A stretch of DNA of 64,000 nucleotides from Eledone cirrhosa (taxonomy: Eukaryota): NCBI GenBank assembly GCA_964016885.1, contig OZ024741.1:123256001-123320000 (forward strand). The letters are read 5' to 3'. Below are positions 1-64,000 of this stretch, in pieces. Position numbers and translations under genes: made by a program. The first letter of the stretch is position 1; the number at the start of each line of letters is the position of its first letter. Below the pieces are notes generated by a model. The model was not told the DNA's origin and made no database searches. It saw nothing but the letters and a program-made list of their open reading frames with translations.

Positions 1-2
1 CT

Positions 3-770
3 AGATCTCTAATTTGGTATGCTCCGCCACCATGTTTATCTATTAAAACACCTTTAGCACACTTATTTTTTAAAGCCTTCGATAAATGCTTCCCTAGATC
101 ACATAAATATTACTCTATCTTCAATAGACACACAGTTAAACTCTCTTATTCAACAACTATGAATATTGCTCAAAATATAGCAAAAATAAATAGTAAAAAT
201 ATTAATTTGAACCAACATATAAATACCATAATAACAATTATAATAATAATACATTAGTTAATGGGAATAACAATAATAATAGTTTAAATATGAATAATAG
301 TAGAACACCTTTAAATAATAATAATAATATGAATAGTTTAGGGTATAGAAATAACATCGAGAAGAAATGTAACTCTAGAAAGAAGTCAGAATGTCCGTTA
401 CAAAATAACTGCCTTGACAAGAATCTAGTATATAAATGTACCATTAAGACAAATAATAATATATATAACTACATTGGTGCCACTTCATCTAAACTTAAGG
501 TTCGTTGGTACAGTCATAAACATTCTTTTTCTAAACCAGATAAAAAATGTTCAACCTCACTCTCACAATTAATATGGTCTTTGATGGACAAGAATATTAA
601 ACACTCCATCTCTTGGACTCGGTTAAAGAATGCCAATTCCTATCGGAACGCATCCATTTCGATAAATTGCAATCTTTGCAATCTTAAGACACTATTGATA
701 CAAATTATGACAATTTAATTAACAAGAAAAATGAATTATTCAGCAGCTGCCAACATAAATTTCGAAAAAA
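3..770 (+). pseudogene. GIY-YIG endonuclease domain of a Naiad-like PLE (frameshifted)
   Basis: LVY...YIG...RW..H..SF motif with flanking Cys motifs; frameshifts relative to the copy at 44479-45246. Confidence 0.8.
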
Positions 771-2330
771 TATTGACAATTAATTATAATTTAAAAAAAT
801 ATATATATAATTGTTTGCCTTACTGGGGTAATAATTTATTGATTCTTTTATCTATTAGAATAATTTCATTAAGAGTCTCTGTATCCTATGCTTTGTTTAG
901 GACAGTTCAATATTTAACTTGACAATTGTTGATTTATGGTTTAGAAATGTTCACATATGGTGAATGAGTTATCTTCCTTTCGTTTACATTCTTCGTAAAT
1001 ATGTTTATTCTGTTTGAATAGCTTACTAAATTATATTTGACATGAATTATGTAGTTTAATAATAAGAACATCTTTAAAAGGAAACTATAATAATATGTAA
1101 TTACAGAAGTAAATATAAATTAACGAAATAAAACCTTTGAGAGTAAATATAACAGCAATTTAATCCTGTAATTATATGATAATTAAAGAATAGAAATGAT
1201 TTTATAAAGAGAATATCCTATTTAAATAAAATAATTCGGCTAAAAATTGATCTTAATATATTTTATATATTGATGTTGATATATTATATATATTGATGGT
1301 GATATGCATGTATTTTAATATATATTTTAATATGTATTTTAATGTATATTTTAAATGCATGTTTAATCATTATTTAAATTTGCTTTAAATATATAATTTG
1401 TTTAAAGATGTAACAAAATACTTAAGGAATTACCTAAACCAATAATTATAATCTATAATGAGTTAAATTTAATCATTTAAATTTTTAATTAAACTAATTA
1501 TGTAACGGCTAAAAAAGTAATGTATATTGATTCATTTTGATATAATATATAAGTGTAATTAGCTTAACCATAATAAAATACAAGTGATATTCAATGGTTT
1601 ATGGTAATTGATTGGTTGCCTCAATGGAACTAATATTTGAAAACAACGGTTTTTTTCGTCTATCCGCCCATATATTTTATGTTCCCTCTCTTTTGTCGTT
1701 ATTTCTCCTTTCTTCTTCCTCTATTCATCCATCCATTTATTTATTTTTATTCATTTAAATATTTATGTATGTATTTATTTATTTTTTCTTTTCTTCTTTC
1801 TTTTTTTCTTTTTTTCTTTTTTTCTTTTTTTCTTGCCCTCCTCCTCTTTATACCTTCTCTTATATCTCTAATGCTCTCCACGTCCTTCCTTCTTTAAGTT
1901 TATCATATTATTATTTGTGGTATATAAATGTTGAGATTTGATGAAATAAATCACTGCCAAAATATATAATTATATAATTAAATAAATAATTATAACTATA
2001 TCACTTTCTTTACACCATCCTGATTTGATCGATACAATTATATTTTAATAATAATAGTGTATTTCTAATTATAATATACTTGTTTTCTTATAATCATTCA
2101 TTAAATGTTCTTACACACTAATATTTATATTAACATCTCTCTCTTCTTCCCTTAAAAATAAACAATGAAAAAAAAAATTATCCTAATAATTATTTAAATT
2201 TACCTAGCGTCGAAATATAACGATCTTTTTCATCCTAATATTTGATATTTCTTTCACTATCCAAAATGAACTTAAAACGATAAATTCTTGTTTTTTGGAT
2301 ATGTCAATACTTATAAAAGAATTTTTATAG

Positions 2331-2385
2331 TTTATCTGATGAGTGCGTACCAACATTTTGATACCCTTGAAATATATATAATAAA
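2331..2385 (+). ncRNA. Minimal type I hammerhead ribozyme motif (PLE-associated)
   Basis: tttat-CTGATGA-[imperfect stem II]-GAAA-tatata-TA-ataaa; stem I tttat/ataaa and a palindromic stem III. Confidence 0.7.
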
Positions 2386-2670
2386 ATCAATATGATTTTA
2401 TACGGATAGTTTTCATGTATTAATATCATTTATATATATATAATGGCTAAGTGGCGAGTCTCATTATTCTGCAGTTTTACCTGCGCTCATATAGGAGCTT
2501 GTATGATGATCTAATGTGGGTAGTTGAAACTCCATAGGAAGAATACTAATTACTTAGCCATAATAAATGAATATCTAAACTCTCCGTCGGTATTGAGGAC
2601 TCTTTTCTCTCCTTCGTAAAGTACATACGGATATGTATACATATATACATTCAACCCCCCCCCCCCCCAC

Positions 2671-2704
<34 letters not shown>

Positions 2705-5700
2705 ATTACTATACTGTTGTGTCCAATTTTCCTCTTCATTCTCCATAGACATTTTCAGCTGATCTGCAATAAAAAAGAATGAAAGAAAACGATAAATATA
2801 TAATTCAATATTTTCAATTGTGAGAACGGACGTAATTCTCGACGCAACACTAGCAAAACACATAAATATTTTTAAATCAATATATTTTCCCTATACATCA
2901 AATTACCAATCAGATTATATTCCCGAGATTATATATTCATAGAATAATATCAATTCGCATTGTTGACATATACAGCATTTGAATGTAGACGTATTCTTTA
3001 TCGCTTCTTATTTTAAGAAAATCTCCTTGAGTTTGGTAGGTAATTGACTAAAATTAATATATCAAATTCTCAGAACGGTTTGGAAGCCTTTGGAAGCCTT
3101 TTTATGGATGTACATTAATATTTCATCAGGCTTTGTTGAAATAATTAGCATAACTCCATGTTAAACTTATAATATAGATATTTCACGCCTGGAAAGAGAT
3201 CTGGTTTAATAGATACATTGACGTGATTATAACCATTTACATCGGATTATTAATGTTTATTCCGCAATATATTCGTTTACACTGATAAATGTCCAGTGTG
3301 ATAGATCATGTTTTGCGTAATAGATCTCAACGGAAAACAGATTTGTCTGTACTTTAGGTTGACTGTTTGGTTATATGCATTTGATCAAATATTTATGAAG
3401 AATTTAAAATAATTTCTTTACTTTTTCGTCCCAACGGGTAGATGGACACCCTCATCCTTTATTAGTGCCTTAGATATTTGAACTAAGGGGTTAGGAAGGG
3501 TACATCTAACGGAAAGCAGAAAATAATTAATCGGACAAATTCGCCCAAACTCTAAAAATCACCAATTCCCATCCACCCACCCCCGGTCCGGTACACCTTT
3601 TAGTCAAACATGGAAAGATGGAAGTAAAATTGATGTCAATAGTATATGAAATCAGAACGGAAAGAACAGGAACGAATATTGCAATACAATATTCATGGGT
3701 TTACAGTTCAACGTAAAATCGAACATTTATACGTTTTCTGACAGCGCCATTAAGATGAGTTGTTATTTAATCGATAGCTGATGGTCAAAATGAAATTTGG
3801 AATGATTTAAGCCTAGGAAATAAAACGAATCATACTCAACATAATAACTTATATATTGATGCAGTTTATGATATCCGCCAATTCATCAGATAGTTGGGTA
3901 TATAACTGAATGTAATAAAATCTATTATTAATAGTAATTTTCGTTCCTAACGACGAGGAACTGAATATATGATTAGTTTCTACAGCGATGTACTTTACTA
4001 ATAATATTAATGTGAGCTTTTAACATACTAATCGCACATAGATACAAATGCATGGAGCTCTATGATGCAAACGTGAAATGTTGGCAGTTGTGATTTCTTA
4101 TATTTACATTTGATCGTATTCAAGGAAATAATACTATTATTCACCGTCTAATTAGTTTTGATGAACAGTTACATTCGTCTATGTGTAGGGTGATATCTAG
4201 TTGTCTATCTATATATACTGGAAGAACAGAAGATTTAATGGCGGGTGCAAATACTATCGGCAGTCGACTTGTAAGGAAATAATCCAGTGGTCTGTGAACT
4301 CGATACATTCTTCACTGTAGTTTTCGCTGTAATTTAACCAATGATGTGATATAACGTGATATATATAACCTGCTTATCAAAATAATATGTTGGCCTCCGG
4401 GTTCTATCCCACTGCATGGCATTTTGGACAAATGTCATTTAACATAGATTTGGATTGAGAGAAAGAGGTTAGTCAGTAACTGTTTAAAAGCATGTTGGGC
4501 GTATTATGCTTATAATGCAAAGAACCCCATTTGTAATAGAATGTGACCCCTTGAAAATTACGTTATGGATACACTTGTCTGAAAAATGTTCTTTTATTAC
4601 TTTTATGACTAGTGTTTTTCTTTGGTCGAACAAATGGAATATTCATCGTTGAAACTGAAAATTGTCCATTCCATTTCTCTCTACAATCGGTCAATTGTAA
4701 ACTCTGGCAAAGTTGATGTTTTTCTATTGCCAGTAGTTACGATTTAAACACAGAGGTCCCACAGCCGGAATAAACACAAGTCTCCATGGTAGAAGCTTTT
4801 AGAATTCCTCTAATCCATCGTCTCAGAACTGGAAGTATATTTATCAAACGCAAAATTATAAAAGAACAAAGTTGGCATTGGTATAATTTGAACGTCGATA
4901 TTGGAAATTAATAACAAAATCCACAAGCAATCTTTTCCTTGCCGATGTCCTAACACCTCTAGGAATTCGCCACATTAGAAATTATAATCATTATAATTCA
5001 ACTCAACAAGTAATTATATATTGTATTGTTTTGATAATTTAATATGAACAGCATGATTGAATGGCTAAGGTTTTCCCTGCTCAATCAGCAACTCCCTCAT
5101 GAGCAAATATCATGTAATATAGGTTTCGAAAGGGAGAAATCTTGTGAATGTAAATCATTGGAAACCTGTCTTAAGGGGACATATACATGTGGAGTGCTCA
5201 ACTGCAGGAACGTTAATTCCATGGGCATGATGTTGTCTTGATCGAAACACTGGGACTTTTATCGTTGAAACCGATGAAGTTCCATAACATTTTCTTTTAT
5301 TACCATATTAAGAAATCAGAACAACGTTGATTATATATAAATTCATGATTATATTTTACTTACGTTACATAGAAATCTACTCATAATTATTTACTTTTAT
5401 ACCAGCACATTGTATTTAATTGGAAAATACATTCATAATATCTAACTGGGACAAAAATGGAACAACAGGAGAAATAAAAAGGTTGGAAATGGTGCGATGG
5501 AACATCCTATACCTTCGAATATACGGTATAACACAACAGGTGCAAGCCGACAAGATGAATACATTATTTCTGATAGTCTAACGATTCAGCCAATTGACCA
5601 TCAGTATGTGTGTTTTTACCCCTGATGGTGTATTTCTTAGGGCGTTCGACTCACGGTCATACAGTTATCAGCCACTTGCATGAGAATTTCACGAGATGGG

Positions 5701-6861
5701 TGTTCCATTGTATAAGCAATTGGAACACTCGTTCGTCGTCGGCAATAACTGAAATCCACTCATCTCTTAGTAACTGCAGCTTCACTGAATTAAAATATAT
5801 TATGTAATATTGAAATATAGTTTGTAAAAGAAAAACTTACGATATCATTTCTATTGTGTGACCTTCATGCATATTTACTAAGGTAGCGATGATGGTGATA
5901 TGTGTATTATATTCAGTTGTAATTGTATTATATGTTTTAAGATTGTCATACTTCAACTCAAAACCACTTACTCTAGTAAAATCCTAACATTATACCATGC
6001 ATAATTACTTGTTTCTTGAATTAATCTATATAATCGATTGATTACACAGCTTTGAAAATGTTAATGCATTTTGATATATTTCAATATACAAGACAATGTA
6101 CAATATTTTCTAAAAAGAAATTATTTTGCGACAAATGAATTATAATACATGAATACAAAATATTGACTGAAAGAGAATAAACATCCACAAAAAGATCGGC
6201 GCAGTTGTGGAATTCTAAAAATAATGGCTGCTCTTTAACACATTCCTTACTATATTTCTAAGAAAAGAAGACTATTTACTATGAAAAATGAAAAAAAGAA
6301 GACTATTACTATTAAAAATGAAAATAACCAGGTATATAGATGTATTCAATGATATACATAACTTTCTGATTATTAATCTGAGATTTGGAACATAACTTTA
6401 ATAATATGATGGAATGCTTTAGAGAAATATATACACTTTAAAAGAATAAGTTGTAGTATTGAATGAAGGGCAATATTTGGCAGTTTGGTATCAAATTGTT
6501 TCAGGAGAAAAACAAATACGACGAAATAATTTGTTTATATTGATTCCTTAGGAAGGAAATTGTTATTATCACTATACAGTATATTGGCCAACATCACCTT
6601 TTCAGGCCTTTTTTATATTTACAAATAACGGCATGATGAACACTGGAATACGTTACATTACAGTGGATTTCGCAATCATGATTGACCTGGGTTTAAACTA
6701 CAAAACGAAAATATTTGTGCACGCCTAAATCTTTTGGAAATATAATTTAAGAGGGTAATATGTAATTACACTAACAATGTTATAACTAGATAATTTTTGG
6801 ATATTATTCAATATTCACTTATATACGCCCCCCCCCCCCACACACACACATATATATGTAT

Positions 6862-7527
6862 ATATTTATAAGCCGTTTGGAAGCCTCGACAATGCAATGG
6901 GTAAATCTCCGGGTAACAAGGTCCGGTGGTGGAGAGAGAGAGAAGTAAGTGGGTGTACGTTGAGATGCGTGGTGTGTATAAGATGTGTGAGATGTGTAGA
7001 AAGAAGGGAAGAGTAAAAGACGCATGCTCCCTCAGAGACATGCTCCCTCAGAGACTGCCCGATACGCCATGCTAACTGTTGCCTACGCACATACGTCGTG
7101 TATAAGATAGAATGTGACAGGTGCAACCAATACTACATAGGTAGCACAATTCGACCTTTGTACATCCGGATCAAGGAACACATTAAAACCAGGGCCTCGT
7201 CTTTCCGGAAACACATAGACAAATGCGGAAACAAAGACGGAAGGCCCACTGTCACAATTCTAGCGACTGAAAGAAACGTCGGCACGTTACGTATTAAGGA
7301 AGCGCTTCTTATCAAACAACTGCAACCGCAAATAAACAACCGATTAGAGAGAAGCGAAATGAAATGGCTGGTTTAAGTTAACAAGCGATGCAACAACACA
7401 TTACACGCGCACACACACACACACGCAAACGAGACAACTACACACACACACGCACACACACACACAGTAGCATTCCACCATACGAACATACTACACTGCC
7501 AATACAGATGAACAAGGCAACAACACA

Positions 7528-7558
<31 letters not shown>

Positions 7559-8050
7559 TCAAGCGAGACAACAACACACGCACACACACACACAGTAACA
7601 TTTAACAAACAGGCAGAGAATGGACTGACAGCTAGCGCCATCCCACTGCCTCATTCGGCCGCTGACCTCTGTACGACCGACCCCATTTCACGCGCACGCG
7701 CGCTCGGCCGAATACCTCAGGTATTCAAATCAACAGTTAGCGAAAGACGCGTTCCGAGTGGTCCGACAGACAACCTTTTCCCCCACCCCGGAAAAAACAC
7801 CAGTTGATGGATGTGAATCCGAAATATATAGGGACTATTAAATCTCTCCCAAGGTAACTCTCTCTCTTGTGTTGTTATTATTATTTTTATTCTTTTACTC
7901 TTCCCTTCATTCTACACATCTCACACATCTTATACACACCACGCATCTCAACGTACACCCACTTACATATCTCTCTCTCCACCAACGGCTCTTGTTACCC
8001 GGAGAATTACCCATTTGCATTGTCGAGGCTTCCAAACGATTTATAAATAT
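6862..8050 (+). mobile_element. 5'-truncated Penelope-like element with inverted terminal repeats (6862-7020 / 7891-8050)
   Basis: The two ~160-bp arms are reverse complements of each other and enclose a GIY-YIG ORF and a CA-rich 3'UTR. Confidence 0.8.
7056..7376 (+). pseudogene. PLE GIY-YIG endonuclease C-terminal fragment
   Basis: VVYKIECDRCNQYYIGSTIRPLYIRIKEH...LRIKEALLIKQLQPQINNR. Confidence 0.85.
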
Positions 8051-8183
8051 TTACTTATTGTTCCACAATGCTTCAAGCAAACTTCAATACTCTCGTATAT
8101 ATATATATACCGAATCACCTATCTACTACATGCGTGCGTGTAAGCAGGAATATATATATTATATATGCATTTCTCACTCCCTC

Positions 8184-8238
<55 letters not shown>

Positions 8239-8560
8239 ATATATGTCTCCCTGCATTTGTTTTCGAAAGCTATTACATCAAAATTTAAAACTATTTTCAA
8301 AGTGGTTTAAGAGTAGCTTTACGAAATGTTCCCGAGTTTATTTATATTACATTGAAAACTATTATAGATATTTCTCTTTACAATCTTGGTTTCATCTTTG
8401 ATATTCAAATTATTTGATTTCCAAGCTCACTCATCTTTTTTGCACGCATAAACTCTTCTTAATGCTCTATATGATACACTATATCTTTCATAAAACTATA
8501 TTCATGGGTCTTGCACTGGATGAACATAAGGTTCTTCAGTTCATTATATTCATATATACA

Positions 8561-8832
8561 AAAAGTCAAAGACATCAAAAGAAAATCAATAGGTCACCTC
8601 GGTCATAAGTTGAATCGTGTATTTAAAACGGATAACAAAATTCCCAACTTACAAACTACTGAATTTAGATTATAAAACCAAAACCACAGACTGATAATTC
8701 CAAAATTCGGATCAAAGTGCATATATATATATGTGCAGGGTGTCCCAAAAATGTATGTATACACACTTAGATTTCCTGTGCAGGCATTATTTATTAGAAT
8801 GTTGTTGAAGTGTGTATACATTTTTTGGGATA

Positions 8833-8888
<56 letters not shown>

Positions 8889-9707
8889 ATATATATATAT
8901 ATATAGTAATTAGGAGTATTCCAAAGCTTGGTAGAACAAGTTGTGAGGAAAGTTTTCAACATACGTTAAGGTGACTCAACAGGTTGGTAGGGATTCAGTA
9001 GTGGAAACACGAACAAACGAGGAGTGTAATCAAAAAGAGAGAAATAGGACGAAGGTAAACAGTTACAAAAGAATTTAATCCACGTATTAACAATTGTTTC
9101 ATCAGAATTTCACTCCATTATTGCTACACTATGTAATAATAGGCAATCAAGAAAGATACTGTAGCATCCGAATTTTCAAAATACAAAGTTGGAATGACCT
9201 TAAGAAATGAAATAAGGGGTAGTAGTGTAAGATAGAGGAACAGAGAGAGAGAAAGGGGCAACAGAGAGGGAGAGAGAGTGAGAAAAGGGATGGAGGTAAG
9301 GAGAGAAAGAGAAAGAGATAGGGTGGTGTGAGAGGATTTGTATAGAATATAGTTAAGTTACAGAAGGGAGGGGAGGAGGGGTGTGTGCTAAAAGTTGTGA
9401 TGAGTAGAGGGAGAGAGAAGGAAGATATAATTTTAAGTGGCATTTGATAGTGGACAGGCGAAAGTCTTACTAGAGTATAGATGAAGGAAGAAAGTCTTAC
9501 CAGAGTATATATATAAATATATATATACATATATATATGTACATACATACATATATATATATATATTCACTTTGCTCCGAATTTCAGAATTATCAGTCTG
9601 TGGTTTGGGTTTTATAATCTAAATTCAGCAGTTTGTAAGTTGTGAATTTTGTGATCCGTTTTAAATACAGGATTCAACATATGACCTAGGTGATGTCTTT
9701 GACTTTT
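8561..9707. repeat. Diverged inverted repeat pair (8561-8719 / 9568-9707) enclosing a MITE, (CT)n and another repeat remnant
   Basis: ...gaatttagattataaaaccaaaaccacagactgataattc... versus ...gaattatcagtctgtggtttgggttttataatctaaattc... Confidence 0.75.
8736..8836. mobile_element. ~100-bp Tc1/mariner-type MITE
   Basis: TIRs CAGGGTGTCCCAAAAATGTA(TGTA)TACACACTT ... AAGTGTGTATACATTTTTTGGGATAACCT. Confidence 0.65.
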
Positions 9708-9972
9708 TTTAATATATCAATATAATGATTTCTTTATTAACCACAAGGGTTTACATAAAGTAGACATTAAGGATAGTGAAGGACAATACAGGACGGTACA
9801 AATGGGCATTTCTGCGTGTAAAAAACAAAAACAGATGATGTAACAAAAATAATGAAAAATTCCCCAATAGGGGGGAGACTTCGAAGGGACATTTGTGGAG
9901 AAAGCCCAGTAAAAGGCCACAATGACCCTGACCACCAAGACAAGTGCCCTCTCCCAGATTTCCACCTTTAAT

Positions 9973-12900
9973 TTACAGATATATACTCAGAGTAGGCCCA
10001 TTCACTCGGGCCATTCTTGTTTCTCTCACCCATCTTTCAACATAATGCTGGGAAGAGAGCACTTCCCTCTCTACTCTGATTTTCCTTTTCAAATGAAATT
10101 TGAAAAAGTCAATCAGACCATCACCGAAGAGGTAAGTGCTCGTCTTCAGCCCTTTCAAACGTGTCCACCATACTATCTCTTTCGCCATGGCCACCAGACA
10201 GATAAAAACTTCCTGCCCTTCCCGGCTAAAGGAGGAGGGCGGGGAAATCCTCACGATGGACTCAGATGATAGCCGGATCCGTCCTAAACGTGACAGCAGG
10301 TGTTCGACATAAACCCACAAGTCAGCAATTTTCGGACACTGGACGAGTGCGTGCAGGACGATTTCGTCGCCCTGCGCGCATCTCGGACATGCCGGGCTGA
10401 CGGCACCTCCATGCCTGTAGAGTTTATCCCGAACTGGCAAGGCTCCTCGGTAGCACTGCCAGGCCAGAGATTTCTGGAAGTTGTCCATAGGCCCTGGCCC
10501 GAAAGTTCTTCCGAAGAGATTGGCTAGTTGATTTTCGTCGACGCCTAGAGTTTCCCCAAGTGCGTCGTCGCTCTTCCCCTCCACTAGTCCTCTATAGAAC
10601 GCCGAGGTGGAGATTCCACCGATCACATTGCCCGATTGGTCGAGGGCTGTGAGCGCCTGAAGATATTCCAGTCTTCAGGCGCTCCCTCTCGGTCTTCGCT
10701 TGACCCAGGACTGCAGCTCCGTCAAGGAAACGAGCTGGGGAAAAACGTGTCTAGCAAACGGCGACCACACCTGATCACCGTCGAGGAAGAGGTGGAGATG
10801 TCGTAGCCTGAGCGCGTGCCTGCGCATCATCAGCCACGGCATGCCCAGCCCTCCACATAGCGGGTGTTGCCAACAGATGGACCGCCTGACCATCGGAGCG
10901 CGTCCTTCCACAAAAAGCGAAAAAGCAAACGCTCCAGCGCAGTCAGGCGAGGCTTAGGACAAGGTACGACGGTCAGGCGGTAGCAGATAACAGACGCGAT
11001 GTACGCGTTAGCCACCTCCGCTCGACCTTTCAGGGATAGCTTCCTTTCCATTTGTGGGTGAGAGAAGCCACCCTGGTCGTCACCTCGTCCCAGTTTTTGT
11101 CCGTCTGGAGGTCCGGACCGAACCAGACCCCTAGCAATTTAACCGGTCTGTCCGTCCAGCGTCCGTCGACGCTGTTGGACGGCATGGACCTGCCTCTCCA
11201 GGTGCCGAGCTGCAGGCCCACTGACTTTTCCTGGTCGATCATTGCTCCTGTCACCGCTTCGTATTCTCTTAGTGTAGTACCGATCGCCTCGATGTGTTTG
11301 GCGTTCGACACCACTACGGTCACATCGTCCGCATATGCTGACACGGATCTTTCGCATCCTAGTTCGCGCGGGACGCCCATCAGTAGACGTCCGCCAAGAG
11401 GCCTCCGAACAAGTCTGGCATCTGTACGTAAAGTTCATAGGGCAGACCATCCAAACCAGGCGATTTACCCCTTGTGCAGCCAATCATTGCCTCCCTTACT
11501 TCAGCGGCTGTTATCGGCTTTTCGCAACTCTCCGCCTCAGTGGCCGAGAGCCGCGGCAGTCCGTCGAGGTAGACACTAAATCATCCCTCGACCCGGCCCA
11601 CCGCTGCACCCCAAACAGAGGAGCGAAGTGTCGCTGAAAAGCTTCGCACATTTGCCCGGGATCGAGTAGCATGCGCCCGTCGTGGTTCACCAAAGACCGG
11701 ATCGTGGCTTTGTTGCCACGACGCGCCTCCGCCACTCGGGCCCATTGAACGGCTTTCGTCCCCTCGTGTCTGAGAGTAGGAACCCTAGCTCTGACAACGC
11801 AGCCTTCGTGTTTGCATTGAAGAATTGGTCAAGGGCCAATTTCGCCGCAAGTACGTCGGTCGCAATGCCTTTGCTAAGCGCCTCGTCTAATTTTCTAACT
11901 AGTTCTCCCTCTGCTCCATTTTTTTCTATTGCTAAAGCCTTACTAAACCTAAAGGATTCTTTTCTAATCGCTCTTTTCAGAGCAAACCACCAATTGTTGA
12001 TGACGATGGCCCCCGTCAACGCCCGCTGAACTATTTCGCTAATCTGGTCTCTGTAGGCCTTGTGCGCTGGTAAGGACGCGTTTAGATTCCAGTAGCCGGG
12101 TCCTCGTCTGTGAAGCCTATCTAAGTCAAGCACACAGATCACGAATTTGTGGTCCGTGTAGCTGACTATCTTGAATTGTGGACAGCCTATGCTAGACCTA
12201 TCTATTTCCATACAACATACTCTATCTAGATATGATCTGGATGACCCTATGCGATTTTTCCAAGTCCACATTGGCACATTCGGGAAATCCAATCGGTACC
12301 TGTCAGACAGTTCAAAGCGACTGAGCAGGTTGGTGAGGCTCTTGCACCCTCCACCCCTATCCGCTAATCCCACACAGTCCAAGCGTGCATCTAAGATCCC
12401 GTTCCAGTCGCCCATTAACACTAAAGAGCAGGACGTTCCAAGAAAGGTCTCCAGACGCCGGAAGGGATCAGGCTGCCCTGCTCCTGTCGGGGCATAGACG
12501 GCCACTAGCCTGAAACCTTGCCCGTCTCCGCTGGTCACGTCCAACACCACCAACTTACCCTCTGTGTCCAGGAAGATGGCCCGTATGGCGAGATCCAAAC
12601 CTCTCCGAAAAAGCACAGCAACTCCATCCCCCCGATCCAGGACGGCTGGGAGATGCGTACACATCGTAGCGGCCGAAGATCGGTGCGAAAGCTCGTGCTT
12701 CGGAGATTCTGGTCAAGCACACAGATCACGAATTTGTGGTCCGTGTAGCTGACTATCTTGAATTGTGGACAGCCTATGCTAGAGCAATCTATTTCCCTAC
12801 AAAATACTCTATCTAGATATGATCTGGATGACCCTATGCGATTTGTCCAAGTCCACATTGGTACATTCGGGAAATCCATTCGGTACCTGTCAGACAGTTC

Positions 12901-13416
12901 AAAACGTCTGAGCAGGTTGGTGAGACTCTTGCACCCTCCTTCCCTATCCACTAATCCCACACAATCCCAGCGTGCATCTAAGATCCCGTTCCAGTCGCCC
13001 ACTAACACTAAAGAGCGGGACGTTCCAAGAAAGGTCTCCAGACGCCGGAAGAAATCAGGCCGCCCTGCTCCTGTCGGGGCATAGACGGCCACTAACCTGA
13101 AAGCTTGCCCGTCTCCGCTGGTCACGTCCAGCACCACCAACTTACCTTCTGGGTCCAGGAAGATGGCCCGTATGGCAAGATCCAAACCTCTCCGAAAAAG
13201 CACAGCAACTCCTCCCCCCGATCCCGGACGGCTGGGAGATGCGTACACATCGTAGCCGCCGAAGATCGGTGCGAAAGCCTGTGCTTCGGAGATTCTGGTC
13301 TCGCTGATGGCCACTACATCTATGTTTAGTGACCTGAGGTCGTTGAGCAGGTGGCCCTGCTTCCATGACGACCCCAAGCCACGCGCATTTATGCTGCCTA
13401 TTCTGAGTGAGGTCAT
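9973..13416 (-). pseudogene. Copy A ORF2 (APE-RT-zinc finger), disrupted
   Basis: MTSLRIGSINARGL start, GDWN, YLDR, YTDH, YADD, CPRC..HALVQC; multiple frameshifts. Confidence 0.9.
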
Positions 13417-13450
13417 GTTGAAAAGGAGTGGAAAAGATGGGAAAGACCAC

Positions 13451-15438
13451 TTACCTTACTTCTCGTAGGGGAAGGACGGTTTATCCATCCTTTTCACTGC
13501 TTGTGGCCTCCTCAGGAAGGATGTCCTTATAAATCCTCCTGGAGAGTGCTTGTCGGAATTCTCCGATGTCTTTGGGGAATTTTTGTTTTAGTGTCATGTA
13601 CGTTTTCTGTGTGATGCGAGTGATTTGTATGTGTGGAGGTGGTGTGCATTTTGGGGTTGTTGTGTAGTCTTTTTCTGTGATGCTGGTGTTGTGTTGGATG
13701 TAGTGTAATAATTGCTTGTTGTTCAAATTTAATGCTGTGTAGTGTGTATCGTTTTGGTTGTTTTGTTTTGTTTGCGTTTGTTGTGGGTTTGTTTCTGTTT
13801 CGCATTTTGGTGACTTTTGTGGTGTAGGTGATGGTGGTGTTGGAGTTAATGATGGTGATGGTGTTGGTGTTTTGGTTGATGGGGTTGGTGATGCTGGTGT
13901 GGATGGTGGCATATCTGTCCTAACTTTTTTGTTTCTTAATTTATTTGTTTCCCTCTGTATTTTGTTTTTGGAGGGGGAGGGAAGAGATTTTTTCTTTTTT
14001 GGTTTCTTTTTTTTTTTCGGATATCGTTTCCCACTCCTCGTCGTCACAATCTGTCTCCAGTTGTGATAGGCCGGGGAGTGGAAAATCCTCCACAGGCGTT
14101 AGTTTTGGTTGTGGCGTGGTGGATGGTGTAGGCGCTGGTGCTAGTTCTGAAGCGTTGGATGGTGGTGGTGTTGGTTTTGCTGGTGGTGGTGGTGGTGGTG
14201 GTTTGGCTACTGTTGCTGGGGTTGTTGCCGTTATAGTTGCTTCTGTTGTTGCTGCTACAGTTGTTGCTGCCATCTCTGCTACTGGTGGTGTTGATGGTTG
14301 TGTCACTGGGGTGGGTAGGAGAGGTGGCCTCAACCTTTTAGCCTGAGGGCAGAAAGCCCTTAGGTGGGTTCCTTCACCACAAACGACACACCTAGGTCTT
14401 CTGCCCTCGACAATTACCGTGAGGTGGCTGCCGTCAGTGAGGTCTATTACCTCTGGGATCTCCTCAATGCTTTTTGGGTCCGCTTGGATCAGGAGCTCCA
14501 TCCCAGATCCGGACCAGTTCTCCTGCTTTTCTTTTGCTATTGCTATTATTTTCGTGTTGGCTTCGATGCCGGCGAGGACGGCCGCTATTAGCCCGGGAAT
14601 TTCGATGGCCGGTGGAACGTGGGTCACCCTGATATTTACGAGTCTCTGGCCACAATAGCGACGAGTGTGAAGTCGTCACTTCTTAATGGGGCCATGGAGT
14701 GTTCTCTAGCCTCCTCTGGTGTTTCAAAGAACACGTCCACGGTTCCATACTTCTGCCCACGTCTGATGTGGGTTTTTCTTGCCCACACATGTCCCAAAGC
14801 TTTTTGGATTTGGGACTCGGATGCCCGTTCCACTCGGCGCGATTTTACATTTATCGTTCGATACGACACGGTACATAGGCGCCGATGCTCCATTTTATTA
14901 GGTGGTGGGATGGCTGAGCCTGTACCCATCTTTCTTTACCATTTGTTTGGCATTTTCTAAATCCTCCTGAGTTACCGTAAATGCTTCGAACTGTTTTGCT
15001 ACTATTGCAAAACTGAGGGTCGTTTTTATAATGTCATTGTTGTTGTTGTTGCTATCGTTATTTGTGTTAATATTAATTTTAGTTTCAGTTGTGGTGGTGG
15101 TGACGTCAGTCGTCTTTGGTGGGGAAGAGTCCACTTTGCTTGATTTCATTTCGACATCACGAGTTAATTTATTTTTTTCTTCTTTTGTTTCTGTTGTCGC
15201 GGTGGTGGTGGTGGTGGTGGTTGTCACGGTGGTGGTGGTGGTGGAGGCTTTAACACCTGCAGTCATTGGAAATGGCGGGAAATGAATGTCTGCCTGAGAC
15301 AAATTAAAAATATTGCTACTGCTTATATTTTTTTTTTGTGTTGGGAAACGTAGTAACATTTACAATGGTGGTGTCGGTGTGAGGTGTTATTTTGTGAGGA
15401 AGGCTTTCAGCTGCTTGGTGCAGAGGTGAATTAGCCAT
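13451..15438 (-). pseudogene. Copy A ORF1, type B (gag-like, CCHC zinc knuckle), frameshifted
   Basis: ORF pieces 14898-15359, 14636-14929, 13941-14627 (CVVCGEGTHLRAFC) and 13481-14047 are colinear with the type-A ORF1 of copies C and D. Confidence 0.85.
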
Positions 15439-15645
15439 TTTTCTCAAAGAAATTTTTTGATAATAATAAAGTTTAAATTTTGGGCACAAGGCCCCAATCT
15501 TTTTGGGTGTCCTTTTCGGAAAACAATGTATGTGCGCTTATAAACAGTTAACAATAAAATTTTCCATAAATGACAATTTTTAACAAACGTCAAATAACAA
15601 ACCTTTGCGGAGCTCACGATGATACGATTTACTACGTAGGTCGCC

Positions 15646-15689
<44 letters not shown>

Positions 15690-18276
15690 TAATAATAATA
15701 ATGTTTTCTTTATTAACCACAAGGGTTTACATAAAGTAGACATTAAGGACAGTACAGGACAATACAGGACGGTACAAATGGGCATTTCTGCGTGTAAAAA
15801 CAACGGAGGTTGAAGTAAAATAACAAAGAAAAATTCCCCAATAGGGGGGAGTCTTCCGAGGGACATTTGTGGAGAAAGCCCATTAAAAGACCACAGTGGC
15901 CCTGACCACCAGGGCAAGTGCCCTCTCCCAGTTTTCCACCTTTAATTTACAGACACATACTCAGAGAATGCCCATTCATTCGGGCCATACTTGCTTCTCT
16001 CACCCATCTTTCAACAAAATGCTGGGAAGAGAGCATTTCCCTCTCTACCCTGATTTTCCTTTTCAAATGAAATTTGAAAAAGTTAATCAGGGCATCACCG
16101 AAGAGGTAAGTGCTCGTCTTCAGCCCTTTCAAACGTGTCCACCATACTATCTCTTTCGCCATGGCCACCAGACAGATAAAAACTGCCTGCCCTTCCCGGC
16201 TAAAGGAAGGGGGCGGGGCAATCCTCACGATGGACTCAGCTGATAGCTGGATCCGTCCTACACGTGACAGCAGGTGTTCGATATAAACCCACAAGTCAGC
16301 AATGCTCGGACACTGGACGAGTGCGTGCAGGACGGTTTCGTCGCCCTGCGCGCATCTCGGACATGCCCGGCTGACGGCACCTCCATGCCTGTAGAGTTTA
16401 TCCCGAACTGGCAAAGCTCCTCGGTAGCACTGCCAGGCCAGGGATTTCTGGAAGTTGTCCATAGGCCCCGGCCCGAAAGTCCTTCCGAAGAGATTGGCTA
16501 GTTGATTTTCGTCGACGCCTAGAGTTTCTCCAAGTACGTCGTCGCTCTTCCCCTCCACTAATCCTCTATAGAACGCCGAGGTGGAGTTTCCACCGATCAC
16601 ATTGCCCGATTGGTCGAGGGCTGTGAGCGCCTGAAGACATTCCAGTCTCCAAGCGCTCCCTCTGGTCTTCGCTTGACCCAGGACTGCAGCTACGTCAAGG
16701 AGACGAGCTGGGGAAAAACGTGTCTAGCAAACGGCGACCACACCTGATCACCGTCGAGGAAGAGGTGGAGATGTCGTAGCCTGAGCGCGTGTCTGCGCAT
16801 CATTAGCCACGGCATGCCCAGCCCTCCACGTAGCGGGAGTTGACAGCAGATGGACCGCCTGACCATCGGAGCGCGTCCCTTCCACAAGAAGCGAAAGAGC
16901 AAACGCTCCAGCGCAGTCAGGCGAGGCTTAGGACAAGGTACGACGGTCAGGCGGTAGTAGATGACGGATGCGATGTAAGCATTCGCCACCTCCGCTCGAC
17001 CTTTCAGGGATAGCTTCCCCTCGGCCCATTTCTGGGTGAGAGAAGCCACTCTGCTCGTCACCTCGTCCCAGTTTTTGTCCGTCTGGAGGTCTGGACCGAA
17101 CCAGACCCCTAGCAATTAAACCGGTCCGTCCGTCCAGCGCCCGACGACGCTGTTGGACGGCATGGACCTGCCTCTCCAGGTGCCGAGCTGCAGGCCCACT
17201 GACTTTTCCTGGTCGATCATTGCTCCTGTCACCGCTTCGTATTCTCTTAGTGTAGTGCCGATCGCGTCGATGTGTTTGGCGTTCGACACCACTACGGTGA
17301 CATCGTCGGCATATGCTGACACGGATCTCCCGCATCCTAGTTCGCGCGGGACCCCCCTCAACGTCTCCAGTTTGTGCAGTAATGGCTCGAGAGTCAATAC
17401 GTACATTAGGGACGAGAGGGGACATCCTTGGCGGACCGAGCGCATGATGTTGAACGGTTCCGAAAGGTGACCGTTCACTCTCACCACAGAGCAGATGTCG
17501 CTGTGCATGGCAGCGATCCAGCCTCTGAAGACGGGCCCAAAGCCAGCCGCCCACTTTCTTTACCATTTGTTTGGCATTTTCTAAATCCTCCTGAGTTACC
17601 GTATATGCTTCGAACTGTTTTGCTACTATTGCAAAACTGAGGGGCGTTTTTATAATGTCATTGTTGTTGTTGTTGCTATCGTGCTTTGTGTTAATATTAA
17701 TTTTAGTTTCAGTTGTGGTGGTGTTGACGTCAGTCGTCTTTCGTGGGGAAGAGTCCACTTTGCTTGATTTCATTTCGACATCACGAGTTAATTTATTTTT
17801 TTCTTCTTTTGTTTCTGTTGTCGCGGTGGTGGTGGTGGTGGTGGTGGTGGTTGTCGCGGTGGTGGTGGTGGTGGAGGCTTTAACACCTGCAGTCATTGGT
17901 AATGGCGGGAAATGATTGTCTGCTTGAGACAAATTTAAAATATTGCTAGTGCTTATATTTTTTTTCGTGTTGGCAAACGTAGTAACATTTACAATGGTGG
18001 TGTCGGTGTGAGGTGTTAATTTGTGAGGAAGGCTTTCAGCTGCTTCGTGCAGAGGTGAATTAGCCATTTTTTTTTCAAAGAAATTTTTTGATAATAATAA
18101 AAGTTAAAATTTTGGGCACAAGGCCCCAATCTTTTTGGGTGTCCTTTTCGGAAAACAATGTATGTGTGCTTATAAACAGTTAACAATAAAATTTTCCATA
18201 AATGGCAATTTTTAACAAACGGAAATAACAAACCTTTGCGGAGCTCACGATGATACGATTTACTACGTAGGTCGAC
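15646..18276 (-). mobile_element. Tx1 copy B (type-B 5' module) with a large internal deletion
   Basis: The 5'UTR and ORF1 N-terminus (18067 to ~17553) join directly to mid-RT at ~17552; the ORF2 3' part spans 15947-17552; (AAT)n tail at 15646-15702. Confidence 0.9.
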
Positions 18277-18325
<49 letters not shown>

Positions 18326-18600
18326 TTAATAATAATACTGATTTCTTTATTAACCACAACGGTTTACATAAAGTAGACATTAAGGACAGTGCAGGACAAT
18401 GCAGGATGGTACAAATGGGCATTTCTGCGTGTAAAAAACAAGAACAGAGGATGTAACAAAAATAACAATGAAAATAACAATGAAAAATTCCCCAATAGGA
18501 GGGAGACTTCGGAGGGACATTTGTGGAGAAAGCCCAGTAAAAAGCCACAATGACCCTGACCACCAAGGCAAGTGCCCTCCCCCAGTTTTTCACCTTTAAT

Positions 18601-21600
18601 TTACAGATATATACTCAGAGTAGGCCCATTCACTCGGGCCATTCTTGCTTCTCTCACCAATCTTTCAACAAAATGCTGGGAAGAGAGCACTTCCCTCTCT
18701 ACTCTGATTTTCCTTTTCAAATGAAATTTGAAAAAGTCAATCAGAGCATCACCGAAGAGGTAAGTGCTCGTCTTCAGCCCTTTCAGACGTGTCCACCATA
18801 CTATCTCTTTCGCCATGGCCACCAGACAGATAAAAACTGCCTGCCCTTCCCGGCTAAAGGAGGAGGGCGGGGAAATCCTCATGATGGACTCAGATGATAG
18901 CCGGATCCGTCCTAAACGCGACATAAACCCACAAGTCAGCAATTTTCGGACACTGGACGAGTGCGTGCAGGACGGTTTCGTCGCCCTGTGCGCATCTCGG
19001 ACATGCCCGGCTGACGGCACCTCCATGCCTGTAGAGTTTATCCCGAACTGGCAAGGCTCCTCGGTAGCACTGCCAGGCCAGAGATTTCTGGAAGTTGTCC
19101 ATAGGCCCCGTCCCGAAAGTTCTTCCGAAGAGATTGGCTAGTTGATTATCGTCGACGCCTAGAGTTTCCCCAAGTACGTCGTCGCTCTTCCCCTCCACTA
19201 ATCCTCTATAGAACGCCGAGGTGGAGTTTCCACCGATCACATTGCCCGATTGGTCGAGGGCTGTGAGCGCCTGAAGACATTCCAGTCTCCAGGCGCTCCC
19301 TCTCGGTCTTCGCTTGACCCAGGACTGCAGCTCCGTCAAGGAAACGAGCTGGGGAAATACGCGCCTAGCAAACGGCGACCACACCTGATCACCGTCGAGG
19401 AAGAGGTGGAGATGTCGTAGCCTGAGCGCGTGCCTGCGCATCATCAGCCACGGCATGCCCAGCCCTCCACATAGCGGGTGTTGACAACAGATGGACCGCC
19501 TGACCATCGGAGCACGTCCCTTCAACAAAAAGCGAAAGAGCAAACGCTCCAGCGCAGTCAGGCGAGGCTTAGGACAAGGTACGACGGTCAGGCGGTAGCA
19601 GATGACAGACGTGATGTACGCGTTAGCCACCTCCGCTCGACCTTTCAGGGATAGCTTCCTCTCCGCCCATTTCTGGGTGAGAGAAGCCACTCTGCTCGTC
19701 ACCTCGTCCCAGTTTTTTGTCCGTCTGGAGGTCCGGACCGAACCAGACCCCTAGCAATTTAACCGGTCCGTCCGTCCAGCATCCGACGACGCTGTTGGAC
19801 GGCATGGACCTGCCTCTCCAGGTGCCGAGCTGCAGGCCCACTGACTTTTCCTGGTTGATCATTGCTCCTGTCACCGCTTCGTATTCTCTTAGTGTAGTGC
19901 CGATCGCCTCGATGTGTTTGGCGTTCGACACCACTACGGTGGCATCGTCCGCATATGCTGACACGGATCTTTCGCATCCTAGTTCGCGCGGGACTCCCCT
20001 CAACGTCTCCAGTTTGTGCACTAATGGCTCGAGAGTCAATACGTACAAGAGGGACGAGAGGGGACATCCTTGGCGGACCGAGCGCATGATGTTGAACGGT
20101 TCCGACAGGTGACCGTTCACTCTCACCACAGAGCAGATGTCGCTGTGCATGGCAGCGATCCAGCCTCTGAAGACGGGCCCAAAGCCAGCCGCCCTCAGGA
20201 CTGCCGCTAGGTAACGATGGTCGACCCTATTGAAAGCTTTCGACTGATCTAAATTGATCAAGGACCCACCCGTGCCAGGTTCCTTAGCTACCCTCTCTAT
20301 GATGTATCGCATGAGGTGGAGGTTGTCGTGGATGGATCTGTCGGGAATGGCGCATGTCTGCGCCTCTCCCACCAGACCACCAACGACAAGCGCCAACCTC
20401 TTTGCTAGCACCTGACCAAAATCTTGAACTCTGTGTTTAGCAGAGTTATGGGCCGGAAATTATCTATGTTATCCCCCTTGTTCGGATCCTTTCTCAGCAG
20501 TGCCACCGCTCCACGGCTCAGAGAACTGGGAATTCTCCCGTTCTGTTGCCAGTTGCAGTAGACGTCCGCCAAAAGGCCTCCGAACAAGTCTGGCATCTGT
20601 ACGTAAAGTTCATAGGGCAGACCATCCAAACCAGGCGATTTACCCCTTGTACAGCCAGTCATTGCCTCCCTTACTTCAGCGGCTGTTATCGGCTTTTCCA
20701 ACACTTCGCCTCAGTGGCCGAGAGCCGCGGCAGTCCGTCGAGGTAGACACTAAAGTCCATCCCTCTACCCGGCCCACCGCTGCCCCCGAACAGCTGAGCG
20801 AAGTGTCGCTGAAAAGCTTCACACATTTGCCCGGGATCGAGTAGCATGCGCCCGTCGTGGTCCACCAAAGACCGGATCTTGGCTTTGTTGCCACGACGCG
20901 CCTCCGCCACTCAGGCCCATTGAACGGCTTTCGTCCCCTCGTGTCTGAGAGCACGCACCCTTGCTCTGACAACGCAGCCTTCGTGCTTTGCATTGAAGAA
21001 TTGGTCAAGGGCCAATTTCGCCGCAAGCACGTCGGTCGCAATGCCTTTGCTAAGCGCCTCGTCTAATTGTCTAACTAGTTCTTCCTCTGCTCTACTTTTC
21101 TCTATTGCTAAAGCCTTACTAAACCTCATGGATTCTATTCTAATCGTTCTTTTCAGAGCAAACCACCACTTGTTGTTGACGATGGCCCCCGTCAACGCCC
21201 GCTGAACTAGTTCGCTAATCCGGTCTCTGTAGGCCTTGCGCGCTGGTAAGGACGCGTTTAGCTTTCAGTAGCCGGGTCTTCGTCTATGAAGCCTATCTAA
21301 GTCAAGCACACAGATCACGAATTTGTGGTCCGTGTAGCTGACTATCTTGAATTGTGGACAGCCTATGCTAGACCTATCTATTTCCCTACAAAATACTCTA
21401 TCTAGATATGATCTGGATGACCATATGCGGTTTGTCCAAGTCCACATTGGCACATTCGGGAAATCCAATCGGTACCTGTCAGACAGTTCAAAGCGCCTGA
21501 TCAGGTTGGTGAGGCTCTTGCACCCTCCACCCCTATCCGCTAATCCCACACAGTCCCATCGTGCATCTAAGATCCCGTTCCAGTCGCCCACTAACACTAA

Positions 21601-22006
21601 AGAGCGGGACGTTCCAAGAAAGGTCTCCAGACGCCGGAAGAAATCAGGCCGCCCTGCTCCTGTCGGGGCATAGACGGCCACTAGCCTGAAAGCTTGCCCG
21701 TCACCGCTGGTCACGTCCAGCACCACCAGCTTACCCTCTGGGTCCAGGAAGATGGCCCGTATGGCGAGATCCAAACCTCTCCGAAAAAGCACAGCAACTC
21801 CATCCACCCGATCCCGGACGGCTGTGAGATGCGTACACAACGTAGCCCCCGAAGATCGGTGCGAAGGCCCGTGCTTCGGAGATTCTGGTCTCGCTAATGG
21901 CCACTACATCTATGTTTAGTGACCTCAGGTCGTTGAGCAGGTGACCCTGCTTCCATGACGACCCCAAGCCACGCGCATTTATGCTGCCTATTCTGAGTGA
22001 GGTCAT
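18601..22006 (-). pseudogene. Copy C ORF2 (APE-RT), disrupted
   Basis: Colinear with copy D ORF2; stops and frameshifts split it into ORFs 21731-22006, 21265-21840, 20911-21195, 20405-20704, 19623-20411, 18890-19702 and others. Confidence 0.9.
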
Positions 22007-22041
22007 GTTTAAAATAGAGTGGAAAAGATGGGAAAGACCAC

Positions 22042-23995
22042 TTACCGTACTTTTGGTAGAAGAGGGATGGTTTTTACATCCCTTTTCACTTGATCGTCTG
22101 GTGAAGGGACCGTTGAATCGTCCCTTCGGCTGGTCGTCGGCTCTTCTAAGAGAATGTCTGAATATACTCTTCGATTGATGGTTCCTCCTAGGTCCCTGAA
22201 ATCACCAACAGCGTTGGGGAATTTCGTTTTAATGTTTGTGTATTGTTTCTGTGCTATTTTTAGCAGTCTTATGTTAGTTGGCGTTTTGATTGGTGCTGGT
22301 ATTATGTAGTCCTGTTGTGAAATGTCTGTGTGTTCAATTATGTAAGTCATTAGTTCCTTGTTGTGTGTATTTATTGCCGTGCATTTGTTTTTCTGGGGGT
22401 GGGGTGTGGTTTTGCTATTTTCTTGTCGTTGTTGCTGGGTGTGTGTGTTTTGTTGTTGTGTTTGCGATGTTGGTGCTTGTGGTGGTGGTGTTGAAGGTGT
22501 TGTTGGCGGTGGGGTTGTCGCCGGTGGTGATGGTGGTGCTAGTGTGGGTGGTGATGGTGTTGGTGGTGTTGCTGCTGTGGGTCTCTTTGCAGTAGACTTT
22601 ACCCTTTTCTCATTTCTTTCCTCCCTTTTCAAAGGCGACGATGCGCTGCTTCTGCGTTTGTGCCTTCTTACGACCTTTTGCCATCCCTCTCCCACCTCAC
22701 ACTCCATGTCTGATTCTGTGAGGTCGGGGAGGGGTACCAGCTCCACTCTTTCACTTGTTGTTGTTGGTGATGTTTGCACTGGAGTCTCTGTTGCAGCTGC
22801 ATTTGGTATTGCTGTTGTTGTTGTTAATATTTCCACTGCTGCTGATGTTTTTGATTTCCGTGGAGTGGGTATGGGTGCCACGGACCTATCGTTCCTGGTT
22901 ACCGCTTGACCTGTTGCTGGTAGCCGTGGAGCCGGATTCGGAAGGAGGGGGGTTTTCTCCTTTCTCAGGGTCTTCTCGTTGCAGAAGGCCCTGAGGTGAG
23001 TCTTCGATCCACAGCGAAAGCATTTCGGGCGTTTGCCCTCAACACTTATGGGCAGTTGAGTGCCGTTATCGAAGTCTATCACATCCGGGATAGCTTCGAT
23101 GCACTCCTGGTTGGTTTGGATTAGCATCTCAATGGAGGAGCCGACCCAATCTTCTCTTACTTTTTTCTGTACTTGCAGTACAGTTGTTTTGTCCTCGATT
23201 CCGACGAGGACAGACGTAGCCAGCCAAGAAGGGGTCATTCCGGGGGGGACGTGGGTCAGTTTGACCCTCACAATTTTTTGCCCGCAGTAGGAGGGCACCA
23301 ACACCATTTCCTCGCTCCTTAGGGTCACTACGGGATTTTGTACTTACTGTACGGTACGTGACCGTACAGTGCTCTTGGGTTTCGAAAAATTTTTCCGCTG
23401 CCTTGCAGATTGCTCGGTGTCCATTCTTTGTCACCATCTTCTTCGCTTCCTCTAATTCCTCATTTGTTATGAGGATTGTTTCCAAGTTTTTCGCAATACC
23501 TGCAAATGAGATTGGTTTTTCTCTGCTGCTGCTGTTGTTGTTGTCGTCAGAGCTGCTGGAACTTTTGTTGTTGCTGCAGGTACTACGACTACTGCCTCCG
23601 CCGCTGTTGCTGTGGTTGTTGTTGCTGCTGCTAATGCTGTTGTTGTTTATGCTGCTGGTGATGCTGTTGCGGCGGCTTCTGTTGTTTTCATTGTCACTGT
23701 TGCTGTTGTTGTTACGGCTGCTACTGCTATTATTCCTGACGTCAGACGAATGAACTGGGTTTTCGTATTTCCCGCACACCTGTTTCGTCGCTGTCGTCGT
23801 CGTCGTGGAGAAACCTTGCACGCTTTGCACGAGACTTTTCTTTTCTTTCGTCACTTGCGAAAGAGAAGGGAGGGAGAGAGACACATTTAAAGAAGGGAGG
23901 GAGAGAGACAATCTTCTCTCTGCTGTAGTGATGATTGAGGAAGAAGAAGACGGAATGAGTGGGAGTGACGTATGAAATTTCTTTTTCGTAGCCAT
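22042..23995 (-). pseudogene. Copy C ORF1, type A (CCHC knuckle)
   Basis: MATKKKF start, CFRCGSKTHLRAFC, Pro/Thr-rich linker, ends LLPKVR*; frameshift caused by a deletion at ~23330. Confidence 0.85.
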
Positions 23996-24507
23996 TTTGT
24001 TTTTTGTTTAAAATGAATATTGGGTACAAAACCCCAATAACTGGTTATTTAACCCCGAAGGGCCAAATAACGGACAGAAAGACCTCACTCACGAGGAGGA
24101 GGGTGTCTTTATCAACAATTTGGTTCAAGTTTTAAACAATTTACAATTGTTTTAACGGTTAAAAATTACTATACCTTACAGAGCCGAGCCTCCGTCAACC
24201 ATGGCATTCAATAATAATAATAATAATAATAATAATATTAATAATGATTTCTTTATTAACCACAAGGGTTTACATAAAGTAGACATTAAGGACAGTGCAG
24301 GACAATGCAGGACGGTACAAATGGGCATTTCTGCGTGTAAAAAAACAAAAACAGAGGATGTAACAAAAATAACAATGAAAATAACAATGAAAAATTCCCC
24401 AATAGGGGGGAGACTTCGGAGGGACATTTGTGGAGAAAGCCCAGTAAAAAGCCACAATGACCCTGACCACCAAGGCAAGTGCCCTCTCCCAGTTTTCCAC
24501 CTTTAGT

Positions 24508-27500
24508 TTACAGATATATACTCAGAGTCGGCCCATTCACTCGGGCCATTCTTGCTTCTCTCACCCATCTTTCAACAAAATGCTGGGAAGAGAGCACTTC
24601 CCTCTCTACTCTGATTTTCCTTTTCAAATGAAATTTGAAAAAGTCAATCAGAGCATCACCGAAGAGGTAAGTGCTCGTCTTCAGCCCTTTCAAACGTGTC
24701 CACCATACTATCTCTTTCGCCATGGCCACCAGACAGATAAAAACTGCCTGCCCTTCCCGGCTAAAGGAGAAGGGCGGGGCAATCCTCACGATGGACTCAG
24801 ATGATAGCTGGATCCGTCCTAAACGCGACAGCAGGTGTTCGACATAAACCCACAAGTCAGCAATTTTCGGACACTGGACGAGTGCGTGCAGGACGGTTTC
24901 GTCGCCCTGCGCGCATCTCGGACATGCCCGGCTGACGGCACCTCCATGCCTGTAGAGTTTATCCCGAACTGGCAAGGCTCCTCGGTAGCACTGCCAGGCC
25001 AGAGATTTCTGGAAGTTGTCCATAGGCCCTGGCCCGAAAGTTCTTCCGAAGAGATTGGCTAGTTGATTTTCGTCGACGCCTAGAGTTTCCCCAAGTACGT
25101 CGTCGCTCTTCCCCTCCACTAATCCTCTATAGAACGCCGAGGTGGAGTTTCCACCGATCACATTGCCCGATTGGTCGAGGGCTGTGAGCGCCTGAAGACA
25201 TTCCAGTCTCCAGGCGCTCCCTCTCGGTCTTCGCTTGACCCAGGACTGCAGCTCCGTCAAGGAAACGAGCTGGGGAAAAACGCGTCTAGCAAACGGCGAC
25301 CACACCTGATCACCGTCGAGGAAGAGGTGGAGATGTCGTAGCCTGAGCGCGTGCCTGCGCATCATCAGCCACGGCATGCCCAGCCCTCCACGTAGCGGGT
25401 GTTGACAACAGATGGACCGCCTGACCATCGGAGCACGTCCCTTCCACAAAAAGCGAAAGAGCAAACGCTCCAGCGCAGTCAGGCGAGGCTTAGGACAAGG
25501 TACGACGGTTAGGCGGTAGCAGATGACAGACGCGATGTACGCGTTAGCCACCTCCGCTCGACCTTTCAGGGATAGCTTCCTCTCCGCCCATTTCTGGGTG
25601 AGAGAAGCCACCCTGCTCGTCACCTTGTCCCAGTTTTTGTCCGTCTGGAGGTCCGGACCGAACCAGACCCCTAGCAATTTAACCGGTCCGTCCGTCCAGC
25701 GCCCGACGACGCTGTTGGACGGCATGGACCTGCCTCTCCAGGTGCCGAGCTGCAGGCCCACTGACTTTTCCTGGTTGATCATTGCTCCTGTCACCGCTTC
25801 GTATTCTCTTAGTGTAGTGCCGATCGCCTCGATGTGTTTGGCGTTCGACACCACTACGGTGACATCGTCCGCATATGCTGACACGGATCTTCCGCATCCT
25901 AGTTCGCGCGGGACCCCCCTCAACGTCTCCAGTTTGTGCAGTAATGGCTCGAGAGTCAATACGTACAAGAGGGACGAGAGGGGACATCCTTGGCGGACCG
26001 AGCGCATGATGTTGAACGGTTCCGACAGGTGACCGTTCACTCTCACCACAGAGCAGATGTCGCTGTGCATGGCAGCGATCCAGCCTCTGAAGACGGGCCC
26101 AAAGCCAGCCGCCCTCAGGACTGCCGCTAGGTAACGATGGTCGACCCTATCGAAAGCTTTCGACTGATCTAAATTGATCAAGGACCCACCCGTGCCAGGT
26201 TCCCTAGCTACCCTCTCTACGATGTATCGCATGAGGTGGAGGTTGTCGTGGATGGATCTGTCGGGAATGGCGCATGTCTGCGCCTCTCCCACCAGACCAC
26301 CAACGACAAGCGCCAACCTCTTTGCTAGCACCTTGGCCAAAATCTTAAACTCTGTGTTTAGCAGAGTTATGGGCCGGAAATTGTCTATGTTATCCCCCTT
26401 GTTCGGATCCTTTCTCAGCAGTGCCACCGCTCCTCGGCTCACAGAACTGGGAATTCTCCCGTTCTGTTGCCAGTTGCAGTAGACGTCCGCCAAGAGGCCT
26501 CCGAACAAGTCTGGCATCTGTACGTAAAGTTCATAGGGCAGACCATCCAAACCAGGCGATTTACCCCTTGTGCAGCCAGTCATTGCCTCCCGTACTTCAG
26601 CGGCTGTTATCGGCTTTTCGCAACACTTCGCCTCAGTGGCCGAGAGCCGCGGCAGTCCGTCGAGGTAGACACTAAAGTCCATCCCTCTACCCGGCCCCCC
26701 GCTGCCCCGGAACAGCTGAGCGAAGTGTCGCTGAAAAGCTTCACACATTTGCCCGGGATCGAGTAGCATGCGCCCGTCGTGGTCCACCAAAGACCGGATC
26801 GTGGCTTTGTTGCCACGACGCGCCTCCGCCACTCGGGCCCATTGAACGGCTTTCGTCCCCTCGTGTCTGAGAGCACGCACCCTAGCTCTGACAACGCAGC
26901 CTTCGTGCTTTGCATTGAAGAATTGGTCAAGGGCCAATTTCGCCGCAAGCACGTCGGTCGCAATGCCTTTGCTTAGCGCCTCGTCTAATTTTCTAACTAG
27001 TTCTCCCTCTGCTCTATTTTTCTCTATTGCTAAAGCCTTACTAAACCTAATCGATTCTATTCTAATCGCTCTTTTCAGAGCAAACCACCACTTGTTGTTG
27101 ACGATGGCCCCCGTCAACGCCCGCTTAACTAGTTCGCTAATCCGGTCTCTGTAGGCCTTGCGCGCTGGTAAGGACGCGTTTAGCTTCCAGTAGCCGGGTC
27201 CTCGTCTATGAAGCCTATCTAAGTCAAGCACACAGGTCACGAATTTGTGGTCCGTGTAGCTGACTATCTTGAATTGTGGACAGCCTATGCTAGACTTATC
27301 TATTTCCCTACAAAATACTCTATCTAGATATGATCTGGATGACCCTATGCGGTTTGTCCAAGTCCACATTGGCACATTCGGGAAATCCAATCGGTACCTG
27401 TCAGACAGTTCAAAACGCCTGAGCAGGTTGGTGAGGCCCTTGCACCCTCCACCCCTATCCGCTAAACCCACACAGTCCCATCGTGCATCTAAGATCCCGT

Positions 27501-27927
27501 TCCAGTCGCCCACTAACACTAAAGAGCGGGACGTTCCAAGAAAGGTCTCCAGACGCCGGAAGAAATCAGGCCGCCCTGCTCCTGTCGGGGCATAGACGGC
27601 CACTAGCCTGAAAGCTTGCCCGTCTCCGCTGGTCACGTCCAGCACCACCAGCTTACCCTCTGGGTCCAGGAAGATGGCCCGTATGGCGAGATCCAAACCT
27701 CTCCGAAAAAGCACAGCAACTCCTCCACCCGATCCAGGACGGCTGGGAGATGCGTACACATCGTAGCCGCCGAAGATCGGTGCGAAGGCCCGTGCTTCGG
27801 AGATTCTGATCTCGCTGATGGCCACTACATCTATGTTTAGTGACCTGAGGTCGTTGAGCAGGTGACCCTGCTTCCATGACGACCCCAAGCCACGCGCATT
27901 TATGCTGCCTATTCTGAGTGAGGTCAT
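24508..27927 (-). CDS. Intact Tx1-clade ORF2: APE endonuclease + reverse transcriptase + C-terminal zinc finger (1139 aa)
   Basis: The ATG at 27927 (MTSLRIGSINARGL) matches the ORF2 starts of copies A and C. Motifs ISE, VYAP, GDWN, YLDR, YTDH, WKLNASL, KSPGLDG, FRPITLLN, DQSKAFDRV, RQGCPLS, YADD and CPRC..H..VQC are present with no internal stop. Confidence 0.92.
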   Translation of the reverse strand: MTSLRIGSINARGLGSSWKQGHLLNDLRSLNIDVVAISEIRISEARAFAPIFGGYDVYASPSRPGSGGGVAVLFRRGLDLAIRAIFLDPEGKLVVLDVTSGDGQAFRLVAVYAPTGAGRPDFFRRLETFLGTSRSLVLVGDWNGILDARWDCVGLADRGGGCKGLTNLLRRFELSDRYRLDFPNVPMWTWTNRIGSSRSYLDRVFCREIDKSSIGCPQFKIVSYTDHKFVTCVLDLDRLHRRGPGYWKLNASLPARKAYRDRISELVKRALTGAIVNNKWWFALKRAIRIESIRFSKALAIEKNRAEGELVRKLDEALSKGIATDVLAAKLALDQFFNAKHEGCVVRARVRALRHEGTKAVQWARVAEARRGNKATIRSLVDHDGRMLLDPGQMCEAFQRHFAQLFRGSGGPGRGMDFSVYLDGLPRLSATEAKCCEKPITAAEVREAMTGCTRGKSPGLDGLPYELYVQMPDLFGGLLADVYCNWQQNGRIPSSVSRGAVALLRKDPNKGDNIDNFRPITLLNTEFKILAKVLAKRLALVVGGLVGEAQTCAIPDRSIHDNLHLMRYIVERVAREPGTGGSLINLDQSKAFDRVDHRYLAAVLRAAGFGPVFRGWIAAMHSDICSVVRVNGHLSEPFNIMRSVRQGCPLSSLLYVLTLEPLLHKLETLRGVPRELGCGRSVSAYADDVTVVVSNAKHIEAIGTTLREYEAVTGAMINQEKSVGLQLGTWRGRSMPSNSVVGRWTDGPVKLLGVWFGPDLQTDKNWDKVTSRVASLTQKWAERKLSLKGRAEVANAYIASVICYRLTVVPCPKPRLTALERLLFRFLWKGRAPMVRRSICCQHPLRGGLGMPWLMMRRHALRLRHLHLFLDGDQVWSPFARRVFPQLVSLTELQSWVKRRPRGSAWRLECLQALTALDQSGNVIGGNSTSAFYRGLVEGKSDDVLGETLGVDENQLANLFGRTFGPGPMDNFQKSLAWQCYRGALPVRDKLYRHGGAVSRACPRCAQGDETVLHALVQCPKIADLWVYVEHLLSRLGRIQLSSESIVRIAPPFSFSREGQAVFICLVAMAKEIVWWTRLKGLKTSTYLFGDALIDFFKFHLKRKIRVEREVLSSQHFVERWVREARMARVNGPTLSIYL

Positions 27928-27962
27928 GTTTAAAATAGAGTGGAAAAGATGGAAAAGACCAC

Positions 27963-29917
27963 TTACCGTACTTTTGGTAGAGGAGGGATGGTTTTTACAT
28001 CCCTTTTCACTTGATCGTCTGGTGAAGGGACCGTTTTTTAGCAGTCTTATGTTAGTTGGCGTTTTGATTGGTGCTGGTATTATGTAGTCCTGTTGTGAAA
28101 TGTCTGTGTGTTCAATTATGTAAGTCATTAGTTTCTTGTTGTGTGTGTTTATTGCCGTGCATTTGTTTTTCTGGGGGTGGGGTGTGTTTCTGCTATTTTC
28201 TTGTCGTTGTTGCTGGGTGTGTGTGTTTTGTTGTTGTGTTTGCGATGTTGGTGCTTGTGGTGGTGGTGTTGAAGGTGTTGTTGGCGGTGGGGTTGTCGCC
28301 GGTGGTGATGGTGGTGCTGGTGTGGGTGGTGATGGTGTTGGTGGTGTTGCTGCTGTGGGTCTCTTTGCAGTAGACTTTACCCTTTTCTCATTTCTTTCCT
28401 CCCTTTTCAAAGGCGACGATGCGCTGCTTCTGCGTTTGTGCCTTCTTGCGACCTTTTGCCATCCCTCTCCCACCTCACACTCCATGTCTGATTCTGTAAG
28501 GTCGGGGAGGGGTACCAGCTCCACTCTTTCACTTGTTGTTGTTGGTGATGTTTGCACTGGAGTCTCTGTTGCAGCTGCATTTGGTATTGCTGTTGTTGTT
28601 GTTAATATTTCCACTGCTGCTGCTGTCTTTGATTTCCGTGGAGTGGGTATGGGTGCCACGGACCTATCGTTCCTGGTTGCCGCTTGTCCTGTTGCTGGTA
28701 GCCGTGGAGCCGGATTCGGAAGGAGGGGGGTTTTCTCCTTTCTCAGGGTCTTCTCGTTGCAGAAGGCCCTGAGGTGAGTCTTCGATCCACAGCGAAAGCA
28801 TTTCGGGCGTTTGCCCTCAACACTTTATGGGCAGTTGAGTGCCGTTATCGAAGTCTATCACATCCGGGATAGCTTCGATGCACTCCTGGTTGGTTTGGAT
28901 TAGCATCTCAATGGAGGAGCCGACCCAATCTTCTCTTACTTTTTTCTGTACTTGCAGTACAGTTGTTTTGTCCTCGATTCCGACGAGGACAGACGCAGCC
29001 AGCCAAGAAGGGGTCATTCCGGGGGGGACGTGGGTCAGTTTGACCCTCACAATTTTTTTCCCGCAGTAGGAGGGCACCAACACCATTTCCTCGCTCCTTA
29101 GGGTCACTACTGATTGGGCCTTTGCCTCCTGGGGTGTGGCAAAAAGTACGTCTACGGTGGCGTATTTTTTGCCTCGGGTGATGTGCGTTTTCCTCTGCCA
29201 CACAGACCCCAAGGCTTTTTGTATTTGGGCCTCTGTGGCTCTTTCCACCCTACGGGATTTTGTACTTACTGTACGGTACGTGACCGTACAGTGCTCTTGG
29301 GTTTCGAAAAAATTTTTCGCTGCCTTGCAGATTGCTCGGTGTCCGTTCTTTGTCACCATCTTCTTCGCTTCCTCTAATTCCTCATTTGTTATGAGGATTG
29401 TTTCCAAGTTTTTCGCAATACCTGCAAATGAGATTGGTTTTTCTCTGCTGTTGTTGTTGTCGTCAGAGCTGCTGGTACTTTTGTTGTTGCTGCAGGTACT
29501 ACGACTACTGCCTCCGCCGCTGTTGCTGTGGTTGTTGTTGGTGTTGCTGCTGCTAATGCTGTTGTTGTTTATGCTGCTGGTGATGCTGTTGCGGCTGCTA
29601 CTGTTGTTTTCATTGTCACTGTTGCTGTTGTTATTACGGCTGCTACTGCTATTATTCCTGACGTCAGACGAATGAACTGGGTTTTCGTATTTCCCGCACA
29701 CCTGTTTCGTCGCTGTCGTCGTCGTCGTGGAGAAACCTTGCACGCTTTGCACGAGATTTTTCTTTTCTTTCGTCGCTTGCGAAAGAGAAGGGAGGGAGAG
29801 AGACACATTTAAAGAAGGGAGGGAGAGAGACAATCTTCTCTCTGCTGTAGTGATGATTGAGGAAGAAGAAGACGGAATGAGTGGGAGTGACGTATGAAAT
29901 TTCTTTTTCGTAGCCAT
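27963..29917 (-). pseudogene. Copy D ORF1, type A; 1-bp insertion near 28824 and 143-bp deletion near 28035
   Basis: Direct comparison with copy C (cactttatgg vs cacttatgg; ccgtttttta junction). Confidence 0.85.
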
Positions 29918-30150
29918 GTTTTTTTGTTTAAAATGAAATTTTGGGTACAAAACCCCAATAACTGGTTATTTAACCCCGAAGGGCCAAATAACGGACAGAA
30001 AGACCCCTCTCACGAGGAGGAGGGTGTCTTTATCAACAATTTGGTTCAAGTTTTAAACAATTTACAATTGTTTTAACGGTTAAAAATTACTATACCTTAC
30101 AGAGCCGAGCCTCCGTCAACCATGGCATTCAATAATAATAATAATAATAA

Positions 30151-30730
30151 CGTCAGGTGAGGTACCAGAGTGGTTGACAAAAGCTACCACACTTCTGATT
30201 ATGAAAGAGCGAATCAGGGGTAATGATGTTACCAACTATAGACCTATCACATGCCTGTCCGTAATGTCGAAACTGATGACAAGCATTATGTCCGAGGAAA
30301 TCTACCATCACCTCCACACAAACAACTTGTTACCGGACGAACAGAAAGGATGCTGAAAGAAGTCCCGTGGTACAAAGGACCAGCTACTTATTGATAATAT
30401 GGTAATGCAGAATTGCAAGAGGAGACACATTGGTCTTGCCATTGATGGATAGACTACAAAAAGGTATTTGACATGGTGCCTCATTCTTGGAACACCAAAA
30501 ACCTAGAGATCTTCAGGGTGGCAGATAACATCAGACAGTTGTTGGGCAAAAGTATGAAGTCCTGGGAAACAGAGTTAACATCAGCTGGAGAATCCTTGGG
30601 AAGCGTGAAGTTCAAGAGAGGTATCTTCAAGGGAGATAGTCTGTCCCCTCTGTTGTTTGTCCTTGCCCTGATGCCCCTGACCAGTATACTGCGAAAAGTG
30701 AGAGCAGGATACAGGTTGGGAAAGGGAGCG
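30151..30730 (+). pseudogene. Dong/R4-like non-LTR retrotransposon RT fragment
   Basis: [80 protein letters not shown]; [14 protein letters not shown] and RGIFxGDSLSP are typical of the R4/Dong clade. Confidence 0.75.
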
Positions 30731-30850
30731 CTGTCTACAAGCATCTAAAATCACATACACTTAAACGGGTGAGATACACCACCTAGACAGGGGTGGTTGG
30801 TTATCGATCCATTCGGCTTACCCATTTTTATTATTCATTATTTTCCGCCA

Positions 30851-31040
30851 TGGTGGATTGGCAGTATCGGTAGTGGGTCGGACGCCATGCTTTCCAGTAT
30901 AGTTATGTCCCTTTACGATCTAAGTTCTAATCCCGCCGAGGTTGACTTTGCCTTTCATCTTTACGGGGTCAATAAAATAAAGTACCAGTAATGACCTGGG
31001 TATTTGCTGGCCTTGTGCCTAAAGTAGAAACAATTATTTT
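30851..31040 (+). mobile_element. tRNA-derived SINE (family with GCCTTTCATCCTTACGGGGTCGATAAAATAAAGTACCAG core)
   Basis: A-box-like TGGCAGTATCGGTAG and B-box-like GTTCTAATCCC; homologous copies at 41812, 42026, 62557, 63370 and 51527. Confidence 0.8.
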
Positions 31041-31472
31041 CTGCCGCCATTTTCCATCTCCATTTTTACTGTTCTATACTTTTGTCTTTGAATGCTGTCA
31101 TCATTGCACAATTCTGTTGAAAAGTAAATTCATTTCGTACGTAAATGTCTAAAAACCAAAGAGCAGCAATATATTGTAAGATATGGTAAGTCTTTCACAT
31201 CGACTCTGAAGTGTTTATATCTAATTTTTCACAAGTTTTGTTATGCTGTCAATTATTCATGGTTAATTAAATTTTAAAACCTGTCTAACAAAAAAACTTA
31301 TTAGATCTCCCATTAATTGTCTGATTTGATATATTAGTGTAAAAATATGAACAACGCCGCACAAATATATTTTGATTATTTGATTTGAAATATTTATATG
31401 AATCGATTTGAATTTGCATTTTAAGTTAGCAAATTATTTGTAGATTGGTGTCGAGAGAATTATATATTGTGC

Positions 31473-31526
<54 letters not shown>

Positions 31527-31623
31527 GTACACACAAGCACCCACACAGACACACAGGCACACGCACACACACATAAACACACACACACATATATATATAA
31601 TATATATATTTATATTTCAGGAA

Positions 31624-32047
31624 TGTCATGTTGGCAATAAAAACAATTTCCAGTTGGCTGGTTGGTTCGATGACCGGAGGGTTGTTTATATATTGTCAAA
31701 CCTCTTTCGTCACACATTCTGTAACCTCCTCAGTGACTAGGTTTTTATTTTGTGTATCTTTCCTTTGTTCTGTTATACACCAGGATGGTGTAGGGAAGTA
31801 CCAATGAGGACATAACACTGAGGAGGTCACAGAATGTGTGACGAAAGAACTTTGACAATATATAAACAAATCTTAGATTATCGAACAAACCAACCAACCA
31901 ACCAACCGGAAATTCATAATAAATTGAAGTGAAAACAAACAGGAGGGTGTGTTGTATTGTCAAAATGACCCTCCCAAAGTATAACTATCTGTTTCAATAC
32001 ACATTTCCAGATAAGAAATCTCACAAAACAAATTAAAAATCGAATTA
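31624..32047. mobile_element. Fold-back non-autonomous PLE derivative (two inverted pLTR segments, each with a hammerhead motif)
   Basis: Same sequence family as the pLTRs at 37020-37460 and 39205-39605; hammerhead cores at 31695-31737 (-) and 31818-31856 (+). Confidence 0.75.
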
Positions 32048-32923
32048 TCTTTATATATAAAGCTGTGGTTGTCTGTCTGTCTATCGATTTTTGGCACACA
32101 TCTCCTCTTAGAATCTCTGACGGAATTGCACCGAAATTGCTAAACTTGTACATTGAGCCCTAGCGAAGACATCGGAAAAAAATATTTCAAATTGACCCAC
32201 CCTATGTGACGAAATCGAATCTAATGTATCGATTTTTGAGCGTAAGTGACGAGTTATTTCCCTTTGTTCTATATATATAAAGCTGTGGTTGTCTGTCTGT
32301 CTATCGATTTTTGGCACACATCTCCTCTTAGAATCTCTGACGGAATTGCACCGAAATTGCTATACTTGTACATTGAGCCCTAGCGAAGACATCGGAAAAA
32401 AATATTTCAAATTGACCCACCCTATGTGACGAAATCGAATCTAATGTATCGATTTTTGAGCGTAAGTGACGAGTTATTTCCCTTTGTTCTAATTACATTG
32501 AGCGTCTTACGTTCTGTTTACATTTTCTGCGTGCAAAAATTAAAAAAATTACGCTGGCTTTCTCAGCGTTTAAAATGACATTAACACAATACACGAACAG
32601 TTGTCGAGCCAGCAAAATTTTGACCTGCAAAATTCATCAGTTCGAACACTAAGCTTCCATTTTGCTTCATTTCCATTTAAAAGCCTTTTAAAATAATATT
32701 TTTACTTGAAAACAAGTCTATTTAAAGACTACGTAAAACAAGCAAATATTTCGTAAAAAAAAGCAATTATATAAGTTTATTTAAAATATATGTATCTGTA
32801 AATTTCGTTAGGCGTGCAGACAGACAGTCGTGCAGACAGACTTTAAGCCAAAAAAGAAACTTAACATTGTAACTTTAACACAGCTACTGAGCGACCCCGA
32901 GCAACGCCGGGCTTTACTGCTAG
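32048..32923 (+). mobile_element. Non-autonomous Helitron with a 220-bp tandem duplication of its 5' end
   Basis: A|TC 5' end (TCTTTATATATAAAGCTG); 3' hairpin CCCGAGCAACGCCGGG followed by CTAG|T; 32048-32267 repeated at 32268-32487. Confidence 0.8.
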
Positions 32924-32939
32924 TATATATATATTATTA

Positions 32940-33231
32940 AAAATATTAACAAATGAAAAATATTCTCATAATCAACATATATACTTTATTATATATATTT
33001 CAAAGGTACTGTGTTGTTTTCTCAGTACGTCCTCATCAGACAAAATATATGATTTCATATATGACATACCGCTACAACTGCCAATAATCAAGACCGTAGT
33101 GGTATGTCATATATCAAATCATATATTTTGTCTGATGAGGACGTAGTGAGAAAACAACACAGTACCTTTGAAATATATATAATAAAGTATATATTTTGAT
33201 TATGAGAATATTTTTCATTTGTTAATATTTT
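32940..33231. mobile_element. Fold-back element: ~135-bp inverted arms, 20-nt loop, hammerhead on each arm
   Basis: tttgt-CTGATGA..GAAA-tatata-TA-ataaa at 33127-33186 (+) and its reverse complement at 32985-33044. Confidence 0.75.
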
Positions 33232-33275
33232 GAATAATATTAAAATCTCCATGAAATCTTTATTGTTGAGTGCTT

Positions 33276-33411
33276 TTAATCTATTGTAGAATTGTATTCA
33301 TTGAGTAATCAACGAACCATACTAATCTTTGGTCATATATATATATATATATGACCAAAGATTAGTATGGTTCGTTGATTACCCAATGGATACAAGTCTA
33401 CAATAGATTAA
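33276..33411. repeat. Near-perfect palindrome centred on an (AT)n tract
   Basis: aatcaacgaaccatactaatctttggtcat(at)n-gaccaaagattagtatggttcgttgatt. Confidence 0.85.
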
Positions 33412-33419
33412 TATTATTA

Positions 33420-33481
<62 letters not shown>

Positions 33482-33756
33482 TATATACACACACATAAGT
33501 TTTTAAGAGTATGTTAAGTATTTTCAGAAGACTACCACAGCGCAAGTAATGTATAATATAGTTAAATAATGTCGGGAATCTAACCCGTTGAATCGGGCGA
33601 ACGTGAAAATAATCGCATCGGTAATACACACACACATAGCCCCTCGCTCTCTCTGTTTCTTTGTCTCTCACACACACATACGTATATATATACACCCATA
33701 CACATTGTAAATACATTATATATACACCCACACACACGCACACACACACGCACACG

Positions 33757-33838
<82 letters not shown>

Positions 33839-36182
33839 AATTGAAGTGACATAACAACGCAGAAGAATAAACAAATATATTAGTTTAACGCTTGAAATAA
33901 TAAGAAGTCTTAAGCTCTTGGACAGTAGTAGTCCTTCATTGAAGGCCAGAATGAGAAATATAAAGATAGAGTGTGAGAAGTGAGAAGTGGAGGGAACGCA
34001 AAAATAATTAAGAACAAAACACACATACATCAGAGAGAGAGACTATCTAATACAAATTATTGAAGGGTAGATAAATAATTATTCTCTAGGTGTATTCTCA
34101 CAACTTAAACACGCGGAACTTGACCAAAAATCACTGACAGTAATTACAGTTTATGAATTGGAAAATGAATAAATCAGACTACCTGAATAGATTGACACGG
34201 CCATCATTACCAAATCAATTCTTCAAACGTAATTACGATCGATTTCATTTCATAAGCTGTAACAACGGTCAGTGGATTTGGGTCAAGCTCTGGTGTATAA
34301 GATACTCTCCATATATATTTACTTCTCTGAATAAGATCTTTGAAATATCTCTTTCCAATATTTATAATAACACTTTGACTTATTTTCTTTTCTTACCAAA
34401 CAGGCTTGAAACTACAAAAACGCCAGGCACTTTCACATGTGATAAAAAAATGTTCGGAGAAGTTAATTATCTGGTGCTTTACATTATCTGGTGCTATATC
34501 CACTAATCTAACATGTGTTGGTATCATGGCAACTAAATGCACCCTGTCATCTATCCCTACAAATGTATAATTAGTGGGCTGTAAGCAGTGTGCTGAAATT
34601 TAGATATATCTACAACGTGCTAGTATATTCGTTTCTGCTGAGAGGCTGACTAGAAATTAACCAGAGATTTCCTCTGTTAGAAAGTGATGCAAGAGTTCTT
34701 TTAGCACGTCGGTTCAAGAATGGAATCTGGCTTCACATGTATAAAACTATATGGAACTACGCTGGATTTTTCAAGATATCCGTGCCATTTGGTTGATAAA
34801 CATTGGCAAAAGCAGCAGTTTTCTACCTTTCTACTGGCTGTAAGGCATGAATTATACCACGTCCCTTTCGATTCGAGTCATTGAGAAGAAAGAAACTTTA
34901 TATCAAAGTGGCAGTTACAGATCGCTCCCATTTCCTGTTTCCTAACTACATATCTTGTTAACGACAGCCAAAAGCTGGGGCAGGAATCATGCCCAAAGAA
35001 TATCCATTAGAATAGACATCTATTTTATTTTTTTCTTTGATTAATTCTAGCATTACATATTGTTTTATTTTCCCTCGTTCAATCAGAAGTTTCCATAGTT
35101 AAAGTGATGATATATTTACGTAAAAATATCTTAAAGAAATATGGACAGTGTAGGAAAATTAACTCTAACTGTTGGAAGGATTGGTATAGTTTCGAAATGT
35201 TTTAGAGTATTTAATTTCATCCCTTTAAGATATGATTTCAAATATTACGAGATCTTTTTCATTATATCATTCGGTGATAAATTAAATAAATAACGATAAT
35301 ATAATGGCCTTGCTTCATTTGATTAATATCAATCATCTGAATGTCTTGACCTTTCTATAATTGATAAAAAAACAGCTATTTTGTGTAAAGCATAATCTTT
35401 TGAGTTTGGCTCAATATTTCTATAAATATAACTTTCGTTGAAACAATAGGGAAATGTTGTAACAAATTAATGAAATGAATCTCTCCAGAGAACGACATTT
35501 ATATTTTATTTTTAAATTTCGTCCGCCATTTCTTTGATACAATCTGATATTTTTTTCATTAATTTTCTTAATGTAGCATTTCTATTGACAGTTTCTTTCC
35601 TTAATGGAAAGGGTAGTGACACACACACACGCACACACAGACACACAAACACACACAAGCACACATAATAACATTTCGGATTAAAACAAGCAAATAATTT
35701 ATTTGTATTTTATTGTCAGTTCTACAGGAAATAAATTATGTTTGAATTGAAGCAAATGTAATACCTGACTTTACACATAGTAGTGAAATGTTTTTATGTG
35801 TCAGTAATTAAAAAAATATTTCATTGATTTGATTTGATTCTTCACACTAAAGCAGTGAAGTTAATCAGGAAATGGCTGATCATACCACAGACACGTGTAC
35901 CCTTAAGGTAATTGTCAGAGAAATTCAGTGTGCTGGTGTGTGTAACTAGGATGGCGCTTTGAGTTACAGTCACTACTCATTCAGTTACTGAAGAGAGTGA
36001 AGCGACACAAAATAACGTGCCTTGTTTAAAGCCCTAAGGTATCACCGGATTTTGAGCTCAAGACCTTGAAATCGTGAGCTGAACATGTAAAAGAGTAAAT
36101 AACGCTCATTCACCTATAGTTTTGTGTACATCTAATGCTAGTGAGGTCGATACAGGACTGCTTTGATATTAAATACAGTGAA

Positions 36183-36490
36183 GGTGCGTGGCTTAGTAGT
36201 TTGCGTGTTTGACCTACGATTCTTAAGTTGTGAGTTCGATTTTCAGAGGCAGATTGTGTCCTTGAGCAAGACGTGTCTCACGGTACTCTATTGAATTCAC
36301 CAGGAAAAGAAAACGGAGGGGTTGAATATTCCAACAATAAAACTCTCTCTGTCGCGTGGAATCACTCTATAAAATATGTTATAGGTTCACATGTCTGTGT
36401 AATTTTCAGTCACATGCATTTACAACTCACGAGCAAGAAGAATTTTAAATCAACAGAAGAACATAAGTTATCAGAACCGGTTAAGTTGTA
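36183..36490 (+). mobile_element. Old tRNA-derived SINE, second family
   Basis: GCGTGGCTTAGTAG A-box, GAGTTCGATT B-box, TGTGTCCTTGAGCAAGAC; related decayed pieces near 4390-4660, 5640-5750, 35870-36110 (-) and 49700-50010. Confidence 0.55.
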
Positions 36491-37499
36491 ACACACATTA
36501 TAAAATATGGCTCCTGCTTCAGTATTAAAATGACTTTGCCTATGATAAAACTCACTTCTGATGACATGGTAACATGTGTCAATTTCACATATTTTCTGAA
36601 TGGTATTTAAGCAATATTACTGTGTAGGCTAGCTACGCCTATCAGGAATACATAAACATTCTGCACCTTCTATTTCCAATAGTGAATTCTCATGTTCTTC
36701 AATGAGTATTTCAAATGCAATTCCACGAAATTGTTACACATATGCTCACGTTTGACAAATGATTCTGTTCATGTATAATATAATATATTATATCATATAT
36801 GATATATGTTTTCTTTCTAATAATTTCATAACCTGCCAAACGTTTTGCATTTATCCAATATCTATCCGGGAAAGATGTTTAAAACTGACAGGATAACTAT
36901 TGGCATTGATCGAAATGTGTGGTGTGTGCATGTGCACACACACATACACCTATACTCAAGCACTCAGATACACAAAAGTACACACATATATTTCTTTAAA
37001 TGTACATGTATATATATAATTTTTTTTGAATTTGTTTTGCGAGATTTCTTATCTGAAAACGTGTGTTGAAACAGATATTGTTATACTTTGGGAGGGTCAT
37101 ATTGCCCACAAAAACACACGCACCTGTTGGTTTTCACTTCAATTTATTATAGATTTCCGGTTGATTAGTCGGTTGGTTCGATAACCGGAAGATTGTGTAT
37201 ATATTGTCAAAGCTCTTTCGTCACATATTCTGTTACGTCCTCAATGACTAGGTTTTTATTTTGTGTGTCGCTCGTTTTTTCTGTCCTACACTATCTTGTT
37301 TTTGTGTGTTGTGTGCTTAATTTGAGCGTGGGTTACATCCGGGTGTGTGTGTGCTTTTTTATTTATGTGTTTATTTATTTGTCACTAGTTCATTGTTTGT
37401 TCTATCTGTGTGCGTCTTATTTGTTTTGTTAATTTAGTTTTTGTGTGTGTCTGAATGTCTTCATTTTGTCCTTAACTACTGGTTGTGATGTTGCTATAC

Positions 37500-39190
37500 C
37501 ACCCATGTTTTCTCTTTAATTTTTGTTAGAGTTCGTTTATATTTTTTGCCTCTATGACCTGCCTGAGCAGTGCTTCTTTTCTGTGTGTGGATATACTTTT
37601 TATCTCTATGTCCTCTAATATTCCCCTATGTTGGTGGAGTACTGATGAGTTTTTCCATCCCGGAGATCTCGTCAGTGTTCACTTATCCTTTCTCCTATGC
37701 TACGGGCTGTTTCACCTATGTATGTCATGTTCTTATTCCTACATTGTCCCTCAGTACATCGTATACCATATACTACGTTCCTAAATTTGCAGTTAAGTTG
37801 TGGGTTTAGCTTACAGACTATGCATTTCCTATCAGCACAGGGGTATCTTTAGTATTTATTGTAATCATACAATGAGTTTATTTTATTTGCCTTATTCCTA
37901 ATTCTTTCTATTCTGTTCCCAAATTTGCTCCTATACATGGGGCAAGTTCCATTTGCATCATTTGCTACAATCTTTGGCAATTTGGATCGAGCTCCTTTAT
38001 ATATCCTGATCTTGTCTCTCCGATTGTAGCCAGACAACTGCATGTTTTGTATGTGTCTCTCTAATTCTTTGGAGTTGCACATACAGGACATGTTCCTCAT
38101 CACTTTTACTATGTCCACAATCAGTATGTTGCTTTTTATGAGGTCCGAAACAACTGAGTTCCGGTGGATTGTGTTTTTGAAGGTCATGGGTTTAGCATAA
38201 TGCGAATGGAGGATTTGCGTTCTAATAGTTTCCAACCGCAGTTCTGTGTCTAATATGGGTAATCTATGGTTGGGGTGTTTATTTGGGTAGTCTATAGTAA
38301 CTTTAATACTCTGGTGGATGGAGTGAGCTATTGGCTTGATGCTTTCTATGGTTTTCTTCGCTAATTCCTGACTGTTCTCTCGTGGGGGTGTGTTAACTAC
38401 AATATTTATGTCATCTACCTAGCGGGAGTACATAGTCAGGGTTATAAAATCGTCGTGTAATTTTTCTTTAAGTTTTATGCCCCACTACACCATAAAGAGG
38501 TTAGCTATGTCACCTGCAATGCTAACGCTAATGGCTGCCCCCTCCTCTTGGGCATATGTTTCTCATTCAATTTGAACATATGTTCCTTAAGGGTTAGATT
38601 TATACTGGCCCCTACCGCATGTGCGACCATTGTCTTTAATTCATCATGATTTTCGGTTGTCCGTATGGCTCTGGTCCACCCGCTCCATCTTTCTGTGTGG
38701 GTCTTCTTCGCCACCGAGGTAATGGTGGGTGGTCTGCCTCTTTCTGGCCCTGTGGAGCAGAGGCTGCTGGGATTATGTGTGTCTAGGTATTCCTTATTGT
38801 ATAGGAGTTTAAGTAGGAGTCCCAGCTCCATGGCATCAAATCCACGGAATTCCACATCGCTCTTGCTGATAATTTCTATGCATTTTCCACATCAAAATCA
38901 ACGTTGATGGATGGGTAAAGAGACTACATCCATGCTACCTATTGGACAGCATGCTAGGTCCCTGGATAGGTTGCATTCGCTGATTCTGCTGAGGAGGTCC
39001 TCCGTGTTGTCGCATATATCTGGGGATATTTAAATGATAGGGCGTATGATCAGGGAGAGGTTGTAGGAGAGTCGGTAGTTGCTAGCAATGTTAGCTCTAC
39101 AGACTGGTCGTGGTTGTGGTCCTGTGACTGGATCACTATTTGCCATGTGGTCTTTGCGAAGCACATACAGCGTTGGTATATCGTTGTTCT
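37500..39190 (-). pseudogene. PLE reverse transcriptase-GIY-YIG polyprotein, disrupted
   Basis: ORFs 38505-38855 and 37849-38235 plus manual translation of 37500-37850 and 38860-39190. Confidence 0.75.
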
Positions 39191-39434
39191 AGGCCTGCAA
39201 GACATACATACACACACATGCACACACACAAAAACAACAACAACTAATTAATAAAACAAATCAGACATACACAGAGAGATCAAACAATCAACTGGTGACA
39301 AATAAATAACCACATAAATAAATAAAAACACACACACATACCCGGATGTAACGCACGTGCGAACTAAGCATACAACACACAAAAACAAGATGGTGTAGGA
39401 CAGAACAAAGGAGATAAACACAAAATAAAAACCC

Positions 39435-39479
39435 TGTCACTGAAGATGTCACAGAATAGGTGTCGAAAGAGCTTTGACA
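39435..39479 (+). ncRNA. Minimal type I hammerhead motif in the pLTR
   Basis: tgtca-CTGAAGA-[stem II]-GAAA-gagc-TT-tgaca; the mutated partner lies at 37206-37248 (-). Confidence 0.7.
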
Positions 39480-39646
39480 ATATATAAACAACCTTCCGGT
39501 TATCGGACCAACTAACCAACCAACCAGAAATTTATAATAAATTAAAGTGAAAAGCAACAGTTGCGTGTGTTTTATTTACAACATTACCCTCCCAAAATAT
39601 AACAATATATATATATATATAAATATATATACACACACACACGCAC

Positions 39647-39712
<66 letters not shown>

Positions 39713-40092
39713 GTACATACACACGCACATACATATACATGTGTACGTATGGGTTATATTGAAAATTAATAATAATGTTCAATTCATTTGTAAACAAACG
39801 GGTGATTTGAAGCTGTGCCGTGCCGGTGACCGATCATCACCTATTTGTTCAACACTGGTTTTGAGGAATAATCGACATGGTTCTGGGTCATTACACTTTA
39901 TCAGGACCGTATACCTATGCCAGTCTTTTGAACGGTTGAAAATATATAGTATTTTCTTAAGTACGCATCGGCTAAATAACCTCATTTTCATGCCGAATGA
40001 GTTACGGCTGGCTTTGACGAATATTAATAATAAAATTAGAATTTTATTTCCTACCCTAGCGCAGCTGATAAATAAATGTGAGTATGCACACG

Positions 40093-40182
<90 letters not shown>

Positions 40183-40745
40183 CATACATACATACACACA
40201 CCCATACAGTGGCGGACTGCTGTCTAAAAATATTGGTTGCCAGGAGATAAAGGGGGCCAACCCATATATAGAATCCTATTATTTAATTTTTATAACGAAT
40301 AAACAACATTTTCAAAAAATACAACACTGGAAACAAAAAAGTGCAATAAAATTTCTGCGGACAAAAAGTATACTTTTTTTTTTACCAATCATAGTGTATA
40401 TATATACTATATATATTACTGGCAGTATACAATAATGTCACATGTAAATAGAGAATATTATAATTGAATTTTTAAATGATTGTGAATTAATAATGTACAG
40501 TTATTTTGAAAAGTTTTAAGCAAATTGAAAATAAATTGGTATAGATCAATTTCAGTATTTTTAATGAAGACTTTTTACTGTAAAAAGTTAACTATGTTTT
40601 CTCATAAAATTCCCGCCGTTGCAGTCAATACCACATCTTCATACATATACATCAGTTTTTTTGTTTTACAAAGGAGATTTCTTCTACTTTCAATATTTTA
40701 CATCCTTCTATTATTCGGTTTCCCCTGCTCTTGCGATTACTGTTT

Positions 40746-41447
40746 TTATAAGGCCCTTCTAACACGCAGGTAATCATTAAAGCCACGTACAAAGGGTGAC
40801 TGATCACAAGTGTTGGGAGACTCAAAGGCTAAGCAGTATGAACAATATAAGAATCTATTTTCTTTGTTGTATGTACGCCATTTTCTTGGGACAGAGTAAT
40901 TCACAATTTTCCTCCCATACAAACGAGCATCAAGTTGCTGACATGGAGTTTCAGCAAAAACTCTTTCAGATTTGATCGTGATGAACATTCAAAATTCCAG
41001 CAGCTGATCTTTCATTTTCTTGTAAAGGTTAATTTACAGAATGTGCTTCAGAAACCAAGCCATGTATGTCTTAAGTAATATCTAATCCCCAACACTAGTT
41101 AAATACAAGTACTCAGATGTTGCAACTATAGGCAGTACAGATACCGGAACAATGAAGACAGAAATAGTACTGGGTCTGGGTTGATTAGAAAAGGATGTAC
41201 TTGTATTTGTCTCTACATCCAAAGTAACTATTCCCTGTTCTTGCATCTTACATGTCACTGCATCATCACCATGGGTCTTGTTTCTTGTTTCTCGATTATT
41301 TGTTACAGAACTGGACATTGATGTGGATGGTTGTGGCGGTATTATAAAATCTGTAATAGTCTTGCACCGCTTGGCTGATTCCTGCCTTTCTGCTTCATGT
41401 CGCTCTTTACGTTTCAGTGATCCAAATTCATACTTTTTATTTTCCAT
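40746..41447 (-). pseudogene. hAT transposase N-terminal fragment with TTF-type zinc finger
   Basis: MENKKYEFGSLKRKERHE..CKTITDF and RKWRTYNKENRFLYCSYCLAF..SPFVRGFND. Confidence 0.7.
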
Positions 41448-41795
41448 GTTGGTACGGGTAATATTCCTGATTTTCAAGGTTAAAAATATCAAAAATACCC
41501 GACATCGGGAAAAATGAATATACACAAATTTTTCAATATGTAATTACTAATACATTACTAGGATTAATAGAATAAATATTTTAGTTAATATTTAACGATG
41601 CTGGTTGAATGGTTGATATAAATTAAACCAGACAAATATTAATATTCATCCTAACAACTTTATATTATCATTGGTTATGCAAGTGATACCAAAAAACAAA
41701 ATTTGGAACATTATCTCCGACTTTTTTCTTCAAGAAATGGCTTGACTACGAGCAATAATTCTCAAAACAAAATATTTAAACTCTTTTGTGTCTAC

Positions 41796-42226
41796 ATTAT
41801 TTCTACTCTATGGCGGTGGATTGGCAGTATCAGTAGAGGATCGGTAGAGGAGCGGACACCATGCTGTGACGCATAGAATTACAGCCCTTGCCATTCTGAG
41901 TTCAAATCCCGCCGAGGTTAACTTTGCCTTTCATCCTTACGGGGTCGATAAAATAAAGTACCAGTATTACACTGAGATAATTGCTTGCCTTGTGCCAAAA
42001 GTAGAAACAATTATTTCTACTCTATGGCGGTGGATTGGCAGTATGGGTAGAGAGTCGGAGAACATGCTTTCCAGCATAGTTACGGCTCTTTATGATCTGA
42101 GTTCAAATCTCGGCGAGGTTAACTTTGCCTTTCATGCATACGGGGTCGGTAAAATAAAGTACCAGTAATACACTGGGATAATTGCTGGCCTTGTGTCAAC
42201 AGTAGAAACAATTATTTCTACTCTAT
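41796..42226 (+). mobile_element. Two tandem tRNA-derived SINEs (41812-42009, 42026-42210)
   Basis: B-box GAGTTCAAATCCC/CTC; the 16-bp repeat ATTATTTCTACTCTAT occurs at 41796, 42010 and 42211. Confidence 0.85.
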
Positions 42227-42545
42227 ATATCTTTGATTTCTGTATTTGTAGGTAAAAAGTAAAAATCTGATTGTCCATAATTTTTCTACTGCAATATCTG
42301 TTCATGGGTATCCAACACATGAATATATTTATAATATTTCAATCCTTATGTGATTATAACGGTAAAAATGTAAATATTTGGGAAAATGGAATAAAAATAA
42401 AAGTGTATAGAAAAGAATAAAGCCTATCTTTTAATACTATTACGAATATTTAATTCCATATATATTTCAACAATTTTAAATAATATATAGAAATTCCAAT
42501 CAAATGATAAACATTCATATAATTTTCATAGAAGTTCAAAATTAG

Positions 42546-42608
<63 letters not shown>

Positions 42609-42972
42609 TATCTCTCTCTCTCTATATATATATATTTACACACACACAACATATATATATATCCAGAGAGAAATAGGGGGAGAGAATGGGAGGACACAAG
42701 GTATGTTCAAAATATGAGTAGCTTACCTATTTACGTGTTTTATGGAAAGAATAATGTTTTATAACTTTATTCAATTATGATTGGTTGATGTAGAATTATA
42801 AGATTTTTAATGATACACTTTGTAAGATACTTGCCGAGGTAGATAACGGTAATTATTACAACCCACTAATAGAATATACAGTGAATTGCACGATATATAT
42901 ATAGTGGTAGAACACTGGAAGGTAATATCCGTAGTGGTAGAGCACGCAGTCCATGGGAGGAGTTACGTAGAG

Positions 42973-43115
42973 GTGGTTACACAACAGTTAGTTCACCATA
43001 CCGAGAACAATTGTTTCACCTTAGCGGATCCTCAGCTCGTAATGGATTACGAGCTGAGGATCCGCTAAGGTGAAACAATTGTTCTCGGGTTGGTGAACTA
43101 ACTGTTGTGTAACCA

Positions 43116-43116
<1 letters not shown>
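42973..43116. mobile_element. 144-bp hairpin element carrying a hammerhead motif on each arm, adjacent to (TA)n
   Basis: cgag-CTGAGGA-tccgctaaggt-GAAA-caattg-TT-ctcg at 43050-43087 (+), mirrored on the left arm. Confidence 0.75.
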
Positions 43117-43190
<74 letters not shown>

Positions 43191-43234
43191 AAGTTAAATA
43201 AAAGTCAAATGATTAAAATTTAGCTTCGTTTATT

Positions 43235-43289
43235 ACTGCTATATATATTTCAGTGACAGCCATCTTTGGCTGTGACCTCTTCAGGCAGT
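43235..43289 (-). ncRNA. Minimal type I hammerhead ribozyme (sense to the Naiad ORF)
   Basis: Reverse complement of 46701-46755. Confidence 0.8.
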
Positions 43290-44478
43290 TTGAATTAGTA
43301 TGGTATAGACAAGTACATATGTTGTTTAGGTGTATGATATTGTCAATACTCTGATATGCCCAGTTCCTTGCTGGGTTGTTAATTCACTGGGGAACTGGAG
43401 TCATATGAATTCAAACAAACGAATTTTCGTGTCACAGGTCCCCTTCTCCTCTCATTGGTCAGCTATTAGTGTTGTCATTGTTGGAGTTAGCTTAAAAATT
43501 GATAAAATGGTAGAAGGGACAAGGTGTTGAAGGAACAAAATATCAAAAAATGTGTCAAACTTCCCATTGTTCAGTTCTGAGAGCATTCCTCAGTCAGAAG
43601 TCTATAGAATTCTTTCTGGGGTGAGGCTCCCTGTAGTGTTTATGCCTGCTATTGTTCAGTACATTTGACCTCCACCATTATTTTGGTACTGTTGTTGTTG
43701 TAGTGGTCAGCTTATATCTTGCTGCTGCTAACAATTTAGAAGTATTCAGTTTGTGTTTTCTCTTCATCCCACCCGCCACCATCGTAGTGGTGGTGGCGGA
43801 GGGGGGGGGGGGTTATTTCATGTATATGAAGAAATATAAGGCAATAAATGAAGAAAACAGAAGATAAATAAATAATATAATAAAATAAAATAATTAATAT
43901 AATTTGTGTAATTTGAAAATAAATAAATAAATAGAGAATAAAGAATAAAGAGTAAATGAGAGATTGGTGAAAAAGTAATGATAATGTATATGGAGAAGTG
44001 AGAAATAATGTAGGATAAAGTGTGTGTGTGTGTGTGCTATAACCAATCTCAAGGTCAGAATATGTTGGATAGATTGGTATGATACAAGATGTTAAGATGA
44101 GATATTCAATGTGTTTGTGTTATAATCTATCTCAACTTAAAATAAATATAAGGTTATACAGTGAAGAGGGCAGAAAACTAATAACAAATTAATAAAGAGA
44201 AATCAAGATTTAAGATTGGAACTTTAAAGTCAGAAATCTGGTAAATTAAAAGTGTTTGTGTTATAGATGTTGGCCAGATTATTATGGCTGTGTCCGATTC
44301 TATCTCTAGGCTATCATGGTGTCTGCTCCGCCTGGGTTGTTCCCTATGGCTTGAGGGGAGTTCACAACCTAGGGTGTTGTAATTGTCCATATAGCTTGAG
44401 GGAGGTCTGGCCGAGAGGTGTTTTCATGTTCTGTAGAAGTCCCTATAGCTTGAGGGGAGTTCACATCTTCTTGTGTTG

Positions 44479-45790
44479 CTACTGTCCATATATTTTGAGA
44501 AAGGTCCCGGCTCTAAGGTGTCTGCATGTCCCGAAGAAGTCGGTTCTGAGGTTTATCAGGCCGCTTCCACCTCTTAGTATCTCGAGGGTCTCGTTCAGGC
44601 ATAGTTTGCATATGCAAGATCCCCCTTTATCGGGTGGTACTTTCCTGATTATGTACCAGGCCAGAGAGTATGGGGTCCTGTCCAGCTTAAGCTTCCAGAT
44701 CAGGTCGGAGAGAGCTGTGCTTTTCCTTTTGGCCTCCTTCTTGAATGAATGGCGATGGTTGTACCAGCGGTCCTTAAAGCTCGTTGATGTGGCTCCTATG
44801 TAGAGGTGTTCGGAGTTGGGGGTTTTAACCCTACAACCGTACACTATGTTCTTCTTGAGACATTCATTACCAAGGGGGCATGATTCGGGGTTTCTACAGT
44901 TGCAGAGGGTGGGCGGCCTCTGCGTGCTTAGATTAGGGTTCTCATTATGTGTTACATGTTGGTCTTCCCCCATGCTCGGTGGGGGGTCCTTGGGTCTGTT
45001 TGTGTTTCTTGGGTGGGCTCTGGGTCCCCCCTTCCCTCCTTTCACATGGTTCTGCTGAGTGTTTGTATTGCCATCTTCTGGTTGTGTGTGGTTTTTAAGC
45101 CTACTTCTGTTGATGCTAGCTATGTGTTGGGCCAAATTTCTCGTGGTGGAATACGAAAGCTTCACAGTGTGTCTGTTGAAGATCCTGTGGTATCTGTGGT
45201 CCCTCGGGAAGCATTTGTCAAGTGCTCCAAAGAACAATCGGGCCACGCTTTTCTTTAGGGCCGCTGAGTAGGGTGGGTTGTACCACGTGATTTGTCGGTG
45301 TCTCCTCCTATATGTGTGGGTTGGGGGCTTCGTGATTTGTTGTAGATTTATTGGTTTGCTGGTGGTTTCCGCACTGTTGCTTCCCTTTTGGGCTCTATAC
45401 TTTTTGTTATCTTCACGGCCCGGATTTGTGGGGTGGTTGTTGTCTGCCCCGGGAGATCCATCGTGGGGTGGTCGCCCGTTTCCTCCCCCCCACGTGTCCT
45501 GCGGTTGGGGTTGTCCGTCCTGGGGTAGTTAGCATCACGCCTGAGACTGCTACTCATATTGTGCTCCATCTCGTGGTCAAGCGCACTAGTCCCCACCGCC
45601 CGTGTGGTGGTGTCTGGTACATGGTGCCTATTTGATTTTGCTCTGCCTGTATTGTTAGGGTTCGCCCTCCCCCCTCTGGTAACGCGGTTGTGGGTGTCTG
45701 TTGGGCTATCTACCTCCCGGCTTTTCGGACTATATGTTATATTTTGTCCATGTGCCGCTTTCTTTAGAGCTGCGTTGTAATATTCTTGAT
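44479..45790 (-). pseudogene. Naiad-like PLE thumb/linker + GIY-YIG endonuclease
   Basis: YYNAALKKAAH..ITWYNPPYS..LDKCFPRDHRYHRIFNRHTVKLSYS..CNCRNPESCPLGNECLKKNIVY..YIGATSTSFKDRWYNHRHSF..CKLCLNE..LINLRTDFFGTCRH. Confidence 0.88.
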
Positions 45791-46700
45791 TTCTCTTTAT
45801 TAATTTGTTATTTGTTTTCTGCCCTCTTCACTGTATAACCTTATATTTATTTTAAGTTGAGATAGATTATAACACAAACACATTGAATATCTCATCTTAA
45901 CATCTTGTATCATACCAATCTATCCAACATATTCTGACCTTGAGATTGGTTATAGCATACACACACACACACTTTATCCTACATTATTTCTCACTTCTCC
46001 ATATACATTATCATTACTTTTTCACCAATCTCTCATTTACTCTTTATTCTTTATTCTCTATTTATTTATTTATTTTCAAATTACACAAATTATATTAATT
46101 ATTTTATTTTATTATATTATTTATTTATCTTCTGTTTTCTTCATTTATTGCCTTATATTTCTTCATATACATGAAATAACCCCCCCCCCCCCGCCACCAC
46201 CACTACGATGGTGGCGGGTGGGATGAAGAGAAAACACAAACTGAATACTTCTAAATTGGTAGCAGCAGCAAGATATAAGCTGACCACTACACCAACAACA
46301 GTACCAAAATAATGGTGGAGGTCAAATGTACTGAACAATAGCAGGCATAAACACTACAGGGAGCCTCACCCCAGAAAGAATTCTATAGACTTCTGACTGA
46401 GGAATGCTCTCAGAACTGAACAATGGGAAGTTTGACACATTTTTTGATATTTTGTTCCTTCAACACCTTGTCCCTTCTACCATTTTATCAATTTTTAAGC
46501 TAACTCCAACAATGACAACACTAATAACTGACCAATGAGAGGAGAAGGGGACCTGTGACACGAAAATTCGTTTGTTTGAATTCATATGACTCCAGTTCCC
46601 CAGTGAATTAACAACCCAGCAAGGAACTGGGCATATCAGAGTATTGACAATATCATACACCTAAACAACATATGTACTTGTCTATACCATACTAATTCAA

Positions 46701-46755
46701 ACTGCCTGAAGAGGTCACAGCCAAAGATGGCTGTCACTGAAATATATATAGCAGT
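46701..46755 (+). ncRNA. Minimal type I hammerhead ribozyme in the inverted pLTR
   Basis: actgc-CTGAAGA-g-gtcacagcc-aaagat-ggctgtcac-t-GAAA-tatata-TA-gcagt. Confidence 0.8.
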
Positions 46756-46901
46756 AATAAACGAAGCTAAATTTTAATCATTTGACTTTTATTTACCTTT
46801 ATTTTACACTACTCCGGAGTAACCAAACCAACCTGCGCACTTCGTCGAGTGCTCCAGCCTGCTTACTGAGGTGTTGGTATACAACCAACATAAACTCAAA
46901 A

Positions 46902-46953
<52 letters not shown>

Positions 46954-47432
46954 ATGGCTATTGTTGCAAATCCCACCACCATCACAACTAAAATTCTTTG
47001 GTCAGCATTCACTTAGAGAAACCTTTTTTAATTTAATTAGAACAAAGGAATAAACACTGAAATGTGCGTATAAGAGTAAGTATATATATATATATATATA
47101 TGGTTGTATATCCTAGACTACAGATAATTTTTAATGCAAAGAGCATTGGATCTGAAATACTACGCTGGGCCCCTGTAACACTAACATGGGCCCAAAACTA
47201 TCCAGTCTGTCACTCCACACATACACATATACATATGTGCGTATGGGTTATATCGAACAGGGTTTGCACCAACGTGTATATATAAACATATCTAATTTGG
47301 TCGTATGTCAACACCCCAGAATATACGAATATCTATATAAATTGAACAAAATGATAAACATCTTTAATGAGTTTTCGAATTGTTTGAATTTTCATCAGTC
47401 GACATATTAACCGCAAGGAAACATGTATTACA

Positions 47433-47508
<76 letters not shown>

Positions 47509-47510
<2 letters not shown>

Positions 47511-48032
47511 TTTCTGAATTTGTTTAGCAAGATTCTTTATCTGAAAACGTGTGTTGAAACCGATATTGTTATACTTTGGGAGGGTGATGCTGCCAATAAG
47601 AAACACACGCAGCAGTGCTTTCACTTCAATTTATTATAAATTAAATTTATAAATTTTGGAATTTATAAATTTCCGGTTGGTTGGTTGGTTCCACAACCAG
47701 GCGATTGTTCATATTTTGTCAAAGTTCTTTTGTCACACATTCTGTGAACTCTTCAGTGACTGGGGATTCTTTTCTTTGTTTTTGTGCCTCTCCTTTGTTC
47801 TGTCCTATGCCATCTTGTTTTTGTGTGTGTTCTGTGCTTAGTTTGCGCATGTGTTACAGAATGTGTGACGAAAGAACTTATATGAACAATCGTCTGGTTG
47901 TGGAACCAACCAACCAACCAATCGGAAATTTATAAATTCCTAAATTTATAAATTTAATTTATAATAAATTGAAGTGAAAGCAACTGGTGCGAGTGTTTCT
48001 TATTGGCAACATGACCCGCCCAAAGCATAACA

Positions 48033-48035
<3 letters not shown>
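47509..48035. mobile_element. Fold-back non-autonomous PLE derivative (same pLTR family as 37-39.6 kb) between (TA)n tracts
   Basis: Left arm ~47509-47850 with a mutated hammerhead at 47718-47760 (-); right arm ~47852-48035 inverted. Confidence 0.8.
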
Positions 48036-48068
<33 letters not shown>

Positions 48069-48849
48069 ATATATATATATTTATAAAGAGAGAGAGAGAG
48101 AGAGATAAGGGGGATGGAGATGGAGAGAGTGAGAGAGAGAGGGGAGAGCTAGGGAGAGAGAGAGAGAGTAGGAAATAGATTGATGTCATATGCAGTTGCA
48201 TTTAGGTTTATTTTTATCTCCATGATACATACTTCACTGAGTTCTACGCCTAGATAGTTTTCTTCCTACCCACTCCACTAGCATGACCTCGTCAGAAGGT
48301 TTTAAAATCTTTATAACAATTTCATACAACTTAAGAATATCAAAAATATTGAAAAACTTCACTAAAAGAATTAAAGAAATATCCTTAAATATGTTTCACG
48401 TATCATGATATAGATTTATAGCAAATGTGTTGATATTGTTTCTATGCCATCCGACCCCTGTATGACACCCTAGCACTTGGGCGGGCGTGTGGACCTGTCA
48501 CCTGTCCCACGCCAGTAATATTGAATGTCGAAAATATTGTCATCGTTGTAGGAAGGAATTCTGCATGTAGCCCGTCTCCCCCGCCTCTCTACCAGGCAGT
48601 GGTTGTTATAGTCGTATCGTTAGTCATCTCCTCACAACCCAATGGTCAACTGTGTCTGCAACACCACGACACCATTATCGTTATATGGGAGAGGAGGAGA
48701 TTACTGTGAATTAAGGGTGGAATATTATAACAAAAAAAAAAAAAAATAAACATAAAATAAAATAATTAAAATGAAATAGATATATTTAAAATAGATAAAG
48801 ATATAACTTAACACGAAAACAAAGTATATAACGTAGTGGTTATATAGGT

Positions 48850-49151
48850 AAGCTTTGCACCGAGGTGGTACCATTGCCAATGTGGGTTATCCCCTAGCAA
48901 GATGGTGGGATAACATCCATGAGCTTGACCAGTCCCGCTTGACCATCCATCTAGAACAGTTGGAGACGGTTGCCTCTGACAAGACCCGTTGGAAAGAGTG
49001 TTTGAGGACTCCGCCCCCTCAGGAAGAAGAAGAAGAAGAAGAAGAAGAAGAAGAAGAAGAAGAAGAAGAAGAAGAAGAAGAAGAAGAAGAAGAAGAAGAA
49101 GAAGAAGAAGAAGAAGAAGAAGAAGAAGAAGAAGAAGAAGAAGAAGAAGAA
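48850..49151 (+). mobile_element. Severely 5'-truncated RTE-like LINE 3' end with a (GAA)43 tail
   Basis: GYPLARWWDNI...LETVASDKTRWK resembles the RTE C-terminal GRP..RW.D.....A.DR..W motif; (GAA)n at 49023-49151 follows directly. Confidence 0.6.
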
Positions 49152-50824
49152 ATAACTTGGAAATATCAATTTAAATATCGCTAAATGTCTATGTATATAT
49201 GAATATCCACAATCACCTTCAAATTTAGGAGGTATTTATTTATACATTTTGATAGGTTGTGTTACAAATATCAGCTTAATGAAATAATTATTAAACTTAG
49301 AAAATCGCTCCACATTCTTCATTAATGATTTGAAATACAGTGTATTTCATTTCCATTAAGAATATGGTCACGATTAGGCTAATGAATTCAAACTATTGAA
49401 GTACATTTTTAGAAAAATAAATTAACACTTTTACACTATCTATGACTATAATATTTGAAAATATTCAAGAATTTTGAGAGATTTAGTAATATGCCAAACC
49501 TTCTCATTATTAAGCTAACAGAACTTAATAAAGGTATAAAATATAATTGTAATATGAAATATAGATAAACAAATACATATTAAATTAAAGAGTTTTATAT
49601 AGGAGATGTAAGAGCTGTTTCAGGAAGTTTGGTATTAAAAGTGAAAAACATTTAACAGCTTTTAACCGTTAATTGTAATTAACCCTGGAGTCTCTCTGTG
49701 TACGTAGCATGGACGAATGATTAAAAAATTCACTTTCCGAAAATTAGACCCCTCGTTCGATCCCACAGCATGGCTTATAGACATGTGGCATTTACCATAG
49801 CCTCGGGTTTGTGATTTAAATTGGGTAGATGGTTTCACTGTATCTATAATTTAAAGGGCCAGCCTTGTCACACAGTGTCGCATTGAAAACCCCCCAAAGT
49901 ATTAAGTTAAGTGTACACATGTCTCTAAAATGCTTAGTCACTTAAATATTAATTTCATGAAAATGCAGTTCCATAAATCAAACAAATTGAACTAGTATCA
50001 TTAAAACGGACAGAGGTCCATCGGTCGGTTTCTGTGAAGAACCAATGATAAAGCGCTAATCTTGTTAAGTTGTTAAGCCAGTAAATTAGCCATATATCGT
50101 TGAAATAGCGTCCTACCGTGATGAGTGATAAAACTGCACATTAAACAATGTAGTCATACATAGAGCCTTTCACAATAGTAAGAGTGAATTGTTATAGGTG
50201 GAAGGAATCTTTAATTTTCAGTCTTTCCTATCGGAGATGAATTAATGTTAAACAATAAAATCTATCAGATATTCATTAATTTAACTAATAACTTGAATGA
50301 ATTCAATCCCTGAAGAAGAGATCAGAGGACGTTGGATGCTTCAATGAGAGGAAAAGAAAGGAAAGAGCTAGGAGTGTTAAGCAACGAAAGAAAGTGAGAA
50401 GGAGTGAAGTTGACATACTGTACACATAATTCAGTTTCGGCTGCACACCTCGGACAACATGGCAAAGGCATTGCCGAGGTACAATGGCCAGCAAAACCCG
50501 CTGTAACAGTCACCTGCAACAGCGTTTAGGCTCCATCTCATTATGTGGTTCAGAGAGCAATGTCGAGGGAAATGCTTTCTCCGCTACGAAGTAATTTTAC
50601 TATGACTCGTCTTCAATTACTAAGCAATCAATTATTCCGTAGTTCGTTTACAGTGCGGGTGTAAGGAATCTACGATGATTTTACATTTAATGTGTTTTCG
50701 TATTTCTTTCCCGAAGCAACCACGGCAATAATGATGAACGTCATTGTACTTAGAATACGGTTTATTACAAATATGAGGGTATACATAAAACATTGAAAGG
50801 AACTAAGTATCCTGCAACCGTTTT

Positions 50825-50865
<41 letters not shown>

Positions 50866-50947
50866 ATTCAGTGAGAATCGCATTTCGGCGGTTAGAAAAA
50901 GCGAAATGGAACGCAATATATATATATATATAAACTGGAAATTGATT

Positions 50948-50992
<45 letters not shown>

Positions 50993-52631
50993 AACATGTG
51001 AAACAATCACAGGGAATAACTTCGTAGGTAACTAATTAAAGTTTAACTAGAACTTCAAATATAGATACCTTTTAAAATGATTAATCTCCTTTGTATATAT
51101 CTCATGAAATAAAGAAGTATATTTCACCATCAATCGGTAAATCACAGTAGTCAAATTCAGGATTTTCACCAAAGGAGGAGATTTAACTATCTGTGTTTCC
51201 ACACCAAATACAAATCTGTGAATGAGTCGTAGCACGTGTTGCATTTTTTTAAAATACACACATCGTACCAGCGTTATCCCAGTTGCGTGAATAGCATTAT
51301 CGACTGTAGAGACCAGTCGTATTGCAGAAATACCACTGTATGTATCACGTATGAATAAATGTCAGTTATATGTATGGAAAATAACGTTTTGAAATCGATA
51401 TATTGGGAGATGCACCGGAAAAAATGTTTCCAACATTGAAATTTATCATTCTGTACATAAAATTAGTGAATAATAAAAATGACCAAGGAGAATCTGATAA
51501 TTAACATATATAACCCAGGTTTTATAGGCGGCGAATTAGCCGAGTCGTTAGACCGTCGGAGAGAATGCTATGCAGTATTCTTTCCAGTTTTCTGTTCTCA
51601 CGGGTCAAATTTGCATTCATTCATTCGAGGCCGATAAAGAAAGTGCTAGTCTAGTACTGGGATCGATTCATCTTCTGTATCTCTTTCATCTTTTCTCTCC
51701 TTCTATCGAAGAAATCTGCTGTATTCAGACCTGGAGAAGAGATGGGCTCTGCAACGTTTTAAAACATGCCTTAGAACCTTTGTTTAGTCACTACGGTACC
51801 TCTCTCATTTCATCTAGTGTTACGGCTCCATATATATATTATATTATATTATTTTGTGATAATAATTTACTCTATTTTCTTTATTTTTGTTTGCTGGTCG
51901 TGAGAGTTTGAAGAAGTTTACTTGATTTTATTTTGAATCTAACATTTAATTTGCTATCTCAGAAATAATTGGTTTCAACAATCACTAGAGTTTATAAAAT
52001 TAACTTATAGTTTTAAATTACAACCTCGAAAATACAATTCAATTAAAAACAAAACATTTTCTTCATGATTTCATTAGGAACAAATCATTTTATTATTTAA
52101 TCATACATCATATATAATTCAATCTTCTGTATGTATCCCCCCAGGTGGTTTAATATTTTCTATTATTATTTCTCATATATTCATTGTTTCTCAGCAGGAG
52201 TAAAGTCTGCTTGCATTACAAATAAAGAGTAGAGGAGCGCTGAGATATCTTGTGGAAATTATCGTGCATCGTTGACGAGGATAATTATTTTTCTACTCAG
52301 GAACATAATTACCAGCCACTATACGATAGTAGAATCACAATGCTTTTAATCACTTCTGCTACGATGCTTCGAATTCATATATTATGCTATATTGACAACT
52401 GAAGCTATGTGTTTTTGTTAATGTTAGGTCATTCATTTTCTAATTCTATCAAATGGATTGGAAATCAAATTAAAATTTTCCTGTATATTAAAGGTTACAG
52501 AGTTCAACACAGGTAGCATGTTCTTGTCCTTCAAAAAGTTGTTTTATTTTAGGTGGCTAGCCATTTCCCATACTCTGTCACAATGAATCTCCCCGAAAAT
52601 TACATTAAATATGCACGTGTTTTTCGGGGAG

Positions 52632-52635
<4 letters not shown>

Positions 52636-52720
<85 letters not shown>

Positions 52721-52735
52721 TACACACACACACAC
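52636..52735. repeat. (CA)n microsatellite
   Basis: Seen directly; similar CA, TA and CT tracts occur at 8835, 33424, 33725, 40095, 42550, 43118, 47434, 57719, 57984 and 61573. Confidence 0.95.
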
Positions 52736-52944
52736 CATACACCTCCTATACACATCATATCCCCCCACATATATGATTCACCGAATGGGACACATGGCGC
52801 TAGGAAAATGATATATAACAACTTCTTTCGCATCAAAATGTATTACCACACTCAGGCCTATACAGCGTTTTCTATATCTTAAATTCCTTTAAATAATTGA
52901 TTTTGCTTCTCACATTTTAAACAGTCCTAAATATGATCCACTCT

Positions 52945-55900
52945 TTGTCGTGGTGTGATGGTATGTGTATCTCAATGACTATAAGACAGCGAGAGCGTAA
53001 GCTTCTCGTAGGACCACCGATTCTGAACAAGTTGAAGGGTAGCGGTCAGACTAATGTCGACTACCTCACCTTACCTAGGGTCTAAATAGGTGTATATGAA
53101 GTTAACAACCAAACCAGACCTGTGAAAAATTCATGTTACAGAAAAATTGACGACAACAGGGTGAATCATTCACTGGGAAGAGAAAGGGTCTCCATCCGGG
53201 AGACGCAGTGCAGTGAAATCCGAGGGGAGACTGCGAGGCCGACCCCCATTCTGATACCCAGGGCAATAACAAAACTTGCTACATGGAATATCAGGTCGAT
53301 GTATAAACTTGGAAAGACCATTCAAATGGCGAACGAGATGAAGTACTACAAGGTAGGATTAATAGGACTGAGTGAGACAATGCGTTTACAGGTAGGATAG
53401 CTGATACATTCATCCGGAGAACAGTTACTGTATTCAGGACATACATAGGATAGAGCACATCATATTGAAGGTGTCACCCTGATGTTGGCGCCGGAGACAT
53501 AGCGAGCACTCATAGGATGGGAATATATCAACTACCATATCATCACAGCGAAGTCCGCTACCAAGTTAAATATCATCCAGGGTTATACCCTCACCAATGA
53601 TACGGAAGAAGGAAAGAAAGATGATTTTTAACAACAGCTGCAAAGAGTGAGACAACAGAGGAACAAAGGACATGACGATACTGATAGGAGATTTCAACGC
53701 CAAGATAGGACAGGGCAACACAGGTTATAAGGACATCAGGGGGACACATGGACTGAGGCAGATAAACGAGAACGGAGTTCGCTTTGATGGCATGTGCACC
53801 CCGAACAAACAGGTAATAGGAGGAAGCATCTTCCCACCCAAACACATTATCTAAGCTACATGGAGATCCGCAGACCATGTCACGGAGAACCAGATTGATC
53901 ACATCTGTATCCACCGGAGGTTCAGAGTATCATGGCGGGATGTACGAGTGATGAGAGGTGCCGAGATGCCATCAGGATCACTATCTTCTTCTGACATCAG
54001 TGAAACAACATCGGCTCAAAATATCTACCAATATAAGCTACACACGAACAAGATACAACGTTCGACTGATCAAGAATAAAGAAGCACAGTCACTTTTTCG
54101 GTATAAGACTATCAATTAGGTACCAGCGTCTACACGCGCTAATAGAAGATAGTGGGACTGACATTGACATACAGTAGCAACATACCAGGAAACTCTGACA
54201 TGACATATGAGAAGAGGTTCTTGGCATGAAGAAGACACCATCCAAATATTGCAAGCAAGGAAAGAGGGGAAAGCCACCCTGATAAGTGCCGAATAAGGGA
54301 AGCCCAGGCAGAAGTACTGGAAGTGTACAAACTGGCTGAGAAGGAAGCGAAGAGTAACCTCAAGAAAGACAAAAGAGACTATATAGACAGCCTGGCCAGT
54401 CAAGCAGATACAGCAGCAGGGAAGAGGAACCTGAACGACCTGTAACAAGTGACCAAAAATCGAGCAGACAAATTGGAGCGGACAGAAAAACCAGTGAAAG
54501 AGAAGAATGGGAACGCAATGACTACAACTGAGGAACAACTGAAACGATGAGCAGAGCATATCAGGGAGCTGGTAAGCCATACCACCCCTAAAGTACTACC
54601 AGATATCCCAACACTAGAGGCTCAACTACCCATCAACTTTAACAAACCCTCAAAAGTAGTGATCAAGAAAACCACCCCTACACTGAAAAATGAGAAAGCT
54701 ACAGGGTCGGACGAAATACCAGCAGAAGGATTCATAAAGGCAGACATAGAGACAGCTGTCAACATGCTACACAGCATCTTCGGTAACATCTTGGAGAAGG
54801 AAGATGTTCCGACCCGGTGGAAGGAAGCAATCACCATCAAACTACCGAAGAAGTGTGATTTGAGGAACTGCAGCAACTACTGTGAATTCCGAGAAAGGTT
54901 CTCTACTGCGGAGGATAAGCAAAGCAGTCGACCCCATGCTACGGGATTAGCAGGTGGGATCTGCAGGAACAGATCCTGTGCTGATCAGATCACCAGCCTA
55001 CGCAGACAACGAGAAAGTGTTCGACAGTGTGGAGAGAGAGACACTGTGGGAGCTGCTGATACACTAGCGAATGCCTGGGAAAATGATTTACGTCATCCGG
55101 TGCACTTACCAAGACATGAGCTGTATGATCACCACGCCGGCCAACTGCCAGAGAGTCTCGAGGTGAAGACCGGAGTTTGTCAGGGGTGCTTGCTATCACC
55201 GTTACTCATCCTCCAGGTTATTGACTGGATAATGAAAATCACTACAACAGACAGGAACAATGGTATACAGTTGACAAACTGGACACACCTGAATGACCTC
55301 CATTGTGCTGATGACCTAGCACTCATGGCACACATTTATGACCAGATACGGGACAAGATCTCACTCTTGGAGACCATATCAGGGGAGATATATCTCAAGA
55401 TAAACATGAAAAACGTGAGGTGATGAAGATCAATACCACTGCTAACGCACCAGTTACAGTCGGTGGAGAACCCATAGGAGAGGTGGAGCAATATATCTAC
55501 CTGGAAACTTAGGGTGATCGACAAGGGGGAACCGATCGAGTCGGCACAACCAGGATTGACAAGGCAAGAGCAGTTTTCATCATGCTAAAGAACGTCTGGA
55601 CATCAAAAGAGATCTGCCCAAGAACTAAACGTCACATCTTCAACTCCAACATGAACGCAGTACTGCTGTACGGACGTGAAACTTGGAGGACATCAAAGAA
55701 GTTTCAGACATTCTTCAACAACTGTCTGGAGCACATTTACAATATCAAATGCCCGAAGATGATAAGAAATGAGAAATGAATATCTATGGGACTGAGTGGG
55801 ACAGGAACCAGTGGCAAAGCAGTTTCTGTGGAATAAGTGAAGCTGAATTGAACATATTCTCAGAAATGCAGCATCCAACATCATACGCCAAGCCCTGACC

Positions 55901-55945
55901 TGGAACCCACAGGATAAGAGGAAGAGAGGCTGGTTTAAAACAACC
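52945..55945 (+). mobile_element. Near full-length, heavily decayed RTE-clade LINE (APE + RT)
   Basis: KLATWNIRSM..LIGLSET, GDFNAKIG, ENQIDHICI, KATGSDEIPAE, GVCQGCLLSPLL, CADDLAL, ALTWNPQDKRKRG; many stops and frameshifts. Confidence 0.88.
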
Positions 55946-57707
55946 ATATATAGGGTTCTTTTAATGAGGGCCAATTCGACCAGGTCTTTGTGTTAAGAAT
56001 AGTCTTGCTCAGATGTATCTTTGTAAAAGTATGTAATACTCCTGAATTATTGCACAATTTACAGGAATGCACCTAAAACAATATATAAAAGAAATTTATT
56101 TCATGTTGAAAAATTCTACCTCGTACATATCCTATAATGTGGACATTAATGTGTGAATTCGTTTTAGAGCCAAAGGCTTGAGCAGATCAGTGATTAGAAA
56201 AGTCTGACTATGTTTTGTTTTCTGTAAATGTTGATACTAGTTGTACGTAATGGATAACATGCAACATTCTGTCTCAGGTGAAACTCATCTCATATCAAGG
56301 TTTCACTGCTAATATCACTGGTATCTCTTTCGCAGCTATGCAAATACGACTGTAAGCAAATCTGACACACAATGATATATTAAAATAACTATTCTTTAAA
56401 GATGATGAATTTCGTTTCACATCATACTACTTAATTTTGTCTCCGTGCGTATATTAAGAAAATACTGCGATCACTCACCGAGAAACTAATTTTATATTTC
56501 TGATCGGTGTTATTATATTAACACCTATTGATTTCATGTACATATTATCCAAATATAAGCTCAGCTTCATAGACAATATAGTCTAGGCATGTATTTTCAC
56601 CCTCTTGGTGAATGGGTATTCAAATAGATCATTCATCTACCATTTCTTTTCATATGTTAGTAATGAAAAGTAAATGCAAATGATAATAATATAAGCACAT
56701 ATAAAAAACAAATACTCACATGAGACGATAATAGGAATATAGATGTTATCAAAGATGAATTGTAATTTTATCATAAATAAAATTCGTCGTGTGATGCATA
56801 GTTTGCATCTGCAGGCTATTGAATATATGTCTGAAGTGTGTTTAGTTTATGAATAAATTCCATTACTATTCATTTATATTTGAAATAAACAAAATCTCTT
56901 TGTTTTATGTTCTCAGTCCCCTCTAATCTTCTACGATCGATTGATTTGAAAAGACAGTTTTGGTTTCGGGGAAAATGTGTTACTGCTGATAGTAATTGAA
57001 ATTATAGCTTTCTTGAAGCTACCAACTGGCTAAACTTCTGCAGAAGAGAATCATGTGATACAGATATGTTGATAAAGCAAATGCCAGCCACATTTCAGAT
57101 AATTGTCACCAACTTAATTCTCAGATTTGAGGGATTTATTGGAAATGTTTGATGAGAAAGCATGGCCAGATTAGCAGAACTATTCTTCTAAGCCGACAGA
57201 GATAATTAAAGGAGTTATCACAAAATTCATACATTCACCAGGAATGTCATTTCTCAGGAAATAATAAATTTGTAGGGAAATTATTTGTGAATTGACGAAC
57301 ACACAAGTAAAGGCTGAGGTCTAGATATAGCAGCAGCCAAACGACAACACCCGGAATATAAAGGCGGTAGTCTTAATCTCGTTTAAATATCATTTCAGAT
57401 CACTACATTGAAAGAAACATTATTCACGGATATTTGTTATTAACAGTTCGTAATGATCCGAAAAAAATCAGTAACGAGACTTACGGGAGAAATCATATAT
57501 ACGCAGAATTCATTTTGAGAAGGTTCAACATTTGTAGAGTTGTTAGGGTATTTGATTAAATACCTCGGTACTTATTCTGACTTACTGTGCATTGATTTGA
57601 AATACAGTCGAGCCTTTCATCTTATCATGTCCAATATATATAGTACCATTCCAGTACGAGGGTGGATTCACCCCCCCCTCTCTCTCTATATATATATAAT
57701 AATATAT

Positions 57708-57793
<86 letters not shown>

Positions 57794-57872
57794 CGAATGG
57801 AGTGTGGTAAGGAACCACATGGACCATAACGCACCAAAGTACTCAATACTTAGAGTAGTAGAGTGGGTAATA

Positions 57873-57981
57873 GGAACAATAGGACCCCGACGGCTGAGCT
57901 CAAGCCGTTTCGACGGCTAATTCTGGACCCAGAATTAGCCGTCGAAACGGTTTGAGCACAGCCGTTGGGATCCTACTTGTT

Positions 57982-57983
<2 letters not shown>
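57873..57983. repeat. GC-rich ~110-bp hairpin between two (TA)n tracts
   Basis: gacggctgagctcaagccgtttcgacggctaattctgg-ac-ccagaattagccgtcgaaacggtttgagcacagccgtt. Confidence 0.8.
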
Positions 57984-58059
<76 letters not shown>

Positions 58060-58061
<2 letters not shown>

Positions 58062-60601
58062 AAAATTGAACGGGAACAAAACAGAGAGGCAGTACAAACA
58101 AAGGTTTATTAATGTGTAAATATGTGGTGGTACGCACGTGTGTGTGTGGTGTTTATGCGTGTTGTGGATGTAGGTGGCCTGTGAGAAAAAAAAATGTTTT
58201 TGGTTGTGTGTGTGGGGTGAGTCATAAAGGTAATTCCGTAAAAAGATGTGGTGGAATGCTGAGTAAAATCCTGGGATGCGGTGGATTCTCGGGATCAAGG
58301 TTCACATATGTGTAATCGGTGAAGAGATTGGTCGGAAGAGGGGAGATGTGGGGTGCGAGCGCAACAGGAAGTGGTCAGAGTGTCAAGGCAGGAGGAGTGT
58401 TGTGTGTCTGTGTGTGCGGGGAGGTGGTCAGAGGGCATAGCAGCAGTAGGGTAGAATGGTAAGTGAAGGTGTGTTGTGTGTGCGGTGGACAGGGGAGGGG
58501 ATGGGTAGGTGTGAAATTTGGAGTAGGGAGGGGGTGTATTAGTAGAGGTGTTAGTGGGATGAGTGAGTGTTTGAGAAAGGGTGTGGGTGGAGAGGGGAGA
58601 GAAGGGTGTGGGGACCGATTGAGGGAGTGTAGTGTACTGGTGTGTGTGTGTGGTGAAAGGGGTGTTAGTGGGTGTTAGTATACAGGAGGTGGAGAAAGGG
58701 TTGAATGCGGGTGTGAGTGGGGGTCAGTGGTGGTAGGGTGTGTAGAGTGGGTGGTGTAAGAGTGTGTGTGTGTACGTGTGCGTAAGGTTGGGGGGTGTTA
58801 GTGATGTTAGTTACGTGTAGGGTGGGTGGTGTAAGTGGGTGTGTGTGTTCGTGTGCTCGGGGTCAGAGGGTGTTAGTGATGTTAGTTGCGGGGTGGTGGG
58901 GTGGATATGTGGGGGTGAGAGTTAGTGGTGGTAGTAGGGTGTGTGTTTAGTGTGAGCGCGTGTATATATGTACCAGTGGGTGTGTGCGTGTGATAAGGAG
59001 GTGGAGGAGAAGAAGGGAGGGATGTTAGTATGTTAGTTGGGGAAGAGTGGTCGGGTGTGGGGTGGAGGTGTTAGTATGTGGGGCGGGCGGTGAAAAGGAG
59101 GGGTGTGTTAGTGGTGTTAGTGGGGGATATATGTGGGGGGAGGGGGGCGGTCGAAGGCTAAAGGAATAAGGGTTGGGAATTCAGGCCGGGGAGAGTGTGG
59201 GTCGGTAAGATGAAGATGGTTCGTTGTTCGACTCTTAGGAGATTGGCGGGTGTTCCGTGGCATTGGAGTAGGCAACAGACTGTGAGATGGTGTGCGGAAT
59301 GTCCAGGGGCACCAAAGTGGCGGGCGATGGGGGAACTACCACCGAGTCGAATATCCCAGAGGTGCTCAGTAAATCTGTCCGCCAGGCGGCGTCCAGTCTG
59401 TCCGAAATCCGTAGACTATGTTGGAGGAGGTGCAGCGGAAGGCATGCCGGACAGAGACAGGGTGGCCGTTGGGACACTGGAAGGAGGTGGTGTTGGTGAT
59501 GTGGGGACAGGTGTTGCAGCGGGGCCTAGAACAGGGTAAGGAACCGGGGGGGGGGGACATAGCGTGGGTTGGGGGTAGGGAGCTGTGAAAGAGGAGGGTG
59601 CGGATATTGCGTGCGCGGTTGAAGGAGGGGAGTGGTGGGGCTGGGAAGATGTGGGAGGTGGAGGGGTCGGACTGGAAGCGTCGGAAGAGGTGGAGGATGG
59701 TGCAGTGGAGGGGTATGGTGGAGGGGTGGTAGGTGATGGGGAAGGGGAGACGGTGGGTGGGTGTGCGGTGGCGTGGGGTGAGGGTGGTGGAGCGGTGGAC
59801 AGCACGGCCGCGGGTGAGAGCGGTGTGGACGAGAGAGAGAGGGGGGGGGGGTTAACCTCTGCGGATGAAATGGCTGACTAGGGAAAGGGCCTGGGACTCA
59901 AAGTCGGCCTCTCGGCTACACGCGCGGCGGATCCTGAGGAGTTGGGAGTAGGGAATAGAGTGTTTAGTATGTGTGGGGTGGGAAGAGGTGAAGTTGAGGT
60001 AGGAGTGGGAGTCGGTGGGTTTGAAGAAGGCGGAGGTGACGAGGGAGTGGTGGGAGGGGTCGAAGGCGACGGAGATGTCTAAGAAGTGGACGTGGGTGGT
60101 GGAGATAGAGGTGGTGAAGTGGAGGGAGGGGTGGAAGGAGCAGAAGAAGGAGAGAAAGGAGTCGAGCTGTTCTCGGGTGAGGATCGTGGCTCCGATACAG
60201 TCGTCGATGTAACAACCGTACAGTTCGGGCGTGGGGCCGGTGTACTGGGCAAAGATTTGGGCCTCAACATGGCCAACAAAAAGGTTGGCATAGTTTGGGC
60301 CCATTCTTGTACCCATGGCTACCCCCGTGACCTGTTGGTAAAACTTCACCGAGAAGGAGAAACAGTTGAGGGTGAAGACCAGCTCGGCGAGGCGAAGGAG
60401 GGTGGTGGTGGAGGGAATGGGGGAGGGGCGAAGGTCGAGGTAGTGTTTGAGGGCGCGTAGGCCGTCGGCGTGGGGGGTGACGGTATAGAGGGACTTGATG
60501 TCTAGGGTGAAGAGGAAGGGCTGATGGCCGGGTGGGTAGGTGAAGGAGTCGAAAAGGCGCAGGGCGTGGTTGGTGTCGGAGATGTGGGAGGGGAGGGTAT
60601 T
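58060..60601 (-). mobile_element. 5'-truncated Neptune-like Penelope element (RT + GIY-YIG + CA-rich 3'UTR)
   Basis: LDIKSLYT, QVTGVAMGTRMGPNYANLFV, YIDD, FLDI, KPTDSHSYL..SSHP, IPYSQLLRIRRACS; then PCSRPRCNTCPH..FRCTSSNIVY and RRLADRFTEH; ends at (TA)n. Confidence 0.88.
59852..60600 (-). pseudogene. Neptune-like PLE reverse transcriptase fragment
   Basis: ORF 59852-60703 minus its N-terminal ~34 codons, which read through an unrelated pLTR. Confidence 0.85.
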
Positions 60602-60984
60602 GACACACTCTGTGACCTCTTCAGTGACTGGGGATTCCTTTCTTTGTTTCTGTGCCTCTCCTTTGTTCTGTCCTACGCCATTTTGAGAACAAAGGAGAGG
60701 CACAGAAACAAAGAAAGGAATCCCCAGTCACTGAAGAGGTCACAGAGTGTGTGACGAAAGAACTATGACAATATATAAACAACTATCTGGTTGTGGAACC
60801 AACCAACCAACCAGAAATTTTATAAATTTATAAATTTATTATAAATTTATTATAATAATAAATTGAAGTGAAAGCAACTGGTGCGTCTGTTTCTTATTGG
60901 CAACATGACCCTCCCAAAGTATAACAATATCGGTTTCAACACACGATTTCAGATAAAGAATCTTGCTAAACAAATTCAGAAACG
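60602..60984. mobile_element. Fold-back pLTR derivative (37-39.6 kb family), left arm truncated by the Neptune-like fragment
   Basis: 60602-60669 is the reverse complement of 60686-60753; the right arm continues to the family terminus aattcagaaacg and (TA)n. Confidence 0.8.
60727..60769 (+). ncRNA. Minimal type I hammerhead ribozyme with intact core
   Basis: gtca-CTGAAGA-g-gtcaca-gagtg-tgtgac-GAAA-gaac-TA-tgac. Confidence 0.8.
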
Positions 60985-61019
<35 letters not shown>

Positions 61020-61565
61020 TATATATGTGTGTGTGTATGTGTGTGTGTTTTGTCTGTTTGTGTGTATGTGTGAGTATGTGCATCTGTACTTGTGTGTATA
61101 AATGCATGTTTGTATATATTCATGTATACATCAGATAACAGATCAAGTGAAAAAAAAAAGAAGTCCACAACACGTAGATCGAATTAGATTTAGATAGACG
61201 CACAACCAAGGTGAGTCGTTTCTTGCGGTATATATCGTTGACAAGAAATGAAGATGATAATAAGATTAAATGTTTGTTGGACTGAAGGGAATTTATTCCG
61301 AAAATCAAATTTAGTTCCTGAAAGTACACTAGCTGTAGCCTAGATATCACCTTAGTGTTGCTAGTTAAACAGAAACTGATCGAATAAACCTATTTAATAT
61401 TGGGAGACACCAGACGCTATACTTGCATCGAAGAGGAAATGAAGAAAAACGATAAAGAAAAGAATTAGCAGCCGACAACTGAAAATAAAATGCAATAAAT
61501 ACAACAGGAACAAGTGAGAAATAGGAACAACGAAGAAATTATATATATATATATACGAATATACT

Positions 61566-61647
<82 letters not shown>

Positions 61648-61737
61648 AATATATATATATATATTAATACATATATATATATATATATTGTTCCTTATAT
61701 ATATAACGAACAAGGGGATGTGTGGTTATTTCATAAA

Positions 61738-61780
<43 letters not shown>

Positions 61781-62556
61781 TGTGTGTATGTGTGTGTATT
61801 TTTGCATTTATATGAAGTTTGTTTGGTATTCTTTTTATAGAGTTAATTCCTTATATCAACGTAGAATTTCCCTTTATTAAATTATAGGAAAAAGGGAGAA
61901 CAGCTCAGTGATTTTTGTGCCAATATTTGATATAGGTGTAATTCATTTCCAATATGAAACAAAAACTAATGCCCTGGGAGATGGAGTATAGGAAATGAAT
62001 AGTTAAATCATAGCCATGTAGTAAAAGAGTTTACATTGAAACAAAATCTTTTAATGTTCGATCACAACCCATGTCACATTTAACATGTGCATTCTACGCT
62101 AGGCTCTGGGTGTTCTTTGCCCTATGAGTGAACTTTGACAAACGGTACACCACCTGAAATCTGTCATGAAAATATGCATTTGTCCATGTCTCATACGTTA
62201 GAGAAAGTTTACTTGCGTATAAAATTTTTTTTTAAATCACATCATTATATATTAAATTATAAATAGCATTTTATACATTTTAAAATAACAAGATCCATAT
62301 AATTATATTTCTTTAATATGATATTAATTCAGTTACTTAAACTGAATGTGAAATTTAATAATCTTTGAAACATTAATTTACCACTAGCTACTTAATTATA
62401 ATTCTAGTCTCATGTTTCAGTGTAGAATCTACTGTCATGAAAAGAAACATAACAATTTCTTGTAATTAGCGGCATATATAATTAACGCGCATACACACAC
62501 ACAGACACACAGACACACACAAATACGCACACATATATTAATTTTATTATTATTAT

Positions 62557-62731
62557 TGGCAGTATCGGTAGAGCGTCGAACAACATGCTTTGCAGCACAG
62601 TTACGCCCCTTTACGAACTGAGTTCAAATCCCGCCGCGGTTAACTTTGCCTTTCATCCTTATGGGGTCGATAAAATAAAGTTCCAGTAATACACTGGGAT
62701 AATTGCTGGCCTTGTGCCAAAAGTAGAAACA

Positions 62732-62764
<33 letters not shown>

Positions 62765-62770
62765 ATTATT
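62557..62770 (+). mobile_element. tRNA-derived SINE with (ATT)n tail
   Basis: Homologous to the copies at 30851 and 41812; ends AAAGTAGAAACA followed by (ATT)n and is preceded by attattattatt. Confidence 0.85.
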
Positions 62771-63364
62771 ATTATATAATATATTAGGTTATATAATGGA
62801 AACAGAGCTCTTCAAAGTAATTTATGAAATATCTCAAATTGCCGTGTTGGACCTGAATGTATAATTACTCTTCGAAGGATTCCTTCATATAGAATAAGCA
62901 TATATATATATATGGGTGGAGGGCTGTGTGTGTGTTTGCGCGTGTCTATGTGTTTGTTTGTCTGTGGGTGTGGGTGTGGACATGTGTGAATGGATTTCAT
63001 CATGTAATTAAACTTTCTGTTTACTTACTTTACTGAATTACAGTTTTAATATGCAATTCAATTTTAATGTTTCTGCATACTATCTCTTTAGCTTTGTAAC
63101 TTCTCTAAGAGTATATTCTCTCAGTGAAAGCTTGTAGCCTAGTCTATTGGACTGACGAACATACTTTGATGGGTCCGATACTTACACCGTAAGCCTGTTG
63201 TAGGTTTTGCCATATGTTTCATTTCATGTGGTGTTTCACCATATGGCAGGTGTCACTTATCATTAAAACACCCCAACTTCAGCTAAAGAGGTGTGAGCAG
63301 TAAATTTAATTTTTCACTTTCTTTTCGATATATTTACACTAGTTATTATTTAATTTCCTCAGGG

Positions 63365-63560
63365 TTGGGAGTCGGCAGTATCAGTAGCGCATCGGACACC
63401 CTGCTTCGTGGCATGGAATCACGGCCATTTAGCTTCTGAGTTCAAATCCCGCCGAAGTTAAGTTTGCCTTTCCTCTTTACGGGGTAAATAAAATAATGCA
63501 CGAATCAAGCTCTGGGGTCGATTTAATCGACACTCCACTCCCCCAAAAGTGTTGGTAGTA
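63365..63560 (+). mobile_element. tRNA-derived SINE, related subfamily
   Basis: GGCAGTATCAGTAG, GAGTTCAAATCCCGCCGA, TTTGCCTTTCCTCTTTACGGGGT. Confidence 0.7.
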
Positions 63561-64000
63561 TTAAATAAAGAGTCGATTTGTAGAAAGCACAGGAGTAAAA
63601 ATATCCAGGGGATTCCGAGTTCATTTTACGCCTACATTAAGTTTGATTTTCTGACAACGGTAGGTGCAGTGGTGTCTATTTAATCAAAGATACCTGCTCC
63701 AATATATGTGGATTTTGATCAGAATTCTTCCACTTTTGATTGTTAAGGAATTATTTCACCTGTGACCTTCCTCTCCTCATGTCAGAGCCAATTGTCCAGA
63801 GCTTACCGTTTTTCTTCTCAAATCGAGGTTTTGAGATAACCATATTGGTTTCCAATCCAATACAAAATTCAGGTGTAACTGCCCATTGCTATCGGCACAT
63901 CATAATACGATATTTTGCAAATAGGTTCTTGCGAAATGTAAGAAATTCCTGAGCAGTGTTCCGAGAATGATATGATACCAATACTAAAATAAAGAAATTT

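Follow-up and report, generated by a model that had tools for sequence, protein, structure and literature searches.

An array of four elements on one strand

The window analysed here is a stretch of 64,000 nucleotides from the genome of Eledone cirrhosa. Between 9.7 and 30.1 kb its minus strand carries four head-to-tail LINE copies, labelled D, C, B and A, with (ATT)n between them, and all four bear deletions or duplications. The features are listed below (a slash within a motif marks the break or splice boundary).

30130-24246, minus: copy D, hybrid family, with donor-type 5'UTR and ORF1 and A-lineage ORF2 and 3'UTR
27963..29917, minus: ORF1 type D in copy D, MATKKKF...PKVR stop; 698 aa in intact copies
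28009..28013, minus: hybrid junction of copy D, donor-derived CAAG to 28010 and A-derived TGAAAAGG from 28009
24508..27927, minus: ORF2 of copy D, intact, 1139 aa, with AP endonuclease, RT and zf-RVT
24210..24245, minus: (ATT)n tail of D, which is the D/C insertion site
18340..24209, minus: copy C, hybrid family
18277..18339, minus: (ATT)n, C/B spacer
15703..18276, minus: copy B, A family, with an A-family 3' end, internally deleted
15646..15702, minus: (ATT)n, B/A spacer
9727..15645, minus: copy A, an A-type 5' module on D-family ORF2 and 3'UTR
13451..15438, minus: ORF1 type A in copy A, MANSPLH...REVR stop; frameshifted here, 664 aa in an intact copy
13496..13499, minus: CAG/T in the A module, acceptor-like but weak, where the A-derived portion of hybrid D starts
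13449..13457, minus: AAG/GTAAGT, a splice-donor consensus overlapping the ORF1 stop of copy A

The type D ORF1 runs from a low-complexity N-terminus through two predicted RRMs, one CCHC knuckle and a Pro/Thr linker to a C-terminal domain, and in copy D it is broken by a frameshift near 28820 and a deletion near 28035. In copy C, ORF1 begins with an ATG at 23995, has lost about 140 nt near 23330, crosses the junction at 22089/22088 and stops at 22044-22042; it is followed by an ORF2 that starts at 22006 and carries a frameshift. Some 3.3 kb are missing from copy B, namely the last two thirds of ORF1 and the first half of ORF2; the deletion brings the N-terminus of ORF1 up against mid-RT near 17553, and because it removes B's own junction, the A-type junction is visible in the window in copy A only. 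B is not simply a tandem duplicate of the 3' half of C, since that half is A-family in B and D-family in C. Copy A has an internal duplication of ~590 nt (12125-13300) and a deletion of ~560 nt at 11381. Its ORF2 lies 1.8-3.6% from the nearest D copies and 3.5-5.9% from one young A copy, and the copy appears to be a mosaic, a back-recombinant with an A-type front and a D-family ORF2.

On sequence criteria, the elements class as (ATT)n-targeting LINEs of L1/Tx1 type. The L1-group domain set is present in ORF2 (Pfam Exo_endo_phos 22-211, RVT_1 511-754, zf-RVT 974-1026), which matches human L1 ORF2p in the PDB at E=2e-51 and R2 proteins at 1e-21 or weaker, other AP-endonuclease clades being absent among the matches. 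An (ATT)3 stands immediately 5' of 19/19 D heads and 14/16 A heads and the tails are ATT, the kind of target-sequence preference expected of the Tx1 clade. For ORF1, Pfam returned no relevant match (one sub-threshold MBD match was disregarded). Its predicted structure (pLDDT 79) resembles the tandem-RRM proteins Sxl, HuR and HuD at E ~5e-4 to 1e-3, and a CX2CX4HX4C knuckle is seen in the alignment; under the ORF1 type definition given in PMC5203782, the protein is predicted to be type I (RRM plus CCHC knuckle) and not Transposase_22. Ten homologue clusters that were looked up gave no informative names for relatives. The microsatellite LINEs described for the Tx1 clade, namely Kibi in (TC)n, Koshi in (TTC)n and crocodilian families in (TTCC)n/(TTTC)n (Kojima 2015, PMC4494074), share the L1-group ORF2 with AP endonuclease, the RRM and CCHC ORF1 and the microsatellite insertion, whereas here target and tail are (ATT)n and self-stacking arrays result.

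Divergent fronts on a nearly shared ORF2

A sequence-only reading of the window had paired one ORF2 with two very different modules of 5'UTR and ORF1, and its description of the heads is accurate: A and B start G(G/T)CGACCTACG and encode MANSPLH, and C and D start GAATGCCATGG and encode MATKKKF. The 5'UTRs, which it could not align by eye, lie in a 5' module where A and D share just three short patches of 67-72%. The N-termini likewise give no useful alignment, and the ORF1 cores are indeed homologous but strongly diverged (54% identical, falling to 44% in the C-terminal domain). The near-identity claimed for ORF2 and 3'UTR in all four copies holds insofar as A and D are 95-96% identical from ~13500 to the 3' end, but "one" ORF2 is only loosely true: 81 diagnostic ORF2 sites separate the two families (96-97% aa). 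B retains no 5' half of ORF2. Similarity does begin abruptly, but some 45 nt ahead of the ORF1 stop and not at the stop. Comparable synonymous divergence in ORF1 and ORF2, which that reading had named as the finding that would overturn it, is not what we see between A and D: the ORF1 core is saturated (pS 0.77, with dN 0.36), and dS in ORF2 is 0.08-0.09. The ORF1 core is under purifying selection.

The arrangement is not local to this locus, for the A-type junction was present at 40/40 scored places on five contigs (99-100%). There are 4,493 exact ORF2 starts genome-wide, and 30 sampled loci divided into 19 of type A and 11 of type D. The A, D, E, F and donor samples consist of best-scoring matches, with family ages biased young; the mosaics L087 and L094 were dropped from the A majorities (L087 and L089 in the diagnostic-site comparison).

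The genome holds five front modules on two ORF2 backbones, a wider picture into which the suggested ORF2 sweep across old lineages fits. Front E meets its ORF2 by a crossover at a homologous position ~250-350 nt into ORF2, where a step change inside ORF2 marks the breakpoint, and front F does so at a homologous position ~90-200 nt in. Between E and the donor family introduced below, dS is 1.34 versus 0.04-0.12; a faster silent rate in ORF1 weakens this case, but the step change still marks the crossover there. Ancient modules of 5'UTR and ORF1 thus appear to persist while ORF2 is exchanged, in E and F by crossovers within its first 100-350 nt.

A donor family and the junction of the hybrid

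A divergent ORF2 natively linked to one of the modules had been proposed as something to look for, and it exists for the module of C and D, in an older donor family. Of 30 loci whose ORF2 start is divergent, 28 carry a D-type ORF1 end. Among the oriented full loci (L189, which was not oriented, was left out), 14/19 match the D module from its very first bases; their ORF2 is 80-85% identical to that of A and of D alike, and their 3'UTR is their own. The donor family is 92% identical to D in ORF1 and 86% in ORF2 at the amino-acid level. At silent sites D stands at dS 0.14 from the donor in ORF1 and 0.46 in ORF2 (16 donor copies; L182, L190 and L198, truncated or mosaic, were left out), as against an ORF2 dS of 0.02 from older A copies. 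The separate trees conflict in the same way: in ORF1, with F_L242 removed, D groups with the donor (SH-aLRT 100), and in ORF2 it is nested among older A copies (support 97). Donor family, dS and trees together bear out a module swap, with D and not A as the hybrid, and family D almost certainly combines a donor 5'UTR and ORF1 with the ORF1 tail, ORF2 and 3'UTR of A. The hybrid junction pattern has 2,444 matches, and among the first 100 listed 99 are of hybrid type and one is of donor type; since all sampled hybrids have the same junction, a single event founded the ~2,400 copies. The hybrid later outgrew the donor family.

At base level, the junction maps to a 2-nt AG overlap. Donor identity stops exactly at CAAG/GTAAGT (in the donor family GTAAGT comes after CAAG), which is the sole 9/9 match to the splice-donor consensus among the 342 GT sites of one 6,018-nt donor copy, in which there are no 8/9 matches. 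The A side starts after a CAG (CAG/TG), 43 nt before A's ORF1 stop, and as an acceptor it is weak, the 17 nt before the CAG being purine-rich. The breakpoint of D is ~45 nt off the homologous position, with the A side upstream, and lies outside and upstream of ORF2; because of this offset, the join is not a homologous crossover. Types A, donor, E, F, G and H retain AG/GTAA where ORF1 ends, D having CG/GTAA, and the donor motif is conserved across ORF1 types just 35-67% alike and in two different reading frames. Nearly all hybrids carry an extra G after the junction, which splicing would not produce and which counts against that route; L271, the one copy in 100 listed that has none, looks like a secondary loss.

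How the join may have been made

In all these families (ATT)n is both tail and target, and they therefore stack head to tail. In such an array, there is perhaps a shade better than an even chance that the join was made by splicing, in an RNA that started in a donor copy and read on into the A copy immediately behind it. A transcript from the donor promoter would have run through the donor tail into the next element, and its ORF1-end donor site would have been spliced to the cryptic CAG in the ORF1 of that element, removing an intron of ~5.9 kb. An A-type ORF2 protein would have copied the spliced RNA, and a later 1-nt insertion would have shifted the ORF1 tail into A's frame. By a post hoc estimate, some 3 placements out of at least 100 usable positions would give such a coincidence (p near 0.03). 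None of 28 other internal junctions fits GT..AG, a control carried mainly by the 11 that were cleanly resolved, because the other 17 were scored as insertions, some probably from mismatches near the break. Pattern searches that took in part of the possible continuations recovered no other copy joined at an ORF1-end donor site, whether ORF1-only or another retrocopy (0/2, 0/5, 0 matches and 0/18); their matches proved to be small indels, a single inversion or unrelated sequence hit by chance.

Donor copies followed directly by an A element occur at 2 of the 20 donor loci examined (L149/L269 and L191/L268, the A element at L269 being full length and of older A type). These tandems have the fitting arrangement and are a candidate configuration for a source locus. 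Further points against splicing are that there is a single junction and that the 3'UTR holds an AATAAA and an acceptor of better appearance, both of which the RNA would have had to pass.

The same hybrid could also have arisen in reverse transcription, either by a switch of the RT from A RNA to donor RNA or by attachment of a 5'-truncated A copy to a genomic donor copy, at an AG microhomology that matched the splice site by chance; both routes are proposed for mouse L1 mosaics in PMC3600994 and for ORF1 shuffling in PMC4120745. Short-overlap joins are frequent in these elements (0-4 nt at 11/28 junctions) and single mosaic copies are common (L087, L065, L133, L146, L190 and window copy A), the E and F crossovers are unrelated to splice sites, and a slip during the switch could also yield the extra G. 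We nevertheless judge it unlikely, for it predicts neither the exact match to the sole perfect donor site nor the CAG opposite, and with 82% identical ORF2s nearby the use of homology would be expected, as in E and F. A DNA deletion of ~5.9 kb in a donor-A tandem array, leaving a transposition-competent product, seems distinctly improbable: tandem arrays are common, donor-A tandems exist and every window copy has deletions or duplications, but the splice-site coincidence poses the same problem, and a chance event must strike two intact copies, as is argued in PMC3600994.

That there was no swap at all, the A/D split being recent and ORF1 very fast under host conflict, is hardly tenable. Four-fold sites do change faster in ORF1: lineage D shows 16/136 against 12/517 in ORF2, a 5.1-fold rate (p=2e-5), and lineage A shows 7/107 against 14/512, a 2.4-fold rate (p=0.07), so that the faster ORF1 evolution once suggested survives as a 2-5x silent rate within lineages. 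Such a rate cannot, however, put D beside the donor in one tree and beside A in the other, 5 x 0.09 is far short of saturation, dN in the ORF1 core is well below dS, and the donor family already refutes the idea. As a cause of slow ORF2 silent sites, an antisense gene overlapping ORF2 was unsupported (longest antisense frame 170 aa, 28-50 stops per frame), and an A-to-G editing bias behind the fast ORF1 change was not seen (7 A>G of 55). An assembly chimera at the window locus can practically be dismissed: near-identical tandem repeats challenge any assembly and window copy A is mosaic, but A and D are genome-wide families with both junctions found across the genome, and the hybrid junction is spanned, with 10 differences, by a 1,412-nt contig of run X5, from another sample of the same study and the one useful contig obtained from runs X1, X4, X5 and X6.

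The models set out for the exchange of LINE front halves are DNA recombination, RNA/DNA heteroduplex and RT template switch (PMC3600994), and splicing of tandem read-through RNA, if true, would be a fourth route. The mouse L1Md Tf/Gf recombinant families take ORF1 and 5' ORF2 from one family and the rest from another (Sookdeo et al. 2013, PMC3600994), with breakpoints near the ORF2 5' end as in E and F, and recruitment of 5'UTR and coiled-coil is described there too. Family D likewise has different closest parents for its 5' and 3' parts and one shared breakpoint amplified as a family. The mouse parents are described as close relatives with breakpoints inside ORF2, whereas the D join is non-homologous and lies on a splice donor, the ORF1 cores are 53-70% identical with dS from 1.2 to saturation, and five fronts coexist on two ORF2s. 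In CR1/L2 lineages ORF1 is reticulate and ORF2 tree-like, and hybrids of one element's ORF1 with another's ORF2 were proposed (Metcalfe and Casane 2014, PMC4120745); that case is one of deep phylogeny with truncated insertion as the suggested route, and here both parents, dated intermediate copies and the base-exact junction are preserved in one genome. Also comparable are the mRNA/L1 chimeras at splice sites and the spliced source RAP1GDS1-L1PA2 (bioRxiv 10.1101/2025.02.02.635956), where an upstream exon ending at a donor is joined to a cryptic acceptor in the LINE and then retrotransposed, as proposed here. There the host exon gives a promoter and one or two copies are reported, whereas here the "exon" would be another LINE's 5'UTR and ORF1, and the copies number ~2,400. 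Within the literature titles and abstract openings covered, which lie outside most subscription journals and Repbase Reports, neither a LINE family formed by splicing of two LINEs nor this family pair appeared.

It is possible, if a little short of an even chance, that spliceosomal joining of two different LINEs, within a tandem array they had built themselves, gave rise to an autonomous LINE family with thousands of copies, that the conserved ORF1-end donor site makes 5'UTR and ORF1 a portable exon, and that old fronts persist in the manner of balanced alleles as ORF2 sweeps across them. These elements offer a system for asking why old modules of 5'UTR and ORF1 persist, with different promoters and escape from host silencing as candidates. 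They also carry a warning, as RT-based classification merges biologically distinct families, and here an ORF2 works with ORF1 proteins just 53-70% alike.

Fronts and ORF2 in the array and across the genome

The LINE array under study is laid out as follows:
30130-9727, minus strand: four head-to-tail two-ORF LINE copies with (ATT)n between copies

The sequence-only reading held that very different fronts (5′UTR plus ORF1) sit on a near-identical ORF2, and this stands: across their 2.1 kb, the fronts of copy A (family A, MANSPLH-type) and copy D (family D, MATKKKF-type, as is copy C) share only short 67-72% patches. It also placed an abrupt onset of similarity near the ORF1 stop; the two copies are indeed 95-96% alike from there to the 3′ side, but the onset lies about 45 nt before the stop. 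Copy B has an internal deletion, and copy A joins an A front to a D-family ORF2. When silent divergence was compared in intact genomic copies, as that reading had proposed, the ORF1 core of A and D was 54% identical and saturated (pS 0.77, dN 0.36; 45 of 56 four-fold sites differ), whereas ORF2 was 96-97% identical, with dS of 0.084-0.093 and dN of 0.016, uniform along its length.

The 31-nt start of ORF2 occurs in 4,493 exact copies in the 3.0-Gb genome, and the 30 that come first by position divide into 19 of type A and 11 of type D. An assembly chimera is contradicted by the A junction, present at 40 of 40 scored places with 99-100% identity, and by the D junction, which is spanned by a contig of another sample. 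Two other organisms (runs X4 and X6) contain roughly half of the words sampled from the A junction region, which points to relatives of these families in other species. Among fetched copies, which are best matches and so biased young, ORF2 is intact in 15 of 20 for D and 3 of 20 for A. Median divergence from the family majority is 0.14% for D, 0.69% for A, 1.55% for E, 2.87% for older A, 3.18% for the donor (an older family with a D-type front on a divergent ORF2) and 4.50% for F, with E and F being further ORF1 types.

ORF2 is 1139 aa long, intact in copy D, and carries AP endonuclease, RT and zf-RVT domains; its nearest match among solved structures is human L1 ORF2p. The ORF1 core is predicted to fold like a pair of RRMs, with a single CCHC knuckle after it. 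All families end in AATAAA...(ATT)n, and (ATT)3 lies immediately 5′ of all 19 D heads and of 14 of the 16 A heads, so each insertion would be a target for the next copy, and we infer that this supply of targets explains the head-to-tail array. Sequences that recur past the ATT tails, for instance an end resembling CTTGAATCTCAGTCATTGATG downstream of several copies of A, D and the donor, suggest that other ATT-ended repeats are habitual targets. Tx1 elements targeting microsatellites have already been described (PMC4494074), and for Octopus vulgaris recently active L1-Tx1 families have been tallied, with no analysis of ORF1 in the accessible part of that source (PMC13282606).

The hybrid family, its donor and other swaps

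An ORF2 tree built on 50 copies places 19 of the 20 D sequences in a single group that sits within the older A copies; the remaining one, L109, is a local mosaic next to L108. These two neighbours differ in their fronts but are almost identical at the start of ORF2, as local conversion or a duplication would leave them. The search for a divergent ORF2 natively linked to one of the fronts, also proposed from the sequence, succeeded for the C/D front and recovered the donor family: with a divergent ORF2 start lying next to one copy as the query, it gave 30 loci, 28 with a D-type ORF1 end, one with another ORF1 and one being the truncated query itself. Fourteen of 19 oriented full donor loci match the D module from its very beginning, and their ORF2 shows 80-85% identity to A as well as to D, with a distinct 3′UTR. 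Over 16 donor copies, D and donor share 92% of ORF1 residues (dS 0.14) and 86% of ORF2 residues (dS 0.46), and ORF2 dS between A and donor is 0.44. Separate trees, G,(A,F,((E,H),(donor,D))) for ORF1 and G,((H,(E,donor)),(F,A including D)) for ORF2, have D, the hybrid family, as their single topological conflict; types G and H are each represented by one copy. In older hybrids ORF1 shows intermediate states, and about a fifth of D states are already present in two late donor copies, L187 and L188.

The swap recurs: one ORF2 backbone is common to the A, D and F fronts, and another to the donor and E fronts. Family E (40 of 40 scored matches at 97-100%) differs from the donor by an ORF1 dS of 1.34 and an ORF2 dS of 0.04 beyond codon 100, with 11-18% difference across the first 300 nt of ORF2 and 0-5% thereafter. 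Family F (40 matches at 89-100%) has an ORF1 dS of 2.2 to A and an ORF2 dS of 0.05-0.08, and its ORF2 departs from that of D by 10% over the initial 100 nt, then by 0-3%. With this stepwise drop in ORF2 divergence, the E and F swaps look like ordinary crossovers, which may have gone in either direction. Single mosaic copies are frequent, and the family switches mid-ORF2 in L087, L065, L094, L133, L146, L190 and window copy A. The same ATT arrays hold more ORF1 types, at 35-64% to the D core, in L131 (H), L134 (G) and L167/L190 (E-like front).

A front swap is of a known kind, given the recombinant L1 families of mouse that took their ORF1 from a single parent (PMC3600994), the proposed transfer of a whole ORF1 in CR1/L2 (PMC4120745) and chimeras of host exons and L1 at splice sites (bioRxiv 10.1101/2025.02.02.635956), as far as the accessible parts of these sources go. 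What is new here is how deeply the ORF1s have diverged, the recurrence of swaps whose parents survive and a possible origin by splicing; no description of such an origin for a LINE hybrid of this sort was found in the literature searched.

The hybrid join and its origin

At the break the donor runs from ...GACGATCAAG into GTAAGTGA, the hybrid from ...GACGATCAAG into TGAAAAGGGATG, and A from ...CACAAGCAG into TGAAAAGGATG, with donor and A overlapping by AG at the join. On the A side, the join sits about 45 nt upstream of the site that corresponds by homology to the donor break, and this lengthens the hybrid ORF1 by about 15 residues relative to that of the donor. A pattern covering both forms gave 2,444 matches, and the first 100 listed comprise 99 hybrid and 1 donor; exact patterns detect older donor copies less often.

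Of the 342 GT sites in one donor copy, the donor break alone matches the splice-donor-site consensus at 9/9, and at two loci a donor element is directly followed by an A element. Cis-splicing of a read-through RNA from such a tandem would leave this join, and we give a splicing origin an even chance. Against it stand the weak acceptor, the additional G after the join, the short-overlap joins common in these elements and the outcome of genomic searches, whose patterns cover part of the possible continuations and found no other copies spliced at these donor sites; a template switch or truncated insertion is the next candidate, although a rather unlikely one, and a DNA deletion is less probable still. 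In favour of splicing, none of 28 other internal junctions, of which only 11 are cleanly resolved, fits GT..AG. In the 3′UTR at about 24330-24410 (minus strand), a long T-rich tract ends in an acceptor-like CACGCAG; the genomic search found no ORF1-only copy joined to it.

Silent sites, the ORF1-end motif and the rest of the window

At four-fold sites the rate of change in ORF1 was 5.1 times that of ORF2 for the D lineage (16/136 vs 12/517) and 2.4 times for the A lineage (7/107 vs 14/512; not significant). Exchange of ORF2 between families could account for its low apparent divergence, with nucleotide-level selection as the alternative for the gap in silent rate. Six ORF1 types, in two reading frames, retain the AG|GTAA at their end, and the motif is therefore probably constrained as RNA. 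The sites, and other features of the window, are:
13449-13457 and 27961-27969, minus strand: splice-donor consensus at the ORF1 end (likewise in loci L131, L132, L134 and L136)
43184-44208 and 45784-46806: inverted repeat, 1,025 bp, 99.2% identical, flanking about 1.6 kb
54551-55423: second RT fragment
58000-61000: GC-rich, strongly G-skewed stretch (GC skew up to 0.75), adjoining the decayed RT fragment
59852-60727: decayed RT fragment

Open frames in the roughly 1.6 kb between the inverted-repeat arms (43184-46806) had no Pfam match. The ORF1-end consensus is present in every ORF1 type, with a pyrimidine-rich spacer of 35-55 nt after it. Types F, G and H have an AG before the ORF2 ATG; A, D, E and the donor have none there.
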